Positions 1-64,000 of a DNA stretch of 64,000 nucleotides are shown piece after piece. A program made the translations under genes and the position numbers. The notes below the pieces were generated by a model. That model worked only from the letters and a program-made list of their open reading frames with translations, was not told the origin of the DNA and did no database searches. Each line of letters starts with the position of its first letter. Positions within the stretch are counted from its first letter, which is position 1. Source of the stretch: Candidatus Latescibacterota bacterium. GTDB taxonomy: Bacteria > Latescibacterota > UBA2968 > UBA8231. The stretch covers positions 2,464,001 through 2,528,000 of the forward strand of contig CBDETY010000003.1 in NCBI GenBank assembly GCA_965243025.1, in the 5' to 3' direction.

Positions 1-136
1 ACCTCCTTTGGCGTTTGGGGGACCCGCAAGCGCACAGGACACCGCTAATTTATCGATGCCCCGTCACGCTTCCGAGAACAAATTTCCCCGCCAGCCGTGA
101 ACGATGCGGCCGCCGGGTGAGAAAACGCGGGAATCC

Positions 137-2728
137 ATGCAACGTCTGGCAGCATTGACCGTGCGTGAAGAAGCCGGCCTCGAGCGCCGCGCCTGGCCTG
201 TGACCCGGGGAGTGCCCCTGCCGCGGGGAGCGGTGGCCGATCCCGGAACCCTGCGGCTGCAGGATGCCCGGGGCCGGGAAATCCCGCTTCAGAGCAGGGC
301 CTTGAACCGCTGGGAGGAAGGCAGCGTCAAATGGGTCCTGGCCGACTTTCAGGCCGACCTTCCCGCCTCCGGCGAGGCCGGCTACTCGCTGGTCATCGGC
401 GCCGGCGGGGAGCCGGCCGGGCCGGAGCAGGGCGTGCGGATTCACGAGGACCACGAGCGTCTGGTCGTGTGCACCGGCCCCATGCGCTTTGGGGTGGACA
501 AACAACGCTACGGCCTTCTGCAAGAGGTGGAGCTGGGCCGGTGGGAAGGGGGCGGGTTCGTCGCGGAAGCCGCGGCGGCCCCGGGCCGCGGGGACGCCTG
601 GGCCCGCATCTGCGAGGCTTCCCCGGTGGAGGGGACGCGGCGCCGGATCTACGGCATGGGCGGGGTCTGCCGGGCATCGCTGGCCCGGGAGGGATACCGC
701 GTCGAGGTGGAGGAGGCCGGGCCGCTGCGGGCGGTGATCCGCTGCGAGGGAGCCCTCGAGGCCGAGGCCCCGATGCACCATTACGCCGGGTACCGCCCCT
801 TCCGCCTGGTGACGCGGATCCACGCCTTTGCCGGCCATGCCTTCGTGCGGGTGCTGCACACGGTGGTGGTGGCCTGCGATCCGAGGCAGACCGAGCTGCA
901 GGAGCTGGCCGTGCGGATTCGGCTGGGAGCGCCGGGGGCGCGGCGCTGCCGGGTGGGCGGAGACCGCGCTCCAGGGAAGGGCGGCCCGGGCGACCCGGCC
1001 AGGGGAAACGACCGGACCACGGAAGGCGCGCTGTCCATGGAAGGGGTCCTCGCGCCGGATGAAGCGCTGCTCCTGGCCCAGCACCAGGACCGCCGCTTCC
1101 GCCTGGAGCGGCGCCGCGGCGGGGGCACGGAGATCCTCGACGAAGGGGAGCGGGCCGCCGGCTGGGCGGTGCTCGAGGGGGAAGAGGCCGGCGTCGGAGT
1201 CGCCCTGCGCCATATGGCCGAGGAGTACCCCAAGGCCCTCGGCCTGGAGCCGGGGAGCATCGACCTGTTCCTGTGGAAGGACCCCGGCGGCGGGCGGCTC
1301 GACTTCCGGCGCTGCGCCGAGGAGGTGGCCTGGCACGAGGGGGAGGGGGTGTACAGCGACGGACTCGGCATCGCCAAGACCTCGGAGTTCTTCCTCGACT
1401 ACTTCCGCGGCCGGGAGAGCGCACAGGCGCCCCGCAGGCTGGCCGCCCTGCTCGACTGGCCCCAGGCCTCCGTCGATCCCGGGTGGATGGCGCGCTGCCG
1501 GGCCGCCGGCGGTTTCGCCCCCCGCGACCCGGCCGCCTTCCCGCGCTCCGAGCGCATGCTCGACGGCTCCCTCGGGTGGATGGCCCGCAGCATCGAGGCC
1601 AACCGCTGGTACGGCTTCCTCGACTGGGGCGACGCGCTGGCCTCCTGGGAGGAGTCGACCGGCGGCTGGCGCTTCCGCGGCCGCTGGGGCTGGTGCAACA
1701 GCGAGTGGGACCCCCGCCACGCGGTCTGGATCCAGTACGCCCGCAGCGGAGAAGCCCGCTGGTTCCGCCTCGGGGAGGCGATGACGCGGCACTCGATGGA
1801 CGTCGACACCTGCCACTACCACCCCCTGAGGCCCTACATGGTCGGCGGCTGCTTCCGCCACAGCCTCGACCACTTCGGCGACGAGCCCTGCGCCTCGCAC
1901 ACCTTCATCGACAACTGGATCGACTACTACTACCTGACCGGAGACCTGCGCACCTTGGAAGTGCTGCGGGAGGCCGGCGAGTTCTTCCTGCGCTACCGCT
2001 GGAGCGAGGATCCCCGCTTCTCCTTCAGCCTGCGCAGCATCGCCAACACCCTGCGCGGCCTGCTGCATCTGTGGGAGCTGACCGGCGAGGAGCGCTTCGG
2101 GAAGCGCGCCGGCGAGGTCTTTGCGGTCGTCGCCCGGGGCCAGAACGAGGACGGCAGCTGGCACAAGCGCTTCCAGGTCTCCACCCCGGACCGGCTTCCC
2201 GGGCAGCTGCCCAGCGGCATGGCGACCGAAGGCACGACCCTGGCCGTGGAGATGGGCACCGCCGACCCCTTCACCGGGGACGAGCTGGCCGGCCTGTGGG
2301 GAGCCCCGGCCCGGGGCAGGAAGGAGCTGCCACACTCCGAGCTGAAGGGGTACCAGACCCACTACCTGATGATCGGGCTCGAGCTGATGCACGGCCTGAC
2401 CGGCAGGGCCGACGTGGCCGGGTGCTACCGCCGCGCGGTGGACTGGTTCTGCGGCGGGCCCGGAGCGTTCGACGCGGACTTCGCCTGGGAGCAGCAGTAC
2501 GGCGGCATCCTGTGCCGCCACCTAGGGTACGCCTGGAGGCTTTCCGGCGAGCAGGGCTACCTGGAAGTGGGCCGGCGGCTGCTGGTCCGCCTGGCCGGGT
2601 CGCAGGACTGGAGCGACGATCCCCGGAAACGCGGCTCCGTGGGCATGAGCCCGATGTACCTGAGCCTGCTGTTCTTCGGGGTGCCTTATCTGCTGGGGGT
2701 GCTGCAGGAGGCGGGGCTGGAGGAGTGA
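137..2728 (+). CDS. Exo-rhamnogalacturonan lyase-like protein (PcRGLX/YetA, PL26-like)
   Basis: Motifs 'TRGVPLPRGA..WEEGSVKWVLADF' and 'YGFLDWGD..WCNSEWD..RSG..GEAMTRHSMDVD' are typical of the YetA/PcRGLX family. ATG at 137 preferred over 104. No signal peptide. Confidence 0.7.
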   Translation: MQRLAALTVREEAGLERRAWPVTRGVPLPRGAVADPGTLRLQDARGREIPLQSRALNRWEEGSVKWVLADFQADLPASGEAGYSLVIGAGGEPAGPEQGVRIHEDHERLVVCTGPMRFGVDKQRYGLLQEVELGRWEGGGFVAEAAAAPGRGDAWARICEASPVEGTRRRIYGMGGVCRASLAREGYRVEVEEAGPLRAVIRCEGALEAEAPMHHYAGYRPFRLVTRIHAFAGHAFVRVLHTVVVACDPRQTELQELAVRIRLGAPGARRCRVGGDRAPGKGGPGDPARGNDRTTEGALSMEGVLAPDEALLLAQHQDRRFRLERRRGGGTEILDEGERAAGWAVLEGEEAGVGVALRHMAEEYPKALGLEPGSIDLFLWKDPGGGRLDFRRCAEEVAWHEGEGVYSDGLGIAKTSEFFLDYFRGRESAQAPRRLAALLDWPQASVDPGWMARCRAAGGFAPRDPAAFPRSERMLDGSLGWMARSIEANRWYGFLDWGDALASWEESTGGWRFRGRWGWCNSEWDPRHAVWIQYARSGEARWFRLGEAMTRHSMDVDTCHYHPLRPYMVGGCFRHSLDHFGDEPCASHTFIDNWIDYYYLTGDLRTLEVLREAGEFFLRYRWSEDPRFSFSLRSIANTLRGLLHLWELTGEERFGKRAGEVFAVVARGQNEDGSWHKRFQVSTPDRLPGQLPSGMATEGTTLAVEMGTADPFTGDELAGLWGAPARGRKELPHSELKGYQTHYLMIGLELMHGLTGRADVAGCYRRAVDWFCGGPGAFDADFAWEQQYGGILCRHLGYAWRLSGEQGYLEVGRRLLVRLAGSQDWSDDPRKRGSVGMSPMYLSLLFFGVPYLLGVLQEAGLEE

Positions 2729-2761
2729 AGGCGGGGCCGGCCGCCTTCCGCTGATCGAGGC

Positions 2762-5326
2762 TCAGTAAGCCACGTAGACGGCGCGCAGGGTTTCCGTGGC
2801 ACCGCCGGAGTCCTCCCCTGCATCGACGGACACCCGCAGCAGGTAGGCGCCCGGTGCCAGGCGGGTGCCGGCGGCGTCGACTCCCTCCCACTTCACCCGG
2901 TACGCGCCGCTGGCCCGTGAACGCCGCCGGACATCGCTCCACAGGCGGCGCCCCGACAGGTCGAAAACCTCCGCTGAAACCTGCCGCGGGCCCTCGACTC
3001 GAAGCACACTGAAGGTCAGCTGCATCTCGTCGTTGGTGCCGTCTCCGTTGGGGGTTACCACGGGGGAGCTCAGTTGCAGTCCGCCGACCATCGGGCGGCC
3101 CGGAGGCGTCAGCACCTGCATCACACCGCTCTGGATCTCCTCCAAAGCCTCCTGATCGGGGTCGACGCGCTGCCAGCTGCCCGGGGAGCTGGTGTTTCCG
3201 ACGCTGGAGGACAGGGCCGTTCCGTGGCCGTAGATGACGGTGCTCATGTCGACGGCCACGACATCGTTGCGCCGCACCACCCCGGGCAGGCGCACCCAGA
3301 GCGAATCGGGGCCGGTGGGGATCACTTCGAGCTCCTCCTGAACCTCGCCGCCCCCGCCGGCGATGTCGGCAGCCGGCCCGAGGCGAAGCGCTTCCAGGCT
3401 CAGCGGCACGTCGTTGGCGCTCACCACCAGGATCTCGTCGATGCCGGGGCCGGAACGGCCGCGGTCGGGACGCAGGTAGAGAGTCAGGGGCGAGGCTTTC
3501 CCGAGATCGTCGAGCTGGGTGGGGTAGACCTCTCCGAGAGCCCGTTCCACCCAGGGGCTGGTGAAGCGGATCGACAGGCGCTGGAGGGTGGCGGAAAGAT
3601 CGGGATCGTCCGACATCAGGCGGGCGCGGATTTTCATGAGCCGGCGCGGCGACGGCGACACGACCCGGTCGCCCGAGTTTTTTACCGGCCTGCTCCACTC
3701 GCTTCAGTCGGCGCCGGGAACGAGGCGCTCCCTGATCTCGCCTCGAAAGGACTTGGGAAGGGCCTTGTACTCCGACTCGGTCAGCTCCGAGCCGTCCTTG
3801 CGGAAGAATCGCTGAAGCGCTTCGGTCTCGTTCCCGGTGCGCGTCGAGATCTCTACGCGGGTGCCGGGGGGTTCGTCCGCCTCCCATTGAATAGTCGTCA
3901 GGTTTTTCGACTTTCCCAAATCGATCAACGGCGATTCGATCTCCACCTCCGGCTGGTAGCCGACCCCGAAGCTCTGAATCTCCCGGATGGGGACCTCGCG
4001 GCCGTGCCCCCGGCGGGGAATTTCCCGGATATCGAATTCAAACTGGACGAAACGGGCTTTCGACGGGGAAAACTGCGCCTCGTTCCACAACAGGGCCCTG
4101 GGTCCGGAATCCCACACACCGCTTCCCGCCTCTCTGTTTCGCCGTTCGTACAGCTGCCGCCACAGCAGCGTGCCGTCCGGGGCCAGGGATCCGTCCGAGA
4201 CCATCAGCCGGTACGTGGAGAGCACCACCTTGCGGCCGAAGTTGCCGAACAGAATGCGGATCCGGTTCAGCCAGTAGAAGGACCCCAGGTCGATGAGGAT
4301 GCGCTCCCGGGGATCGGGCAGGGCCCGCCCGACGGCATCGACGACTTCGTACGTGGAGAGGAAGTTCCCGTCGACAGTGCGGCTCTCGTTGGTACGGGGC
4401 CCGACGACGCTGCCCCCCCGCTCGAAGGTAGCCAGGGCGGTGTTCTCTCCGAAGGTCCACACCTCCAGCTCGGCCAGGCGCGGCCGTTCGCGCCGATAGT
4501 AGCGGAGAGGGCCCTGTTCTTCCGCGCCGAGCAGCTCCCAGGCCCCCTTTTCCAGCTGCCATTCGCGTCCCGTGCGGCTGCGGCCGAAGTACTCGATATC
4601 GCCCTGCCGAGCCGTTGGCAGGGCCTCGTACTCAGCACGGGAAATCTCCTCCGCCTTTCCCAGGCGGGAGTCGGTCACCACCACCTGGACGAAGCGGATG
4701 ACGTCGCCGGCGAAACCGGGGTCGGCCTTTTCGCCGGGTCTGATGTCGAAGCTGAACTCCCGCTGCCGGCGATTGGGGCGTTCCGTGCGGCCCACTTCCC
4801 TGAACAGGATCTGCTTGCTGAGAGCGATCGTCTCGCCCGTCGAAACCAGCACCTTGAACTGCAGGAACGGGTCGCCCAGTTCCTCGTCGACGAAACGCAG
4901 CGCCACCCGGCGGGCGGATACCGCTCTGCCGAGGTCGACCTCGACCCACCAGGTTTCCGGAGGCAGGGACAGGTCGGGCTCCCAGAAGGTGTCTCCCCTG
5001 CCGTCGATCATGCCGGACGCCTGGCGAACGTTGGAGCCGGCCCGGCTTTTGCCCCCCTTCTCCTCGTCGTCGCCCAGCGGATACTCGCCCGCGTCGAGAC
5101 AGGCGTTGTGCACACTGCGCACGTAGTTGGGTGTCACGCCTGCGGCGTCGACCGTCGCCGTCCCGAAGGGAATGTCCCAGGCGCGCCACCGCGTGGCTCC
5201 GCTGATGTCGATGCGGTCGCCGCGCAGCAGGAAGCCGCTCTGCGCGGACGCCGGCTCCTGGCCGGCAAGCAGGAACAAGGCCCACGGGGCGAGGAGCTTT
5301 TTCACCCGCAGTCGGGGACGAACCAC
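2762..5326 (-). pseudogene. Secreted discoidin-like/FlgD-Ig protein interrupted by one in-frame TGA (3704-3706)
   Basis: ORFs 3704..5482 and 2762..3661 are in the same frame, separated by TGA plus 14 sense codons ('VPGAD*SEWSRPVKNSGDRVVSPSPRR'). This aligns with 'PGPDWSGWSQPY...ITSPSPRR' of the paralogs at 48178-53531. Signal peptide 'VKKLLAPWALFLLAGQEPASA'; start GTG at 5326 or 5305. Confidence 0.8.
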
Positions 5327-5478
5327 GGTTTTACGCCGTCCTGCGGCTCGCTCTTTGAGTTTACTGCGAACCTTCAACTTCCGGAGGCAAGTCAGGCGAT
5401 CCGGCCGCCCCTCACGCATGACCTTTCGGCCGCGGCAGGTCCCTGCGGGACCCGTGCCACCCTCTGCCGCCATCACCC

Positions 5479-6843
5479 TCAACTCCTCGCCTCTTCCTCC
5501 GACACGCGGCGCTGCCCGCTCTCCCGGGCAGGGGCCGGCTCGATCGCCGGCGCCTCCTCCCCGGCCTCGAGCATGCGCCTTACCAGCCGTTCCCGCATGA
5601 CCGCGGCCGCCCCCTTGTGCGACCGCAGCCCGGCGAGGTTCTGCAGCTCATACGGATCCGCCTCCAGATCGTACAGGTACTGCTCGACATAGCGGTCCGA
5701 TCCGGGATAGTCGCGGCCGCTCCTGCCCGGGGCATCCACCGCGTACTTCCAGCGCCTCGTACGCACCGCCCGCCCCACCTGCGCCTCGCTGATCTGCACG
5801 AACACCTCCTCGGGCCAGCCGGCCCTGTCCCCGCGCAGGAGAGGAAGTACCGAGCGGCCCTGCATCTCCCCGGGAACCGGCAGCCCCGCGGCATCGAGAA
5901 GGGTCGGCGGCAGGTCGACGAGACTGACCAGCTCCTGGATCTGCCCCCCGCCGGTGAACCCGGGGCCGTGCAACGCGGTCGGCACCCGGATCGAGCTCTC
6001 GTGGCAGGAGCGTTTGTACTCGCTGTTGCGGGTCTTGAAGTGACAGCCGTGGTCGGAGGTGAACAGGAGGATGGTGTCGTCGAGCAGCTCGAGGCTTTTC
6101 AGCGCGTCCAGAATCCTGCCGAGCGCTTCGTCCAGCCGCTTCACCATGCCGAAGTAACCGCCCAGGTGCTGGTGGGCCGAGCCCCCGAGCGCGGCGAGGT
6201 CGGGCGGGGTCCACCTTCCCGTGTACCGCTCCCGGTACCCGTCCGGGGGCGGGTAGTCGTCGATATGGTTCTGGTGGTGGGGTTCGATGTACGAGGTGAA
6301 GAGATAGAAGGGCTCGTTCCTGTGCCCGTCGACGTAGCGGATCGCCGCATCGGTCAGCGCGTCCACCCGGTAGCCGGGGAGGTCGACAGGCCGGTCGTCG
6401 TTGTCGTACAGGGTCGTCCGGTAGGCGTCGGAGGTGAACTCGAGGACGTTGGAGGCCAGCCAGTAGTCGTATCCTGCCCGGTGGCCGGCCGGCACCGGTC
6501 CCGCCGCATCCCTGGTGTGGAGGTGCCACTTGCCGATGTACCCGGTGGCGTACCCGGCCTCGCCGAAGTGGTGGGCGAGGGTCTTGAGATCGCCCGGGAG
6601 CGGGATGCCGTTCCGGTAGCACCCGGTGCGGGTGGCGTACATCCCCGTCTGCAGGCAGGAGCGCGCCGGCCCGCAGACAGGCTGGCAGGTGAAGGAGCGC
6701 CGGACATGGGTGCCGCGTTGCGCCATGCGGTCGAGGTTGGGCGTAAGGTCGAGCGGGTTGCCGTGCAGCCCGGAGGTGTCCCACCGCTGCTGGTCGGTGA
6801 AGAAGACGATGACATTCGGTCGGTTTGCCTCGGATCGCGGCAT
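5479..6843 (-). CDS. Formylglycine-dependent sulfatase (S1 family)
   Basis: N-terminal 'PNVIVFFTDQQR', catalytic C-x-P-x-R 'CGPAR', 'GYIGKWH', 'TSDHG', 'LYDLEADPYE'. Confidence 0.93.
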   Translation of the reverse strand: MPRSEANRPNVIVFFTDQQRWDTSGLHGNPLDLTPNLDRMAQRGTHVRRSFTCQPVCGPARSCLQTGMYATRTGCYRNGIPLPGDLKTLAHHFGEAGYATGYIGKWHLHTRDAAGPVPAGHRAGYDYWLASNVLEFTSDAYRTTLYDNDDRPVDLPGYRVDALTDAAIRYVDGHRNEPFYLFTSYIEPHHQNHIDDYPPPDGYRERYTGRWTPPDLAALGGSAHQHLGGYFGMVKRLDEALGRILDALKSLELLDDTILLFTSDHGCHFKTRNSEYKRSCHESSIRVPTALHGPGFTGGGQIQELVSLVDLPPTLLDAAGLPVPGEMQGRSVLPLLRGDRAGWPEEVFVQISEAQVGRAVRTRRWKYAVDAPGRSGRDYPGSDRYVEQYLYDLEADPYELQNLAGLRSHKGAAAVMRERLVRRMLEAGEEAPAIEPAPARESGQRRVSEEEARS

Positions 6844-7062
6844 GGCCTGCTATTCCCTCTGTCCGGTTGTTGGGATTCCTGTTGTCTTGACGAGGTCGCC
6901 CCGGCGAGCGGTGAATCAGCGCCCGGTTGTCCCTGAAGTCCAATATTCCCGTTCCTTTCCGCGGCTCTTTTTATCCTTGAATCCATTAATGAATTCAGTC
7001 GTGGCCGATAGCACATTCCTTCGAAGGGCAGACTGTATGGGTCCGGATCTCAGGAGACTCCC

Positions 7063-8094
7063 TTGAAGGCCGTCGTCCTCCACAAGGCCGGGGACCTGCG
7101 AATCGAAGAGCGGGAAGAAGGCCCCCCCGGTCCCGCAGAGGTCAAGATCAGGATCGCTGCCGGCGGCGTCTGCGGAACCGACCTCCACTACTACAACCAC
7201 GGGGGCTTCGGATCGGTGCTCCTCAGGGAGCCGATGATCCTCGGGCACGAGGTCGCCGGCCATGTCGGCGCGGTCGGCCCCGGGGTCGAGGGGTTCGCGC
7301 CGGGAGACCTGGTCGCGGTCTCTCCCTCTCGTCCCTGCGGAGACTGCCGCTTCTGCGCCGGAGGCCTGCACATCCACTGTCCCGACATGCGCTTCTACGG
7401 CTCCGCCATGCCGTTCCCGCACATCCAGGGGGCCTTCCGGCAGGAGTTGGTCGCCGGCGCCTCCCAGTGCGTGAGGGCAAAAGGCCTGTCCGCGGGCGAG
7501 GCGGCCATGGCCGAGCCCCTGTCGGTCTGCCTTCACGCCACCCGCCGGGCCGGCGAGCTCGAAGGGAAGCGGGTGCTGGTAACCGGGTGCGGGCCGATCG
7601 GGGTGCTGTCCATCCTCGCCGCCCGCTGGGCAGGCGCGGCCGAGATCGCCGCCACCGACCTCGTCGGCAACGCCCTGAAGCACGCTGCCGCGGCCGGGGC
7701 CGACCGGGTGATCGACGTGTCCGAGGCGCCCGACGGTCTGGAGGAATACGCAGCGGGCAAGGGGTATTTCGACCTGCTCTACGAGTGCACGGGCTCGGAG
7801 GCTGCCCTGTCAGGGGCGATTCCGGCCATGCGTCCGCGGGCAGTGGTGATGCAGCTCGGGCTCGGCGGCGACATGACCGTGCCGATGATGCAGATCACCG
7901 TAAAGGAGCTCGACCTGCGCGGGTCCTTCCGGTTTCACGAGGAGTTCGCGACCGCGGTGCGGCTGATGCAGTCCGGGGCCATCGACGTGAAAGCGGCGAT
8001 CACCCACACCCTTCCTCTCGAGGAGGCGGAGCTCGCCTTCCGGATCTCCAACGACCGCACCCGGGCGATGAAGACGCAGATCGCGTTTGTCTGA
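7063..8094 (+). CDS. idnD: L-idonate 5-dehydrogenase (Zn-dependent MDR family)
   Basis: 'GVCGTDLHYYNHGGFG..LREPMILGHE', structural Zn cysteines, 'MRFYGSAMPFPHIQG', 'GCGPIG', 'GSFRF'. TTG start with an AGGAG RBS. Confidence 0.85.
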   Translation: MKAVVLHKAGDLRIEEREEGPPGPAEVKIRIAAGGVCGTDLHYYNHGGFGSVLLREPMILGHEVAGHVGAVGPGVEGFAPGDLVAVSPSRPCGDCRFCAGGLHIHCPDMRFYGSAMPFPHIQGAFRQELVAGASQCVRAKGLSAGEAAMAEPLSVCLHATRRAGELEGKRVLVTGCGPIGVLSILAARWAGAAEIAATDLVGNALKHAAAAGADRVIDVSEAPDGLEEYAAGKGYFDLLYECTGSEAALSGAIPAMRPRAVVMQLGLGGDMTVPMMQITVKELDLRGSFRFHEEFATAVRLMQSGAIDVKAAITHTLPLEEAELAFRISNDRTRAMKTQIAFV

Positions 8095-8220
8095 GAAAAG
8101 GGCGGGGGCCCGACATGACCGTCCGGGGACATGGTTTACAGGTCCGGCGATGGGCTGTTATCGTATGCCGGCCGCCGGCGCATCCGGCGGCAAACTCTCA
8201 CCTGAACAGGAGCACTTATC

Positions 8221-9159
8221 GTGAAAGTCGCTGTCTGGGGCCGTGAACTCGAGGACTCCTACCTGAAGTTCGTCTGCCAGATCGGGGCGGACGCCGTCGA
8301 CGGGTTGCCGATACCGAACGAGCCGGGGAAGGGGTACTTCGATCTCGACGAGACTCTGAAGATCAAGAAGAAGATCGCCTCCTGGGGCATGGAGATTAAC
8401 CGCGTCTCCCTGCCCTACCTGTCGGAGACCTACGTCGACGACGGCGACGGCGCCGAGGAGGAGCTGGAAAACTGCTGCCAGTCGCTGCGGGTGATGGGCG
8501 AGGCGAAGCTGCCCCTCGGGCGCGTCGGTTTCGCCCGGGACGTGTACCCGTGGATGCGCAAGAACCACCGCGCCGTCCACCGCGGCGGCTACGTGTACCG
8601 CGGCGAGGGAGTCAAGGAAGGCACGGTTCCGCCCCCGGCCGAGGAGCAGGAGCGCTACTGGGGCCGGGTCTGCCACGCCTACTCGAAGCTGGTCCCGATC
8701 GCCGAGGAGTACGGGGTGCGGCTGATCATGCACCCTTCTGATCCCCCGAGCCCGGACGCCCCCTTCGGCGGCCTCGGGTTCCACCGCCTGATCGACGCCT
8801 TTCCCAGCCCCAGCGTCGGCTACCTCTACTGCTGCGGCACCCGCTGCCAGGCTGGCGGCCTGCCCCTGGTGCTCGACGAGGTCCACAACTACGGCCGCAA
8901 GAACCGCATCTTCATGGTCCACTTCCGCAACGTCCGCGGCAGCATCGCCACGGCCAACGGCTTCGAGGAGGTGCTCCTCGACGACGGCGACATGAACATG
9001 TTCAAGATCCTGCTCGAGCTGCGGCGCGTCGGCTTCGACGGCTGCCTCAACCCCGACCACTGCCCCGCCCTCGAAGGGGACGGCCCGGACGCGACCCAGT
9101 CGCTGGCCTACGCGGTCGGGTACATCAAGGCGATGCTCGCCGCCCTCGCGGTGGTGTAG
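8221..9159 (+). CDS. uxuA: Mannonate dehydratase family protein
   Basis: 'VPIAEEYGVRLIMHPSDPP', 'FMVHFRNVRG', 'FEEVLLDDGDMNM', 'PDHCP', 'AYAVGYIKA'. GTG start with an AGGAG RBS. Confidence 0.75.
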   Translation: MKVAVWGRELEDSYLKFVCQIGADAVDGLPIPNEPGKGYFDLDETLKIKKKIASWGMEINRVSLPYLSETYVDDGDGAEEELENCCQSLRVMGEAKLPLGRVGFARDVYPWMRKNHRAVHRGGYVYRGEGVKEGTVPPPAEEQERYWGRVCHAYSKLVPIAEEYGVRLIMHPSDPPSPDAPFGGLGFHRLIDAFPSPSVGYLYCCGTRCQAGGLPLVLDEVHNYGRKNRIFMVHFRNVRGSIATANGFEEVLLDDGDMNMFKILLELRRVGFDGCLNPDHCPALEGDGPDATQSLAYAVGYIKAMLAALAVV

Positions 9160-9204
9160 GCCGCCCTGCGCAGAACTTCCCCCATCACACTCAAGGAGGG
9201 TGTC

Positions 9205-10722
9205 GTGACAACCATGACGGAGCACGAGAACTACTACTTCGACGTGTGCGGCTACCTCGTCGTCCGCAACGCCCTCTCCCACGTCGAGGTCGACACCTTC
9301 AACAAGGCGTTCGACGCCGCCGTCGACGAGGACGGATCCCTGCCCGCCGGCGCCCCGTACCGCTATCCCTTCCTGCAGCTGCGCGACCACCCGGTCCTCA
9401 GGCGCTACCTCTCGGAAATTCTCGGCGAGAACTACCGCTGCGACGGCGGACCGGAGCTTGTCGGCGCCCCTGGGGCCGGCGCCAACGGCCGGCTTTCCGG
9501 CGGGAGCGAGTGGGTCGACTGGTCGCGCGCCTACCGGCACCAGGGCGGGGTCCGCCTCTGCCAGGGAGTGCGGGCTCTCTGGGCCCTGGCCGACGTCGGG
9601 GAGGGAGACGGCGGCTTCGTCCTGATACCCGCCAGCCACAACTCCGAAGTCGAGACCCCTGACGAGGTGCTAGGCGGCGGGGACGACATGGGGCTGACCT
9701 TTCAGCCGGACCTGATGGCCGGGGACCTGCTGCTGTGCGCCCACTCCCTCGTGCACGGGGCGCGGCCCTGGAGGGGGGCGGGACCCTCCAGAACCCTCGC
9801 CTGGACCTACGTCCACGCCGAGGTGCGGGCCAACGACTGGAGCAGAGGCAGCCAAACGGCGAGGGACTGGCTGTCCTCACTGACCCCGGCGCAGCGGGCG
9901 GTGCTGCCCGACCCGGACCGCGAGGGACTGCCGCCCCCGATACGGACCGACGGCGAAACCTGCTGGATCGAGGAGGAGGGTCCGGAGATCCACCACCCCT
10001 CGATCTACGTGCGCAACCCGGAAGCGGAGATCGACGAGAAGGAGTTCTACCACTGGGACCTGTGCGGCCACCTCGTCGTCAAGGGGGTGATGGACGCCGA
10101 CTGGCTGGCCGCGGCCAACGAGGCCATCGACAGCAACGCCGACCGTATCAGCCACGGATTGAGCGCCGCCGGCGGGAAGTCGAGGCGACTCGCCGGCAGG
10201 CACAGGGACTCGATGTCCGACCCCTGGGAACTGCCCGAGCCGTACTGCGAGCCGTTCCGCCGCATGATCGCTCACCCGGCCCTGATCCGCAGGTTGAACT
10301 GGATCATGGGCAGCGGTTTCGAGGTCGGACAGTGCTCGCTGTTCGCCCACCGCAAGGGCGGGGTCGGCCATTACCTGCACAGCGGTACCGCCGACCCCAG
10401 GCCCGGCAACCACTACCGGCTCCGGAACGGACGCGCCTACTGCGAGTTCATCAACGTCGCCTGGCAGCTGCGCGACGTCACCGCCGCGGACGGGGGCTTC
10501 TGCTGCATCCCGGGCAGCCACAAGGGGCGCTACCCCCTGCCCGAGGGGATCGCCTCCTGCGACGACGACCCGATGCAGGTAGTGCGCCACGTCGGCATGG
10601 AGGCGGGGGACGTGCTGATCTTCATGGCCGGGGCGCAGACCCACGGCGCCTTCCCCTGGCGCGGGGACCAGAACCGCAGGGCCGTCTTCTTCACCTACCC
10701 GGGCCGCAACTTCAGGCGCTGA
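9205..10722 (+). CDS. Tandem two-domain phytanoyl-CoA dioxygenase (PhyH) family Fe(II)/2OG oxygenase
   Basis: Two repeats of 'Y.[FW]D.CG.LVV..', 'L.DV...DGGF..IP.SH', 'AGD.L......HG..PW.G'. Confidence 0.85.
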   Translation: MTTMTEHENYYFDVCGYLVVRNALSHVEVDTFNKAFDAAVDEDGSLPAGAPYRYPFLQLRDHPVLRRYLSEILGENYRCDGGPELVGAPGAGANGRLSGGSEWVDWSRAYRHQGGVRLCQGVRALWALADVGEGDGGFVLIPASHNSEVETPDEVLGGGDDMGLTFQPDLMAGDLLLCAHSLVHGARPWRGAGPSRTLAWTYVHAEVRANDWSRGSQTARDWLSSLTPAQRAVLPDPDREGLPPPIRTDGETCWIEEEGPEIHHPSIYVRNPEAEIDEKEFYHWDLCGHLVVKGVMDADWLAAANEAIDSNADRISHGLSAAGGKSRRLAGRHRDSMSDPWELPEPYCEPFRRMIAHPALIRRLNWIMGSGFEVGQCSLFAHRKGGVGHYLHSGTADPRPGNHYRLRNGRAYCEFINVAWQLRDVTAADGGFCCIPGSHKGRYPLPEGIASCDDDPMQVVRHVGMEAGDVLIFMAGAQTHGAFPWRGDQNRRAVFFTYPGRNFRR

Positions 10723-10776
10723 GCGGGGTGCACGGGGCCGGCGGGGCGGCGGGGACGATCCCCTCCGAGATCGCCG

Positions 10777-11178
10777 CTACTCGCGCGCATCGTGCGCCAT
10801 CACGTGAGGATAGGTGAGGATGCGGCTGTCCGCGGTTACCACAGTGAGGTCGTGAACTCTCGCCGTGGCGATCAGGATGCGGTCGGCGGGATCCCGGTGA
10901 AACTCCCCCGGCAGGTCGTACGCCCCCGCCGCTATCTCGTGGGAGAGGGAAATCGTTTCCGCAAGCAACCCCTGCAACGACTCCGAGATCCACGTCTGCA
11001 GGCGCCCCGCCAGAGTCAGACGCCCCGCCCAGGCGAGTTGCGCGAGTTCAAGGGATGACACCGGGGAAACGAAAAGGCTGTTTTCCTCGTCAGCGAGCGC
11101 GCTCCTTGTTCCGGGCCCCAGAGTTTCGGACGACTCCTGGGTCCAGACCCAGACATGGGTATCCAGGAGGAAGTTCAA
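10777..11178 (-). CDS. vapC: PIN-domain toxin (VapC family)
   Basis: 'FLLDTHVWVW', 'SPVSSLE', 'HRDPADRILIATA', 'VTAD'. The TTG start at 11178 overlaps the antitoxin stop (TTGA). Confidence 0.9.
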   Translation of the reverse strand: MNFLLDTHVWVWTQESSETLGPGTRSALADEENSLFVSPVSSLELAQLAWAGRLTLAGRLQTWISESLQGLLAETISLSHEIAAGAYDLPGEFHRDPADRILIATARVHDLTVVTADSRILTYPHVMAHDARE

Positions 11179-11408
11179 CCTTCCCACTCCCAGTGCCCGG
11201 AAAAGTCGCAGTTGACGATGTCGCCCTGGATGGTCATGCGCCCGCGCAGGCTCCCCAGCTCCCGCTTGCGTGGAGTCTCCCGATAGGGATCGACTGTCGC
11301 AATGGGACGCTTCCGCAAAGTGACGACGAGAGTTTCTCCCGTTTCGTGAACGGTCTTCAGCTCTTCGATGCACTTCGCCTTGAACTCGGAGATACCCATG
11401 GTTTTCAT
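11175..11408 (-). CDS. Phd/YefM family antitoxin
   Basis: 'MKTMGISEFKAKC...VHETGETLVVTLRKRPIA' is a Phd-like N-terminus, directly upstream of and coupled to the PIN toxin. Confidence 0.88.
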   Translation of the reverse strand: MKTMGISEFKAKCIEELKTVHETGETLVVTLRKRPIATVDPYRETPRKRELGSLRGRMTIQGDIVNCDFSGHWEWEG

Positions 11409-11459
11409 CGTCGACTTTCCTTCCACTTGGGAGGGTTTCCGTTTTGGAATCCGGAAGGA

Positions 11460-11490
11460 ATTAAACCTGGTCAACTAACCAGGTCAATTA
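11460..11490 (-). promoter_or_regulatory. Putative sigma70 promoter with palindromic operator of the TA operon
   Basis: The minus strand reads TTGACC-N16-TTTAAT. It overlaps the inverted repeat ACCTGGT-N6-ACCAGGT (11465-11484), built of two AACCWGGTCAA units. Confidence 0.6.
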
Positions 11491-12624
11491 CACGCCCTCC
11501 ACGGTACCCTCGATCAGGAAGTCGACCACCGCCCGGAGGGCTTCCTCCCGGGACGCGCCGGACTGAAGGGCTTTCCGGAAGACCTCCCTCTGCAGGTGCG
11601 AGCTGGTTCCCCGCTCGACGATGGTGCGCGCGTGTTCCACCTCGGCGACGCACCCGAACTGTTCGGCGTCTTCGCGAACGAGGCCGAGGAGCTCGTCGAT
11701 CAGCTGCGAGTACCCCACGATCTCGCCGCGGCCAAAGTCGACCATGCCCTCGTCCAGGCCGTAGCGCTGCGCGCGCCAGCGGTTCTCCTCGACCAGGAAA
11801 GGGGAGTAGATCCGCCAGCGCTGGTTGTCGCGGCGGAGCCTGTACAGCATGCGGCAGATGCAGCGGAACAGGGCGGCGCAGCAGAGTGAATCCTCCAGCC
11901 TCGTGCAGACATCGGTGATGCGCATTTCGACGGTGGGGAAACGCTCGCTCGGACGCACGTCCCACCACAGCTTCGTCGCGTCCTCGATCAGGCCGGCCGA
12001 GACCATCAGGCCGACGGCCCGCCTGAACTCCCCGTAGCTCTCGAAGCGCTCCGGCAGCCCGGTGCGCGGCAGCTCGTCGAAAACGCAGAGCCGGTAGGAC
12101 TGCAGGCCGGTCTCGGTCCCCTCCCAGAACGGGGAGGAGGTGCTCAGCGCCAGCAGGTGCGGCAGGAAGTAGGATACCTGGTTGAGGGTGTCGATGCGCA
12201 GGTCCTCGTCCTCGATGCCGACGTGGACGTGCATGCCGCAGATGAGCAGGCGCTGGGCAACGACCTGGAGGTCCTTCTGCAGGATCTGGTAGCGCGGCTT
12301 GTCGGTGTATTTCTGGTCCCTCCAGTGGGCGAAGGGGTGCGTGGAGGCGGCTATCGGGGCGAGTCCGTGGCGGCCGGCGATCCGGGCAACGGTGCCCCGC
12401 AGGTGCTTCAGTTCCTTCCCGACTTCCCGGATCGATCCGCAGACGGAGGTCCCGATCTCGATCTGGGGACGCAGGAACTCCGGGCTGAAGTGCCCCGAAA
12501 GGCGGCTCTCGAACTCGGTGATCAGGTCCGGGGCCGGTTCGCTGACCAGGTTCCGGGAATCCATTTCGACCAGCAGGTACTCCTCCTCGACGCCGATGCT
12601 GAAGCTCGGCTCCCGCAGGCTCAT
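11488..12624 (-). CDS. ybdK: Carboxylate-amine ligase / glutamate-cysteine ligase family 2
   Basis: 'SIGVEEEYLLV', 'QIEIGT', 'ASTHPF', 'ICGMHVHVG', 'LLALSTSSPFW', 'WWDVRPS..FPTVEMRITD', 'ENRWRAQRYG'. Confidence 0.92.
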   Translation of the reverse strand: MSLREPSFSIGVEEEYLLVEMDSRNLVSEPAPDLITEFESRLSGHFSPEFLRPQIEIGTSVCGSIREVGKELKHLRGTVARIAGRHGLAPIAASTHPFAHWRDQKYTDKPRYQILQKDLQVVAQRLLICGMHVHVGIEDEDLRIDTLNQVSYFLPHLLALSTSSPFWEGTETGLQSYRLCVFDELPRTGLPERFESYGEFRRAVGLMVSAGLIEDATKLWWDVRPSERFPTVEMRITDVCTRLEDSLCCAALFRCICRMLYRLRRDNQRWRIYSPFLVEENRWRAQRYGLDEGMVDFGRGEIVGYSQLIDELLGLVREDAEQFGCVAEVEHARTIVERGTSSHLQREVFRKALQSGASREEALRAVVDFLIEGTVEGV

Positions 12625-12662
12625 GAGTACATCTCCCTGTTACATGCCCGGGCGCGAGGCGC

Positions 12663-13457
12663 TCAGAACTCCGCCGTCTCTTCCGGCTCGAGCACGATCG
12701 CTTCCACCTGCGGAGCGTGCTTCTTCAGCGCCTCGAGGAAAGCATCCGGAGTCTGGTCCATGGTGTCGAAGACCCCGTAGTGCGCGGGGATGACGTATTT
12801 CGGGCTGATCATGCCGACGGCGTACCCGGCGCTGTCCCCCCCGACCGTGAAGCCCCCGCCGCAGATGTTGAGGACCGCGAGGTCGGGCCTGTAGTATTCG
12901 CCGATCACCAGCTTGAGGTCGGCGCACAGGCCGGTGTCGGAGGATATGTAGACCTTGAAGCCGTTCTCGAACTCGACGACGAAGCCGATCGGGTCGCCGA
13001 CGTCGTGGCCCTTGAGGCGGCCGTCCTCGAGCGGGACGATCTCCGAGGAGGTGTGCTCGCAGTGGACGCCGGAAACCGAGATGCCGTCGATCGGCGGCAG
13101 CGGTCCGCGGTTCATCCCCCAGCCGTTGTTGCAGAAGTTCTCCAGCCCGGTGTGCTCGCGGATGTAGACCGCCGTCTCCACCGGGGTCAGGATGATCGGG
13201 TCGAAGCGCTCGGACAGGGCGGCGATGTCGCCGAGGTTGAGGTGGTCGAAGTGGGCGTGGGTCTGCAGGATGATGTCGACGTTGCCGAAGGCGCCGACGT
13301 CCTGCTTGTACTTGTCGGGCACCGCGGGGTTGCCGTCGGGGAAGAAGGGGTTGCCGGTGAGCCAGGGATCGACGAGCAGCACCTTGCCCTCCGGCGAGGT
13401 CAGCTTGAGGGTGGCGAAGCCGATCATCTGCACCTGGACTTTTCCGTTGCCAGCCAT
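12663..13457 (-). CDS. Metallo-beta-lactamase-fold metal-dependent hydrolase (UPF0173-like)
   Basis: 'LLVDPWL.GNP', 'THAHFDH', 'YISSDTG', 'IPAHYG.F'. ATG at 13457 follows an AGGAGA RBS. Confidence 0.85.
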   Translation of the reverse strand: MAGNGKVQVQMIGFATLKLTSPEGKVLLVDPWLTGNPFFPDGNPAVPDKYKQDVGAFGNVDIILQTHAHFDHLNLGDIAALSERFDPIILTPVETAVYIREHTGLENFCNNGWGMNRGPLPPIDGISVSGVHCEHTSSEIVPLEDGRLKGHDVGDPIGFVVEFENGFKVYISSDTGLCADLKLVIGEYYRPDLAVLNICGGGFTVGGDSAGYAVGMISPKYVIPAHYGVFDTMDQTPDAFLEALKKHAPQVEAIVLEPEETAEF

Positions 13458-13616
13458 GCGGCGTCTCCTTGCGAAAGGTGATGGTCTGTCGGTTCCGTCT
13501 GCAGGGAGGTAAACAACTGTCATTCCCCTGCCGGCGCTACCGCCGCGTTCCCTTGACCGGGCGCCCCCGCCTCGGCTTTAATCCGGGGGCGCCACCCCAA
13601 CCGCAGGAGCCCACCG

Positions 13617-16600
13617 GTGTCAGAACCGATTTCCCTCGCCGAGGTCGAACGGCAGTTCCGCGATCCCCCCGCCCGCTACGGCCCGGTCGACTGCTGGTGG
13701 TGGGAGGCCGCCCGCCTCGACCGCGCCAGGTTGAGGGAGCAGCTCGAATCGCTGAAGGAGCAGGGCGTCAGCGGCACCTGGTTCTACCCGCGCTGGGTCG
13801 GCGGCGAGCCGCTGCGCTCCGACCCTCCCTACTGGTCGGAGGAATGGTGGGACCTCACCCGGTTCTCCCTCGACGAGCACGAGCGCCTCGGGCTGATCTC
13901 CTGGTTCTCCGACTGGACCGCCCACGGCGAGTTCCAGTCGCGGGTGCGCGAGGAGAGCCTCGGCCCCCGCCCGGAGTTCGGCGGCCGGCGCCTCGTCCTG
14001 TACGAGAAGCGCACCACCATCGGCGGTCCGGAGCGGGAAGGGGTGCAGGACTGGGAGAAGATCCAGCACTCCGAGCCGCGCGGGCCGGTGCAGATCGAGG
14101 TACCCGTGGACGAGGAGATCCTGCACGCCGCGGCGTACCGTCCGGCCGGCGGGGGTATCGATCAGGGGACCCGGGTTCCCCTCGAACAGGCCTGCAGCGG
14201 CAACCGGCTGCGCTGGCTGCCCCCCGGTCACGACGACTGGATCGTCGCGGTGGTGACCGCCCAACCCCACGACCTCGACTACCTCAACCCCGCCGTGGCC
14301 GACCGCTGGATCGAGTTGCTGCTGGGGCGCTACGAGCGCGAGCTGCCCGGCCACGTCGGCAGCACCCTGCAGGCCTACGGCCCCGACGAGATGTACGTCC
14401 TCAACGGCAACATCCTCTACTCCGGCGGGGTAGTCGAGCGGCTGCGGGCGCAAAAGGGATACGACCCCCTGCCGCTGCTGGCCGGCCTCTTCCTCGACAT
14501 CGGCAGGGAGACCGAGCGCATCCGCTGCGACTACCTCGCAACCATGGTCGACCTGCTCGACGAGAGCTTCTACCGCCGCGTCGCCGACCGCCTGCACGAC
14601 CGCGGCATGCGCTACACCACCATAGCCACCTGGGGCCGGGAAGACCCGATAGAACAGACCTTCCACTACGGCGACTTCTTCCGCATGATGCGCCACTTCG
14701 ACGTCACCGGGAACGAGGACCCGCGCGACTGCGAGGTGCACCGGCGCCGCTTCCTCGACTCGAAGTTCTCCAGCTCCATCGCCCACCTGAACCGGCGCGA
14801 GCAGGCGATGGTCTGCGGCTACTGGAACTCGGGATGGGGGGTGACGCAGGAGCAGAACCTCGCCTTCACCGGGGCCAACTACGCCTTCGGCATCAACCTC
14901 TACAACCGCCACGGCGGTCTCTACTCCCTGCTCGGCGGCTGGTACGAATGGGTGCCCCCGGCCATCCATTTCCACCAGCCGTACTGGAGCTACTGGCGCC
15001 GCTTCGCCGACCTCGTGCGCCGCCTGAGCTGGGCCATGAGCCAGGGCGTCCACGTCGCCGACGTCGCCCTGCTCTACCCCCTGACCACCATGCACGCCGG
15101 CTGGACCGGGGGCGGCCGCTTCAGCAGCGAAGCCCGCGAGGCCGCCGCGGCCTGCATGGACCTCGCCAGGGCCGTCTACTACTCCGGCATCGACTTCGAC
15201 TTCGTCGACGAGGCCTCGGTCGCGGGCGCCGGATGCGGCAGGGGACGGCTGACGATCGCCGGTATCGGCTTCCCCGCGGTGGTGCTGCCGCCGCTCGCGG
15301 CGATACCCCGGGGGGTGCTGCGCAAGCTGCGCGATCACTGCCGGTCCGGCGGGACCGTCGTCGCCCTCGGCCGGCTTCCCACCGCCTCGCCCGAGGCGGG
15401 GCGCGGCGACCCGGTGCTGCAGCGGCTGCTCGCCGAGACCTTCGGCCCCGGGGCGGACCAGTTCCGGACGGACGCGGTGCGGGAGCACCCGGGGGGCGGC
15501 CGGGGCGTCTTCGTGCCGGGCCGTTCCGACGGCGTCGTCGCCCGCCTGCGGGAGCTCGTCGACCTCGACGTCTCCTGCCGGCAGCCCGACCTGTTCCACA
15601 CCCACCAGCGCCTTCCCGGCGGAGAGGACGTCTACCTCCTCTTCAACGCCAGCGAGAAGGAAAGGCGGATCGACTGCAGCCTCCGCTCCAGCGGCGAGCC
15701 CCGCATCTGGGACCCGGCGACCGGAACGGTCCGGCCCTTGCACCGCTTCGAGCGCCGCGGCAGCCGCACCCTCCTCTCCCTCGACATGGGGCCGTTCGAG
15801 ACCGCGGTGGTGTCGCTGGAGGAGGGGGGCGAGCGTCCCGGAATCAGCCGGGACAACCTCGACACCGTCACCCGGGTCGCTGCCGCCGATACCGAGGTCC
15901 GCGTCGAGGGGCTCAGCGGCGCCGGGGGACGGGCGGAGGTCCGCATCCAGGACGGCGGCTCACTCCTGAGGGCGGATGCCGAGGTCGAGGCCCCGCCGCC
16001 CGCCATCCGCCTGGACCGCCCCTGGGACTTCCGCCTCGAGCCGCTGCTCGACAACCGGTGGGGCGACTACCGGTACCCCGCCTCCGACCGGGTGATCGGC
16101 CCCGAGGCCCGCCGTTTCAGGTATCGCGAGGAGACCGCCGCCGAGGACGCGGCGAGCTGGACGCAGCCCGGTTTCGACGACGGCGAGTGGACGCAGGCGG
16201 CCTTCACCTGCGGTCCCTTCTGGTGGACCCTCGGGCCGTTCCGCGCCGCCTCCGAACCGGAGGAGGTCCTGCGGCAGGTGACGTCCGAAGGCTTCGACCC
16301 TTCGGCGCGCTTTCGGGGGGCGCAGGAGTACGGCTGGTCCCCTGTCGAGGTCAGCGAACAGTTCGGAACCCCTGAGTCCGGCGGCGAGTTCGGCGGCCTC
16401 GCGGGGGTTTCGGACGAGTTTCTCCATTGCGGGGCGGTTCCCGGTGAAACCGATGCCGTGCGCTGGTTCGCCGCCATTGTCGACGCGGACGCAGCCGGCA
16501 ACTGGCAGCTGCACGCCGGGGCTGGGTCCGATTTCACCGCTTCCGCCTGGGTGAACGGGGACCCGGTGCTGGCGGATGTCCGGGAGCCGGCAAGCTCCGG

Positions 16601-17450
16601 GCCGGTGCGGCTGCAGGCCGGCCGCAACGAGGTGGTGCTGCGCATCCTGCAGCCGGGCGGCGCCCGGGTGCGGGCCTGGGCCGCCTTCTCAACCCCCGGG
16701 CACCCCCCGCCCGGCGACCCGTACGTCCCGCTGCTCAGGTGGTTCCGCGATCCGCCCCCCCTGCTGTTCGACGTCACCCCCGGGGCGCGCCGCGCCGGCT
16801 GGTTCCGCTTCGATGCCCCGCCCGGGCTCGCCGGCATGCAGATGCAGCTGTACGGCCGCCGCCTCGAGGTCTGGGTCGACGGCGAACCGGTCTGCACCCG
16901 GGCCGTCGACTGCAACCCGCGGGAGCGGCGCCCCGCAGCCGTCGAGGTGACCCTGGCGGCGCCGCGGCCCCTGCCGTCGCAGGTCGCCGTACGGGTGGAG
17001 ATGGCGGAGAGCCGCTACGGCGGCGCCGTGTTCGCCGCGCCCGTGGCTTTCCGCTGCGGTCCGGGCAGCTGTCCGACCGGCGACTGGTGCAGTTACGGGC
17101 TGAGCGAGTACTCGGGCGCCGCGGTGTACTCCACCACGGCTGTCCTCGAAGCCAGGCATCTCGACGGCGCCGTCCGCCTCGACCTCGGCCGCGCCGGCAT
17201 CATCGCCGACGTCTCGGTGAACGGGGAAGCCGCCGGGGTGCTGATGGCGCGCCCCTACCGCCTCGACGTCACCGGTCTGGTCCGCGAGGGAGCCAACGGG
17301 ATCGAGGTGAAGGTGGTCAACACCCTCGCCAACCACATGAGCAGCTACCCGACCCGGCACGTGCTGACGGGCCAGACGGTCTCCGGCCTGCTCGGACCGG
17401 TGGAGCTGCAGTTCCTGCGCCGGGTCGAGCTGAGGGCGCCGCGCGGGTAG
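13617..17450 (+). CDS. Large glycoside hydrolase, GH106 (alpha-L-rhamnosidase)-like, with C-terminal GH2-type sugar-binding domain
   Basis: N-terminal 'FRDPP..YGP..WWW', 'YWSEEWW', 'SSIAHL', 'GINL...H..Y', 'QPYW', 'DVALLYP', 'DFDFVD'. C-terminal 'LDLG....A.V.VNG...G.....PYRLDVT..V..G.N.IEV.V.NTL.N...SGLLGPV'. Confidence 0.72.
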   Translation: MSEPISLAEVERQFRDPPARYGPVDCWWWEAARLDRARLREQLESLKEQGVSGTWFYPRWVGGEPLRSDPPYWSEEWWDLTRFSLDEHERLGLISWFSDWTAHGEFQSRVREESLGPRPEFGGRRLVLYEKRTTIGGPEREGVQDWEKIQHSEPRGPVQIEVPVDEEILHAAAYRPAGGGIDQGTRVPLEQACSGNRLRWLPPGHDDWIVAVVTAQPHDLDYLNPAVADRWIELLLGRYERELPGHVGSTLQAYGPDEMYVLNGNILYSGGVVERLRAQKGYDPLPLLAGLFLDIGRETERIRCDYLATMVDLLDESFYRRVADRLHDRGMRYTTIATWGREDPIEQTFHYGDFFRMMRHFDVTGNEDPRDCEVHRRRFLDSKFSSSIAHLNRREQAMVCGYWNSGWGVTQEQNLAFTGANYAFGINLYNRHGGLYSLLGGWYEWVPPAIHFHQPYWSYWRRFADLVRRLSWAMSQGVHVADVALLYPLTTMHAGWTGGGRFSSEAREAAAACMDLARAVYYSGIDFDFVDEASVAGAGCGRGRLTIAGIGFPAVVLPPLAAIPRGVLRKLRDHCRSGGTVVALGRLPTASPEAGRGDPVLQRLLAETFGPGADQFRTDAVREHPGGGRGVFVPGRSDGVVARLRELVDLDVSCRQPDLFHTHQRLPGGEDVYLLFNASEKERRIDCSLRSSGEPRIWDPATGTVRPLHRFERRGSRTLLSLDMGPFETAVVSLEEGGERPGISRDNLDTVTRVAAADTEVRVEGLSGAGGRAEVRIQDGGSLLRADAEVEAPPPAIRLDRPWDFRLEPLLDNRWGDYRYPASDRVIGPEARRFRYREETAAEDAASWTQPGFDDGEWTQAAFTCGPFWWTLGPFRAASEPEEVLRQVTSEGFDPSARFRGAQEYGWSPVEVSEQFGTPESGGEFGGLAGVSDEFLHCGAVPGETDAVRWFAAIVDADAAGNWQLHAGAGSDFTASAWVNGDPVLADVREPASSGPVRLQAGRNEVVLRILQPGGARVRAWAAFSTPGHPPPGDPYVPLLRWFRDPPPLLFDVTPGARRAGWFRFDAPPGLAGMQMQLYGRRLEVWVDGEPVCTRAVDCNPRERRPAAVEVTLAAPRPLPSQVAVRVEMAESRYGGAVFAAPVAFRCGPGSCPTGDWCSYGLSEYSGAAVYSTTAVLEARHLDGAVRLDLGRAGIIADVSVNGEAAGVLMARPYRLDVTGLVREGANGIEVKVVNTLANHMSSYPTRHVLTGQTVSGLLGPVELQFLRRVELRAPRG

Positions 17451-17725
17451 GAACCTCCGGATACGGCCTCGGGGGTTCGGACGTGGAGGGTTTCTGGTGC
17501 AGTTCAGTCGGTCCGGCAAACTGGCACCGGAGAACCAACCCGGCGGGGCCGGGCCGGGCGCCCCCCAGAGGTGTGCAGGCAAGCCGGAACTCCTCGAGGT
17601 CCGGGTAGGACTGCGGGGCCCTTTTTTTGATATTAGCGCCGGGGAACAGGGTGCCTTGAGCAAATCTGCTGCACGTCCGGGCGGGTGTCCCGAGAGCTGG
17701 CAGATCATCGAAAGGGGTCCTGAAA

Positions 17726-20700
17726 TTGGACTTGGGGAACCGGTTGTTTCGCGCTGTCGCCGCAAGCGCCCTCTTTTCGGCCGGGGCAGCGGCGGAGGAA
17801 GACTTTCCCGGCGGCAACGGCGGTTTCGAACTCGGGAATTTCAACTCCTGGACGGTTTCCGGCGGCCAGGGCTGGGACGTCGTCGAGTTCGATCATCCCG
17901 GCAAGAGCGGCCGCTTCTACGCCAGCACCTGCAACGAGATCTGGCCGGGCAACGGCGGCTGCAAGAACGGCAACGGCGAGCGCGACACCGGAGTTCTCAC
18001 CTCCGCGGTCTTCACCGCGCCGGGGGGATTCCTCGAGTTCAGGATCTCCGGTTTCAACGGCCCCTCCTGCGACAACGGCCTCAGCCACATCTCGCTCAGA
18101 AGAGCTTCCGACCACGAGGAGCTTCGGAAACAGCTGCTTCCCTGCCAGAACCCCTTCAGGCTGCACCGCTGGAGCCTCGAGGACCTCGCCGGGGTGGAGG
18201 TCTACGTCCGGGTAGAGGACGCCGATGCGGCAGCTTCCTGGGCGGTGATGGCCGTGGACGGTTTCCGCCTGACGAGCGAACCGCCTGACAGCCTCGACCC
18301 CGCCGCCCCGGACAGTGCTGAATCCCTTGCCGGTTCCGGGGCAGAGGGGCTCACCTTCACCTCACGTCCCGACGGCTGGCAGGGGATCTACGCCATCGAG
18401 GACGGCGAGGCAAAGCAGGTTGTCCCCCACGTCGACTGGAAACTCTGGGATCCTTCCTGGTCCCCCGACGGCCGGACCCTGGCCGCGGTGTCCAACCGCT
18501 TCACCTCGAATCTGGAGATTTACCTGTTCTATTTCGGGGCTGACGGGGCCCCCGCCGGGCTCCGGGCCTTGACCGACCACCGCGGGGCGGACAACCAGCC
18601 CGCCTGGTCGCCCGACGGCAGGCGGATAGCCTTCGTTTCGGACCGCACCGGTGAGGGGGACCTGTACCTGGTTCCCGCCACGGGGGGCGACCCGGTTCGA
18701 CTGACCCGCGGAGCGTCGGTTTCGCGCCCGAGCTGGTCGCCCGACGGGGGGCGCATCGCCTTCTCCCAGGAAGGGGACATCCGGTCCGTCGATCCCCTCA
18801 CCGGAGTGATCTCCGTGCTCTCCGACGCCCCCGAATGGGAAGGGTACCCCGCGTGGTCTCCCGAAGGTGGCCGCATCGCCTATTCCGCCGACGGGGAGCT
18901 CGCCATCCTCGACCTGCAACAGGGCGCCGCCCGCCGGATCACCCGCGGCTACTCCCACGTAGCGTATCCGTCCTGGTCGCCGGACCAGGCCTTCATCGCT
19001 TTTTCTTCCAATCGCGAAGGCGCTTCAGATATCTATTTGCTGGAACTGGCCTCGGAGCGCATCGCCCGGATCACCCATGCCCGCGACACATGGGGCCACA
19101 GGGAGCCGGTCTGGAATCCCCGGACAAGCGCGGTTTCCCCCCCGCCCGTGACGGTGCCGCCTCGCCGTGACAGCAGAACCAAAGTCGAGGCGAGGATCAT
19201 CGGCGAAGGGGCCGCCGGACTGATCCTCGAGTTCACCCGCGCCATCGCCGGCCGCCGCCCCGACTACGCCTGGAGCGCGGTCACCGACCGGAACGGCTAC
19301 GGGGAACTGACCATATCCGGCGACAGGAGGGTGTCCGGCTTCTACCACGCCCGCGCCCGCAACAGGGACGGGGAGGTGGTGGGCAGGTGGACGAGCATAC
19401 CCCTGAACGAAGGGCGCCGGCAGCTTGTGGAGCTGACCCTCGGAGGGGGTGTGCGGGTTGCGGCCATCCAGCCGCTGGGACCCGCAACAGCCGAACTGCC
19501 GCCGGAACAGACCGGGCTGGTTGCCCACTACCCGCTCGACGGGGATGCCCGCGACGCCAGCGGCAACGGCTACCACGGGACCATGAGGGGCCCCGTGCCC
19601 GCGCGGGACCGCTTCGGCAGCGAAGACGGCGCCGTTCTCTTCTCCGGAAGCGACCACCGCATCGACCTCCCGCACCAAGTTCTCGACGGCCTGTTCGACG
19701 TCACCGTCTCCTTCTGGCTGAAGACCACCAAGTCCGGAGCGCAAGCCATCCTCAGCGGCGCCAACCAGAGCAACGACAACGAGCACATCGTCTTCTTGAA
19801 TAACGAGAGCCAGTTCCGCTTCTTCTCGCATGGCAGGGCCGACCCGGACCTGCCTGATTGCGACGTCGACATCCCCCGGATCAACGACGGCGCCTGGCAC
19901 CACTTCGCCGTGGTCCGCAACACTTCGGAGGGCAACGCCGACTTCTTCGTCGATGGAGTCGGCTATCCGGATCGCTGCGGGCACCTGGAGTACGGGAGCC
20001 TCGATATCGATGCGGGTGGGCTGATCCTCGGCCAGGAGCAGGACAGGCTGGGCGGAAGGTTCGACGCCAGCCAGGTTCTCAGGGGTTCGCTCGACGACCT
20101 CAGGGTGTACGCCAGGACGCTGTCGGCCGCCGAGGTGCAGGAACTCGCGGGTGAAAGAGCGCCGGCCGGGACGGAGACAGAAGAGGCGTCGCCGGAAAAG
20201 CCAGGGCTGGTTGCCCACTACCCGCTCGACGGGGATGCCCGCGACGCCAGCGGCAACGGTTACCACGGCGCCATGGCCGGCCCCGTTCCAACGCAGGACC
20301 GCTTCGGCAAGGAGGACGGCGCGGTGCTCTTCTCCGGAAGCGACCACCGCATCGACCTCCCGAACGAGGTTCTCGACGGCCTGTTCGACGTCACCATCTC
20401 CTTCTGGCTGAAAACCTCCAAGTCCGGAGCGCAAGCCGTCCTCAGCGGCGCAAACCAGAGCAACGACAACGAGCACATCGTCTTTTTCATCAGCGAAAGC
20501 CGGTTCCGCTACTACTCGCATGGCAGGGTCGGACAGGACCAGCTCTGGTGCGACGTCGACGTGCGGCCGATCGACGACGGCGCCTGGCATCACTTCGCCG
20601 TGGTCCGCAATGCCTCGGAGGGCAACACCGACTTCTTCATTGACGGCGCCGGGTATCTGGATCAATGCGGGTACCTGGAGTACGAAAAGCTGGCGATCGA

Positions 20701-21169
20701 TGCCGGAGGGCTCATCCTCGGCCAGGACCAGGACAGGCTGGGTGGGGGGTTCGACTCCAGCCAGGTTCTCAGGGGTATTCTGGACGACCTGAGGATTTAC
20801 GGCCGGGCGTTGTCGCCCTCCGAGGTGCAGCAACTCGCGGGTGAAAGCGCCCCGGCTGCGGGCGGGCAGGATGCCGCTCTTCATCTGCCGGCCGCCAGCG
20901 GCCTGGAGCCCGGCTTTCCCAACCCCTTCAACAGCTCCACGCAGATCCCCTACCGCCTGGCCGCCCCCGGCCCGGTGCGGCTGGAGATCTACAGCGTCCT
21001 CGGCCAATTGGTTCGGACCCTGGTGGACGAAGCCCAGGCTCCCGGCTCATATCGGGCCGCCTGGGACGCCCGCGACCGTCAGGGAGCCCCGGTGGCCTCG
21101 GGGGTCTACCTGGCGCACCTGCAGTACCCCGGCGGAGTGCAGACGCGAAAGCTCCTCTACCTGGAGTAA
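17726..21169 (+). CDS. Secreted multidomain protein: N-terminal beta-sandwich, PD40/TolB repeats, two LamG/pentraxin-like domains, FlgD-Ig/T9SS type-A-like C-terminal domain
   Basis: Signal peptide, repeated 'P.WSPDG..IAF' motifs, two 'GLVAHYPLDGDARDASGNG...WHHFAVV' domains, C-terminal 'PNPFNSSTQIPY...ASGVY...TRKLLYLE'. Confidence 0.85.
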   Translation: MDLGNRLFRAVAASALFSAGAAAEEDFPGGNGGFELGNFNSWTVSGGQGWDVVEFDHPGKSGRFYASTCNEIWPGNGGCKNGNGERDTGVLTSAVFTAPGGFLEFRISGFNGPSCDNGLSHISLRRASDHEELRKQLLPCQNPFRLHRWSLEDLAGVEVYVRVEDADAAASWAVMAVDGFRLTSEPPDSLDPAAPDSAESLAGSGAEGLTFTSRPDGWQGIYAIEDGEAKQVVPHVDWKLWDPSWSPDGRTLAAVSNRFTSNLEIYLFYFGADGAPAGLRALTDHRGADNQPAWSPDGRRIAFVSDRTGEGDLYLVPATGGDPVRLTRGASVSRPSWSPDGGRIAFSQEGDIRSVDPLTGVISVLSDAPEWEGYPAWSPEGGRIAYSADGELAILDLQQGAARRITRGYSHVAYPSWSPDQAFIAFSSNREGASDIYLLELASERIARITHARDTWGHREPVWNPRTSAVSPPPVTVPPRRDSRTKVEARIIGEGAAGLILEFTRAIAGRRPDYAWSAVTDRNGYGELTISGDRRVSGFYHARARNRDGEVVGRWTSIPLNEGRRQLVELTLGGGVRVAAIQPLGPATAELPPEQTGLVAHYPLDGDARDASGNGYHGTMRGPVPARDRFGSEDGAVLFSGSDHRIDLPHQVLDGLFDVTVSFWLKTTKSGAQAILSGANQSNDNEHIVFLNNESQFRFFSHGRADPDLPDCDVDIPRINDGAWHHFAVVRNTSEGNADFFVDGVGYPDRCGHLEYGSLDIDAGGLILGQEQDRLGGRFDASQVLRGSLDDLRVYARTLSAAEVQELAGERAPAGTETEEASPEKPGLVAHYPLDGDARDASGNGYHGAMAGPVPTQDRFGKEDGAVLFSGSDHRIDLPNEVLDGLFDVTISFWLKTSKSGAQAVLSGANQSNDNEHIVFFISESRFRYYSHGRVGQDQLWCDVDVRPIDDGAWHHFAVVRNASEGNTDFFIDGAGYLDQCGYLEYEKLAIDAGGLILGQDQDRLGGGFDSSQVLRGILDDLRIYGRALSPSEVQQLAGESAPAAGGQDAALHLPAASGLEPGFPNPFNSSTQIPYRLAAPGPVRLEIYSVLGQLVRTLVDEAQAPGSYRAAWDARDRQGAPVASGVYLAHLQYPGGVQTRKLLYLE
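19501..20850 (+). repeat. Intragenic tandem duplication (period 690 bp) of the LamG/pentraxin-like domain
   Basis: GGGCTGGTTGCCCACTACCCGCTCGACGGGGATGCCCGCGACGCCAGCGGCAACGG is identical at 19514 and 20204. AACTCGCGGGTGAAAG occurs at 20142 and 20832. Confidence 0.95.
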
Positions 21170-21203
21170 GGACCCGAGGCGGCGTCCCGGGACGGGGGCG
21201 ACC

Positions 21204-23081
21204 TCAACGGAGGCGCAGGCGGGCGAGCAGGGGGTCGTGGTCGCTGGGGGCCCCGGAGAACTCGCAGTTGAGGTGGACGACCTCGAACCGCGGCCCGAGG
21301 TCGTGCAGGGCGCGGCTGACCAGCATGTGATCGAGCTCCTGGGAGTTTCCCTCGAAGATGTAGGAGTAGCGCTCGGCGGCCGGCAGGCGGTCGGCGAGAT
21401 TGAACAGGACCTGCGGTCCGCCGCCGTATGCGCCTTCCAGGATCGCCATGGGAGCGCCGAACCGGAACTCGTTGAAGTCCCCCAGCAGGAGGATCCTCGC
21501 CTCCGGGTCGGCCGCCAGCAGGCCGTCGACGTGGGCTTTGAGGAAGGCGGCCTGGGCTTCGCGCTTTTCCAGTCCCCCGATGGCGGGCGGCTGCAGCCTC
21601 CCGAACAGCGGCGACGAGCCCCCCCTGGAGGTGAAGTGGTTGTTTATAAGGACGATCCGCTCGCCATCGAACTCGAAGCTGGCCTGCAGGGGCTTGCGCG
21701 CGTTCTCGAAGGCATCCTCGCCGTCGCCGTCCTCGAGGCGCAGGGGCCGACCCGCCAGCTCCACCCTTTGGGAATTGTAGAGAAAGGCGACGCGGATGTT
21801 GCCGCCCGGCTGGCCGCCGTCCTTCCCGTCGGCCGGGGGGTTGTCGATCGCCGAATAGGCCGGCCCCCCGGCCCCGGCGATGGCCTCGGTCAGGGTCCGC
21901 AGGGTGCGCCCGGCCGCGGTGGTTCCGTCGTCGTCCGAGCCGCTGTCGTCCTGCACCTCCTGCAGGGCGAGGATGTCCGGGCTGTTCAGCCCCTCGACGA
22001 TCTGCGCGGCGAGGGCGGCGAAGCGCCCGTCCGCGACGTCGGCGTCCCCGTCCCCGTCGTTGGGATCGAGGTTGAGCAGGTTGAAGGAGGCGACCAGCAG
22101 GTGTCCGGCGTCCCTTTCCAGGGCGGTTTTCTCCGGTTCCAGTGAGCCCGAGACCGGGGTGGGCGCCGCCGCGGGCAGCACCTCGAAGTTGCCGAACCGG
22201 TAGCCGACCACCCCGGTGACGTCCCCGAGCCGGTCGCCGGTGTCGACCTCCGGCATCGACCCCGGCATCAGGCTGTCGTCGATCTGCAGGCGCTCCGGAT
22301 TGAAGTCCCCCGGGGAAAGGGTCAGGCCGCCGCGGGAGTTGATGCCGCTGGCGCCGGCTCCGAGGTCGGCGACGACGTAGATCTCGCCGAAGCGGGTGGT
22401 CGGGGCCAGGGCGCGGGCGGCGGCGATGGCAACCCGCATGCTTTCGAGGCTCTCGAGGAAGTCGATGCCGTCGGATTCCGGGTCGAAGCGGGTGAAGCGG
22501 TCGTCGTCGATGATCCCGGCAGGAGGCCGGCGGCCGGAAGCCCCGACCACGACGGGGGGCGGCAGCGGGTTCCCCGACGAGATCACCGCGACCGACGGAG
22601 ACCCGCCGATCTGGGTGACGGACAGGTTGTCGGTGCGGGCCCCGCCGGGAACGTACTCCCCGACCTTGCCGGAGACCGAGACCGCGTCCCCGGCGGCGAC
22701 CCCGGGTTTCTTCCGCGTGTAGACGAAGATGCCGTCGGAGGTGCGGTCGTCGCCGTCGCCGGCGGGGTCCTGCAGGTAGAAGCCGTTTTTCGCCACCGCT
22801 GTCACGATTCCCGAGGTCCGCACCCTGGCCCCGAGGTGCGGAGAGACGTGGCCCGCCCCCTGGACCTCCCAGATCGCAGCCCGACCTCCACGTGCCTCAG
22901 TGCGGCTGCCGGCGGCGGCCAGGACAGGGTGGGTCCGGCCGGCTGCGTCCGCGGCTCGCGCTTCCCCGGGGACGCGGCCGGTCCGGCCCTGCTCGTCCGC
23001 ATGGCCGGTTCCCCCGGGGACCGGCAGGTTCCAGCCGAGCCACGCGAATGCCAGCACCGCCCCCGCGATTCGCCCAGTCAA
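21204..23081 (-). CDS. Secreted extracellular nuclease (OB-fold plus endonuclease/exonuclease/phosphatase domain)
   Basis: 'IWEVQG.GH.SP', 'GFYLQD..GD.D..TSDGIFV', 'ASFNLLN', 'LQEVQD', 'NHFTS', 'LGDFN', 'LDHML', 'SDHDP'. N-terminal signal peptide. Confidence 0.88.
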   Translation of the reverse strand: MTGRIAGAVLAFAWLGWNLPVPGGTGHADEQGRTGRVPGEARAADAAGRTHPVLAAAGSRTEARGGRAAIWEVQGAGHVSPHLGARVRTSGIVTAVAKNGFYLQDPAGDGDDRTSDGIFVYTRKKPGVAAGDAVSVSGKVGEYVPGGARTDNLSVTQIGGSPSVAVISSGNPLPPPVVVGASGRRPPAGIIDDDRFTRFDPESDGIDFLESLESMRVAIAAARALAPTTRFGEIYVVADLGAGASGINSRGGLTLSPGDFNPERLQIDDSLMPGSMPEVDTGDRLGDVTGVVGYRFGNFEVLPAAAPTPVSGSLEPEKTALERDAGHLLVASFNLLNLDPNDGDGDADVADGRFAALAAQIVEGLNSPDILALQEVQDDSGSDDDGTTAAGRTLRTLTEAIAGAGGPAYSAIDNPPADGKDGGQPGGNIRVAFLYNSQRVELAGRPLRLEDGDGEDAFENARKPLQASFEFDGERIVLINNHFTSRGGSSPLFGRLQPPAIGGLEKREAQAAFLKAHVDGLLAADPEARILLLGDFNEFRFGAPMAILEGAYGGGPQVLFNLADRLPAAERYSYIFEGNSQELDHMLVSRALHDLGPRFEVVHLNCEFSGAPSDHDPLLARLRLR

Positions 23082-23274
23082 ATGAGCCTCCGTTTACCCA
23101 GCCGCAAAGACAGGAACCAGGTGAAGGGAACCGGGGTCCCCAAAGTGGCAGAATGGAGATCGCCCCATAGATTCTGGTCCCGTTCCAATCCCGTCTGAGG
23201 ACTCATGGGATTCATCCAGGCGGCACCCCGGAACGGACGGGAACCCCCACCCCCGGACTGACAAAGGAGAACAG

Positions 23275-25122
23275 ATGACGATTCGACTGGCGTTGCTCGC
23301 GCTCGCGGTTTCCCTCTGGTCCTGTGGAGACGACGACGCTCCCCCCGCCGCTCCGGTAGAAACGGTTCTGCGTCCGAGCGGGGAACTGATGCCCTGGGAT
23401 CTTTCCGCCGTCGTGCCGATCGACTCGGTCCGCACCCTGTCCCCGGGCACCCCCCTGTACATGCGGACCGAGTTCGCCAACGGCGAGCTCGCCGACCTCG
23501 AGATGCTCTTCGTCGAGGTGGTCGACGACTTCCTGCCGCCCATGCCCGTAATCATGGTGGAATCCTCCGATCCGGTGCTGCTCCAGCTCGGGGGCATCGC
23601 CCGGGGCATGAGCGGCTCCCCCATCTTTTCCGAGCAGGGCACCATGGGGGCCATCGCCTATGGATACACCGCCCAGGACAACCCGCCATTCTACTTCTTC
23701 GCCACCCCCATAGAATGGGTTATCGGCTCACGGGGAACATTGCCAGCGGCCAAACCCGCGGCCACGTGGGACGGAGCCCGCATCACCCCTCTGGAAATCC
23801 CCCTGGTGATCACGGGACTCAACGGTCCGCAGCTGTCAGGAGGGGGTTCGTTTCCTTTTGGTGAAGCCGTCTCCGCGGGCCTGACCCAGGAGCGCCAGGA
23901 GAGCTTCGAGGCCGGCAGGCCGCTGGCGGTCGGTCTGCTGCTGGGTGAAATCACCGGAGGCGCGGTCGGAACCATATCCTACGTCGACGGAAACCGGATA
24001 TTCGGATTCGGGCACCCCTTCGAAAGCCTCGGGCCGGTCGCGCTTCCCATTATCGAGGCAAAGGTTCTGGGTGAAATCTCCAATCTCTCTGCTCCCTTCA
24101 AGTTCGCGACCCTGAACCCGACGGTGCGGGGCGTCATCACCGAAGACCGGTTGCCCGCGATTCGCGGAGTGCTCGAGGAGGAACCGGCACTGGTTCCGAT
24201 CCGAAGCAGGTACACGTTCCCGTCCGGGAGCGAGCTCGAGTTGACCCACCATATGCCCACCGTCGGTCTCGACTCGTACACCACGCTCAGTATCGCCACC
24301 TCTGCTTCATTCAGCCCGTTGAACAACCGGGTCGACAACGACCCCGACCACAGCGTCCGTGTTTCGACGAATTTCTCCTTTGCCGGCACCGACTCGGTGC
24401 TTTCCCGCACCCGCCTGTACGCAGAGCCGGATGGAAGGCTTCACTCCCTGATCGGCACGGCTTCCGGGGACCTGTCGTTCGCCCTGACGGAGCTGATGAC
24501 GAGGAACGATTACGCCCTTCAGGTCAGCGAGGCCGAGGTTCACGTCGAAATGATCCCGGAGCCCCGCTTCGCCCAGGTCGTGGAGGTCTCGGCGGATACC
24601 GTGATCAGTCTCGGGAGCACGCTGCCGATTACCGCTTCGCTGCGGGTGGGGCGGCGCGCCGACCGGGAAGTCGGGCTGGAGCTCGCCGTACCGGATACGA
24701 TCCCCCCGGGCATCTACCTGCTCGAGGTCGCTTCCGCGGCCAACCTGGTGGACACCGGAGACGATTTCGGGTTCTTCGGACCGCCGGGATTCGGTGGAGG
24801 CGATGAGAAGCTCGAGGAGGTCTTCGCGCGCCTGAACGAGCCGGACGAGAACATCGTCCTGAAGGCGCGCCTGACGTTTTCGGCGCCGCCCCCTCCCCCG
24901 GAAATCCCCGAACCCCCGCCCGAGGGGGACGGTTCCGAGGGGGATGATCCCGGAGAAGCTCCCGGGGATGTTCCCGACCTCGGACTGGGCGACATCCCGT
25001 TTTTCGGGGGCTTCTTTCCTCCCGAAGGCCCCCCGCCGACTGTTTCCACCGAGCAGGAGGTGGGTCTGTATATCGAGGGCACCCGGAGTCTCGAGATCGA
25101 GCTGACGGTCCCGGAAGAGTAA
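23275..25122 (+). CDS. Lipoprotein with SpoIVB/peptidase S55-like domain
   Basis: Lipobox-like 'LWSC', 'GGIARGMSGSPI', 'FATPIE', 'GAVGTISYVDG..IFGFGHPF'. AAAGGAG RBS. Confidence 0.78.
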   Translation: MTIRLALLALAVSLWSCGDDDAPPAAPVETVLRPSGELMPWDLSAVVPIDSVRTLSPGTPLYMRTEFANGELADLEMLFVEVVDDFLPPMPVIMVESSDPVLLQLGGIARGMSGSPIFSEQGTMGAIAYGYTAQDNPPFYFFATPIEWVIGSRGTLPAAKPAATWDGARITPLEIPLVITGLNGPQLSGGGSFPFGEAVSAGLTQERQESFEAGRPLAVGLLLGEITGGAVGTISYVDGNRIFGFGHPFESLGPVALPIIEAKVLGEISNLSAPFKFATLNPTVRGVITEDRLPAIRGVLEEEPALVPIRSRYTFPSGSELELTHHMPTVGLDSYTTLSIATSASFSPLNNRVDNDPDHSVRVSTNFSFAGTDSVLSRTRLYAEPDGRLHSLIGTASGDLSFALTELMTRNDYALQVSEAEVHVEMIPEPRFAQVVEVSADTVISLGSTLPITASLRVGRRADREVGLELAVPDTIPPGIYLLEVASAANLVDTGDDFGFFGPPGFGGGDEKLEEVFARLNEPDENIVLKARLTFSAPPPPPEIPEPPPEGDGSEGDDPGEAPGDVPDLGLGDIPFFGGFFPPEGPPPTVSTEQEVGLYIEGTRSLEIELTVPEE

Positions 25123-25240
25123 CCCCACGAGGATACCGGGGCCGGCGGGCAGAGCGCGACACCCTCCCCCCGGCCCCGGGCCACCGGCCGGAATTCCAGT
25201 CGGAACGACGCGGCCCCTGCCCGGGCAGCCAGCCGCGATG

Positions 25241-26299
25241 TTATCGGTCGAGCCGGACCTCGCGGCCGGTTCGCGACGACTCGTACACGGAATCCTGGAT
25301 CAGCTGCAGGTTGCGGATCTCTCGCCGGGTCTGCGACGGCTCGGTTCCCTCGCGGATGGAGGTGACGAACCGGGAGACCTCCCGGTTCACGCTGTCCCCC
25401 CAGGAATGCCGCTGTTCCGGCCCGGCGTAGCCGGTGGGCGTGCGGTCGACGATCTCCCCGCCCTCGTCCATCAGCACCGACAGCGGACTGAAGCAGACGG
25501 TGCCGCGCTCGCAGATCATCTCGAAGCTGTAGTGGGCCTCCAGCCGGTCGTGGGCCCAGGTGCCTTCGAGGACGAAGGTGGCGCCGGTATCGAGGCGGAT
25601 GTGGGCGGCGGCGATGTCCTCGACGTCGTACCGGTCCCGCTCCTCCGCGTCCGGCGCGGTCTCGGCCCGCTTGTGCGGAAACAGCCGGTGGGTCGACCCG
25701 GACACGGAGACCAGGCCGGGACTTCCGGCGACCCACAGGGCCACGTCGGCGATGTGGATCGCCGTCGCTGCCAGGGCTCCGCCCGCGGAGATCTCCCTGA
25801 TGTGATGCGGGCCCCACCAGGGAATGTCCGGGTAGTAGGTCCAGGCGCGGATGTAGGTGGGCTTTCCGAGCTTCCCCGAGGCCACCAGCTCCCTGAGAAG
25901 GCCGGCTTCCAGCATGTGGCGCATGTTGGTGCCGATCTGGATCATGCGCCCGCCCCGCTCCGCGGCCGCCAGCATCCGGTCCGCCTCGGCGACGTTCATC
26001 GCGAACGGCTTCTCGCACAGGACGTGGGCCCCGGCTTCCAGCGCCGCGACCGCGATCTCGCAGTGCGTCTGCGGCATGGTTACGACGCTGACGAGGTCGA
26101 GGTCCCCCGGCTCGAGCAGCCCGCGGAAATCCGCGGCGGTGCGCGCTGCCGGGAAGAGCTGCCCGGCGGCGGCGAGCGCCTCCTCCCTGATGTCGCACAG
26201 GGCCGCGACCTCGACGGTCTCCGGCAGGCGGCCGTAGGCCTCGAGATGGCCCTTCCCCATGGTGCCGCAACCGATCACTCCGACCCGCAGCTTCTCCAT
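25241..26299 (-). CDS. Gfo/Idh/MocA family NAD(P)-dependent oxidoreductase
   Basis: 'LRVGVIGCG', 'H.EIAVAALEAGAHVLCEKP', 'GGAL...IHIAD'. Confidence 0.92.
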   Translation of the reverse strand: MEKLRVGVIGCGTMGKGHLEAYGRLPETVEVAALCDIREEALAAAGQLFPAARTAADFRGLLEPGDLDLVSVVTMPQTHCEIAVAALEAGAHVLCEKPFAMNVAEADRMLAAAERGGRMIQIGTNMRHMLEAGLLRELVASGKLGKPTYIRAWTYYPDIPWWGPHHIREISAGGALAATAIHIADVALWVAGSPGLVSVSGSTHRLFPHKRAETAPDAEERDRYDVEDIAAAHIRLDTGATFVLEGTWAHDRLEAHYSFEMICERGTVCFSPLSVLMDEGGEIVDRTPTGYAGPEQRHSWGDSVNREVSRFVTSIREGTEPSQTRREIRNLQLIQDSVYESSRTGREVRLDR

Positions 26300-26318
26300 A
26301 CCGGTTCCTTTCTCTCCG

Positions 26319-26792
26319 TTACGCCTTTTTCTTCGCGGCGGTTTTCTTCTTCGCCCCGGCCTTTCCGGCCCTGGCTTTCGGTTTCTTCGCCGGCCCGGCG
26401 ACCGACTGCAGGAACTTCACAACTTCAGCCGCTTCCTTTCCCCCCTTCCTGGCATGGGTCATCAGGGCGATCCCGTGCGGGCCTTTCTCGTCGACGACCG
26501 CGGGGTTGTCGGCCACCACCGCCTGCACGATCTCGAGCTTGCCGAGCATGGCCGCGGCGAACAGGTCGATGCGCGCCCCCTTGCCCAGCAGGAGCTCGGC
26601 GATGTCCCGGCGGCCCATGTGGGCGGCGGCTCCCAGTCCGGTCTCCCAGTCGCCGCCTCCCCAGTCCCAGGAGGAGTTGACCAGGGCCGGTTCCCGCGCA
26701 AGCAGCTTCCCGACGCTGTCGAGGTCGCCGTGGGCGTCGTTGACGAACTGGTGCACCAGGTCAGGGGAGATGGCGGTCTTCTTCGGTGACAT
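26319..26792 (-). CDS. Small ankyrin-repeat protein with Lys/Ala-rich tail
   Basis: 'AHGDLDSV..LL..EP.LVN..WDWGGGDWETGLGAAAHMGRRDIA..LL.KGARIDLFAAAMLG'; tail 'AKKPKARAGKAGAKKKTAAKKKA'. Confidence 0.85.
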   Translation of the reverse strand: MSPKKTAISPDLVHQFVNDAHGDLDSVGKLLAREPALVNSSWDWGGGDWETGLGAAAHMGRRDIAELLLGKGARIDLFAAAMLGKLEIVQAVVADNPAVVDEKGPHGIALMTHARKGGKEAAEVVKFLQSVAGPAKKPKARAGKAGAKKKTAAKKKA

Positions 26793-26912
26793 GGCTTCCC
26801 TCCTACTGTTGGCGTTGGCGGAGCAGGTCAGCTGCGGCGATGGTGGGGCGAGATCGGTCGCTGGATCGCCCTTTAACCCACCCGCCCCCGAGCAGGCGAT
26901 CCGGCGGACCGG

Positions 26913-27536
26913 TCAGCCGGATGTGCCGGCCGCCTCGAAGCTCGCCTCCACGTCGGCCCGGTACGCCTCCAGGGGCGGCGTTTCGAGGTCTTCGACCTTC
27001 GACAGGTCGTCCCAACGGCGCAGCCGCACCGCGGTGTCGAGGTGCGGATGGCGGGCGAACTCCCGCCGCTCCTCGTCCGACATCGGCCCCCCCTGCAGCT
27101 CGAGGCTCTTCTTCGATCCGGCGGACAGGCCGTCCCGGTACTCCGGCTCGACCGCGCACAGGTATCTCTTTGCAGGCACGTGCAGGCGGATCGGCTCGAC
27201 GATGGAACCGGGAAGGAGTGCCTCCATGTAGTCGGCCCCGATGACCTCGTGCTCGAGGTCGTCGTGCTGGAAGTCCGAGGTCTCGTCGTGCTCGTCGAGC
27301 AGGAAATGCCCGATGTCGTGGAGCAGGGCCGCGGTCACCACCTCCCCGGCAGAGTCTTCCCGGCGCGCCAGGCGGGCGCACTGCAGGGCGTGCTCGAGCT
27401 GGGTGACGCTGCGGTCGTAATAGATCCCCCCCTTCTGCTCCATGTAGGCGAAGAGCAGGTCGGTTTTGCGCCCTGCCGAGGGGGCCGCCCGCAGGTCTGC
27501 GCTCAGAGATCGATCGATGCGTCCCGGGTCGTTCAC
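26913..27536 (-). CDS. phnZ: HD-domain di-iron oxygenase, phosphonate C-P cleavage (PhnZ-like)
   Basis: 'VTQLEHALQCA', 'AALLHDIGH', 'HE.IGA', 'HVPAKRYL', 'LS.GS..SL.LQGG', 'LRRWDD.SK'. GTG start overlaps the upstream stop (GTGA). Confidence 0.82.
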   Translation of the reverse strand: MNDPGRIDRSLSADLRAAPSAGRKTDLLFAYMEQKGGIYYDRSVTQLEHALQCARLARREDSAGEVVTAALLHDIGHFLLDEHDETSDFQHDDLEHEVIGADYMEALLPGSIVEPIRLHVPAKRYLCAVEPEYRDGLSAGSKKSLELQGGPMSDEERREFARHPHLDTAVRLRRWDDLSKVEDLETPPLEAYRADVEASFEAAGTSG

Positions 27537-28336
27537 AGTACCGTCCTTCCTCGAAAGTGCCTGATCTTGCTGATCATCCCGGCTTCCTCGGGATTCTCCC
27601 TCATCTTCTCCATGGCGGCGAGCTTGTCCTCGTAGTAGCGCTCCCGCAGGTCCCCCGCCGACAGGGCGTTGTAGGTGACGTAGAGCAGCCGGCGCGGCTG
27701 GCCGGTGTTGTTCGGCGGGCTGTGGTGGGGGGCGTACGAGCCGAAGAACAGGATGTCCCCCGGATCGGTCGGGACCGGCACCCACTCCATCCGCGCCGCC
27801 GCCGCCTCCTCGATGCAGCCGTGCTCGTCGAGGGCGACGAAGCCGCGGCGGTGCAGCCCCGGGCTGAAGAACAGGCAGCCGTTCTCCGGGGTCGCCGGGT
27901 CGACCGATATCAGGCAGGTGACGTGGTAGTCGACGAACTCGTAGGCCGGGGCGTCCTGGTGGGCGGCGTACCCGCCCCCGCCGGGATACTTGTAGTTGAT
28001 CTTCTCCTTGTAGAGGACCGCAGGTTCCCCCATCAGCCCGGAGACCGAGTCGACGACCTTGCCCCCGGTGAGCAGGTCGTGCAGGTCCTTCTGGAACGGG
28101 ACGAAGTTCTCCGACCTCGACAGGCGCACCCCGGAACCGGTCCGCTCGAAATGATGCAGCCACTCGCCGCCGTCCGCTGGCCACTGGGACACCTCGGCGA
28201 CCGCCCTGCGCAGCACGGCGACCTCGGACGGCTCGAAGAAGCTCCTGACGCGGAGAAACCCGTTCTCCTCCCAGCTGCCTTTCATGGCGGGGGTGATGGC
28301 GGAGGCCGTTGCCTGGAATCCGTCGGATCTGGACAT
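27533..28336 (-). CDS. phnY: Fe(II)/2OG dioxygenase, PhnY-like phosphonate hydroxylase
   Basis: 'LYKEKINYKYPGGGGYAAHQD', 'ENGCL', 'PHHSPPN...RRLLYVTYN', 'YYEDK'. Coupled to the PhnZ-like gene. Confidence 0.75.
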   Translation of the reverse strand: MSRSDGFQATASAITPAMKGSWEENGFLRVRSFFEPSEVAVLRRAVAEVSQWPADGGEWLHHFERTGSGVRLSRSENFVPFQKDLHDLLTGGKVVDSVSGLMGEPAVLYKEKINYKYPGGGGYAAHQDAPAYEFVDYHVTCLISVDPATPENGCLFFSPGLHRRGFVALDEHGCIEEAAAARMEWVPVPTDPGDILFFGSYAPHHSPPNNTGQPRRLLYVTYNALSAGDLRERYYEDKLAAMEKMRENPEEAGMISKIRHFRGRTVL

Positions 28337-28481
28337 ACCGCAATAATATGCTTTGGCTGTTGTGCGCTCTTCCGGCAGGTGGTGAACCTCGCCCCGCGGG
28401 GGAGTCCGGGCAAGTGGCTCGCGGTCTCCTGCCCTGCCGGCCGGGAAAGGCCCGGCCCCTGGAAGTACCGGACACCTCCCC

Positions 28482-29777
28482 GTGCATAAACTCGTTCAAC
28501 GCCTCGGTCCCCTGCTCTTCACCGCCGTCTCCGCCGCCGGCTTCTGGTACGCCGGGGCCCGCTCCCTCGAGCCCGGCGACGGCCGCGTCGAGGTCTCCTG
28601 GCTGATCCCCGTCAACGACATGAAGAGCAGCTACGAGGAGCTCGCCGCCGGCTTCCGGGAGCGCCATCCCGGCATCGACCTGCGCATGGTCTGGGTCCCC
28701 GGCAACCAGTACCAGACCAAGTTCAAGACCCTCGCCGCGGCCGGCGACGCACCCGACGTCTTCTACACCGGCGACGTCTGGGTGGCCTACATGCTCCCCT
28801 TCCTGCGCGACATGACCTTCTACTTCGAACGCGACCGCGAGGAGATCGATCTCGACGATTTCTTCCCCGAGGTCATCGCCGCGATGCAGCACAAGGGCAG
28901 GTTCTATTTCCTCGCCGTCCACATCAACGTGTCGATGCTGTATTACAACCGGAAGCTGTTCGACGAGGCCGGGGTCTCCTATCCGACCCCGGACTGGACC
29001 TGGGACGACTTCTTCCGCGCCGGCGAGGCGATATCGCGGGTGCGGGAAGACGGCGCCCGGATCTGGGGGTCGGACATCAGCACCTCCTGGTGGGGGGAGT
29101 GGCTGATCTACGTCCGCCAGGCCGGCGGCAGCATGTTCAACGAGGACATGACCCGCTGTCTCCTCGACTCTCCCGAGGCGATCCGGGGGGTGCAGTTCTA
29201 CCACGACAAGGTGACCAGCGGCATCTCGCCGCGGCCCGGGTACGGCCCCGTCACCCGTTTCGCGAGCGGCCGCATGGGGCTGGTTTACGGCGGCCACACC
29301 ACCTTCTGGCGCATCTACAACCGCGCCGGGGACCTCGACTGGGACGTCGCCCTGCTGCCGAAGGGACCGGTGCGCAGGCACGGCGGGGAGATCGCGGTCG
29401 GCGCCTTTGCCGTGACCAGGAACTGCCGGCACCCGGAAGCGGCCTGGGAGCTGGTGAAGCACCTGGCCTCCAGGGAAGGGGTCATCGCCGAGGTCCGGGC
29501 CGGCGGCCTGCCTTCCCGCCGCTCGGTCGCCGAGGAGCTGATGCTCGGCCCCGACCGCCTCAACGACAGGCCGCCCAGCGTCGAATGGGCCTTCGAGCAG
29601 ATCAAGTACTCGATGACGATCCCCCGCTCCCCCGACTACATCGAGATCGCCATCGAGGTGATCCAGCCGGAGATCGACCGCATGCTGCAGGGGGAGCTGA
29701 CCCCCGAGCAGGCCTGCCGCCGCGCCGCCGAGGCGGCCAACCGCTTCATCGAGACCCTGGGCCGCCGCGACAGGTGA
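28482..29777 (+). CDS. Carbohydrate ABC transporter substrate-binding protein (CUT1)
   Basis: 'F...HPGI', 'AAGDAPDVF', 'LYYNRKLFDEAGV.YP..DWTWDDF', 'DWDVA.LP', 'HPEAAWE'. Confidence 0.9.
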   Translation: MHKLVQRLGPLLFTAVSAAGFWYAGARSLEPGDGRVEVSWLIPVNDMKSSYEELAAGFRERHPGIDLRMVWVPGNQYQTKFKTLAAAGDAPDVFYTGDVWVAYMLPFLRDMTFYFERDREEIDLDDFFPEVIAAMQHKGRFYFLAVHINVSMLYYNRKLFDEAGVSYPTPDWTWDDFFRAGEAISRVREDGARIWGSDISTSWWGEWLIYVRQAGGSMFNEDMTRCLLDSPEAIRGVQFYHDKVTSGISPRPGYGPVTRFASGRMGLVYGGHTTFWRIYNRAGDLDWDVALLPKGPVRRHGGEIAVGAFAVTRNCRHPEAAWELVKHLASREGVIAEVRAGGLPSRRSVAEELMLGPDRLNDRPPSVEWAFEQIKYSMTIPRSPDYIEIAIEVIQPEIDRMLQGELTPEQACRRAAEAANRFIETLGRRDR

Positions 29778-29787
29778 GGGGCTCCCT

Positions 29788-30681
29788 TTGAGACACTTCC
29801 GCGCCGGGGTCTGGTTCTACCTGATGGCGGGACCGGCGATCGCGGGGTTCCTCGCCTTCGCCCTGATCCCGATGCTCTACTCCCTCTACCTCAGCTTCAC
29901 CCGCTACACCGTGGTGAACCCGCCCGAGTGGGTCGGCATCGACCACTACATCTACCTGTTCAGGCACGACCCCTCGTTCTGGGTGTCGGTCGAGGTGACC
30001 CTGCTGTTCGCCGCGTTCCAGGTGCCCCTGGCGCTGGTCACCTCCCTGTCGTTGGCCCTGCTGCTCAACTGCCCGATGCGCTTCCGCGGCGTCTTCCGGA
30101 CGATCTACTACGTCCCCTCCATCCTTCCCTCGGCGGCCTCGGCGGCGATCTTCGTCTTCATCTTCAACCCCGAGTACGGCATGCTGAACGCCCTGCTCGC
30201 CCGCGCCGGGGTCGCCGGGCCCGCCTGGCTCGACGATTCGGCCTGGGCGCTGCCGACGCTCATCCTCATCAGCCTGTGGGGGTTCGGCAACGCCATGCTG
30301 ATCTTCCTCGGCGGACTGCAGGGGGTCGCCCGCTCCCTCTACGAGGCGGCCTCCATCGACGGGGCCGGGGCCTGGCGGCGCTTCTTCCACGTCACCCTGC
30401 CGCAGATCTCCCCGGTCTTCTTCTTCAACCTGGTCATGGGGGTCATCGGGGCCCTGCGCGTCTTCGACCTCGCCTACGCCTTCGGAGCCGCCCAGGGGAA
30501 GATCCCCGGGGGGCCGGCGCAGTCGACGCTATTCTACGTGCTCAACCTCTACCAGAAGGCTTTCAACTACTTCCACATGGGACAGGCGAGCGCCATGGCC
30601 TGGATCCTGTTCGCGGTGACCGTCGGCCTTACCTGGCTCAACTTCCGCTTCGCCAGCAAGTGGGTGCACCATGAACAGTGA
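29788..30681 (+). CDS. Carbohydrate ABC transporter permease
   Basis: Multiple transmembrane segments and EAA loop 'LYEAASIDGAG.WRRFFHVTLP'. Confidence 0.93.
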   Translation: MRHFRAGVWFYLMAGPAIAGFLAFALIPMLYSLYLSFTRYTVVNPPEWVGIDHYIYLFRHDPSFWVSVEVTLLFAAFQVPLALVTSLSLALLLNCPMRFRGVFRTIYYVPSILPSAASAAIFVFIFNPEYGMLNALLARAGVAGPAWLDDSAWALPTLILISLWGFGNAMLIFLGGLQGVARSLYEAASIDGAGAWRRFFHVTLPQISPVFFFNLVMGVIGALRVFDLAYAFGAAQGKIPGGPAQSTLFYVLNLYQKAFNYFHMGQASAMAWILFAVTVGLTWLNFRFASKWVHHEQ

Positions 30682-31552
30682 GGGCAGGGTGCGGGTTCGG
30701 GTGCGGCCGGGGCGGGTGTTGTTCTACGGCTCCATCGTCGGGGGAGCCGTGCTGATGCTGTTCCCGCTCGCCTGGATGCTGATGACGAGCCTGAAGTCGT
30801 TCACCGAAGTCCTGCAGGAACCGATGAAGTGGATCCCCGGCAGTCCGCAGTGGAGCAACTACCTCGTGGTGTTCCGGGAGTTCGAGTTCGGCAGGTTCCT
30901 GTGGAACTCGGTGTTCGTGACCGGGATGACGATTGCCGGGACCCTGGTCTCCTGCTCGGCGGCGGCCTACGCCTTCGTCTTCATCCGCGTGCGCTTCAAG
31001 GGTCCGATCTTCGCCGCCCTGCTGGCGACGATGATGCTGCCGGGGCAGGTGACGATCATCCCGCTGTTCAAGTTCTTCGCCCAGATCGGCTGGGTGAACA
31101 CCTACTACCCGCTGATCGTGCCGCACTGGCTCGGCGCCAACGTCTTCGGGATCTTCCTGCTGCGCCAGTTCTTCCTCACAATTCCGCACGGATACATCGA
31201 GGCGGCCCGCATGGACGGCGCCTCCGAGCTGCGCATCCTCTGGCACGTCGTCGTCCCCCTGAGCACCCCTGTCCTGCTCACGGTCACGGTGTTCACCTTC
31301 CTCGCCAGCTGGAACGACCTGTTCGGCCCCCTCATCTACCTGCACGACGAGAGGCTCTACACCATGCCGGTCGGGCTCTTCTATTTCATCGCCAAGGCGG
31401 GAGTGATCATGGGGGGGGCCGGCACCCAGGTGACCCCCTGGAACCTGGTGATGGCGCTGACTACGGTAATGATCGTGCCGGTCATCGCCGTCTTCTTCCT
31501 GGCGCAGAAGCGGTTCATCGAGGGAATCAGCGCCTCCGGGATCAAGGGGTAG
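30671..31552 (+). CDS. Carbohydrate ABC transporter permease
   Basis: EAA loop 'YIEAARMDGASELRI', 'FLLRQFF', 'WND..GPL'. Confidence 0.93.
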   Translation: MNSEGRVRVRVRPGRVLFYGSIVGGAVLMLFPLAWMLMTSLKSFTEVLQEPMKWIPGSPQWSNYLVVFREFEFGRFLWNSVFVTGMTIAGTLVSCSAAAYAFVFIRVRFKGPIFAALLATMMLPGQVTIIPLFKFFAQIGWVNTYYPLIVPHWLGANVFGIFLLRQFFLTIPHGYIEAARMDGASELRILWHVVVPLSTPVLLTVTVFTFLASWNDLFGPLIYLHDERLYTMPVGLFYFIAKAGVIMGGAGTQVTPWNLVMALTTVMIVPVIAVFFLAQKRFIEGISASGIKG

Positions 31553-31840
31553 GGGGAATGCCTCAGGCCTGGCGGACCGTAGAGGCGGGGAGGAAATCCG
31601 GCCATGCCAGGGACAGGTCGGGCTTGCTTCGGAGAGCTGCCCCTTCACCCGGCCGTGCGCCCCGGAGATGCCGGATGTGCATGCTGAAAGAGGAAGCGGC
31701 GGCATGAGCGGAGCGGGGCCGGGATTGCCGGCTGTGCATGCGAAAAGGGGCCGCCCCCGCATGGCCTGGCGGGTCGGGCCTCCTGCGGTTCAGGAAGCGG
31801 CTTGTTTCCCTTGATGGCTTCGGCGGGCCCGTACATACAA

Positions 31841-31877
31841 AGAGGGCGCCGAGAAATCCCCGGCGCCCTCTGTTTTT
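31841..31877. terminator. Intrinsic terminator, probably bidirectional, downstream of the cold-shock gene
   Basis: Perfect 11-bp stem AGAGGGCGCCG (31841-31851) / CGGCGCCCTCT (31861-31871). Followed by GTTTTT on the + strand and TTGTATGT on the - strand. Confidence 0.8.
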
Positions 31878-31892
31878 CCGAAGCGGTCGGTG

Positions 31893-32102
31893 CTACAGCG
31901 GCCTTACGTTCTCCGCGGCCGGGCCCTTCTGACCCTGAACCACCTCGAACTCGACCTGCTGGCCTTCAGCGAGCGACTTGAAGCCGTCCGTCTGAATGGC
32001 GCTGTAGTGCACGAAGACGTCGTCCCCGTTCTGCACGCTGATGAAGCCGAAGCCCTTGGCGTCGTTGAACCACTTCACTGTTCCTGACTGGCGTTCCGCC
32101 AT
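31893..32102 (-). CDS. Cold-shock protein (CspA family)
   Basis: '[15 protein letters not shown]', 'DVFVHYSAI', 'GFKSL.EGQ.VEF', 'KGPAA.NV'. Confidence 0.98.
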
Positions 32103-32408
32103 TGGTAAAACCCTCCCTGTGGAGCATGTGATTACAGCAGGACGTTTCGAGATGGACTGGGGGGATGTAACTCAGAACAGCGCGGAACGACTGCCGAAAT
32201 AAAACCCCTCTGCGGGTGCAGAGAGTTGAATGAAAGTAATATATGGCCAATGTCGAAGGAAATCCAACAGCATTTTGCCCGTCCGGGAGTACCTTCCCAT
32301 GCCGGCCAGCCACCGGGTTTGACGGCCGATCCGGAGCCGGGTGCCATGCCTCGGGCGGTGGGGAAGCCGGCGGACCGAACCTTTGACCCGATCTCAAAAA
32401 GGAAACCG

Positions 32409-33893
32409 ATGGGAGATTCCAGCACTGCAGGAATCCCTGGTTCCCGGAGTTCGGGTTCCCGGTCAGCCTGCAGAACCTGCCTCAGGCTGGCGGCCTGTCT
32501 TTTCCCCTGTTTTGCGCCGGCCTTCGCCGGGGATCCGGGGCGCGCCGCGATCGCGTGGGAGTCGCCGCTTCCCTACGGCACCTTCAGCTCTCCCCGCCTG
32601 ATCGAGAGCGCGGGAAAACCGGAGCTGCTGATGGCCTTCGGCAGCGAGGATTCCCTCGCCGGCGGCGTGGTCGCCGTCGACGCCGCCACCGGTGAGCACC
32701 GCTGGCGCGTCGATACCGAGCAGGAGCTGTTCGCCCTTCCCCAGCCCCTGACCTCTGCGGACTCCGGTGTGCACCCCTGGGTGGTGGCCGGGCGCAACGG
32801 CCAGCTCGGCGCCATCGACGCGGCCCGGGGGGCGCTGCTGTGGCGCTTCCGCCCGTTCGGCGGCGACGGCAAGAAGCAGGGGATCTACAACTTCTACACC
32901 GGCTTCGAGCTCGGCGACGCCGACGGGGACGGCATCGGCGACTGGGTCGTGACCAACGGCGGGGATTCGGCCCTGGGGAAGTACGAGGGCCGTCCCCCCG
33001 GCCACCTGATGGTCGTCAGCGGCAGGGACGGCTCCGTCATCCACCGGATGCTGGTTCCCGACCATCGCGAGACCTACTGCTCCCCGCTGCTGTGGCGGCG
33101 AATGGACGCGGAGTGGGTCGTCTTCGGCACCGGGGGAGAGACGTTCCCCGGATCTCTCTGGGCCGTGGCCGCCCAGGAGGTGCTGGCCGGCGGCCTCGCG
33201 GGGATCCGCTCCCTCGTCGATTTCGTCGAGTACAAGGGGGCGATCGCTCCCCCTTCCCTTGCCGACCTCGACGGGGACGGCGTCCTCGACCTGGTCGCGG
33301 TGCCGTTCGACGGCCGCATCATCGCCCTGTCGGGCCGCACCCTGGCGCCGTTGTGGAGCTTCGACGCCCCTGTCGACGAAGAGACGCAGTCGAGCCCTGC
33401 CATCGGAGACTTCGACGGGGACGGCGATCTCGACGTCGTCCAGGTCGAGCAGGAGGGGATCTTCCCCCGGTGGACGGCCTCGGTAATCCGGGTCTTCGAC
33501 GGCGGCACCGGGGCGCAGCTGTGGGAGCGGAGGATGGTCCGCGATCTGGTGCCGGCCTCACCTCTCGCCGTCGACCTCGACGCCGACGGCCGCGACGAGA
33601 TCCTCATCACCCGGTCGGACGCCGGGCTGTTCCGCGGAGCAACGAGCAGATCCCGCATGCAGGCAGTGCACGTCGAGGAAGCCCGCATCGATACCCTCGC
33701 CGAGACCGACGGCTTCAATTCCGGGGCCGGGCTGGTGGCCGACGCCGACCGGGACGGGCTGCTCGAGTGGTTCGTGCCCCTGCGCAAGGCCGGTGAGCGC
33801 GGCAGCCTGGTTCGGATCGACCTGAAAGCGCCGGTACCCCGGCGCATCGCCTGGGGCGGGTACCTCGGGACCCGGCACGACGGCGCCTACTGA
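32409..33893 (+). CDS. FG-GAP/PQQ-like beta-propeller protein (FAM234-like)
   Basis: Repeated 'D.DGDG..D' Ca-binding loops, 'PD.RETYCSP', 'FGTGGET.PGSL'. Start uncertain; ATG 32409 chosen. Confidence 0.7.
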   Translation: MGDSSTAGIPGSRSSGSRSACRTCLRLAACLFPCFAPAFAGDPGRAAIAWESPLPYGTFSSPRLIESAGKPELLMAFGSEDSLAGGVVAVDAATGEHRWRVDTEQELFALPQPLTSADSGVHPWVVAGRNGQLGAIDAARGALLWRFRPFGGDGKKQGIYNFYTGFELGDADGDGIGDWVVTNGGDSALGKYEGRPPGHLMVVSGRDGSVIHRMLVPDHRETYCSPLLWRRMDAEWVVFGTGGETFPGSLWAVAAQEVLAGGLAGIRSLVDFVEYKGAIAPPSLADLDGDGVLDLVAVPFDGRIIALSGRTLAPLWSFDAPVDEETQSSPAIGDFDGDGDLDVVQVEQEGIFPRWTASVIRVFDGGTGAQLWERRMVRDLVPASPLAVDLDADGRDEILITRSDAGLFRGATSRSRMQAVHVEEARIDTLAETDGFNSGAGLVADADRDGLLEWFVPLRKAGERGSLVRIDLKAPVPRRIAWGGYLGTRHDGAY

Positions 33894-34041
33894 GCCGCGC
33901 CCCCCCTCCAGACTCGAAGGTTTTTTGGTGAGAATTGCCACTGGCCGGCGGTTCGCCTCCGGGCACCGCTCCGTCGACCGGCAACTCCCTGTTCCCGGGC
34001 AAGGGACGGAGATCCGGCGCCGCGGCCGCGGGAGGCCGGGA

Positions 34042-35877
34042 TCAGCTCGATGCCCCCTCCATGGGGGGGAAGTCGTAGGAAGGCCGGTGGACGAACCGCT
34101 TCATCCCGAGGTCGAGCTCGATGCGCGCCGCCGCTCCCAGCTCGACGACGAGGTGCCTGTTCCCCACGGTCACCCGCTGCTCTTCCCCGCGGCCGTCCGT
34201 TCCGCAAGCCTCGGTGAACTCGTGCTCGCCGAAGGAGCCGGCCTGAATCAGCACCGGGCGGGACCGCACCGGATCGGTGTTGACGAGGGTCACCCGGGCC
34301 CCGTCCGCACCGGCGCGGTCGGCGAGGGCGGCCACGTGCGGGGGCAGCCCGGCGCGCCGCTGCTCGGGGTCGAAGTAGCGCAGGTGAGCCTGCAGCAGGC
34401 CGCCGTTGTACACCGCCGCCGGCGTTCCCATCGCCATCTGCACGAGACCCTCCGGCAGCACCGGGCAGAGCGGCTGGAAGTGGTAGCACTCCCGCGTCTC
34501 CGGGTCGCTGTCGTCCGCTCCGAGCCGGTCGAGGGCGCGGCAGACGCTGCTGTAGGTCGTGTCGAGGACCTGCTCCGGGAACCCCGGGTTCTTCCCCTCG
34601 ACGAAAGCCGCCCAGGCCCCGGGCGGGCAGATCCCCGCCTTGCCGGCGCCCCAGTCTTCCGGCAGGCCGGCGAACCCCTCCCGGTCCGGGAACAGCTCGT
34701 CGAGGCGGGCGAGGTCCTCCTCGCTCTGGCTCAAATAATAGAGGTGGATGTAGTGGTAGGGATCCGGCGGCCGGTAGTCGAACCAGCCCCGGTCGCCGTG
34801 CCGGGACGGGACCACCGGCACCCCGTCGATCTCGCGGCGAAGGGACCACAGCATGTCGAGCTGAGAGCGGCAGAGGTCGAGATGCGACATGTCCCCCGTC
34901 ATCAGCGCCGCGCAGCTGCCGGCGACGAAAGCCGGCTCGACGACGTTGCGGGCCCCGTGGGGCCAGCGCCAGCCGTAGTAGCCGCCCCACCACTTGCCGT
35001 TGTTGAGCTCCCCGATTCCGCCGCCGGGCCCGATGTTGTCCGGCATGATGCCGCCGTTGGCGTCGCGGTGCTCGACCCACCTCGCCAGGTAGTCGAGCAC
35101 CCACCTCCTGTACTTCTCCTCGCCGGTGTACAGGTAGGCGTTGGTGATCATGCTGGCGGCGCTGAGGTTCAGGGGCACGTCGCAGCGGGTCATGCGCTCG
35201 TTGATGAGGGCGAGGACCCGGGCGAAGGTTTCGTCGTCGGTCCAGTCGACCTTGAACATCGGGTCCCGGCTGTCGGCGCCGGGCATGTCCTCGAACGGGG
35301 AGAGGTACCCGGCCAGGATCGGCCGGTGGTACTCCCAGTCGGTCCGGGTGGTGACGAAGCGCGGGCCGCGGCTGCCGTTCAGCGGGCTGCGGATCATCCG
35401 CTTCTCCGCGTCCCAGTTCGGAGCCAGGGGATCCTCCCCGGTGTACATGGCGGCGTAGCGCAGGGCGCGGTTGCGGTCGATGTAATGCCCCGGGTCGGCC
35501 ATGGCGAGATAGTAGATGTAGGTGTAGCTCTCGCTGTGGTGGAACCAGTCGAAACCGGTGACGAACTCGCGGTCGACGGTGCCGTAGTCGGCGTACTGCC
35601 AGGTTATGGCGTCCCACTCCCTGCGGGCGGTGCGGTGGATGAACTCGCTGCCCCCGAGGAGGTAGAAGAGGGGAAACGACAGGAAGGCCTCGTAGCCGTT
35701 GTCGGTGCCGTCCATGCTCGTCCAGACGGTGCGCTGGATCAGGGTTCCGTCGGGACGGGTCGCGTGCCCGGTGAAGGGGACCGCGGCCCGGTCCATCAGG
35801 TCGATCAGGTGGCGCTGGCGCACCGCCCAGTGCGGCGGAGCCGTGCGGCCTTCGGCGCGCAGGACTGCTTCTGTCAT
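34042..35877 (-). CDS. Conserved hypothetical cytoplasmic protein, possibly an (alpha/alpha)-toroid carbohydrate-acting enzyme
   Basis: Strong coding-like codon bias, GAGGA RBS, and aromatic/acidic motifs 'DNGYE', 'DWFHHSE', 'NGGIMPDNIG', 'WWGGYYGW'. The fold is a guess. Confidence 0.6.
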   Translation of the reverse strand: MTEAVLRAEGRTAPPHWAVRQRHLIDLMDRAAVPFTGHATRPDGTLIQRTVWTSMDGTDNGYEAFLSFPLFYLLGGSEFIHRTARREWDAITWQYADYGTVDREFVTGFDWFHHSESYTYIYYLAMADPGHYIDRNRALRYAAMYTGEDPLAPNWDAEKRMIRSPLNGSRGPRFVTTRTDWEYHRPILAGYLSPFEDMPGADSRDPMFKVDWTDDETFARVLALINERMTRCDVPLNLSAASMITNAYLYTGEEKYRRWVLDYLARWVEHRDANGGIMPDNIGPGGGIGELNNGKWWGGYYGWRWPHGARNVVEPAFVAGSCAALMTGDMSHLDLCRSQLDMLWSLRREIDGVPVVPSRHGDRGWFDYRPPDPYHYIHLYYLSQSEEDLARLDELFPDREGFAGLPEDWGAGKAGICPPGAWAAFVEGKNPGFPEQVLDTTYSSVCRALDRLGADDSDPETRECYHFQPLCPVLPEGLVQMAMGTPAAVYNGGLLQAHLRYFDPEQRRAGLPPHVAALADRAGADGARVTLVNTDPVRSRPVLIQAGSFGEHEFTEACGTDGRGEEQRVTVGNRHLVVELGAAARIELDLGMKRFVHRPSYDFPPMEGASS

Positions 35878-36042
35878 GGGATGTTCCTCTGGTTACGTCA
35901 CCGGGGGGAATCTAACGGCTCGTGCATGGCGCGGCGACCGTGCTGATCTTTTTGCACTCCCGGTGAAAAAGCCCATGCCGCCGAGGCCTGCACAGCGATG
36001 CGCAAGCGGGGCTGTCCGGGCCGGATCCGGGATCCTTCATCC

Positions 36043-37986
36043 ATGACAACCGATTCTCCATTCGGGGCGCGGACCCTCCTCGCCGGGGCCTTGTTGTGCC
36101 TTGTTATCAGTGTCTTCGCCCCCTATTCCAACATGGTGCTGCAGGGCTCCCTTCTCGCCCTCGACTTCGGCACCTCGGCCGCCGTCTTCCTGCTCTTTCT
36201 CCTGCTTCTCGCCAACGCATCCCTTTCCCTGTTGAACCGGCGTTTCCGTTTCCGGCAACCGGAGCTCGCCGTGATCTACGCCATGATGATCACCGCCTGC
36301 TCCATTCCGACGATGGGGCTGATGGAGTACGTGCTCCCCGGCCTGACTTCCCTCCATTACTACTCGGGGCCGGAGAACGAATGGCAGGAGCAGATTCAGC
36401 CGTTCGTCAAGTCCTGGATGGTGGTCGAGGAGCCGTTGGCGACCAAGTACTTCTACGAGGGCCTGCCCCGGGACATGGCGATCCCCTGGCAGCCGTGGGT
36501 CAAGCCGCTGGCCGCCTGGACGGTGCTGATTCTCGCCCTGTACATGGTGATGATCTGCGCCGTCGTCATCGTGCGCCGCCAATGGATGGACAACGAGCGC
36601 CTGCTGTATCCGCTGGTCCAGGTGCCGCTGGCGATGATCCGGCAGGACGAAGGCCGCCTTCCCCCCTTTTTCCGGAACGGCCTGATGTGGCTCGGGTTCG
36701 GGGCCGCGGTGGCGATAGGGAGCCTGAAGGGGCTGAACCACTACTACCCGGAGGTTCCGCAGATCGCCATGGGAACCTACCTGCCCGTGGTCCGGGACGC
36801 CGTCAACCTGCCGATCATGCTGAGCTTCACGGTCGTCGGACTCAGCTACTTCATCAGCCTCGAAATCGCCCTCGGGATCTGGTTCTTCACGCTTCTCGCA
36901 ATCGTCGAAAAAGGTGTCTTCAGCCTCGTCGGCATTCAGAGCACGGAGATGGTGAGCGTCTACGGCACGCCGGAGTCCCCTTACCTCGCCCACCAGGGGA
37001 TCGGGGCGATGCTGGTCTTCGCCGCCGCCGGGCTGTGGTCGGCCCGCCGTTATCTCCGCGGCGTCTTCGGCAATGCCTGGAGCCGCGGCGGCGGCAGGGG
37101 CGAACCGATCGACGACAGCCGGGAGATGCTCTCCTACCGGAGCGCGGTGACCGGGCTGGTCGCAGGCCTGCTGGTGATGGCGGTCTGGCTCTGGCTGTCG
37201 GGGCTTCCCGCCGTTCTGGTGCCCCTGTTCCTGGGGGTGGCCCTGGCGATCTTCTTCGCCCTCACGCGCATCGTGGTCGAGGGAGGAATCGCCGCCGCCC
37301 GCAGCCCGATGATCGCCTCGACCTTCGTGGTTTCGGCGGTCGGCACCCCCCTGGTCGGACTGCAGGGACTGGCGGCCCTGGCCTACACCTACATATGGCA
37401 CGGGGACGTGCGCACCTTCGTGATGGCCTCCTGCGCCAACAGTCTGAAGATGGTCGAGGGGGAGCGCAGCCAGCGGCCCTTGTTCTGGGCCCTCCTTCTC
37501 TCCATTCTGGTCACCATGATCGGGTCCTGCGCGACCATCCTGTACCTGTCCTACACGCACGGAGGCGTCAATCTTCACGGCTGGTTCTTCATCTCGGGAC
37601 CGCAGGTGGGGTTCCGGTTCATCACCGCCAAGATGCAGTCCTTTCCCCCGGCAGACGCCGGCGGCTGGCTGTTCAAGGCGATCGGTGGAGGGGTCATGGC
37701 CGGCCTGATGTACCTGCGTCATCACTTCCTCTGGTGGCCCTTTCACCCGCTCGGTTTCGCCGTCTGCACGGTCTCCTACATCGTCGGGCGCGTCTGGTTC
37801 AGCGTCTTCGTCGCCTGGTTCTTCAAGCTCGTCATCCTCAAGTACGGCGGGGCGGCGCTGCATCGGCGCATGATGCCGTTCTTCATGGGGCTCGTTCTGG
37901 GCCAGATCAGCAACGCGGGGTTCTGGGTCGTCATCGACGCCTGCACCGGAACGTCGGGAAACCACATAGGGGCGCTGTTCTGGTGA
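36043..37986 (+). CDS. DUF6785/DUF6784-like polytopic inner-membrane protein (putative transporter)
   Basis: Many hydrophobic segments; 'RRQW...ERLLYPLVQVP', 'YLAHQG.G', 'WWPFHPLG', 'LKYGG....RR..PFF.GLVLG'. Paralog at 59709. Confidence 0.8.
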   Translation: MTTDSPFGARTLLAGALLCLVISVFAPYSNMVLQGSLLALDFGTSAAVFLLFLLLLANASLSLLNRRFRFRQPELAVIYAMMITACSIPTMGLMEYVLPGLTSLHYYSGPENEWQEQIQPFVKSWMVVEEPLATKYFYEGLPRDMAIPWQPWVKPLAAWTVLILALYMVMICAVVIVRRQWMDNERLLYPLVQVPLAMIRQDEGRLPPFFRNGLMWLGFGAAVAIGSLKGLNHYYPEVPQIAMGTYLPVVRDAVNLPIMLSFTVVGLSYFISLEIALGIWFFTLLAIVEKGVFSLVGIQSTEMVSVYGTPESPYLAHQGIGAMLVFAAAGLWSARRYLRGVFGNAWSRGGGRGEPIDDSREMLSYRSAVTGLVAGLLVMAVWLWLSGLPAVLVPLFLGVALAIFFALTRIVVEGGIAAARSPMIASTFVVSAVGTPLVGLQGLAALAYTYIWHGDVRTFVMASCANSLKMVEGERSQRPLFWALLLSILVTMIGSCATILYLSYTHGGVNLHGWFFISGPQVGFRFITAKMQSFPPADAGGWLFKAIGGGVMAGLMYLRHHFLWWPFHPLGFAVCTVSYIVGRVWFSVFVAWFFKLVILKYGGAALHRRMMPFFMGLVLGQISNAGFWVVIDACTGTSGNHIGALFW

Positions 37987-40247
37987 TGGCGAAGAACGGA
38001 ACCTTCCTTCCAGGCTTCATCGCCGCGGGCCTGTTCCTCCTTCTGTCCGGATGCGGGCCATCCGAAGAGCGGCTGACCGAGGGAACACGGCGCATGGCGG
38101 AGCGGCTCGAGGCGATCGCCGACTCCGCCGATCCCGCCACCCATCCCTACGTCAACTCTCTCCGGGTCGGGTACTACCGCGGCCTCGTCGAGAAGCTGCG
38201 CGAGTCGGGGGCGTCCGCCGATCCCCGCGGCAAGTTCCGGCTGCTCGACGCCCGCTTCACCCTCGCCAGCGAGCTGCTGCGGGCGGGCCGCTCGGAAGAG
38301 GCGGCCCGGGAGTATCGACAGCTGCAGGCCTCGGCCGACCCCGGCTTCCGGCATACCCTGCAAATGCTGGTGGGAATCTCCTGGCTCCGCCTGGGGGAGC
38401 AGGAGAACTGCATCCTCCGGCACGACATCGACTCCTGCCTGCTGCCGGTCCGCGACTCCGGGGTGCACCAGGACCAGCGCGGGTCCCGCGCCGCCGTCGA
38501 GGAGTTCCTCGCGGTTCTGGAAGCCAATCCCGGCGACCTCGGGGCGCGCTGGCTTCTCAACCTCGCATCCATGACCCTCGGCGAGTACCCCTACTCCCTC
38601 CCCGAGGAGCACCTGATCCCCCCGGAAGCGTTCGCATCCGACTACGACATCGGGAGATTCACCGATGTCGCCCCGGCCCTGGGCCTCGACGTGGTGGGGC
38701 TGTCAGGGGGCGGGATCATGGAGGATTTCGACGGCGACGGCCATCTCGACATCATCGCCTCCTCGTGGGGACTGCGGGACCAGGTCCGCTACTTCCGCAA
38801 CCTCGGAGACGGGACATTCGCCGACCTGACCGCGGAGGCGGGCCTCACCGGGATCGTCGGCGGCCTCAACGCCCTTCAGGCCGATTACGACAACAACGGC
38901 TTCGCCGACGTCCTGGTCCTGCGCGGCGCCTGGCTCGACCGCGACGGGCATTACCCCAACTCCCTGCTGGCCAACCTCGGCGGCGGCAGGTTCGTCGATG
39001 CTACCGAAACCTCCGGCATGCTGACGTCGCATCCGACCCAGACCGCGGCCTGGGGAGATTTTGACAACGACGGCCGGGTCGACCTGTTTGTGGGCAACGA
39101 GACGGTGAGCGCCGAGCGCCACCCGTGCGAGCTGTTCCACAACCTCGGGGCCGGCGCCCCCGCGCGTTTCCGCGACCAGGCCGAGGCGGCCGGCGTCGCC
39201 GCGGCAGGGTACGTCAAAGGGGTGGTCTGGGGAGACTTCGACAACGACGGCCGCCTGGACCTGTACGTTTCCCGGCTGTCCCCCGACGAGCCCAACCTGC
39301 TCTACCACAACCTCGGGGAAGACGAGGACGGCCGCTGGCGTTTTGCCGATGTCGCCGCCGAGGCGGGAGTGACCGGACCCGCCCACAGCTTTCCCGCCTG
39401 GTTCTGGGATTACGACAACGACGGCTGGCTGGACCTGTTCGCGGCGGGATTCAAGGGGGACGTGGGAGACGTGGCCGCCGCCTACCTCGGGCTTCCCCAC
39501 GACGCCCAGACTCCCAGGCTGTACCGCAACAACGGCGACGGCACCTTCGCGGACGTGACGCGGGAGGCCGGCCTCGACGAACCGCTGATAGCGATGGGGA
39601 GCAACTACGGCGACCTCGACAACGACGGCTACCTCGACTGCTACATCGGCACCGGCGACCCGTACATGGCCACCGTCGTCCCCAACCGGATGTTTCGCAA
39701 CGCGGGGGGAAACCATTTCCAGGACGTCACCACCTCCGGCGGCTTCGGACACCTGCAGAAGGGGCACGGCGTCGCCTTCGGGGACATCGACCACGACGGC
39801 GACCAGGACGTCTTCGCGGTGATCGGGGGGGCCTTCACCGGAGACGTCTACCAGAACGTCCTCTTCGGGAACCCCGGGCACGGCAACCGCTGGATCAAGC
39901 TGAAACTCGAGGGCCGGCGCTCCAACCGCGCCGCCATCGGCGCGCGCATTCGCATCCTCGTGGCTACCGCCGCGGGAACGCGAAGCATCGAATCCACCGT
40001 CTCCAGCGGCGGCAGCTTCGGGGCCTCCCCCCTGCAGCGGGAAATCGGCCTCGGCCGGGCCGAGTCGATCGAGTCGATCGAAGTCTTCTGGCCGGCCAGC
40101 GGCGAAAGGCAGGTTTTCCGCGCGCCGCCGATGGAGAAGACCCTCTACATCCGGGAAGGGGACCCGCATTTCGAGGCGCGTGCCTTCGAGCCGTTCCCCC
40201 TCGCTTCCGCAGGGGAATCCGGAGCCCATGAGCGGGCGGGCCACTAG
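37986..40247 (+). CDS. CRTAC1-family lipoprotein (FG-GAP repeats plus ASPIC/UnbV) with N-terminal helical region
   Basis: TGATG overlap with the upstream gene, lipobox 'LLSGC', many 'DFDNDG.LD' repeats, C-terminal 'SNRAAIGARI...GGSFG....GLG'. Confidence 0.9.
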   Translation: MAKNGTFLPGFIAAGLFLLLSGCGPSEERLTEGTRRMAERLEAIADSADPATHPYVNSLRVGYYRGLVEKLRESGASADPRGKFRLLDARFTLASELLRAGRSEEAAREYRQLQASADPGFRHTLQMLVGISWLRLGEQENCILRHDIDSCLLPVRDSGVHQDQRGSRAAVEEFLAVLEANPGDLGARWLLNLASMTLGEYPYSLPEEHLIPPEAFASDYDIGRFTDVAPALGLDVVGLSGGGIMEDFDGDGHLDIIASSWGLRDQVRYFRNLGDGTFADLTAEAGLTGIVGGLNALQADYDNNGFADVLVLRGAWLDRDGHYPNSLLANLGGGRFVDATETSGMLTSHPTQTAAWGDFDNDGRVDLFVGNETVSAERHPCELFHNLGAGAPARFRDQAEAAGVAAAGYVKGVVWGDFDNDGRLDLYVSRLSPDEPNLLYHNLGEDEDGRWRFADVAAEAGVTGPAHSFPAWFWDYDNDGWLDLFAAGFKGDVGDVAAAYLGLPHDAQTPRLYRNNGDGTFADVTREAGLDEPLIAMGSNYGDLDNDGYLDCYIGTGDPYMATVVPNRMFRNAGGNHFQDVTTSGGFGHLQKGHGVAFGDIDHDGDQDVFAVIGGAFTGDVYQNVLFGNPGHGNRWIKLKLEGRRSNRAAIGARIRILVATAAGTRSIESTVSSGGSFGASPLQREIGLGRAESIESIEVFWPASGERQVFRAPPMEKTLYIREGDPHFEARAFEPFPLASAGESGAHERAGH

Positions 40248-41955
40248 CCCGGGCCGAAATCTCAGCCGTTGCCTGGCGGGAGCGGCGGCATGCCTCCTGG
40301 GGTTGGCGCCCCCGCTGGCGGCCAGCGACCTACCCGGGACCGGCGGCCGGGTGCAGTTTCGGGACGCGGCCCCCGAGCTCGGGGTGACCCTGAGGAACGT
40401 CTCCGGGGACGGGGAGCAGCAGTACGTCGTCGAATCCATGATGGGGGGATCCGCTTTCCTCGACCACGACGGCGACGGCGACCTTGACCTGTACGTCCTG
40501 AACGGATCGCAGGTCAGCGGTTTTCCCGAGGGCGGCCATCCCCGCAACGCATTGTACCGCAACGACAACACGGCGTTTGTCGAAGCGACCGGCGAGGCCG
40601 GGGTCGGGGACGCCAACTGGGGGATGGGCTGCGCCGTCGCCGATTACGACAACGACGGCGACCCGGATCTCTACGTGACCAACTACGGCGGGAACTCCCT
40701 CTACGCCAACCGGGGAGACGGGACCTTCGCCGACGTCTCCGCACCCGCAGGGGTCGCCGGGGAGGAACGCCGCTTCAGCACCGGGTGCGCCTTTTTCGAC
40801 TACGACCGGGACGGAGACCTCGATCTCTACGTCGCCAACTACGTCGATTTCTCGCATTTCATGGAAACGACCCCGGAAATGAGATACGAGTGGCGCGGAC
40901 TCACCGTCCACTTCGGGCCGCGCGGCATGCGCGGAGAGCCTGACTTTTTCTACCGCAACGACGGCGACGGGACTTTCTCCGATGCCACGGAAGCGGCCAA
41001 CCTCGTCGACCGCGAGATGCTCTACGGGCTCGGCGTGGTGGCGGGGGACTACGACAACGACGGCGACGCCGACCTGTACGTGGCCAACGACACCGGGGCC
41101 AACTACCTGTACGAAAACCAGGGGGACAGAACGTTCGCCGAGGTCGCCTGGCTGAAAGGGGCCGCCTTCGGCGAGAGCGGTGAGGCCCAGGGGTGCATGG
41201 GGATCGCCTTCGGGGACTACGACAACGACCAGTACCCCGACATCCTGGTCACCAACTTCTGGGAGGAGACCAACACCCTGTACCACAACGACGCGGGGGC
41301 GTTCTTCTCCGACCGCACCTTCGATGCGGGAGTCGGTATGGAGAGCTTTCAGTACCTGGCCTGGGGCACCGGTTTCTTCGACTACGACAACGACGGCGAC
41401 AGGGACCTGTTCGTAGCCAACGGCCACCTCTTCCCGCAACTGAACGGGGCCAACCTCGGAGTCGACTACGCCCAGACCAACCAGCTGTTCGAGAACGCGG
41501 GGGACGGGACTTTCAGGGAAGTGACCGGTGTTTCCGGACCCGGCCTTCAGATCGAAAAGGTGAGCAGGGGCGCCTCCTTCGGGGATTTCGACGGCGACGG
41601 CGACCTCGACATCTTCGTCCTCGACCTCAACGACTCACCCACCCTGCTGCGCAACGACGGGGGGAACCGCAACAACTGGCTGCTGGTGAAGACGGTCGGC
41701 ACCGAAAGCAACCGGGACGGCATCGGCGCGAAAGTAAAGGCCCGCTGCGGAGAGCTGGTCCAGATCAACGAGGTGCGAAGCGGCTCCAGCTACCTGTCGC
41801 AGAACGACCTGCGTCTCCACTTCGGGCTGGGCCGGTGTGCGGCGGTCGACGAGTTGGAGGTATCCTGGCCGAGCGGCCGGGAGGAGAGCTTCGAGGATAT
41901 TCCCGCCAACCAGGTCCTGACGATCCGGGAGGGCAGCGGGACCGTGCAACCCTGA
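40228..41955 (+). CDS. Secreted CRTAC1-family protein (FG-GAP plus ASPIC/UnbV)
   Basis: 'ESMMGG.AFLD.DGDGDLDLY', 'DYDNDG' repeats, 'SNRDGIGAKV...GSSYLSQND.RLHFGLG'. Confidence 0.9.
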   Translation: MSGRATSPGRNLSRCLAGAAACLLGLAPPLAASDLPGTGGRVQFRDAAPELGVTLRNVSGDGEQQYVVESMMGGSAFLDHDGDGDLDLYVLNGSQVSGFPEGGHPRNALYRNDNTAFVEATGEAGVGDANWGMGCAVADYDNDGDPDLYVTNYGGNSLYANRGDGTFADVSAPAGVAGEERRFSTGCAFFDYDRDGDLDLYVANYVDFSHFMETTPEMRYEWRGLTVHFGPRGMRGEPDFFYRNDGDGTFSDATEAANLVDREMLYGLGVVAGDYDNDGDADLYVANDTGANYLYENQGDRTFAEVAWLKGAAFGESGEAQGCMGIAFGDYDNDQYPDILVTNFWEETNTLYHNDAGAFFSDRTFDAGVGMESFQYLAWGTGFFDYDNDGDRDLFVANGHLFPQLNGANLGVDYAQTNQLFENAGDGTFREVTGVSGPGLQIEKVSRGASFGDFDGDGDLDIFVLDLNDSPTLLRNDGGNRNNWLLVKTVGTESNRDGIGAKVKARCGELVQINEVRSGSSYLSQNDLRLHFGLGRCAAVDELEVSWPSGREESFEDIPANQVLTIREGSGTVQP

Positions 41956-41961
41956 AGCGGG

Positions 41962-43629
41962 TCAACGGTCGGCGAGTGCGGCCGAGGCCGCCTCCTCGTT
42001 GACCGTCACCAGGGATTGGTAGCGCTCGCGCAGGGTTTCGAGGTATTCGTTGAATTCCTCCTTGTGCAGCTTGCGCCTCAGCTGTGACTGCGCCCTTTTC
42101 CTGGCCTCTTCAAAAGTTTCGCGTTTGCGCTCCCTCGACAGGACCTTGAAAACGGAGTAACCCTCCTGAACCGGGACGGGACCGGTCAGCACTCCGATCT
42201 CCGCCTCGACCACATGTTCGACAAAGCCGCCGAATTGTGGGGATTCGTGCTGGTGTACGTGGAAACGGCCTTCTTCGTCCCGCACCTCCCTCGAGCGGAT
42301 CGAGTGCCTGCCCGCCAGTTCCGCCAGCGAAGCCCCTTCCTCCACCAGCTCTGTCAGGCGCAACGCCTCCGATTCCGATTCAACGAGGATCTCCTGAACT
42401 TCGATCTGTTCCGGATGCAGGAATCTGTCGGCGTTGGCTTCGTAGTAGGCGCGGATGTCCGCTTCCGTAATGTCGACCCGCTCCATCAGGTGCTTTGCCC
42501 TGAGCCCCCTGACCAGCACCTGTTCTCCCTGTTCCTCGGCCCAGGCGACGAACTCCGGTTCGCTGTCGATTCCGCCACGGACCGCAGCCTCGACTATCAG
42601 GATGTCGGGAAGGACGTTCCTCTCGGCAAACGCGATTACCGTTTCCGCGCCGTCGAGGCTTGCCAGAACGTTCCTCCGGGAATCCTTTGCCACTTTGAGA
42701 AAGTCGGCGGCGGTAACCTCTCCCCCGTCGAAGCTGTAGAGAACCATGTCGAACGGGTCGTCGCCGCCTGTCCGCGCACCTCGCAGCAAGGCCTCGACGA
42801 ACTGCTTCATTCCATCCTGGTGCACCCGCAGCTTGTACTCCCGCTTCAGCTCTGCGACGACGGAGTCTCTCGCAGCCCGGAATTTCGCCTCCCGCAGCCC
42901 GCGGAGGGCCTGGGCTTTTTGCTGGGTGTTGAGGTCGACTGTGGTTTCGTCGAGGATCTTGAAAATCGCGTAACTCCGGCCGATCCGGATCGGCTCGGAT
43001 ACCTCTCCGAGGGCCAGGGGGAACAGTGCCTGTTCCAGGGGGAAAATCATCTGGCCCTTCATAACGTACCTGCCGACATCCCCGCCTCTGACGGCTGTCT
43101 CCCGGTTGGTCGAACGTTTCCGGGCGACCTCCGCGAAATCCGCCCCGGCCCTGATTTCCTCTACCGCGGCCTGTGCCGCTTCCAGGCCGGGGACCTTGAT
43201 GTCGGCGATTCGAATCGCCCTGTTGAGCCGCTCCTTATCTATGAAATCGTCCAGTTCGGCGTCGTCTACCGAAACCCGGATCGTGCGGTCTTCGAACAGA
43301 CCGAGGAGCTTTGCGCGCCGCGCCCTGTCCATCCGGGTGAGGTACGCGATGCTGTTGTCGAGTTCCTGGTTCCGGGCCTCGAGGAGCATCAGCTCCCTGT
43401 CGATCATGGTCCGCAGGTGGACCCGGCCCTGCTCCGCTCCGGGAGTTTCTTCCCCGGCCTTTTCGGAAAGGCCGGCGACGAATTCCCGCAGGTCCGCCGC
43501 GGTGATTACCCGCTCTCCCACCTGAGCAACCACCCCGCCATCATCCTGCGCGCAACTGCACAGGGAGAGCACCGCCAGGGGGACAACAGCTGCCAGCGAG
43601 CGAACCCCTGCTCGCTGGCGGTCGACCAT
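41962..43629 (-). CDS. SurA/PrsA-like foldase with two PpiC (parvulin) domains, possibly a lipoprotein
   Basis: 'VVAQVGER.IT', 'GADFAEVARKRS....RGGDVG', 'GEVSEPI', second 'QEILV....GASLAELAGRHS', 'GPVPVQEGYSVFKV'. N-terminal hydrophobic segment ending 'LCSC'. Confidence 0.85.
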   Translation of the reverse strand: MVDRQRAGVRSLAAVVPLAVLSLCSCAQDDGGVVAQVGERVITAADLREFVAGLSEKAGEETPGAEQGRVHLRTMIDRELMLLEARNQELDNSIAYLTRMDRARRAKLLGLFEDRTIRVSVDDAELDDFIDKERLNRAIRIADIKVPGLEAAQAAVEEIRAGADFAEVARKRSTNRETAVRGGDVGRYVMKGQMIFPLEQALFPLALGEVSEPIRIGRSYAIFKILDETTVDLNTQQKAQALRGLREAKFRAARDSVVAELKREYKLRVHQDGMKQFVEALLRGARTGGDDPFDMVLYSFDGGEVTAADFLKVAKDSRRNVLASLDGAETVIAFAERNVLPDILIVEAAVRGGIDSEPEFVAWAEEQGEQVLVRGLRAKHLMERVDITEADIRAYYEANADRFLHPEQIEVQEILVESESEALRLTELVEEGASLAELAGRHSIRSREVRDEEGRFHVHQHESPQFGGFVEHVVEAEIGVLTGPVPVQEGYSVFKVLSRERKRETFEEARKRAQSQLRRKLHKEEFNEYLETLRERYQSLVTVNEEAASAALADR

Positions 43630-43646
43630 GAAGAGAGTCGAAGCGA

Positions 43647-46358
43647 TCACTCGAGACCGGCGTATACCGTGGCGAAAGCCACACGACCGATCTGGGTCTC
43701 GTCGCCGATCGACCTGCGGGTGAGCCTCATGCCCATGTTCGTCGTCAGGCGGTATCCCAGGTAACTCCTGACATTGGAAAACTGCACGGCTCCGACGATC
43801 TCGGTGAAGTCGTCGAGCAGCCCCTCCTTGACGGCAATCTCGGAGTCCCGCATTTGGTTGAAGATCCCGTACTCGACTCCCGCCTGCATCGAAGAGGAGG
43901 AGAACAGGGGCCACCGCGCCAGCAACGACAGGAGCAGGGTGTTCTCCCGGCGTTCCGGGTCGGACCGCAGCGCCGGGGATTCCAGCCTCAGCTCGTTCTT
44001 TATCCTCGGCTGGATGTCGAAGTAGGCAATCTTGCGCTCGTAGTCGATTTTGTTGATGAGGCCGAAGAATGTGAAGTTGTCCCGCAGGTCCGGCTGTCTC
44101 TCGTTCTGGTGCCAGCGGTCGTACTTGAACTTGTTGATGATGTTTATGTTGGCCAGACCTGTGTATTTGAAACTTATGAACGAGGAGTTGATCCAGGTGT
44201 CCTGCGCCGCCAGCGGGTCGACGGTCGGGACGTTCCTTCTCTCGACCTCGCTCCACTGCCGCAGGTCGTTCTCGATGTTGTCCCTGGCGATACGGAAGTT
44301 CTCGAAGATCCTCAGCCTGCCGAGGCCGGGGTAGTCCTGCTCAAGGGCGAACAGGATGTAGTTGGTGGTGTTTTCACCGTCCCCGGCGATCAGTTCCTCT
44401 TCCGTCCTTCCAACCGTCAGCTTTACTCCCGGATAAAGGTCCGCCCCTCCGTAGACGTTGTACCCCCGGTGGTCCCTGGGGTAGGGGAAATCCGGCTCGT
44501 CGTCGTTCTCGAAGCGGTCGACCCAGATGTTGTTGTTCATGTCGATCCCGAACAGGAACTCCGGCCTGTCCGTGCCGTACCTCAGGAACGGCTCATTGTA
44601 GTCCGGGACGAGGTTGGGAAGGTCTTCGCTGTCGTTCTGGTTGAAGTCGGATATGAAATCGAGGTTTTCGTCGAACCCCGGAAATACCTCGACATCTATA
44701 TTCTCGAATATCCTCTGCCAGTCGGGGTAGCGGTCCTGGTCGTCGTTGTCGTCCACCAGTTCATAGTAGAATCGCGACTTGTCCGCGTAGTCGATATTGG
44801 TCTCCCCCCTGGCCATGATGACGCTGGTGTTGTAGTTGTGGTCCATGCTGTACGCCTCGCCGAAGAAATAGAAGGGGTGCGCGACCTTCGAGGCGTTTAC
44901 AATCCAGCCGTCCCCCTCGTCGGAGGCTCCGAGGTGGGTGGTTTGCGCCCTGTTGGGGTACTTCCGGTAACTGACGCTGCGGTCCCATTCTCCGTAGAAG
45001 TCGATCCCCCAGAGTCGGGTTGCTTCCAAGGTAAATCCGAATATTTCGGTGGCCGTGGGCAGACCGTACGGGATCTTGAGTACTGTCAGGTTGGAACCGT
45101 CCTGGACATTTGCTTCCGCCCGGGCGGCCACGAGGTAGACGTTCGCCCGCTGCCTGTCGAACTGGCGGTCTGAAGTCGTCTCGATACGGTAGTCGTTCGC
45201 CACCACGAGCTCGTGAGTCACCCTTCTGATCTCGGACGGATCAGGACCGGTGTACGATCCGATCGTGAAGTCGTAGACCAGCTCGATCTGCTCCGAGCCG
45301 CTCGCCTCCCAGAACCCGAGACGCTGGAAACCGCCTTGCGGAGCGGGAATCAGGCCGACGTCGCTGGCTCTCACCGTCTCTTTTTCAAAGCTGACATTCC
45401 CCTCAGTATCGATCTGCTCGGTTTCCGCCTCAATGATCAGGTCCCAGGCGAAGAGGGTGGCGCCTCCCTCGTTGTCCTCGGGTGAATCGTCGGAGAGGCG
45501 CACGAACACGCGGCTGACGTTCTCGGCGTTCTGGCTGGAGGCGATCGAGCCGCTGCGCGGGCTTCCCTCGAAAGCGTCGAGCAGCTGAAAGGAATTGTGG
45601 GCGCTGACGTAGTTTGCCCCGACCGTTACGGCGTCGCCGAGCTGGGCGGTCGCCCGCCCTCCGGTGAGCGTCGTCGAGCTCGTTGTCTGCTGGCTGGCCG
45701 GGTTTCGCGGCCCCGGCCCGCCCGGGGAGCTGACCCTGGACAGGAGCGCCGTCACCTCGTACTTGTCCGACTGGTAGTCGACCTGGATTCCGTCGAACGC
45801 CGGTTTCGAGAAGGACATCGGGGTCAGTGTCGAGCGGATTTCGTCCCCTATCGTTATGGCGAGGTTGTGCTGCCCCTTGACGTCGGAAGCTATAACCAAG
45901 TTGTTGAACCAGCTACCGAATTCCTCCGTCTTGAACAGGTTGCTTCCCCCCTGCTGGGGCTGCGTCTGGCTCCAGTCGTACACCAGCCATCCCTTGGTGA
46001 CGTACTTGCCGTAGATGTCGTAGAAGTAGTCTCCTTCCCGGGTGATTGACAAATAGCGTCTGTAATGATCGCGGGCGTAGTTGCTGTACTCCCACTGCTT
46101 CCACTGATACTCTCGAAAGAGCTCCTGGGGGACGTACCACTTCTTGACTGCCGGGTCGAGGGCTCCGAACAGCACCCCGGGGCCGGTCGGTTCGAAGGTG
46201 AGCTCACCGCCCCGGCGCACCCCCTTCATACGATCCGGATCGAAGGTTTGCGCCGTGGAATCGACGCTGAGAAGCAGCGAAATGGAGACAACGGCACAAG
46301 CTATGGCCGCGGTGCGGAGCTTCGCTGGCGCGACTCTGACTTCATGACCGGTCATCAT
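43647..46358 (-). CDS. Large hypothetical secreted protein, predicted outer-membrane beta-barrel
   Basis: Signal peptide; many alternating amphipathic strands (e.g. 'FTFFGLINKIDY', 'MQAGVEYGIF', 'YRLTTNMGMRL', terminal 'AFATVYAGLE'); Asp-rich loops. Confidence 0.7.
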   Translation of the reverse strand: MMTGHEVRVAPAKLRTAAIACAVVSISLLLSVDSTAQTFDPDRMKGVRRGGELTFEPTGPGVLFGALDPAVKKWYVPQELFREYQWKQWEYSNYARDHYRRYLSITREGDYFYDIYGKYVTKGWLVYDWSQTQPQQGGSNLFKTEEFGSWFNNLVIASDVKGQHNLAITIGDEIRSTLTPMSFSKPAFDGIQVDYQSDKYEVTALLSRVSSPGGPGPRNPASQQTTSSTTLTGGRATAQLGDAVTVGANYVSAHNSFQLLDAFEGSPRSGSIASSQNAENVSRVFVRLSDDSPEDNEGGATLFAWDLIIEAETEQIDTEGNVSFEKETVRASDVGLIPAPQGGFQRLGFWEASGSEQIELVYDFTIGSYTGPDPSEIRRVTHELVVANDYRIETTSDRQFDRQRANVYLVAARAEANVQDGSNLTVLKIPYGLPTATEIFGFTLEATRLWGIDFYGEWDRSVSYRKYPNRAQTTHLGASDEGDGWIVNASKVAHPFYFFGEAYSMDHNYNTSVIMARGETNIDYADKSRFYYELVDDNDDQDRYPDWQRIFENIDVEVFPGFDENLDFISDFNQNDSEDLPNLVPDYNEPFLRYGTDRPEFLFGIDMNNNIWVDRFENDDEPDFPYPRDHRGYNVYGGADLYPGVKLTVGRTEEELIAGDGENTTNYILFALEQDYPGLGRLRIFENFRIARDNIENDLRQWSEVERRNVPTVDPLAAQDTWINSSFISFKYTGLANINIINKFKYDRWHQNERQPDLRDNFTFFGLINKIDYERKIAYFDIQPRIKNELRLESPALRSDPERRENTLLLSLLARWPLFSSSSMQAGVEYGIFNQMRDSEIAVKEGLLDDFTEIVGAVQFSNVRSYLGYRLTTNMGMRLTRRSIGDETQIGRVAFATVYAGLE

Positions 46359-46401
46359 GTTGCTCTCCCTTGCCTTTCTAATTGCAGTAGACTGTGATTG
46401 A

Positions 46402-48123
46402 TCAATAAACCAAAGGCACTATTGCCGTCCTGCTCTCTGTTCCTGTATCCGCAGCGACCTCCACGCGCACCAGGTACACTCCTGGCGGCAACATCTGACC
46501 GCTGTCGTCCGCTCCATCCCAGGTTCGCCGGTATCTCCCGCTGGCTTCGGGACCGGAATGGATCACCCTTCTCAGTCTCCCGTTCAGGTCGTACACCTCC
46601 ACCGCCACAGGGGTACCGCTCGTGAGGTTGACGATGTCGTAGGAAATCGCGGCGAGTTCGTTTACCCCGTCCCCGTTGGGCGTGAACGGCGCCGGCACCG
46701 CTTCCAGGGCATGAATGATGTTCTTTGCGATCACGATCGTGACCGACAGGTCGTCCCCGAGGGCAAGCTCATCATCGGCCGCATCTCCCGACCTGATCTC
46801 CTGCGGGAGGTCCTGCGGCCTCTGACTGTTGAAAACCCTCCCGGAAAAAACCGTGTTGTACTGCAGGGCGATACTTTCGAAGACGACTCTCAGGGTGCTG
46901 TTCCCGGAAACACCGGGAAACCGGATCTCCACGCCGCCGTCGATGTCGAACTTCTCGAACTCGACTTCCGAGCCGTTTATGGATACCGAGCTGACCGCCT
47001 CCACCGGTGCCTGCGTCTCGATGTGCAGACGATCGAAGCCGAGGCTGTTGAAGCTCCTTACGGTGTAAACCAGCTCGGTCGCTTGCCCGATCATGGCATT
47101 CTGAGGCCAGATCTCCCCCAGCAGCGAGTCGGCGAGGGCGGGGGCAACCTCCACGGCGATTGAATCGACCGTTGCAGCCGACAGGATGTCGCTGCTGGCG
47201 AAGTTCAGCTGAAACTGCCAGTACTGATTCGGCGCCGGCGAGGTAATCCTGTTCGGGATTCCCGCAGGATATGGGGGAGACCATCCGCTCCAGGTGGTAT
47301 CGGTCGGCACCTCGGTACTGCCGCTGCGGGTCGCCAGGGTCACCCCTACCTTGGTCGGTTCCCCGATTGTGTCGCTTGCCCAGGTTACCTGGCCGAACAC
47401 CGCCGGGGCGCCCTGATTGAACACGTTCGAGGTGTACTGGGCGGCCGAGGCGAAACCTTCCCCGAAGATCTCGAATTCGTCGATCTCCCACTCCCCTCTC
47501 ACCAGTTGTTTCACCTCGATGTAGCGGACGTATTGAAGCGGGACCGGCAGGTCGACTACCGGATCGACGTTCCGCTCCACCGTCTTGAAGAGCCTGTAGT
47601 CCGGTGTGCCGGAAAGGGTCCGCTGCTCTTCGCTGCCGTCGTTGAGCGACACCTCGTACCCCTTGAGGAAGTATTCCTGGAATCCCTCTCTCGGGAAGAA
47701 GCGAATCCTGTTGACCCCGAAGCGCTCGCCCAGGTCGATCCTGAAGATGATGCCCGTTGCCGAAGGAATCTTGATCTCGAAGGCCCTGTCCCTGCCGTCG
47801 ACCATGTAGGTCAGAAGCTTGTCCAGGTCGGACTGGGATACTTCGAGCACTACCCTGGCGTTGGGGGAGGAAATGGTTCCCCCCTGCTCGATCAGTTTCA
47901 GGGAAATGTTGTCTTCGGGGCCGGTCTGGGCGGGTTGAATGAACCCGGGATTGGTCTCGAAGTCGATAACCGTCAACTCCGAATAGTTTTCCTGCCATGC
48001 CCGGGACCCCGGGCCGCCTCCGAAAACGACCGTCTCGGAATCGCCCGTCGAGGCGAGCCCGAACACCAGGGGAGCAACAGCGGGCCAGAGAACCGCCTTT
48101 TTCAATGATTTCCCGACTTTCAT
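46402..48123 (-). CDS. Secreted discoidin-like/Ig protein with FlgD-Ig C-terminal domain
   Basis: Signal peptide, 'IDLGERFGVNRIRFFP', 'TRSG...WSGWSPPY', 'GEIWP', 'FTPNGDGVNE...YDLNGR...WDG.D...PPGVY', ends 'VPLVY'. Confidence 0.85.
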   Translation of the reverse strand: MKVGKSLKKAVLWPAVAPLVFGLASTGDSETVVFGGGPGSRAWQENYSELTVIDFETNPGFIQPAQTGPEDNISLKLIEQGGTISSPNARVVLEVSQSDLDKLLTYMVDGRDRAFEIKIPSATGIIFRIDLGERFGVNRIRFFPREGFQEYFLKGYEVSLNDGSEEQRTLSGTPDYRLFKTVERNVDPVVDLPVPLQYVRYIEVKQLVRGEWEIDEFEIFGEGFASAAQYTSNVFNQGAPAVFGQVTWASDTIGEPTKVGVTLATRSGSTEVPTDTTWSGWSPPYPAGIPNRITSPAPNQYWQFQLNFASSDILSAATVDSIAVEVAPALADSLLGEIWPQNAMIGQATELVYTVRSFNSLGFDRLHIETQAPVEAVSSVSINGSEVEFEKFDIDGGVEIRFPGVSGNSTLRVVFESIALQYNTVFSGRVFNSQRPQDLPQEIRSGDAADDELALGDDLSVTIVIAKNIIHALEAVPAPFTPNGDGVNELAAISYDIVNLTSGTPVAVEVYDLNGRLRRVIHSGPEASGRYRRTWDGADDSGQMLPPGVYLVRVEVAADTGTESRTAIVPLVY

Positions 48124-48177
48124 TTCACCACAGGCTCCTGTTACATGTCGCGACGGGCGAATGCCGCCCATCGCCGG

Positions 48178-50835
48178 TCAATACGCGAGGTGCACCAATC
48201 GATGGGCCGAGCTGTTCTTGCCCGACTTGTCGTCGACGTCCAGGTCGATGCGCACGAGGTAGATGCCCGGGGGCGCCAGCCCGCCCGAGCCGTCCCTGCC
48301 GGTCCAGGTCACCTTGTGGCGGCCCGCCTCCTGCGAGTCGTCGCTCAAGCGGCTCACGAGGCGGCCGCTCAGGTCATACACTTCCACCCGAACCGGGGCG
48401 GCCCTTCCCACCCGCATCAGCGAATACCCGACCTCCAGGGCGTCGTTGACGCCGTCCCCGTTCGGCGTGAAACTGGCGTCGATCTCCAGGTCGCCCAACA
48501 GCTCCCCCTGCTCCAGCGCCAGCACCACCGTCGTCTCGCTGTCGTTGACCCCGTTGGCATCCCCGTCATCCACCCGCTGCCACGAGTTCGCGAACTCCGA
48601 GTGGCCCGTCGAGCCGATGAAGTAGGTGTTGTATGCGAAAATCGTCGCTTCGAACGCGACCTCGACCAGCACCGACCCGCTCGTCGTCTTGAGCGCTTCG
48701 GGAAAACGCACCCACAGCGAGTCCGACTCGTTGCGAACCACCTCGAAGCCGTCGCTGCCGGGCGTGTAGGTCACCGCTTCCCGGCCGGTGACGTTCACCT
48801 GCGCCTGCTTCAGCGACATCTCCACCCCGTCGGGCGCCTCGATGAGCACCTCGTCGAACCCCCGGCTGCCTTCCTCGAAGGTCGAGCGCACGAAGTAGGA
48901 CAGCTTCTGGCGGCGGCCGATCTCCTCCAGACGGGACGGCAGCACCTCCCCCAGGATGGCCCCGGCCACCGGCGTCACGAAGTTCAGCGCCAGCGAACGC
49001 AGCGTCGCCGAGGCCATCGGGTCTTCCGTCAGGAACGTCGCCCGGATCGACACGTAGCGGCGCGGACTCGGCGAGGTGATCTTTTCGCCCGGCTCGAAGT
49101 ACGGCTGGCTCCAGCCGCTCCAGTCGGGACCCGGAATGGTCTCGGTGACGGCCGGACCGACCGAGCTCTCGCCGAAAAGGTCCTTGTCGCTGTTGTAGGC
49201 TTTGGCCGCTTCCTCTTCGGTGCCGGGGTATACATCCCCGTTCTTCTTGTAGTAGTGCGTGATCTTCTGCACCGTGTCGCCAGAGCGCGTCTGGATGATC
49301 AGCTGTGTACCTGGCGGAGTATCGGCGTCCCATTCGATCGTCGACAGGTTCTGGGGAAGATCGCCCAGCTCGATGTACGGCGACTCCCCTGCGAAAACCG
49401 ACTCGATGCTGGATTCAGGCATGAACCCCTCGCCGAAAAACTGGATCTCCGACAGGCCGTGCCGCCCCGCCCTCTCGAACAGCCGGTAGGTGAAAGCGAA
49501 ATGTTCCACCTTGGACAGCGGAAACTTGAAGTCGTGATACGTTTCCCCCCCCCCGATGTTGCGGAGCGACCCGACCGTCTTCCACGCGAGCTCGCCTCCG
49601 GCATTGGTCGACCCGTCCGACAACTGAATCCGGTAGGCGCGAAAGGGCCCCGGCGGGCTGGTGGCTGATGAAAGCACCCGGATATTGTCGAGGAAGAAGG
49701 ATCCGCCGAGATCGATGAACAGCGAGCGCTCGACATCCGGCGGGTCCGAAATCGGCAGCCTGTCCGGATTGTAGCCGCCCTGGGCGGGCCAGTACACCAC
49801 CTCCCCGAAGAAATCCCCATCCACGACAGACCCCTCGGCCCCGTTGTTTTCCCAGCTCTTTGCGCTGCCGCCCCGCTCCAGCACCCCGGTGCCGATGTTG
49901 TCGCCGATCGCCCAGACCTCTACCTCCGCCAGCCTGGGAAGCTCGCGGCGGTAATGGACCACGGGCCCCTGTCTTCCGGAACTCTCCAGCACCTCCCAGT
50001 CCTCCCTTCCATCCAGCAACCAGACTTTTCCGGAGACCTCCCGCCGAAAGTACTCGATGTCTCCCTGAAGGCCGGTGGGAAGACTCTCGTAGACGGACTG
50101 CGAAACCTCCCTCGCCTTGCCGAAATCGCTGTCGGTGATGCCGACTCCGACATAGCGGATCACGTCCCCCGTGAAGTCGCCGTGCACGTTCGGCCACTTG
50201 GTGGGCAGCTGCCTGGTAAGGTCGATCTCGAACACCCGTTCGTTCTTGACCGGTCTGTTCGTGGTGAAGCGGGTTCGGTACAGCAGGGGACCGATGGTGG
50301 TTTCTCCCTGTGAGGTGGTCACCTTGAACTGCAGAAAGGGATCGCCCAGATCCTCGTCGACGAACTTCAGCACGATACGGGTGGCCGATACCGTCCTCCC
50401 CAGGTCGATCTGCACCCACCAGTCCTGGAGCGGGTCTGACACGTCCGGTTCCCACCAGGTGTCCATGCGGCCGTCCATCAGGTCGAGTGCGCCTGAAATA
50501 TTGGAGCCGGCATCCCTTATCCCGCCGCCGAACTCCGCGAAATCGAGAACGGCATTGATTCCGGGAACCACTACTTCCCTGCCATCGATGTCGAGAACGG
50601 TGCTTTTGCGGATGAACTCCGGCCGCACACCCTCGTCGCCGACCTGGATCGTTCCGGCAACCGAATGCCAGCGCTCCCAGTGCTCCCTCGAGTCGACAAC
50701 CACCCTTTCGGAATCGAGGGAATACCCTTCCTGGCTCCGGCCAACCCCCGACGAACCGAGGGTGATAACCGGGAGAAACAGGACTGTCCTAATTGACACG
50801 GCAGAAAATGCCGATCGACTCATGGCCGTTGCCAT
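48178..50835 (-). CDS. Secreted double discoidin-like/Ig protein with FlgD-Ig C-terminal domain
   Basis: Signal peptide, 'DG...TWWEP...WWVQIDLGR', second 'IDLGGSFFLDNIRV', 'WSGWSQPY', 'FTPNGDGVND', ends 'VHLAY'. Confidence 0.88.
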   Translation of the reverse strand: MATAMSRSAFSAVSIRTVLFLPVITLGSSGVGRSQEGYSLDSERVVVDSREHWERWHSVAGTIQVGDEGVRPEFIRKSTVLDIDGREVVVPGINAVLDFAEFGGGIRDAGSNISGALDLMDGRMDTWWEPDVSDPLQDWWVQIDLGRTVSATRIVLKFVDEDLGDPFLQFKVTTSQGETTIGPLLYRTRFTTNRPVKNERVFEIDLTRQLPTKWPNVHGDFTGDVIRYVGVGITDSDFGKAREVSQSVYESLPTGLQGDIEYFRREVSGKVWLLDGREDWEVLESSGRQGPVVHYRRELPRLAEVEVWAIGDNIGTGVLERGGSAKSWENNGAEGSVVDGDFFGEVVYWPAQGGYNPDRLPISDPPDVERSLFIDLGGSFFLDNIRVLSSATSPPGPFRAYRIQLSDGSTNAGGELAWKTVGSLRNIGGGETYHDFKFPLSKVEHFAFTYRLFERAGRHGLSEIQFFGEGFMPESSIESVFAGESPYIELGDLPQNLSTIEWDADTPPGTQLIIQTRSGDTVQKITHYYKKNGDVYPGTEEEAAKAYNSDKDLFGESSVGPAVTETIPGPDWSGWSQPYFEPGEKITSPSPRRYVSIRATFLTEDPMASATLRSLALNFVTPVAGAILGEVLPSRLEEIGRRQKLSYFVRSTFEEGSRGFDEVLIEAPDGVEMSLKQAQVNVTGREAVTYTPGSDGFEVVRNESDSLWVRFPEALKTTSGSVLVEVAFEATIFAYNTYFIGSTGHSEFANSWQRVDDGDANGVNDSETTVVLALEQGELLGDLEIDASFTPNGDGVNDALEVGYSLMRVGRAAPVRVEVYDLSGRLVSRLSDDSQEAGRHKVTWTGRDGSGGLAPPGIYLVRIDLDVDDKSGKNSSAHRLVHLAY

Positions 50836-50840
50836 GCCGG

Positions 50841-53531
50841 TCAGTACGCCATGTGCACCAGTTTATGGACCGAGCTGTTCTTTCCCGACTTGTCGTCGAC
50901 GTCCAGGTCGATGCGCACGAGGTAGATGCCCGGAGGCGCCAGGCCCCCCGAGCCGTCCCTGCCGGTCCAGGTCACCCGGTGGCGCCCCGCCTCCTGCGAG
51001 TCGTCGCTCAAGCGGTTCACCAGGCGGCCGCTCAGGTCATACACCTCCACCCGCACCGGGGCCGCCCGGCCCACCCGCATCAGAGTATACCCCACCTTCA
51101 GCTCCTCGTTGACGCCGTCTCCGTTCGGCGTGAAGCTGCGGTCGATCTCCAGGTTCCCCAGCAGCTCTCCAGGCTCCAGAGCCAGCACCACCGTCGTCTC
51201 GCTGTCGTTGACCCCGTTGGCATCCCCGTCACTCACCCGCTGCCACGAATCGGCGAATTCCGAATGACCCGTCGAGCCGATGAAGTAGGTGTTGTACCCG
51301 AATATCGTCGCCTCGAAATCGATCTCGACCAGCACCGAGCCGCTGGTCGACTTGATCGCTTCGGGAAAGCGCACCCACAGCGAGTCCGACTCGTTCTTCA
51401 TCACCTCGAATCCCTCGCTGCCGACCGTGTACGTTACGGCGTCCTGCCCGGTCACATTCACCTGCACCTGCTTCAGCGACATCTCCAACCCGTCCGGCGC
51501 CTCGATGAGCACCTCGTCGAACCCCCGGCTGTTTTCCTCGAAGGTCGAGTGCAGCAAGTAGGACAGCTCCTGCTTCCGGCCGATCTCTTCCAGGCGCGAC
51601 GGCAGCACCTCTCCAACGATTACTCCGGCCACCGGCGTCACGAAGTTCAGCGCCATGGAACGCAGGTTCACCGCCGCCATCGGATCCTCCGTGAGAAAGG
51701 TCGCTCTGACGGCGACGAACTTGCGCGGACTCGGGGAGGTGATCTTGTCGCCCGACTGGGAATACGGCTGGCTCCAGCCGCTCCAGTCGGGGCCTGTAGC
51801 CGCTTCCACGACGATGGGGCCGACCGAGCTCTCGCCGAAAAGGTCCTTGTCGCTTTCGTACGCTTTGGCCGCTTCCTCTTCGGTGCCCGGGTACTCATCC
51901 CCGTTCTTCTTGTAGTAGTGCTTGATCTTCTCCACCGTGTCGCCCGAGCGCGTCTGGATGATCAGCTGGGTAGCGGGCGGGATATCGGCCTCCCACTCGA
52001 TCGTCGAAAGGTTCTGGGGAAGTTCCCCCAACTCGATAAACGGAGACTCACCTTCGAAAACGGACTCGATAATCGATTCGGGCATGAACCCCTCGCCGAA
52101 AAACTGGATCTCCGACAGGGCGAACGAGTCCGCGTAGATTTGAACGGCGCTCGACCCATCGTTCGGCCACAGCCTGTAGGTGAAGGAAAAGTATTTCGCC
52201 TTCGTCAGCGGAAACTCGAAGTTGTTGTAACGCTGGCTGTTGGGGGAGGTAGTGATGTCGAGACCTGAAACCGATGCCACGGTCCGCCATTCCAGGGCGC
52301 CGCCGGCATTGGTGGAGCCGTCCGACAGCTGAACCCGGTATTCGGGAACGGGGTTTGTCCAGAAAGTAAGGGGGGCCTGCTGCAGCACGCGGATGTTGTC
52401 GAGAAAGAAAGCGCCCCCGAGATCGATGATGAGCTGGCGTTCCTGGTCCAGGGGCACCGTGGGTGCAATGAGGTCCGGATTGAAACCTCCCAGGCCGGTC
52501 CAGTACAGCACCTCCCCGAAAAACCGCCCGTCTACCAGCGCCCCTTCAGTGCCGTTGTTGTCGACACTCGTCACCGTGCCCCCGCGAGGCAGTACGCCGG
52601 TGCCGATGTTGTCACCGATCGACCACACCTCGATCTCGGCCAGCCTGGGCAGCTCGCGGCGATAGTAGACCACTTTCCCCTGGCTGCCGGTGCCTTCGAG
52701 GGCATCCCAGTCCTCCTTGCCCCCTCGGAGACGCAGCTCCCTTCCCGAAGCATCTCTGCGGAAGTACTCGATGTCCCCCTGCCGGTCGGGTGGCAGACTC
52801 TCGTATACGGCCTGGGGTACCTCCCGGCCTTTGCCGAAATCGCTGTCCGTCACGACGACACCGATGAAGTCGATGATATCCCCCGTGAAGCCCCCGGTTG
52901 AATTCGGCCATTTCGTCGGCGGTTGCCTGGTCAGGTCGATTTCGAACACGCGCTCGGTCTTGACCGGTTGTTTGGTGGTGAAGCGGGTCCGGGTCACGTA
53001 GGGGCCAACGGTAGTCTCTCCCTGGGAGGTGGTAACCTTGAAGTGGAGAAAGGGGTCTCCGAGGTCGTCGTCGACGAACTTGAGGACGATCTTGGTGGCC
53101 GAAACCGAGCGGCCCAGATCGACCTGGATCCACCAGTCCTGTACGGGGTCGGAGAGGTCGGGCTGCCAGTACGTGCTCAGGTCGCCATCGGTCACGTTGA
53201 GGGCGTCGAACCGGTTCGATCCAACGTCCAGGATTCCACCGCCGAAATCCGCGGCGTTGAGCATGGCGTTGATCCCGGGAACCGTTACTTCCTCTCCCTC
53301 TACCTCCAGCGTGGTGCTCTTGCGTATATACGCCGGCAGCACCCCCTCCTCGGTGATCTGCATCGTGTTGGCCGAGAACTTCCACTGCTCCCAGTTTCCC
53401 TTCGAATCGATCACCACCCTGCCAGGCTCGAGGGTAAACCCCTCCTGTCCCGAACTTCCCGCCGCCGCCAACAGGACGACCGGAATGCCGCGCGCCGCTA
53501 TTCGAAGGCCTGCTTCAAACGCCGATCCCAT
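50841..53531 (-). CDS. Secreted double discoidin-like/Ig protein with FlgD-Ig C-terminal domain (tandem paralog of 48178-50835)
   Basis: Same motif order as the neighbour, near-identical C-terminal half, ends 'VHMAY'. GAGGAG RBS. Confidence 0.88.
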   Translation of the reverse strand: MGSAFEAGLRIAARGIPVVLLAAAGSSGQEGFTLEPGRVVIDSKGNWEQWKFSANTMQITEEGVLPAYIRKSTTLEVEGEEVTVPGINAMLNAADFGGGILDVGSNRFDALNVTDGDLSTYWQPDLSDPVQDWWIQVDLGRSVSATKIVLKFVDDDLGDPFLHFKVTTSQGETTVGPYVTRTRFTTKQPVKTERVFEIDLTRQPPTKWPNSTGGFTGDIIDFIGVVVTDSDFGKGREVPQAVYESLPPDRQGDIEYFRRDASGRELRLRGGKEDWDALEGTGSQGKVVYYRRELPRLAEIEVWSIGDNIGTGVLPRGGTVTSVDNNGTEGALVDGRFFGEVLYWTGLGGFNPDLIAPTVPLDQERQLIIDLGGAFFLDNIRVLQQAPLTFWTNPVPEYRVQLSDGSTNAGGALEWRTVASVSGLDITTSPNSQRYNNFEFPLTKAKYFSFTYRLWPNDGSSAVQIYADSFALSEIQFFGEGFMPESIIESVFEGESPFIELGELPQNLSTIEWEADIPPATQLIIQTRSGDTVEKIKHYYKKNGDEYPGTEEEAAKAYESDKDLFGESSVGPIVVEAATGPDWSGWSQPYSQSGDKITSPSPRKFVAVRATFLTEDPMAAVNLRSMALNFVTPVAGVIVGEVLPSRLEEIGRKQELSYLLHSTFEENSRGFDEVLIEAPDGLEMSLKQVQVNVTGQDAVTYTVGSEGFEVMKNESDSLWVRFPEAIKSTSGSVLVEIDFEATIFGYNTYFIGSTGHSEFADSWQRVSDGDANGVNDSETTVVLALEPGELLGNLEIDRSFTPNGDGVNEELKVGYTLMRVGRAAPVRVEVYDLSGRLVNRLSDDSQEAGRHRVTWTGRDGSGGLAPPGIYLVRIDLDVDDKSGKNSSVHKLVHMAY

Positions 53532-53554
53532 TTCGTATCTCCTCGATTCGCAGA

Positions 53555-55498
53555 TCAGTACGCGACCGAAACAATCCCGCTGCTGATCTCGTTCTCCAGG
53601 TTCACGTCTGCATCTATCCGGTACAGGTACAACCCCGGGGGAACAATGCCGTTCGAATCGTCCGTTCCATCCCAGGTGTACGCGTACTGTCCGATGGGAT
53701 CCACCCCGGAATGCACCTGTTTTACCAGGCGGCCGGACAGGTCGAAGATCTCAATCGATACGGGAATCCCCGAAGTGACCCGCAACAAGGTGTAAGAGAT
53801 GTTGACGACGTCATTCACTCCGTCCCCGTTGGGAGTGAACGGGTTCGGCGAGACAGAAGGAGAAAACAGGAGCGAACGGCTCAACGAGGTCCTGATTGCA
53901 ATCCCGTCACTCGGGATCTCGTCGATTGCGTTGCCCGGCACAATCCGCTGGCGGACCTCCAGGGGTTTCAGCGTATCGAACACTCTGCCGTCGAACCGCG
54001 TTCCCACCTCTCTGAACACCGGGGCCGTGAAAACCACTTCGACAATCGTGCCGTTGTCGGACTGCTCCAGCCGGCGCGGAAGGAGCACTTCGAAACCGCG
54101 CCCGTCTTCTCTGACCCTCCATGTGAAATCGTCCTGGTTGACCGCGTCAATGCGCAGCGAATCGACGGATACCACCCCCGAGGGAGTGGAGATCTCGACG
54201 CCGTCGAACCCGCCCGCACCGGCGGGGATCGTCGGGCTGAAGTAGTAGGTGAACCGGGTCGGTTCCCCCACTGTAGTTTCCAGCGGAAAAACCTCCCCCA
54301 CCAACTCGCCGACCAATGGCGGAGATGATGCCTCGAACTGGATGTAATCGATATTGCCCCCGTCCTCGACGGTCGATGCGAAATCCGCCCTGATCTGAAC
54401 GTATCTCCGGGGCCCGGGAGATATGAAAGCCACACCGGGATTCTCGAACTCGTACGGACTCGACCAGAAGCTCCAGTTTTCGGTGTCGAAGGACACCTTG
54501 TCCCCATAGTTCACCGGTTTGTATATGTCCTCGAGCCTGCCGTACTTGTTCTTGTATTCCGTCAGGGTCAGGTCTCCTCCGCCGTCGAGGTAGCGGATGC
54601 TGTCCTGCTGTTCCGGACGGGTTTCCCAGAAAACCACCGGGTGGGGATCGAGTCCTGCCCTGGTCCGGATGGCGATCTGAGCGTTGGGGTCCCGTCCTCC
54701 CGCCCACGTGATTTCGCCCAGGCTGGCGATGTCATCCAGCTCGATCACGTCGGATTCGTACGCCGCCGGGGTGACGAAGCCGCCTCCGTACACCTCGAAA
54801 GAAGCCAGCCCGATCTCCTTGAGGGTCTGACGGCTGATCCGCAGCTGCAGCGCGTCGGTCGTTATCGGGGGCTCGAAGATCACGCTGACTTCAGGTTCGA
54901 AATTCTCCTTGATTTCGGCGACCACGGGGAAATTCGGGACCGAGTTTCCGTGGCGGAAGCCCCGGTCGCTGGCACCGATGACGAATTTCTCGAGAAAGTG
55001 CTCAGGCTTGTCGGGCAGGGGCCGGAACCGCACTTCATGGATCAGGAACCGACCACCGAGATCGACCGTCAGCTGCTCGCTGCGTGAACGAGCGGCATCG
55101 AAGCTCTCCGGGGCTATCGCCACCCAGGTATACGAGGTCGTCTCGTCTCCATCGACGAGCACCCTGGGGGCCAGCCGGTCGATATTGGCGAAGTCCCGCA
55201 CCCCGATCCACCCGTCCCTGTCGAGGAGCGTCCCGGCGATATCTTCCCCATCGTCGATGAAATTGGGCTGCAGCGACCCTGTCTGAAGAGAATCCGGCTC
55301 GAGCGCCTCTCCAAGCTGAAGCGGCAGCCAGTCGACTTCCCTGAAATCGATACCCAGCCCTCCGAGACTGTCCCTTTCAGCCGCGGAAAAGGGGGCCCCG
55401 ATGCGGTAGATGGTGAGACCCGATGCCTGTTCGGCGAGGAACAGGCACCCGAAAACGGAGGTGATCGAAAGCAATCGCGATAATCTCTCAAAAGACAT
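53555..55498 (-). CDS. Secreted discoidin-like/Ig protein with FlgD-Ig C-terminal domain
   Basis: Signal peptide from ATG 55498 (GAGGT RBS), 'VDLGGRF.I..VRF.P', 'RTRAG...WSFWSSPY...SPGPRRYVQ', 'GEVFP', 'PNPFTPNGDGVND', ends 'VSVAY'. Confidence 0.86.
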   Translation of the reverse strand: MSFERLSRLLSITSVFGCLFLAEQASGLTIYRIGAPFSAAERDSLGGLGIDFREVDWLPLQLGEALEPDSLQTGSLQPNFIDDGEDIAGTLLDRDGWIGVRDFANIDRLAPRVLVDGDETTSYTWVAIAPESFDAARSRSEQLTVDLGGRFLIHEVRFRPLPDKPEHFLEKFVIGASDRGFRHGNSVPNFPVVAEIKENFEPEVSVIFEPPITTDALQLRISRQTLKEIGLASFEVYGGGFVTPAAYESDVIELDDIASLGEITWAGGRDPNAQIAIRTRAGLDPHPVVFWETRPEQQDSIRYLDGGGDLTLTEYKNKYGRLEDIYKPVNYGDKVSFDTENWSFWSSPYEFENPGVAFISPGPRRYVQIRADFASTVEDGGNIDYIQFEASSPPLVGELVGEVFPLETTVGEPTRFTYYFSPTIPAGAGGFDGVEISTPSGVVSVDSLRIDAVNQDDFTWRVREDGRGFEVLLPRRLEQSDNGTIVEVVFTAPVFREVGTRFDGRVFDTLKPLEVRQRIVPGNAIDEIPSDGIAIRTSLSRSLLFSPSVSPNPFTPNGDGVNDVVNISYTLLRVTSGIPVSIEIFDLSGRLVKQVHSGVDPIGQYAYTWDGTDDSNGIVPPGLYLYRIDADVNLENEISSGIVSVAY

Positions 55499-55689
55499 GG
55501 ACGCTACCTCTTCGAGGGCTCGAAGCCGCACGGACTTCGGCCGTTTCGTCAGCAATAAGCAACTCGATATGCGACCGGCACAAGGCCGGTGTTCGTATCA
55601 AACAGGCATTCGCCGACGGTCCTGGATCCACAGGTGGGACAGCCCCCCTTTTTCCGAGGCCGTCCGGTTCGCAAAATGCCCCCGGGCGG

Positions 55690-55734
55690 AAAACAGAAAA
55701 GGGGGCGGAGAAATCCGGGATCTCTCCGCCCCCT
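55690..55734 (-). terminator. Intrinsic terminator after the CBM9/DOMON-like gene
   Basis: Perfect 12-bp stem AGGGGGCGGAGA (55700-55711) / TCTCCGCCCCCT (55723-55734), followed on the minus strand by a TTTCTGTTTT tract. Confidence 0.88.
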
Positions 55735-55770
55735 CGGTTTCAAGCTATCTCCTACAACAGAAGCTTTTGT

Positions 55771-56694
55771 TCAGTTGGAGAAGCTTTGCTTGATACGGGC
55801 CCAGCTGTCCTCCTCGACAGCGGTGGCCACGTTCTCTCCGGGAACCCACCAGTCCTCGTTGTAGCCGAGGAACACGTAGTCGACCATGGCGGTTGCCTTG
55901 AAGTAGATCTCGGTGTCGCCGCTGTTGGTCCAGTACCCGTTGTAACGGCCTTCGGCTCCGTCATCGTCGTCCTGAACGGAAAAGCCGACGCCCATGATCT
56001 CACCCTCTTGGATGGTGTGGAAGATGATCCTGTCGTCGTCCGGTCCCGTCGAGTTGGTGGGCAGATCGTTGAACGGAGTGAACCACATCTCCATGTAGAG
56101 AGTGGTCGGGCCCCCGACCAGCTCGCCTTCGTAAGACCACCTTACGCCCGAATGCGGCTCGGTGCCGGCCCACGGAGCACCACCCCAGATCCACATCTCG
56201 TTGGGGGCCCCTTTGTTGAGCTGGTAGCGGTAGTTCTGCGAGAGGGCGCCTTCCCACCTCTCGGGATCCAGACCTTCAGACTGCACGTTCTGGAAGATCG
56301 GGTCGGCGCTGTGGTCGAAGTCGAGCATCACTTCGAGGGTGTCGAAGTTGTTGTCGATGGTTCCGTAGAAGAAGTCGTCGAACTTTTCCTCCATGACATA
56401 GAGGAAGTTGGTCACCGGACTCCATCCGAAAATGATGCGCTCGGCGAGGTTGCCGGGATCCGGGTCGCCCTGCGTGCCGGTGACGGTCTCGACGAGGTCA
56501 TCGTGGGTTACCCAGAAGGCGGAAGGAACGTTGTCCCAATCGCCGAGATCTCCGTCCATCTCGACATCCCTGATCCCGTCCACGTTGATCGGAACCTGGA
56601 CAGCGGCCCAGTTCCTGTCGGTGCGCAGGTGGGCTGAGCCCGCCACGGCCATGACCAGAACCAGCCCGATTGCTGAAGCGAGAATCCTTTTCAC
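55771..56694 (-). CDS. Secreted CBM9/DOMON-like protein with short C-terminal 'TAVE..SW..IK' motif
   Basis: GTG start with a strong GAAAGGAG RBS; signal peptide 'KRILASAIGLVLVMAVAGSA'; 'MDGDLGDW', 'GWS...N.LY', 'D.LEV..D.DHS', 'G..MG.G..V.D.D'; ends 'TAVEEDSWARIKQSFSN'. Confidence 0.8.
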   Translation of the reverse strand: MKRILASAIGLVLVMAVAGSAHLRTDRNWAAVQVPINVDGIRDVEMDGDLGDWDNVPSAFWVTHDDLVETVTGTQGDPDPGNLAERIIFGWSPVTNFLYVMEEKFDDFFYGTIDNNFDTLEVMLDFDHSADPIFQNVQSEGLDPERWEGALSQNYRYQLNKGAPNEMWIWGGAPWAGTEPHSGVRWSYEGELVGGPTTLYMEMWFTPFNDLPTNSTGPDDDRIIFHTIQEGEIMGVGFSVQDDDDGAEGRYNGYWTNSGDTEIYFKATAMVDYVFLGYNEDWWVPGENVATAVEEDSWARIKQSFSN

Positions 56695-57025
56695 TGCTGA
56701 ATCTCCTTTCTCAGGATGAAAATGACTACTTGACGAATCTACCGAAAAGCGAAAGACCTTGCTGAAAGCAGCGGAACAAGCGATAACTGCTTCGTTTTCA
56801 CCCCCTTTCGACGCAGTTTTCCTCAAACATCCAAAACGGGATATCGGCATTCCGAATATGGACACTGCAGCCAAGCCATTGGAAATAAAGGACTTGGGCC
56901 ATCTATTGGCCGTCTCGGACAATTGGTTTGGCGGTAAAAATACAGAATTTCCCCCCGGAAAAAAAGGAAAAATTCCCAGAGGCCGGCACGGATCGATTTC
57001 GTGATCCTGCCTTGTCCGGGACCTG

Positions 57026-58825
57026 TCATTCATACGGGTCGCTTCCCGGAGTGAGCACGGTGTGTGGCCCCCCCTGCCGCACCACCAGCAGCCTGTTCGC
57101 CGGCACCGACTCCACCGTCCGCACCCCCCCGCCCGGCCAGGCGATTTCAACCAGGTCCGCGCTCGACCCGGGGCCGAGCCCGAAGTGCGCGCGGCTGTCG
57201 CTGAACGACAGGTAGCTTCCGGCGCCGCTGACCGTGCGCACCTGCTCCCCGCCCGCGGCGACCAGCCGGATGCGCGCTCCGACGGCGTGCCGGTTTTCCC
57301 CGCTGCCGAACAGCTGCACCGTCAGCCAGTTGCCGGCGCTGGTCTCGTTCCGCAGCAAGGTCGCGGTGTCGTCCAGATTGACCACGAAAATGTCGATATC
57401 CCCGTCGTTGTCGTAGTCGGCGAAAGCGGCGCCGCGGCTGACTTTCTCGATCTCCATCCCGCATTCGGCAGCCGGAACCTCTTCAAGCCGACCTTCTCCC
57501 TCGTTGCGGAACAGCTGGTTACGCTGCCGGTAGGAGGTTCCCATGCTCTCCAGGTCGATCTGTGGATACACGTGGCCGTTGGCGACGAAAAGGTCGAGGT
57601 CCCCGTCGTTGTCCCAATCGAAGAACGCGGTTCCCCAGCCCAGCATTTCGAGGGTCGGCCGCTCCAGCCCGGCAAGTCGGGTTACGTCCCGGAAACGGCC
57701 GCTCCCGTCGTTGCGGTAAAGAGTGTTGCTCTCGCGGAAGAAGTGGGTGACGTAGAGATCCGTGTCCCCGTCGCCATCGTAATCTCCGGCGCCGATTCCC
57801 ATGCCGGCCTCTTCCTTTCCCTGGGCGTTGTAGGCGACCCCGGCCTTGAGCCCGGTTTCGCTGAAGGTGCCGCCCCCGTCGTTGCGGAAAACGAGGTTGG
57901 GGGTCTTGTCGTTGGCCACGAACAGATCGGTGTCCCCGTCCCTGTCGAGATCCGCGGGGAGCACGCCGAGGCCGTAATAGCGGTTTGCCCACGCAATGCC
58001 GGAAGCCCTGGTCACGTCGGTAAAGCGGTTGCCTCCCTCGTTGCGGTAGAGCACGTCGCCGCCGCGCGGCAGACCCTGGGGACCGCAGTAGATCTCGAAC
58101 CCCCCGTAGGTGCATGTCCTGCCTGGAGGCTTTCCGGGGTCGTAGACGAGATAGGTGGTGGCGTAGAGGTCGAGGTCTCCGTCGTTGTCGCAGTCGAAGA
58201 AGGCGGCGCTGGCGCTGTAGTCGTTTCCCGCCACGCCGGCTCTTGCGGTGACATCCTCGAACGACCCGCTGGCGAGGTTGTGGTAGAGGATGTTGGGGCC
58301 GTAATTGGTCACGTACAGGTCGCCGTAACCGTCTCCGTCTATGTCGCCCACGGTGCAGCCCATGCCCCAGCCCCGGTCTCCTGTACCAGTTGAACCGGTG
58401 ACGTCCGCAAACGATCCCGTCCCCTTGTTGCGGTAAAGGACGTTGCCCGGACCTGATTTCTGCAGGTAGGTGTCGACGGTGGATCCGTTGACGGCGTAGA
58501 GATCGAGGGCGCCGTCGTTGTCGTAGTCGAAGAAGGCGGCCCCGCCACCCATGGTCTCGATGATGTGATTCTTCACCTCCCCGCCCGAGACATGGAAGAA
58601 TTCGACTCCGGCGGCTTTCGTCTGGTCCGTGAAGTCGCTGCCGCCCGCGTTGGGAAGAAACCATGACAGAACCAGAAAGACCCCTGTCGGGAAGCACCGC
58701 TTTTCCCGGCGAAAACCCCAACGGCACCCCGCTTTTCCCGGCTTCCCCGGCGGGCTGGCGTTTTCCCCGACAGGTGGACCCCGCCTGCTGCCGCCCGGAC
58801 TATCGGTGTCTGGCCTGACCTTCAT
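57026..58825 (-). CDS. Secreted CRTAC1-family protein (FG-GAP plus ASPIC/UnbV)
   Basis: 'IIETMGGGAAFFDYDNDG.LD', repeated 'D.DGDG' loops, 'NRHAVGARI...GSYLS..DSRAHFGLG'. Start uncertain; the nearest in-frame ATG is 58825. Confidence 0.88.
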   Translation of the reverse strand: MKVRPDTDSPGGSRRGPPVGENASPPGKPGKAGCRWGFRREKRCFPTGVFLVLSWFLPNAGGSDFTDQTKAAGVEFFHVSGGEVKNHIIETMGGGAAFFDYDNDGALDLYAVNGSTVDTYLQKSGPGNVLYRNKGTGSFADVTGSTGTGDRGWGMGCTVGDIDGDGYGDLYVTNYGPNILYHNLASGSFEDVTARAGVAGNDYSASAAFFDCDNDGDLDLYATTYLVYDPGKPPGRTCTYGGFEIYCGPQGLPRGGDVLYRNEGGNRFTDVTRASGIAWANRYYGLGVLPADLDRDGDTDLFVANDKTPNLVFRNDGGGTFSETGLKAGVAYNAQGKEEAGMGIGAGDYDGDGDTDLYVTHFFRESNTLYRNDGSGRFRDVTRLAGLERPTLEMLGWGTAFFDWDNDGDLDLFVANGHVYPQIDLESMGTSYRQRNQLFRNEGEGRLEEVPAAECGMEIEKVSRGAAFADYDNDGDIDIFVVNLDDTATLLRNETSAGNWLTVQLFGSGENRHAVGARIRLVAAGGEQVRTVSGAGSYLSFSDSRAHFGLGPGSSADLVEIAWPGGGVRTVESVPANRLLVVRQGGPHTVLTPGSDPYE

Positions 58826-59633
58826 GGCACGCGTTCTGACGCTCTCCCTGATCGGGCTCTGTTTCGCCGCAAGGACAGGCGCAGAAGAATCAGTGGAAAG
58901 CATCACCGTCGATCTCCACGGCGGGACGATGATGGAGTTCGTGTGGATTCCTCCCGGCAGCTTCCTGATGGGTTCTCCGGTCTCGGACCCCGAACGCGGC
59001 AAGGACGAGGACCCTGCGCACGAAGTTGTCATCAGCCGGGGTTTCTTCCTGGGAAAATACGAGATCACCCAGTCGCAGTGGGTCGCGATCATGGGTACGG
59101 CGCCGTGGACGGGCAAGAAGCATGTCGAACGCCACCCCGACCACCCGGCCTCCTACATCTCCTGGACCTCGGTGCAGGAGTTCCTGCGAAGGGTCAACGA
59201 CGCGGCCGGAGAGCAGCTCTACCGGCTGCCGACCGAGGCGGAGTGGGAGTACGCCTGCCGGGCGGGGACCTCCGGGAGGCGCTTCTTCGGAGAGTACGAA
59301 AACCGCCTCGGCGACTATGCGTGGTTCATCGAGAACGGCCCCAAGGCCGGCCTGGGGTACGCCCAGCCGGTGGGGGAGAAGCTGCCCAACCCATGGGGGC
59401 TTCACGACATCTACGGAAACGTCTGGGAGTGGGTCCAGGACCGGTACTCCCCCTACAACGCGATGGCGCGCCAGGTCGACCCGGCCGGTCCTCCTTCCGG
59501 CACCGCGAGGGTCATGCGCGGCGGCGGTTTCGTCAACCACGCCCGCAACGTGCGCTCGGCAAAGCGCTTCAGCCACGACCCGTCCCTGCGCTTCAGCGCC
59601 ATCGGGGCGCGGCTGGTCCGGACCCGAAAGTAA
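58824..59633 (+). CDS. Secreted formylglycine-generating enzyme (FGE/SUMF1) domain protein
   Basis: 'FVWIPPGSFLMGS', 'E.PAHEV.I...F.LGKYEITQ.QW', 'YRLPTEAEWEYACRAG', 'PNPWGLHDIYGNVWEWVQD', 'RGG', 'IGARL'. Signal peptide; lacks the catalytic Cys pair. Confidence 0.9.
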   Translation: MARVLTLSLIGLCFAARTGAEESVESITVDLHGGTMMEFVWIPPGSFLMGSPVSDPERGKDEDPAHEVVISRGFFLGKYEITQSQWVAIMGTAPWTGKKHVERHPDHPASYISWTSVQEFLRRVNDAAGEQLYRLPTEAEWEYACRAGTSGRRFFGEYENRLGDYAWFIENGPKAGLGYAQPVGEKLPNPWGLHDIYGNVWEWVQDRYSPYNAMARQVDPAGPPSGTARVMRGGGFVNHARNVRSAKRFSHDPSLRFSAIGARLVRTRK

Positions 59634-59708
59634 CGGTTCCGGCCGCGGCCGCCCCCCTTCCATCCCCTTTTCCGCCTTTCTTCCCGTCGATCCCCGGTTG
59701 GTGAATAG

Positions 59709-61691
59709 GTGAAACAGATTCCCCCCACTCATCAGCCCCGGGTTTCGAGGGGAGGGCCAGGCCCCGCCGACCTCGAGGGAATCCCGGTGCGCGGCATCCT
59801 GATCGGGGCGGTGCTGGCATGCCTGCTCAACGTCTTCGACGCCTATGCGACCAACATCATCCGCGGCTCCTACCTGACCCTCAACTTCAGCACCCCGGCA
59901 GCCCTCTTTTTCTTCTTCTTCGCGGTGATCGCCGCCGGCCTGACCGGGCTCGCCCACCGCGCCTTCGCCCTGGCGCGGTCGGAGCTGATCACCATCTACT
60001 TCATGCTGGTCGTGGCCTGCTGCATTCCCGGGATGGGCTTCACCCAGTTCATGATCCCCTGCCTCCTCGGTTCCACCTACTACGCCACCCAGGAAAACAA
60101 CTGGGATTTCCTCTACAACCAGTACATCCCGCAATGGATGATCCCGCAGGGGGAGAACGTCGCCCGCTACTTCTTCGAAGGGCTTCCCGAGGGAGGGGCG
60201 ATTCCCTGGGAGGCGTGGGCGGGGCCCCTCAGTCTGTGGTACGGCTTCTTCCTGGCGCTCGCCTTCGCAATGATCTGCAGCATGGTCATCCTCCGCCGGC
60301 AGTGGGCCGACCGGGAAAAACTGGTGTACCCACTGGTTCAGGTGCCGATGGAAATGATCGAGAAGGAACGGGGCGGGATCATCGGCAGGTCGTTCTTCAC
60401 CAACAAGGTGATGTGGGCGGGGTTTGCGGTGTCCTTCATCCTGATCAGCGTCAACGGACTGCATTCCTACTACCCGTCCTTTCCCCAGCTCTCAAGGCAC
60501 GTCAGCCTGCCTTTGTTCGGGAATACCAGCCTTCATTTCTGGTTCAGCCCGCCCTGGACCGGGTTCTTCTACTTCGTCAACCTCGACATCACCGCCTCCA
60601 TCTGGATCTTCTACCTCTTCACCACCCTCCAGCGCGCCGTTTTCAATACCGTCGGGCTGCAGAGCACCCAGCGCATCGATTTCTACTCGATAGATCCCTA
60701 CCTCGCCCACCAGGGAATGGGATCGATGATCGTCTTCGTCCTGGTCGGCCTGTGGGTTGCCCGGGGGCACCTGAAGGCTGTTCTCGCCAGGGCCCTCCAC
60801 GGGGGCGGCGGGATCGACGACAGCGGCGAGATCATCTCCTACAGGCAGGCGGTCTTCGGCCTCTTCGCGGGGCTTCTGCTGGTCGCCTTCTGGCTGACGG
60901 CGATCGGGCTGCCGTTTCCCGCGGCCCTGCTGTTCGTTTTCGGGGCGATGGTGCTTTTCATGGGGTTGACGAGGGTGGTCGCGGAGGGAGGCATCCCCGC
61001 CATGCGGCCCCCGATCATGACCTCGAGTTTCGTCATTTCGGCGATCGGTCCCTCGGCGCTGGGGGCATCCGGCCTCGTCGCCCTGGGGTTCTCGTACGGA
61101 TGGCACGCCGAGATCCGCTCGTTCGTGATGTCTTCGGTCGCCAACGGCCTCAAGATGAGCGAGATAATCACCGGCTCGAAGCGCCGACTGTTCTGGGCCG
61201 TGGTCATCGCCGTTCTCGTCAGTCTCGCCGGCTCCTCCTACGTCACCATCGTCATGGCGTACAAGTACGGCGGCATCAATCTCAACCCGCTCTTCTTCGT
61301 CAACCAAGCCCCCCAGTTCGCCCCCCGCGACATGGCCCCCCGCATCGCCGCGGAGCTCGCCGGGCCGCGCTGGGACGCCTGGCTGTTCATGGGAATCGGG
61401 GGTGCGGTCATGGGGGCCCTGATGTGGGCGCGTCACAACTTCCTGTGGTGGCCCCTGAACCCGCTCGGATACACGATCAGCGCCAACTGGAAGACGGGCC
61501 ACATCTTCTGCGCGGCCCTGCTGGCCTGGTTCCTCAAGCTGGTGATCCTGCGCTACGGCGGCCCCCAGCTGTACCGGAACCTGCGCCCCTTTTTCCTCGG
61601 ATTGATCCTCGGGGAGATCATCGCCGCCGGCGGCTGGCTGGTGGCCGACTACCTCACCGGACACATCGGCAGCTTCCTGACCCAGATCTGA
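59709..61691 (+). CDS. DUF6785/DUF6784-like polytopic inner-membrane protein (putative transporter)
   Basis: Paralog of 36043-37986: 'RRQW..REKLVYPLVQVP', 'PYLAHQG.G', 'WWPLNPLG', 'LRYGG..LYR.LRPFFLGLILG'. Confidence 0.8.
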   Translation: MKQIPPTHQPRVSRGGPGPADLEGIPVRGILIGAVLACLLNVFDAYATNIIRGSYLTLNFSTPAALFFFFFAVIAAGLTGLAHRAFALARSELITIYFMLVVACCIPGMGFTQFMIPCLLGSTYYATQENNWDFLYNQYIPQWMIPQGENVARYFFEGLPEGGAIPWEAWAGPLSLWYGFFLALAFAMICSMVILRRQWADREKLVYPLVQVPMEMIEKERGGIIGRSFFTNKVMWAGFAVSFILISVNGLHSYYPSFPQLSRHVSLPLFGNTSLHFWFSPPWTGFFYFVNLDITASIWIFYLFTTLQRAVFNTVGLQSTQRIDFYSIDPYLAHQGMGSMIVFVLVGLWVARGHLKAVLARALHGGGGIDDSGEIISYRQAVFGLFAGLLLVAFWLTAIGLPFPAALLFVFGAMVLFMGLTRVVAEGGIPAMRPPIMTSSFVISAIGPSALGASGLVALGFSYGWHAEIRSFVMSSVANGLKMSEIITGSKRRLFWAVVIAVLVSLAGSSYVTIVMAYKYGGINLNPLFFVNQAPQFAPRDMAPRIAAELAGPRWDAWLFMGIGGAVMGALMWARHNFLWWPLNPLGYTISANWKTGHIFCAALLAWFLKLVILRYGGPQLYRNLRPFFLGLILGEIIAAGGWLVADYLTGHIGSFLTQI

Positions 61692-61698
61692 GCCTCGG

Positions 61699-63456
61699 TC
61701 ATGACCGGGGCGGAATCACCGGCAGGACGATGTGGGAGGGCCTCATCGAATCGCGCATGACGGTGTTGATCGCCGGCTGCCCCGAGGCCTCCCGGTGGAT
61801 TGGCCCGCCGCTGTTGAGGTTGCGGTCGAACCGGGGAAAGCTGCTGCTGGTCACCACCACCCTGATGCGGTGCCCCTCGAGGAAGACATTGCTGGTCGCC
61901 CACAAGTCGACCTCGAAGCGGTAGACCTTGCCCGGGTCCAGCAGCCTGGGATTGGCAAACGATTCCCGGTAACGAGCCCGCAGGATGCCGTCGCACACCG
62001 GGCGGGAGTACCCGTCCGGATGCACGTCGGTCAGGCGCACCACCCAGTCGGTGTCGGGAGCTGACGACATCCCGAAGAGCACCGCCCTCACCGGACCGGT
62101 GACCTCCAGCTCCTCCCGCAGCGGTTCGCTCGTGTAGGTGAGGCAGATCCCGTCGACCGGGCGCTGGTCTATCACCCCGTCGGAAATGTGAAGGGTGTTG
62201 CCCCCCAGGGTGGGGACCGGCTTCTCCGGATCGTAGAGAAAGCTGTCGGGACTGTCGGCTCCGGCCGGTGCTTCCCTGGACAGGGTTCCGTCGTTCAGGG
62301 ACGCGATCGATCCGCTCGTTCCGCCGCGAAAGAAGAAACTGGTGTACTCCGTATCTGGCAGCGGCCAGTCCGGTTCGTCCCGCCACTCGTTGCGCCCCAT
62401 CACGAAGATGCGGACCGGCGGCTCGTCCATGACGCCGTTGTCGATTCCCTTGAGCCAGTAGTCGAACCAGGGCAGGCGCATCCCGTTGAAATCCCCGGCG
62501 GCCCCGGGACCGAAGTCGAACTCGCCGGCGACCTGCTTGCCGATGTTCGGCGAGCCGTGGACCCAGGGACCGATGATGAGCTTCTGGCCCCGGCGCGCCT
62601 CTTCGGTGCGCGCCCGCGCCTTCATCCCCATGTAGTTCTTCAGGGTGCCGGCGAGAAAGATGTCGAACCACCCCCCCTGGTGATACGCCGGGGTCTCGAC
62701 CTGGTCGTGGTAGGGCTCGATGTTGAACTCGTCCCAGTACGGGCCCGCCTCCGGGTGTTCGAGCCACACGTTGTGCCAGTCGCTCAGTCCCTCGAGGAAC
62801 CGGCACGGGTAGACGGGCAGCCTTCCGAACCAGTCCTCCATCTCCTCACCCACCTTGCGCAGCAGCTTCCTCTGGCGCTCGAGCTCCGCCCCTTCGGCGA
62901 GGTGTTCGATATTCATCCCGGTGACCGTGCGCGCCCAGGCGGTGCTGAATCCGAGCTCGAACGCCCCGTCCCGGTAGACCCACTCCCGCTGGTAGTCGGC
63001 GGAGGATTCGCGCACGAACAGGGCCCGCAGATGGGGGGGCCGGCTCAACGCCGCCTGGTACTGGGTCGCCCCGGAGTAGGAGCCGCCGATCATGCCGACC
63101 CTGCCGTTGCACCAGGGTTGGGCGGCAAGCCACTCGACCGTGTCGTAGCCGTCGCGGTTGACGCCGGCCCCGTCGTCCCTGAAGGGCTGGAAGTCGCCGT
63201 CCGAGGCGCACCTGCCGCGCACGTCCTGAATGACCACCGCGTACCCCCTGGTGGCGAAGAACCGGGGCGAGCCCACCGCGTTTTCCGATGCCCCGTCCTT
63301 GTTGTAGGGGGTGCGCTCCACCAGGACGGGGAACGGCCCTTCGGCATCGGGCCGCGTCAGGTCGCCGCGCAGAATCGTTCCGTCCCGCATCGGCATTTCG
63401 AGGTCCTTCTCGAATACCGTCTCGTGGCGGGGTTGCGAGAGGAGTTCCGGGTTCAC
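61699..63456 (-). CDS. CocE/NonD family serine hydrolase (peptidase S15)
   Basis: 'MRDG..L..D', 'RTPYNK', 'QDVRGR..S.G', 'DGYDTVEW.A.QPWCNGRVGMIGGSY', 'GGWFD', 'IGPWVH'. GTG start after a GAAAGGA RBS. Confidence 0.93.
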   Translation of the reverse strand: MNPELLSQPRHETVFEKDLEMPMRDGTILRGDLTRPDAEGPFPVLVERTPYNKDGASENAVGSPRFFATRGYAVVIQDVRGRCASDGDFQPFRDDGAGVNRDGYDTVEWLAAQPWCNGRVGMIGGSYSGATQYQAALSRPPHLRALFVRESSADYQREWVYRDGAFELGFSTAWARTVTGMNIEHLAEGAELERQRKLLRKVGEEMEDWFGRLPVYPCRFLEGLSDWHNVWLEHPEAGPYWDEFNIEPYHDQVETPAYHQGGWFDIFLAGTLKNYMGMKARARTEEARRGQKLIIGPWVHGSPNIGKQVAGEFDFGPGAAGDFNGMRLPWFDYWLKGIDNGVMDEPPVRIFVMGRNEWRDEPDWPLPDTEYTSFFFRGGTSGSIASLNDGTLSREAPAGADSPDSFLYDPEKPVPTLGGNTLHISDGVIDQRPVDGICLTYTSEPLREELEVTGPVRAVLFGMSSAPDTDWVVRLTDVHPDGYSRPVCDGILRARYRESFANPRLLDPGKVYRFEVDLWATSNVFLEGHRIRVVVTSSSFPRFDRNLNSGGPIHREASGQPAINTVMRDSMRPSHIVLPVIPPRS

Positions 63457-63654
63457 GGACGGGATCCTTTCAGTTCGGTTGCGAGCCTGCCGGTCATGTC
63501 CGGACAGCGCCTTATCGGAGGAGGCTGGCGGCAGCGGCAAAAACGGCTGGCACCCATGCGTTCCGGGAATACCGCACGCAGGGCAACGAGGTGCTCCGCC
63601 CGCTACCGGTCCGGCCGCAGGCTTGCCGCGAAACCCGGACAGGCCAGGCTGCGC

Positions 63655-64000
63655 TCACGGAAGCGCCTCGAGGAGGCGGTCGATGTCGTCGTGGTTGTTG
63701 TACACCGAAGGGGACAGGCGCATCTTGTTGCCGAAGCGCATCGCAATGTGGACGGCGTTCTTCCGGCAGGCGGCCATCGCCCCTTCCGGGTCGGGGGCGG
63801 TGAAGGCGAGTATAGGACTCTCGTTGCCTTTCGGCGTGATCGATTCGTACCCCCTGCGAGGCAGCTCTTCCTGCAGGCGGCCGGCCAACTCCCGCGAGTG
63901 GCTGCGTATGTTGCCGACCCCGAGGCCCAGGATGTACGCGATACTCTCCGTGGCGCATACCACTCCCTCGTAGGAGGGGTAGCTGACCTCGTAGGCGCCT
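63655..64000 (-). CDS. Aminotransferase class V / PLP-dependent enzyme, C-terminal part (runs off the window)
   Basis: 'YEVSYPS...AYILGLGV.NI' and the C-terminal 'MRLSPSVYNNHDDIDRLLEAL' are typical of class V enzymes. Confidence 0.75.
   Translation of the reverse strand, partial: GAYEVSYPSYEGVVCATESIAYILGLGVGNIRSHSRELAGRLQEELPRRGYESITPKGNESPILAFTAPDPEGAMAACRKNAVHIAMRFGNKMRLSPSVYNNHDDIDRLLEALP

Follow-up and report, generated by a model that had tools for sequence, protein, structure and literature searches.

Two described systems, the type B branch of the T9SS with its PorP/SprF barrels and the SusC/SusD utilisomes (PULs) of Bacteroidota, come closest to the locus analyzed here. PorP and PorV barrels have 14 strands. 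In type B loci such as SprB–SprF and PG1035–PorP–PorE, as in our module, a tail with a TPNGDG.N motif and a CHU_C match marks the cargo, and the barrel gene lies directly 3' of the tail gene. This cargo-then-SprF order is described in the available text of PMC12618676 and is matched by the gamma-then-barrel order of the module; PorP-type anchoring in Bacteroidota is described in that of PMC9143113. The likeness to SusC/SusD lies in the many paralogous loci per genome, where one or two large barrels are encoded together with surface proteins that are non-catalytic and glycan-binding-like. Outside the Bacteroidota, the Fibrobacter succinogenes envelope model comprises T9SS-tagged enzymes, TPR proteins, TonB/ExbB/ExbD and an unidentified barrel through which ExbB/ExbD-driven import is proposed, according to the available text of PMC6851124; its cargo is catalytic, however, and the likeness is one of description. 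Deinococcus SlpA (7zgx, 8ae1, 8agd), MtrB (6r2q), the ushers FimD and PapC, and LptD are of a similar size class to the module barrel, but no cytochrome partner or usher domains were detected at the module.

The differences from the two closest systems are considerable. PorP/SprF proteins have about 300 residues (PF11751, TIGR03519), whereas the module barrel has 903, forms some 24–26 strands and has no PorP match. A module locus further comprises cargo of three subtypes, together with a CBM9-like protein and a foldase. Its tails stay below the cut-offs of TIGR04131 (17.7–28 against 35) and TIGR04183 (19–21.4 against 23) and end in Tyr or Phe, and GldN and GldM (GldM_1st) were not found in the genome, although no control genome passed the cut-off either. 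Unlike SusC/SusD, the module is without a TonB-dependent receptor, plug or SusD match, its barrel has more strands than the 22 of a SusC-type barrel, its binders bear T9SS-type tails rather than lipid anchors, and degradative enzymes are not enriched nearby. The module thus fits neither set, as a reading made from the sequence alone (the sequence-only reading) had supposed, and the literature, supplementary tables aside, yielded no description of it, nor a name, structure or paper for the barrel family. Since it falls outside the PorP/SprF, SusCD and usher systems, the module may be categorically new.

Genes of a T9SS are nevertheless present in the genome: profiles TIGR04189, NF033707 and NF033709 score 603, 615 and 223 (cut-offs 200, 420 and 90), so that SprA, PorU and PorV-family genes are all found, which strengthens the proposed T9SS link. 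The PorV equivalog model scored 147, under its cut-off of 250. SprA occurs in 143 of 151 genomes of the phylum and in 62 of 63 of the family; PorP_SprF (PF11751) was found in none of those 63, with weak matches in 29/151 phylum genomes. The genome encodes about 90 T9SS-type tails of the kind seen in the module.

The module and its proteins

The window, the whole stretch of 64,000 nucleotides that was analyzed, holds seven module genes, all on the minus strand: a CBM9-like gene followed by a putative terminator, four paralogs (P1–P4) that represent three subtypes in the order alpha, beta, beta, gamma, the 903-aa barrel and a two-parvulin lipoprotein foldase. The open reading frames all lie at the places and in the order first claimed. 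With the start codons used, the gaps are 272, 23, 5, 54, 43 and 5 bp, which bears out the 5–54 bp spacing noted for the last six genes; the foldase more likely begins either at GTG 43650, which overlaps the stop codon of the barrel gene, or at ATG 43629. Export signals on the proteins were assigned by eye and from N-terminal hydropathy. An intrinsic-terminator-like hairpin (55699..55735, minus strand; consensus match only) with 17 pairs, 10 of them G–C, and a T-rich tail lies 3' of the CBM9-like gene; over the whole scan, 11 sites of this kind compare with 15.5 in shuffles, and this one is distinguished only by its long stem and its position. The block is indeed less GC-rich (0.614) than its flanks (0.672 and 0.645). 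Genome-wide, barrel genes also have a lower GC (0.634) than other genes (0.674), and because the module families are GC-poor throughout the genome, the composition of the block is weak evidence for recent horizontal transfer, a reading that was dropped.

All four paralogs carry the TR[SA]G, WS.WS.PY, GE[IV].P and TPNGDG.N motifs, as had been seen by eye, and CHU_C matches of 27.8–37.9 bits exceed the cut-off of 27 in each. By Pfam and clade, P1 (53555..55498, minus; 647 aa; alpha) has a discoidin-like domain (F5_F8, E 9e-4), beta-sandwiches and a T9SS-type tail (CHU_C 37.9 bits, FlgD_ig 35 bits). P2 (50841..53531, minus; 896 aa; beta) has the same plan with two discoidin stretches (F5_F8 45.5 bits over both, CHU_C 27.9, FlgD_ig 40.8), and P3 (48178..50835, minus; 885 aa; beta) is its tandem duplicate, with 72% identity, compared to 28–29% for the other pairs. 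For P4 (46402..48123, minus; 573 aa; gamma), the AF2 model (pLDDT 91.9) consists of complete domains, none of them catalytic: a CBM32-like domain within a beta-sandwich (residues 41–193 resemble CBM32/discoidin folds, Z 14–15, rmsd 2.2–2.9), an Ig domain and a PorU-like tail (residues 437–544 resemble the PorU CTD 6za2, Z 12.7, rmsd 2.5). For P4, comparison with a viral structure library produced no specific match (TM at most 0.22). None of the seven module proteins matches SusD in Pfam or NCBIfam.

The 903-aa protein (43647..46358, minus) is modeled by AF2 as an outer-membrane barrel (pLDDT 83.9, pTM 0.81), in agreement with the sequence-only reading; its strand number of about 24–26 is read from the DSSP of the predicted model, not from coordinates. 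It has an inserted beta-sandwich (mature residues 221–397) and an outer Asp/Asn-rich loop (469–594) that is the most conserved region of the protein, which is more in keeping with an invariant protein partner than with a range of substrates. The barrel has no sequence match in Pfam or NCBIfam (both at E 0.1) or in PDB; fold searches with the whole-protein model gave generic barrel matches and no close fold, which is no proof of a new fold. Deinococcus SlpA is the best Foldseek match (E 1.5e-6 to 3.9e-6), with a TM-score of only 0.15–0.20 and an rmsd from 7.7 to above 20. SlpA also gives the longest alignment among the matches listed (422 residues), followed by MtrB (409), which has the best TM (0.28, with 6r2q). 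Identities to large-barrel structures are 6–12%, at an rmsd of 5–8 or more and Z not above that of generic porins. The ushers FimD and PapC (Z 10–13, rmsd 5–7, 312–338 residues aligned) do no better than unrelated barrels.

Profile, sequence and fold searches likewise left the module without PorP, SusC/TonB or SusD matches, as first noted. Pfam, scanned on the window's copy of the barrel, gave no TonB plug, PF00593, SLH or SlpA_C match, and no usher or PapD match among the module proteins; the 27 PF00593 matches of the genome all lie away from the module. An Atlas lead to DUF6029 for the barrel (0.88) found no support, the single weak genome match being another protein. A complex prediction with the mature barrel, the P4 tail (428–544) and four calcium ions scored 0.00; its controls likewise did not fold, and it counts neither for nor against binding.

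The CBM9-like secreted protein (55771..56694, minus; 307 aa) has no Pfam or NCBIfam match, and its Atlas neighbors (scores 0.92–0.95) carry PF06452 CBM9_1 in 13–100% of their members. It belongs to a barrel-linked subfamily, 11 of whose 15 members in this genome are in barrel loci. Its last 17 residues (55774..55824, minus) form a tag of the TAVExxSWxxIK type, a motif that 95 of the 4888 called genes carry within the last 22 residues and three carry elsewhere; it is a candidate for an undescribed sorting signal. The foldase (41962..43650, minus; about 560 aa) is SurA/PrsA-like, with two parvulin domains, a lipobox-like Cys and Pfam matches to Rotamase_2, Rotamase and SurA_N_3; it is parvulin-type, not PapD-like.

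Copies, distribution and neighbors

The barrel had been called an orphan, which is true only in that its family is unnamed: this genome encodes 30 full-length paralogs of the core type and 10 of the remote type, about 40 diverged copies in separate cassettes, and relatives have up to some 89 rough candidates each. The family comprises 1222 clusters at 50% identity (E up to 0.001). Barrels are carried by 94 of 151 phylum genomes and the foldase by 75, in families that also have barrel and gamma matches, while barrel, gamma and foldase each went undetected (0/51) in families f2, f3 and f4. Within this genome, barrel loci include 13/13 gamma, 20/28 beta and 14/28 alpha genes and 12/17 foldases; of 84 weakly matching proteins, mostly with other FlgD-Ig tail types, none is in a barrel locus. 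Gamma lies directly 5' of the barrel in 35/36 top orthologs, in 28/33 GTDB loci (four of the remaining five are truncated by contig ends) and at 11 of the 30 core barrels of this genome. The full gene order recurs in 13 of 19 orthologous GTDB loci from 10 genomes, four of the other six being cut by contig ends, so that the gene set is syntenic elsewhere; P1 is optional, present in eight of the 13. No locus-specific address emerged from the tails: similarity between subtypes is 0.366 within a locus and 0.363 between loci (permutation p 0.25), which counts against a strict cognate-tail model.

The boundaries first drawn around the seven genes proved too narrow, since the module reaches out to flanking ASPIC/UnbV and DUF6785 genes, identified by Pfam and associated with it by their enrichment near barrels. 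Two ASPIC/UnbV FG-GAP (CRTAC1-like) genes lie at 37986..41955 (plus) and a third, 5' of the module on its strand, at 57026..58630 (minus); DUF6785/DUF6784 multi-pass membrane proteins are encoded at 35998..37986 and 59709..61691 (both plus). Against a background of 5.5%, 23/46 ASPIC/UnbV and 16/52 DUF6785 genes have a core barrel at most 15 kb away; near TonB-dependent receptors (1/46 and 4/52, background 10.5%) they do not cluster. DUF6785, to our knowledge of no known function, is plentiful in barrel-less families too (137/151 genomes); two barrel-less genomes contain one and no ASPIC gene. Neither DUF6785 nor the 611-aa neighbor at 34042–35877 has a PDB or NCBIfam match. Across a set of 60 relatives, rough barrel counts follow DUF6785 (rho 0.82) and ASPIC (0.84) more closely than genome size (0.44); the kinship of these genomes makes the correlations overstated.

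A first impression of catabolic neighbors failed an unbiased screen of 94 gene families, restricted to those of at least six members and labeled partly by eye. No enrichment within 20 kb of a core barrel (background 8%) was seen for enolases (8/70), sulfatases (4/26) or PhyH-like and Gfo/Idh/MocA-like families, and a GHL10-like family is borderline (5/26, p 0.05). This speaks against the analogy with a classic PUL.

The five remote-barrel loci have other company: all five have a gene for a membrane-anchored DUF4159 protein no more than 6 kb away, four have a TPR gene of 1050–1090 aa and two have ExbD. At C3:6172432-6202001, barrels, a discoidin-tail protein, CBM9, ExbB, two ExbD and a foldase homolog stand together; the membrane protein at C3:6191192 resembles DUF6785 with a probability of only 16%. 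At core-barrel loci no motor genes were found, the exception being a single barrel with an ExbB/ExbD set some 12 kb away, and the two TonB_C genes of the genome are not near barrel loci.

Uptake, display or export

What would such a wide barrel be for? A lineage-specific surface complex with its own chaperone, as originally proposed, gains from the synteny, the barrel and the T9SS link; that proposal allowed for either Sus-like uptake or secretion and display. We give a probability of roughly 0.45 to a capture-and-uptake complex at the surface whose parts differ from those of SusCD and in which T9SS-delivered lectins cap the barrel and would bind and pass on its substrates. From their N-termini, all subunits would cross the inner membrane by Sec. 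The lipoprotein foldase, judging by its family and co-occurrence, may escort the barrel, the beta-sandwich subunits or both across the periplasm, and P1–P4 would then leave through the single SprA translocon by means of their T9SS-type tails; the tail fold and SprA are predicted, their use presumed. The P proteins probably dock on the giant barrel, which would replace the small PorP/SprF, gamma being the fixed partner and beta and optional alpha completing a lectin cap that the CBM9-like protein could join by its own short tag. Most speculatively, the cap might bind glycans or further ligands, host-derived or dissolved organic ones, and pass them through the barrel, possibly powered in trans by the ExbB/ExbD motors of remote-barrel loci and with DUF6785 proteins as inner-membrane carriers.

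Capture and uptake is favored by the fixed composition of barrel loci, the gamma–barrel adjacency, the joint non-detection in f2, f3 and f4, the CBM32-like domain and PorU-like tail of P4, and the lack of PorP_SprF in 63 genomes despite some 90 tails. A strand number far beyond the needs of docking, the ASPIC/DUF6785 clustering and the motor-linked remote barrels point the same way. On the other hand, it is weakened by the missing TonB plug, the distant TonB_C genes, the unenriched enzymes, the scarcity of motor genes at core loci, the lack of a tail signature, the abundance of DUF6785 in barrel-less families and the conserved outer loop.

That loop would suit a barrel that only displays: a PorP/SprF analogue that receives the tail proteins as they leave SprA and fixes them at the surface, where they would serve as lectin adhesins toward host or particles, with no import. 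The cargo gene 5' of the barrel gene, the type B motif with CHU_C above cut-off in all four P proteins, the absence of the PorP family from the 63 genomes and of enriched degradative enzymes, and the PorP-type anchoring known from Bacteroidota (PMC9143113, available text) all speak for this. Display alone nevertheless seems rather unlikely, given 24–26 strands where docking requires fewer, DUF6785 membrane proteins enriched near barrels, a motor-linked sister clade (the remote barrels) and tails without a locus signature.

A dedicated export or assembly channel of chaperone–usher logic, in which the foldase delivers P subunits and the barrel threads them into a surface fiber or cap without SprA, would account for a chaperone, a wide barrel and Ig-like lectin subunits being encoded together, for FimD and PapC among the fold matches and for the GldN and GldM results. 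It is nonetheless quite improbable: the usher matches equal those to unrelated barrels, P4 is modeled with complete domains and a T9SS-type tail, SprA is retained in 62/63 family genomes, and the foldase is not of the PapD kind. An SlpA-like structural porin, with barrels as bulk envelope or S-layer parts and neighbors as decorations, has the top Foldseek match and its long alignment in its favor but is very improbable given the low TM-score and high rmsd of that match, the lack of SLH or SlpA_C in Pfam, and some 40 diverged paralogs with fixed partners, unlike one abundant structural protein.

Should the capture-and-uptake complex import, it could account for the nutrition of an uncultured marine lineage, and the expression of its paralogs might serve as a readout of substrates. 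It is conceivable, if doubtful, that the module is an outer-membrane uptake machine of a new class, one that fills the role of SusCD in Bacteroidota: a plug-less wide barrel in tens of copies, capped by three T9SS-delivered lectin types and a tagged CBM9-like protein, with its own foldase and an ExbB/ExbD–TPR–DUF4159 motor in trans. If it only displays, the T9SS outside Bacteroidota would rely on another anchor and possibly on another motor, and the novelty would be a variant of T9SS anchoring. Under either reading, a new type of outer-membrane barrel would be gained, together with a candidate for a new kind of sorting tag.

In one sponge metatranscriptome, 7% of the sampled words were recovered. 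Its contigs, not taken as expression because they reveal neither transcription, strand nor level, cover parts of the CBM9-like gene, P1, P2, P3, P4 and the barrel at about 90–98% identity.

A conserved, multicopy gene module

The module is real, conserved and multicopy, and it lies outside every family tested. It occupies 41962-56694 of the window on the minus strand, where inspection of the open reading frames bore out the arrangement proposed in the sequence-only reading: seven co-oriented genes with short gaps, encoding a CBM9-like protein, four discoidin/Ig paralogs (P1, subtype alpha; P2 and P3, beta; P4, gamma), a 903-aa barrel and a foldase. The hairpin of the terminator placed after the first gene and all four motifs ascribed to the paralogs were also found. 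Pfam matched FlgD_ig and CHU_C in P1-P4, F5/8 in P1-P3, and two parvulin domains with a SurA-like N-terminus in the last gene; for the CBM9-like and 903-aa proteins nothing was matched in Pfam, and NCBIfam agrees. Atlas neighbours of the former are clusters bearing CBM9_1, those of the latter unnamed clusters only. P3 and the P4 family align over 548 C-terminal columns.

The CBM9-like protein ends in a short tag of ~17 residues (TAVExxSWxxIK-type; window 55774-55824), which no Pfam or NCBIfam family matched. This tag stands at the tail of 95 of the 4888 genes of the genome (74 CBM9-like, 21 others; genes called by a simple codon model made for this analysis, with starts and small genes rough) and is non-terminal in only 3, making it a candidate for an undescribed second sorting signal. 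About 70 more CBM9-like genes make up a second subfamily; they are arranged in tandem and for the most part not near barrels, barrel loci containing 4 of 72.

Synteny of the gene set, a point raised by the sequence-only reading, holds in relatives. Close barrel orthologs occur at 19 of 33 loci examined, and the order CBM9-(alpha)-beta-gamma-barrel-foldase was found at 13 of these 19, in 10 genomes. (Of the other six, four end at contig edges, another has its gene order changed and its beta gene fragmented, and the flank of the last lacks a foldase.) The named relatives are MAGs, most rows being labelled Candidatus Latescibacterota or Gemmatimonadetes/Gemmatimonadota; those compared are kin, and distant members may escape single-protein queries. 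Across the phylum, 94 of 151 genomes have the barrel, 80 the P4 body and 75 the foldase. All 63 genomes of the module's own family have the barrel, and none of the 56 in families f2, f3, f4 and f8; family f10 has distant barrels only, with P4 matched in 1 of 13 genomes and no foldase match. For the best 36 P4 matches in other genomes (27 genomes), a listed barrel lies ≤1.2 kb downstream in 35. Three genomes (G060, G086, G147) have 45-84 rough barrel candidates, and even the best scored of these are distant matches; in each, P4 has no more than a single weak match and the foldase none. Theirs is apparently a separate expansion of a distant clade.

The 6.8-Mb genome itself contains 42 barrel matches: 30 full-length core barrels, 10 full-length remote barrels that form a clade of their own, one truncated gene and one fragment. 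There are 17 foldases and 91 strong P-family genes (28 alpha, 28 beta, 13 gamma and 22 other). All 13 gamma genes are inside barrel loci, and gamma is immediately upstream of 11 of the 30 core barrels; half of the alpha genes (14 of 28) and 8 of the 28 beta genes are found elsewhere. Since each large locus tends to contain every P subtype, the set reads as fixed and heteromeric, not as a variable cargo list. A beta-subtype gene with no barrel nearby, in two ORFs of 533 and 291 aa (window 2762-5305; C3:2466762-2469305, C3 being contig CBDETY010000003.1), looks split.

A possible capture and uptake complex

What might the module do? Folds, composition, synteny, co-occurrence and T9SS core genes are tool predictions; by inference, the subunits would be exported by Sec and chaperoned, and the P proteins would pass through SprA and then probably dock on the giant barrel. 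Import would proceed through the barrel, powered by a presumed energy source. Our overall reading is a capture and uptake complex, held tentatively (probability roughly 0.45). Among the papers listed by literature searches no description of the module was found, and keyword-matched passages of PMC7081726, PMC3174227, PMC12204202 and PMC6851124 do not describe the barrel family. Passages of the last propose, for Fibrobacter, T9SS together with ExbB/ExbD import, the barrel there being unidentified.

The P4 model is good (pLDDT 91.9) and shows a CBM32/discoidin domain (Z 14-15) set into a beta-sandwich (Z about 11.5 to domains of phage tails and PNGase), an Ig domain akin to YcnI (Z 11.6) and a tail akin to the PorU CTD (Z 12.7, rmsd 2.5); no catalytic domain is visible in it. 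Display alone is a rather less likely alternative to uptake.

The search for T9SS core genes proposed in the sequence-only reading returned SprA (C3:6660325-6666387) and a PorU-PorV-family gene pair (C3:3584234-3589178), both passing NCBIfam cut-offs in this non-Bacteroidota genome, as well as further PorV/Q-like barrels. SprA is present in 143 of 151 phylum genomes, barrel-less ones included, so the giant barrel is an accessory and does not replace SprA. That the barrel exports in the manner of an usher is quite improbable. (The SprA gene lies ~5 kb from a different barrel locus.) PorP_SprF was not found in any of the 63 own-family genomes. In Bacteroidota, according to passages of PMC12618676, a porP/sprF-like gene commonly lies downstream of a type B cargo gene, the position of the giant barrel here, and PMC9143113 describes a PorP/SprF-like protein as the anchor of type B cargo. 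Would each P protein then be paired with its own barrel through its tail? Cross-subtype tail identity is equal within and between loci (59 vs 724 pairs, p 0.25), which weakens strict tail-based pairing only in part, because PMC12618676 reports conserved tail motifs to be insufficient for specificity. A 1147-aa LamG/pentraxin and WD40 protein with a FlgD-Ig tail (window 17726-21169) is probably an ordinary cargo of the T9SS and has no tie to the module.

The beta-barrel claimed for the 903-aa protein is upheld by an AlphaFold2 model of the mature protein (127 sequences; pLDDT 83.9, pTM 0.81), which shows long alternating strands, 24-26 of them in the membrane as counted from the model's DSSP string rather than its coordinates. 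If the strands are counted backwards, starting at the C-terminal one, the beta-sandwich inserted at 221-397 and the Asp/Asn-rich loop at 469-594 would be on the outer side. Conservation over 53 non-redundant rows is highest in this loop (0.58-0.73 per 30 residues at 481-600 vs 0.38-0.59 along the C-terminal wall); residues 1-70 are aromatic and of low model confidence. The barrel profile had no match among PDB sequences at E 10, and fold searches, among them Foldseek, suggested earlier as a check, matched only generic barrels: SlpA is at the top in Foldseek (TM 0.15-0.20), and MtrB is the best by TM (0.28); fold Z-scores of 9-14 are common to many unrelated barrels. Some other explanation altogether is improbable, and a structural porin highly so.

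Motor-linked relatives and neighbouring genes

The five loci with remote barrels encode membrane-anchored DUF4159 proteins (5/5), long TPR proteins (4/5) and ExbD (2/5). One stretch (C3:6172432-6202001; loci L132 and L136) combines a CBM9 protein, two remote barrels, a discoidin-tail protein, TPR, ExbB, two ExbD, lipoproteins, a homolog of the window's foldase, a 660-aa membrane protein, an FGE-like protein and DUF4159. With motor genes beside module-like parts there, the window's cassette appears to be related to a motor-linked locus, but multiplied and without a motor, whichever the direction of descent. Another locus, L135 (C3:3502052-3510366), encodes a CBM9-like protein, a lipoprotein, a 288-aa PorV/PorP-like barrel (below all cut-offs), TPR, ExbB, ExbD and a DUF4159-like protein; the small barrel occupies the place of the remote giant barrels elsewhere. 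The locus is a candidate motor for a T9SS where GldM and GldN were not found in a search of this genome that had no positive control.

The ASPIC/UnbV and DUF6785 genes flanking the module are part of the pattern, which the sequence-only reading missed. Core barrels have 23 of the 46 ASPIC and 16 of the 52 DUF6785 genes within 15 kb (background 5.5%); within 8 kb, ASPIC is found at 11 and DUF6785 at 10 of 16 barrel loci (random 13% and 18%), two of which adjoin and have neighbours in common. Neither family clusters at TonB-dependent receptors in this genome. When 94 families were screened without bias, both enrichments were confirmed, and TPR, MFS-spermidine-synthase and some families without a name proved enriched too; enolases, sulfatases and oxidoreductases were not enriched near barrels. 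Both ASPIC and DUF6785 also occur in barrel-less genomes, ASPIC usually in fewer copies. A family of ~611-aa length is enriched near core barrels (6/14), the window's own 611-aa unnamed protein (34042-35877; no Pfam, NCBIfam or PDB match) being assigned to it by judgement. At 10777-11408 of the window, the N-termini of a small gene pair resemble, by eye, a PIN-domain toxin-antitoxin pair.

Follow-up and report, generated by a model that had tools for sequence, protein, structure and literature searches.

An undescribed family of large outer-membrane beta-barrels at the centre of a repeated gene cassette in Latescibacterota

The 903-residue protein P0001, encoded in the window (the 64,000-nucleotide stretch of a Candidatus Latescibacterota genome analysed here), belongs to a large and undescribed family of outer-membrane beta-barrels. 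Its gene (43647..46358) lies in a cassette of about 15 kb, and such cassettes are repeated about 27 times in the same genome. The strongly conserved order runs from a CBM9-like protein through discoidin proteins with C-terminal domains of the type IX secretion system (T9SS) type, and then through one to three barrels, to a SurA-like lipoprotein. P0001 is most likely a Sec-exported beta-barrel of about 28 strands, as judged from its structural model, with a membrane topology that is likewise predicted. We favour, tentatively and as a reading somewhat short of probable, a role for the barrel as hub or channel, at the membrane, in a PUL-like module for the capture and uptake of glycans. All features located below by their coordinates in the window are on the minus strand.

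The reading frame of P0001 is uninterrupted over 903 residues (stop codon at 43647-43649), with a coding-type GC3 of 0.82. It begins with a signal-peptide region of about residues 1-36 (46251..46358), comprising a model helix at 10-30, a hydrophobic segment at 12-36 and a putative cleavage site. The first-pass annotation had described this frame, and its description holds in part. The strings that it quoted are all located in P0001, far above chance, and Plug, TonB-receptor and POTRA motifs are absent; searches of Pfam and NCBIfam returned no domain match of any kind for P0001. Its label of "orphan" is wrong, because the family ranks among the genome's largest sets of paralogs, with dozens of copies at home and many homologues elsewhere. 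The proposal of a new barrel family is borne out. Sequence and profile comparisons of P0001 with the PDB gave chance-level matches only, no NCBIfam family was assigned to any of 45 family members, no known outer-membrane protein family covers P0001 over its full length, and the confident AF2 model is matched by outer-membrane beta-barrels only. A search for barrel fusions and for lengthened versions found none, which is weak evidence. We found no description of the family in the literature. A search on Latescibacter and beta-barrels gave unrelated topics only, one on Latescibacter with the outer membrane and polysaccharide utilization listed PMC4454575, and the papers listed for type IX secretion in Gemmatimonad lineages, judged by title or abstract, contained none on the family.

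A scan of reference genomes with a 29-row alignment confirmed 329 loci, and clustering at 50% identity yields at least 727 representatives of the family. Its hosts are lineages labelled Latescibacterota or Gemmatimonadota, uncultured or barely studied, many of them from sponge and marine samples. The present genome (6.8 Mb) carries some 37-47 paralogous copies. TonB-dependent receptors are fewer than barrels here, with 29 Plug-domain genes compared to at least 37 barrel genes. Where barrels stand in tandem, a quick tree places them as old, position-specific paralogs. At present, annotation pipelines are blind to the family because it has no Pfam or NCBIfam model.

The AF2 model of P0001 (pLDDT 82.3, pTM 0.77) contains about 28 long amphipathic strands; the DSSP string of this model is the source for the strand count, for barrel closure and for the placing of the acidic insertion described below. 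The N-terminal barrel half (residues 154-505; 44844..45899) has about 15 long strands, in agreement with alternating hydropathy and the paralog alignment, and the C-terminal half (residues 630-903; 43650..44471) has about 13, with block pLDDT mostly 81-96. The Asp-rich loops had been said to precede the strands; in the model they are flanked by them, with some 15 long strands ahead of the acidic insertion and another 13 beyond it. Apart from the helix of the signal peptide, no helix exceeds six residues, and the hydropathy alternation has a mean difference of 1.58 in the predicted strands, compared to 0.71 in non-strand windows. All 47 Foldseek matches shown from the PDB at E<=0.001 are membrane beta-barrels, and so are all 50 matches listed by VIA-align (Z 9.1-14.0), of which the longest are SlpA (399 residues, Z 11.8), MtrB (392) and Cir (368). 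The C-terminal half is the region best fitted by 16-18-strand barrels in VIA-align. The best Foldseek matches are to SlpA of Deinococcus (8ae1 and 7zgx), with E of 1e-7 to 3e-7 and TM-scores of only 0.19-0.23. P0001 does not match the SlpA_C profile (PF21620; gathering score 35 bits). Twelve of 44 distant relatives score 14.2-30.2 bits, always at profile positions of about 226-330, and in the present genome only two divergent paralogs match, at 15-20 bits. Because these weak, sub-threshold matches are positionally consistent and SlpA comes top in Foldseek, the data suggest a distant relationship to SlpA-type barrels, and the family would not be wholly isolated.

Three regions of the protein are of note. 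The first is an aromatic-rich N-terminal extension (residues 37-153; 45900..46250), in which W, Y and F make up 19-26% of residues. The aromatic stretch quoted in the first-pass annotation lies at residue 73 and TKGWLVYDW at residue 121. Main-clade paralogs share the motif ALDPxVKRWYVPQELYxEYxWRQWEYSNYAR...GWLIYDW here, and the mean pairwise identity among paralogs is 0.47-0.49. In the model, pLDDT falls below 50 at residues 31-106 and short strands appear at 110-143; the extension is presumed to be periplasmic. The second region is a conserved turn, DDSPEDxxGGA, at residues 290-300 in the N-terminal barrel half, with DDSP present in 65 of 74 aligned family members (1.6 after shuffling). The third is an acidic insertion of 124 residues (506-629; 44472..44843), 38% of which are D, E or N. 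It is the most conserved region of the protein, with a top-residue frequency of 0.55 and a pairwise identity of 0.61 among 25 paralogs, and it is modeled mostly as coil, with block pLDDT of 59-87. Three Asp/Asn-rich motifs lie within it: DDNDDQDRYPD at residue 536, DENLDFISDFNQND at residue 563 and DMNNNIWVDRFEND at residue 606. DDNDDxD occurs in 51 of the 74 aligned members and in none after shuffling. The EF-hand consensus is a 12-residue loop in which position 1 is D, positions 3 and 5 are D or N, position 8 is hydrophobic, position 9 supplies an oxygen ligand and position 12 is E or D. The last of the three motifs contains a loop that agrees with this consensus, DMNNNIWVDRFE (residues 606-617). 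A loose form of the pattern is found in 70/74 members (shuffled mean 1.6), and a strict form with Gly at position 6 in 40/74 (shuffled mean 0.15). To judge by these motifs, the acidic insertion most likely binds calcium, through the EF-hand-like loop and the two further Asp/Asn clusters.

The partner genes lie on either side of the barrel gene. Downstream, with its ATG at 43629, 17 nt past the barrel stop, is the gene for a SurA-like peptidyl-prolyl isomerase lipoprotein of 555 residues (41962..43629), which matches Rotamase_2, Rotamase and SurA_N_3. Its lipobox is LSLCSC, and in an alignment of 28 homologs at least 90% have Cys26. Among the paralogous SurA-like loci, 13 of 17 are within 10 kb of a barrel. 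Upstream by 43 nt is F1 (46402..48171), a secreted protein with a discoidin-like region (F5_F8_type_C_2, weak, 0.12) and a FlgD_ig/CHU_C C-terminal domain (1.9e-9 and 2.7e-6, respectively). It is followed by F2 (48178..50835), in which Pfam finds an F5/8-type-C (discoidin) domain and the same C-terminal domain, by F3 (50841..53531), a paralog of F2 according to Pfam and to BLAST among the F proteins, and by F4 (53555..55555), a further F-family protein with the C-terminal domain (CHU_C 2.1e-9, FlgD_ig 1.5e-8). Judged by the N-terminal sequence of F4, its true start probably lies about 19 codons into the ORF. In F1-F4, CHU_C (the signal domain of the T9SS in Pfam) reaches or exceeds its cut-off, and the NCBIfam models of type A and type B T9SS sorting domains stay below theirs in the F proteins. 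A consensus scan marks a terminator-like hairpin with a 17-bp stem (55699..55735) between F4 and X459.

X459 (55771..56691) is a Sec-exported protein of 306 residues with a conserved C-terminal tail, modeled as a CBM9-like beta-sandwich (AF2 pLDDT 77.9). It has no match by sequence in Pfam or the PDB. The best Foldseek match of the model is the CBM9 structure 7nwn (E 4.6e-10), and CBM9_1 is annotated in 13-94% of the members of its neighbour clusters in the Atlas. Because X459 has a signal peptide with neither a lipobox nor a T9SS C-terminal domain, it is probably periplasmic. Its mature N-terminal residue is His, which raised the idea of an LPMO-like copper protein; as a fold assignment this was dropped, because the structural matches of the model are sandwiches of the CBM9 and DOMON types.

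We fetched 80 related loci and counted the 54 of at least 15 kb as long. In these 54, with the barrel as the fixed centre, an F-family gene is present in 54/54, the peptidyl-prolyl isomerase and X459 each in 47/54, and a second barrel in 27/54. The first-pass annotation had named the barrel the likely core of the system, and its conservation in all of the long loci agrees with this. In 58 of 59 related loci, an F-family gene lies upstream on the strand of the barrel, with its end less than 400 nt away. In the present genome, an F gene lies within 10 kb in 25/27 barrel clusters (random, 0.28) and the isomerase in 14/27 (random, 0.065). A more modest enrichment is seen for DUF6785 (9/27 clusters; random, 0.16) and for FG-GAP proteins (10/27; random, 0.11). 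The DUF6785 protein, with 11 transmembrane segments, is encoded in 18 of the 54 long loci, and we found no literature on it. The same genome encodes SprA and two PorU proteins above cut-offs, and the C-terminal domain is carried by many ORFs; a literature search for Latescibacter with type IX secretion found nothing. The cassette contains no recognised CAZyme, TonB box or Plug, the genome has 29 Plug genes, none of them at a barrel locus, and ExbB/ExbD were not found within 12 kb of main-clade barrels, P0001 included. A sister clade has, after the barrel, a giant TPR protein with matches to YfiO and weak ones to TPR_Slam, and ExbB/ExbD.

With fold class, family size, motifs and synteny established, we infer the rest as follows, from topology and calcium binding to the physical contacts, the kind of substrate and the way in which it is transported. 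The type IX secretion system would carry the discoidin-domain F proteins to the cell surface, where they would bind a polymeric substrate (most likely a glycan). This substrate, or fragments of it, would cross the outer membrane through the barrel, to be received in the periplasm by the CBM9-like X459. Lying between strands 15 and 16, the acidic insertion most likely folds into the wide lumen or over it and so forms a constriction or plug; the aromatic extension would hang into the periplasm, and the cassette-specific SurA-like lipoprotein would escort or assemble the giant barrel. The F5/8-type-C domains and the CBM9-like fold of X459 suggest that the partners bind sugars. The export features of X459, the DUF6785 gene in the loci and the TPR and ExbB/ExbD genes of the sister clade suggest uptake. 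Because the cassette has no TonB box or Plug, a 28-strand barrel that lets substrate through passively would need a gate, itself putative. The SurA-like and TPR partners and the fixed pair of F and barrel genes suit protein anchoring or export equally well.

Anchoring is the foremost of the rival explanations, and we regard it as unlikely, though far from negligible. The barrel would then serve as an anchor or shuttle for cargo, holding the T9SS-delivered F proteins at the surface by their C-terminal domains, with no transport of nutrients. The gene directly upstream of the barrel in 58/59 loci is one with CHU_C/FlgD_ig, CHU_C scores at or above cut-off in F1-F4, and the tandem, position-specific barrels parallel the several F genes of each cassette. 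The genome also has no match to the PorP/SprF model, which is silent in control genomes too. An anchor would leave unexplained the periplasmic X459, the acidic insertion and the link to ExbB/ExbD in the sister clade, P0001 is three times as large as the PorP/SprF proteins and does not match them in sequence, and the type A and type B sorting-domain models remain below cut-off in the putative cargo.

Export by the barrel itself is highly improbable. Here, P0001 and its SurA-like or TPR partner would form a dedicated translocon that exports or inserts the F proteins independently of SprA, in the manner of ushers, two-partner secretion or Slam. The co-encoded chaperone-type partner (47/54 loci), the YfiO and weak TPR_Slam matches of the giant sister-clade proteins, and the presence of ushers and LptD among the structural matches are consistent with it. 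Those structural matches are generic, however, P0001 has no POTRA, usher or Slam barrel signature, and the F proteins bear T9SS-type C-terminal domains in a genome that has SprA and PorU. The chance that the barrel is a structural scaffold, an abundant SlpA-like organiser of the envelope with its pore filled by metal-stabilised insertions, is remoter again. It draws on the sub-threshold SlpA_C matches, the top rank of SlpA in Foldseek and the metal sites of the SlpA pore insertions, and in the part of PMC9388160 cited here the authors consider SlpA a possible scaffold. P0001 lacks an SLH domain and a coiled-coil stalk, and dozens of diverged copies, each with its own cassette, point to specific rather than bulk functions. 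A highly diverged TonB-dependent transporter is barely credible: P0001 has a length close to that of SusC-type transporters, Cir and BtuB among its VIA-align matches (Z 10.1-10.6) and, as a lead only, a "TonB-dependent receptor-like" DUF6029 cluster as its nearest named Atlas neighbour (0.88), but it has no Plug or TonB_dep_Rec match at E<=0.1 and about 28 strands instead of 22, and all 29 Plug genes sit outside the barrel-family loci. Identity with DUF6029 was itself rejected, as PF19494 matches none of the barrel paralogs.

The capture-and-uptake reading can be extended to a bolder proposal, which as a whole we consider speculative and improbable. The cassettes would represent a third, as yet unrecognised architecture of outer-membrane nutrient-uptake locus, beside SusCD loci and plain TonB-dependent receptors. 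The 28-strand barrels would have no plug and be gated by calcium, and old paralogs would often join in twos or threes into fixed hetero-oligomers. They would work with lectins displayed through the T9SS, a CBM9-like receptor in the periplasm that begins with His, a SurA-like chaperone of their own and, in the sister clade, a TPR-ExbB-ExbD motor. Hosts of the family devote dozens of cassettes of about 15 kb to it. If the cassette is a device for uptake or capture at all, it is probably a main feeding route of these bacteria; it would also be a new combination of type IX secretion with outer-membrane transport and offer structural study a new class of giant barrel.

Several known systems resemble the cassette in part. 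Omp85-type barrels (BamA, TpsB) differ from P0001, which has no POTRA or Omp85 match in Pfam; VIA-align superposes FhaC, TamA and BamA on only about 250 residues of its C-terminal half. LptD and MtrB (26 strands, enclosing a partner) are among the best full-length structural matches of P0001 and are likewise large barrels co-encoded with a lipoprotein or periplasmic partner, whereas they have no sequence relation to it and its partners come from other families. SlpA of Deinococcus-Thermus is described in the part of PMC9388160 cited here as a barrel of 28 or 30 strands, with pore insertions held by Asp metal sites. It is comparable to P0001 as a very large single-chain barrel (predicted for P0001 at about 28 strands from the DSSP string) and in its large Asp-rich insertions, with metal sites in SlpA and a putative EF-hand-like site in the 124-residue insertion of P0001. 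Unlike SlpA, P0001 has neither an SLH domain nor a coiled coil, and its family is multi-copy and bound to a cassette, whereas SlpA occurs in one or two copies.

The arrangement of the genes recalls two systems of Bacteroidota. PorP/SprF-type barrels anchor type B cargo in the T9SS of that phylum. As with these, the gene directly preceding the barrel gene encodes a protein whose C-terminal domain is of the T9SS type, in a genome that has a T9SS. P0001 differs in its length of about 900 residues, compared to about 300; neither it nor its genome matches TIGR03519, which is also silent in all control genomes. The cassette adds a conserved CBM9-like protein, a SurA-like lipoprotein and tandem barrels. 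The SusC/SusD systems are the polysaccharide-utilisation loci of Bacteroidota, in which an outer-membrane barrel of about 900-1000 residues is combined with surface proteins of carbohydrate-binding type. The barrel cassettes share with them the many diverged copies per genome and the pairing of a large barrel with surface proteins of this type. They differ in having no Plug, TonB box, SusD or recognised glycoside hydrolase or lyase, and their surface proteins use T9SS C-terminal domains in place of lipoprotein signals.

There is good support for a new family of very large outer-membrane barrels that share a conserved acidic insertion, which probably binds calcium. An unbroken open reading frame of 903 codons fills positions 43647-46358 of the minus strand; its GC content by codon position (0.56/0.41/0.82) is what a genuine gene would show in a GC-rich window such as this one, and its product has a hydrophobic signal segment at the N-terminus. 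The sequence strings quoted in the first-pass annotation were all located in the protein, at aa 73, 121, 536, 563 and 606. No Pfam or NCBIfam family matched the barrel at E≤0.1; therefore, Plug, TonB-receptor and POTRA domains are unrecognisable in it at this threshold. Searches of the PDB by sequence and by profile gave chance-level matches only, and no description of the family was found in the literature searched.

The protein had been called an orphan, a description that has to be abandoned, as it has hundreds of full-length homologs plus dozens of paralogs in its own genome. A word-indexed search (8000 candidates scored) returned 931 proteins at E≤0.001, nearly all of ~870-920 aa and aligned over the full length; no Pfam domain is present in any of them, and in the few cases where a name is given it is hypothetical protein, from Latescibacteria or Gemmatimonadota. 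When representatives at 50% identity were searched exhaustively with HMMER, 727 matched at E≤0.001, of which 194 reached E≤1e-30. Contigs sampled at one genome per species gave 404 candidate stretches, 329 of which held up as members. MAGs labelled Latescibacterota or Gemmatimonadota account for most of the 80 that were kept as related loci, and a single MAG often contributes several. The source genome (6.8 Mb, 3 contigs) holds 47 stretches that match the family, and rough gene calls covering 72% of its main contig include 37 member proteins. Within the phylum, a match at E≤1e-20 was present in 46 of 81 genomes (the source genome included); the barrel occurs in every sampled genome of its own family (14/14) and was found in neither of two other families of the same class (0/24 and 0/6). 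No fused forms emerged from a search for longer members, which is weak evidence.

The AlphaFold2 model of the barrel (74-row alignment) has a mean pLDDT of 82.3 and a pTM of 0.77. After the signal helix, aa 31-106 have pLDDT below 50; four short strands are modeled at aa 110-143 and 28 long strands over aa 154-902. The series is interrupted by the acidic insertion (aa 506-629), whose 124 residues are mostly coil with block pLDDT of 59-87. The statements on barrel closure, number of strands and placement of the insertion come from the DSSP string of the model, not from coordinates. The N-terminus of ordinary outer-membrane proteins is periplasmic; with that orientation, the long connections after odd-numbered strands, the acidic one among them, would lie on the outer side. 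The family-averaged hydropathy alternation was greater in predicted strands (mean difference 1.58) than in 802 non-strand windows (0.71). All Foldseek matches shown from the PDB at E≤0.001 were membrane barrels, with Deinococcus SlpA/SDBC first (E 1e-7 to 3e-7), then MtrB, LptD, ushers, porins and SprA, at low TM-scores (0.12-0.25). The best 50 of 48,161 representatives in VIA-align were also all beta-barrel membrane proteins (Z 9.1-14.0). The highest Z values came from partial alignments of ~250 residues to barrels of 12-18 strands, and the longest alignments among these 50 were to SlpA (399 residues, Z 11.8), MtrB (392, Z 11.6) and Cir (368, Z 10.6). The restriction of both sets of matches to membrane barrels indicates that the predicted fold is an outer-membrane barrel without a specific solved relative. 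The barrel proposed in the first-pass annotation is borne out by this ~28-strand model and by the matches shown.

Conservation along the protein peaks in the acidic insertion. Its mean top-residue frequency across 74 members was 0.55, compared to 0.39-0.44 in the barrel halves, and its mean pairwise identity among 25 main-clade paralogs of the source genome was 0.61, compared to 0.15-0.57 for single strands. The third acidic motif fits the EF-hand loop consensus (loose pattern in 70 of 74 members, strict in 40), and the insertion probably binds calcium. Nearly all paralogs also retain the aromatic N-terminal motif and, at aa 290-300, a DDSPEDxxGGA turn.

In the window, the barrel is the sixth gene in a run of seven on the minus strand. 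X459, a CBM9-like protein (55771-56691), comes first and is followed by the discoidin-type secreted proteins F4, F3, F2 and F1 (46402-55555, gaps of 5-23 nt), the barrel 43 nt after F1, and a SurA-like peptidyl-prolyl isomerase (PPIase; 41962-43629) 17 nt after the barrel. The F1-F4 proteins have C-terminal FlgD_ig and CHU_C domains at or over Pfam cut-offs, with F5/8-type-C (discoidin) domains in F2-F4; the NCBIfam T9SS sorting-domain models score below cut-off in them. Pfam recognises a SurA_N-like region plus two parvulin domains in the PPIase. The likeliest start of this protein places a lipobox at its N-terminus, and at least 90% of 28 homologs share the Cys of the lipobox. The GC content is 0.60-0.65 in the cassette region (42000-58000), compared to 0.65-0.72 in the first 40 kb of the window.

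X459 had no match in Pfam and no sequence match in the PDB. Its AlphaFold2 model (pLDDT 77.9) best matched CBM9 modules (E 4.6e-10, target TM 0.71) and then heme-binding DOMON-type subunits, and CBM9_1 is found in 13-94% of members of the nearest Atlas clusters; the predicted fold is CBM9/DOMON-like and not LPMO-like. In the 29 homologs listed, the signal peptide ends in A or G directly before H, by which the mature N-terminus would be His. At least 90% of 31 aligned sequences have His21, Asp126/His127 are invariant, and the extreme C-terminus is a conserved TAVExDSWGRIKxxF motif (pLDDT <50), which in the source proteome occurs only at the C-termini of ~300-460-aa ORFs (10 of 11 regex matches). 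These His/Asp residues and the motif may represent a metal or heme ligand plus a docking peptide. Downstream of X459 and ahead of F4 is a strong terminator-like hairpin (55699-55735, minus strand; 17-bp stem, 10 G-C pairs), and X459 may be transcribed above the rest of the cassette, or separately.

Two DUF6785/DUF6784 proteins with ~11 predicted TM segments flank the cassette (35998-37986 and 59709-61691, both plus strand). This family, of which DUF6785 had no mention in the literature searched, has ~46-51 loci in the source genome, only 8 of 46 within 10 kb of a barrel, and could be an inner-membrane permease family tied to the cassettes. FG-GAP_3/UnbV_ASPIC proteins, with ~40 paralogs in the genome, are found on both sides (40180-41955, plus; 57026-59116, minus). 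Just outside the flank is an S15 X-Pro dipeptidyl-peptidase gene (61699-63540, minus), a neighbor hinting that substrates might include peptides or glycoproteins.

The cassette recurs. Within 10 kb of the 27 barrel clusters of the source genome, an F-family gene was present at 25 (random expectation 0.28), a PPIase paralog at 14 (0.065), an X459 paralog at 11 (0.068), an FG-GAP/UnbV protein at 10 (0.11) and a DUF6785 membrane protein at 9 (0.16); a barrel is found no more than 10 kb from 13 of the 17 PPIase loci. Of the 80 related loci fetched, the 54 of at least 15 kb contained F genes in all 54, the PPIase and X459 in 47 each, a second barrel and FG-GAP in 27 each, and DUF6785 in 18. In 58 of the 59 loci with sufficient flank, the first barrel has an F gene that ends less than 400 nt upstream. 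The PPIase is the gene directly after the last barrel in 25 of 68 loci; in the remainder it occupies another place in the cassette. Next to two cassettes of the source genome (G000:C3:2645885-2648455 and 6746761-6749508) are large proteins that contain a spermine/spermidine-synthase domain, one of them with an MFS-like N-terminal half as well.

A quick maximum-likelihood tree of 36 paralogs of this genome (one fragment dropped) set a divergent clade of 10 apart from a main clade of 26, in which the target is of the single-barrel type. Seven of eight second barrels of tandem pairs share one clade (SH-aLRT 100), and members of two triple arrays pair by position (support 99-100). This pattern argues that tandem barrels are old, position-specific paralogs, which would fit barrel hetero-oligomers.

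The source genome encodes SprA and two PorU over cut-offs, with PorV-like proteins below cut-off, and many of its ORFs end in a PorU-like C-terminal domain, which makes the F proteins plausible T9SS cargo. TIGR03519 (PorP/SprF), a model run without a positive control, had no match in this genome. The SprA gene (G000:C3:6660196-6666387) is found ~5 kb downstream from a tandem pair of barrels (6649899-6655485). Among the 81 sampled genomes of the phylum, 76 have SprA, and these comprise all 30 from the two barrel-less families; therefore, the barrel is an accessory and not a core part of T9SS.

The function of the barrel was approached through its gene neighbors. We favor, at somewhat less than an even chance, a capture-and-uptake hub, because the partners are lectin-type modules (surface discoidin domains and the probably periplasmic CBM9-like protein), the cassettes are many and diverged, as in polysaccharide-utilisation loci, a polytopic membrane protein is often near them, and the sister clade is linked to an ExbBD motor. 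Against uptake, the cassette has no recognised degradative enzyme, plug or TonB box. The fixed pairing of F gene and barrel and the chaperone-type partners speak for the barrel as an anchor of the cargo, which we consider rather unlikely, or as its translocon, which we consider improbable. These readings can overlap.

The divergent paralogs form this sister clade, which looks like a motor-linked version of the barrel system. TPR proteins of ~1100 aa, with YfiO and weak TPR_Slam matches, follow these barrels and replace the PPIase. One divergent cluster reads barrel, TPR, ExbB (4e-29), ExbD (2e-27), an ExbD-like gene and a PPIase paralog, and another triple barrel array has two ExbD genes 5.4 kb upstream; neither ExbB nor ExbD was found within 12 kb of main-clade barrels. 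Divergent tandem arrays with TPR genes are located outside the window, at G000:C3:6173700-6191175 and 6097091-6116504.

The first Foldseek match, SlpA, has a weak sequence counterpart in the Pfam scan. SlpA_C was matched by 11 of 45 distant members at E≤0.01 and by 12 of 44 at E≤1 (14.2-30.2 bits, cut-off 35), always at profile positions ~226-330, which correspond to strands around aa 375-470 of the target barrel. Within the barrel family of the source genome the model touched only two divergent paralogs; Thermus and Deinococcus genomes, the control, score over the cut-off. According to PMC9388160, the number of strands in the SlpA barrel is 28 or 30 by species, and D. radiodurans SlpA has pore-lining insertions stabilised by Asp metal sites. 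The large predicted strand number and the Asp-rich insertion of the barrel family would resemble those of SlpA, whereas the SLH domain and the coiled coil of SlpA are both absent from the target barrel. The likeness is suggestive, as a parallel to SlpA rather than membership in its family.
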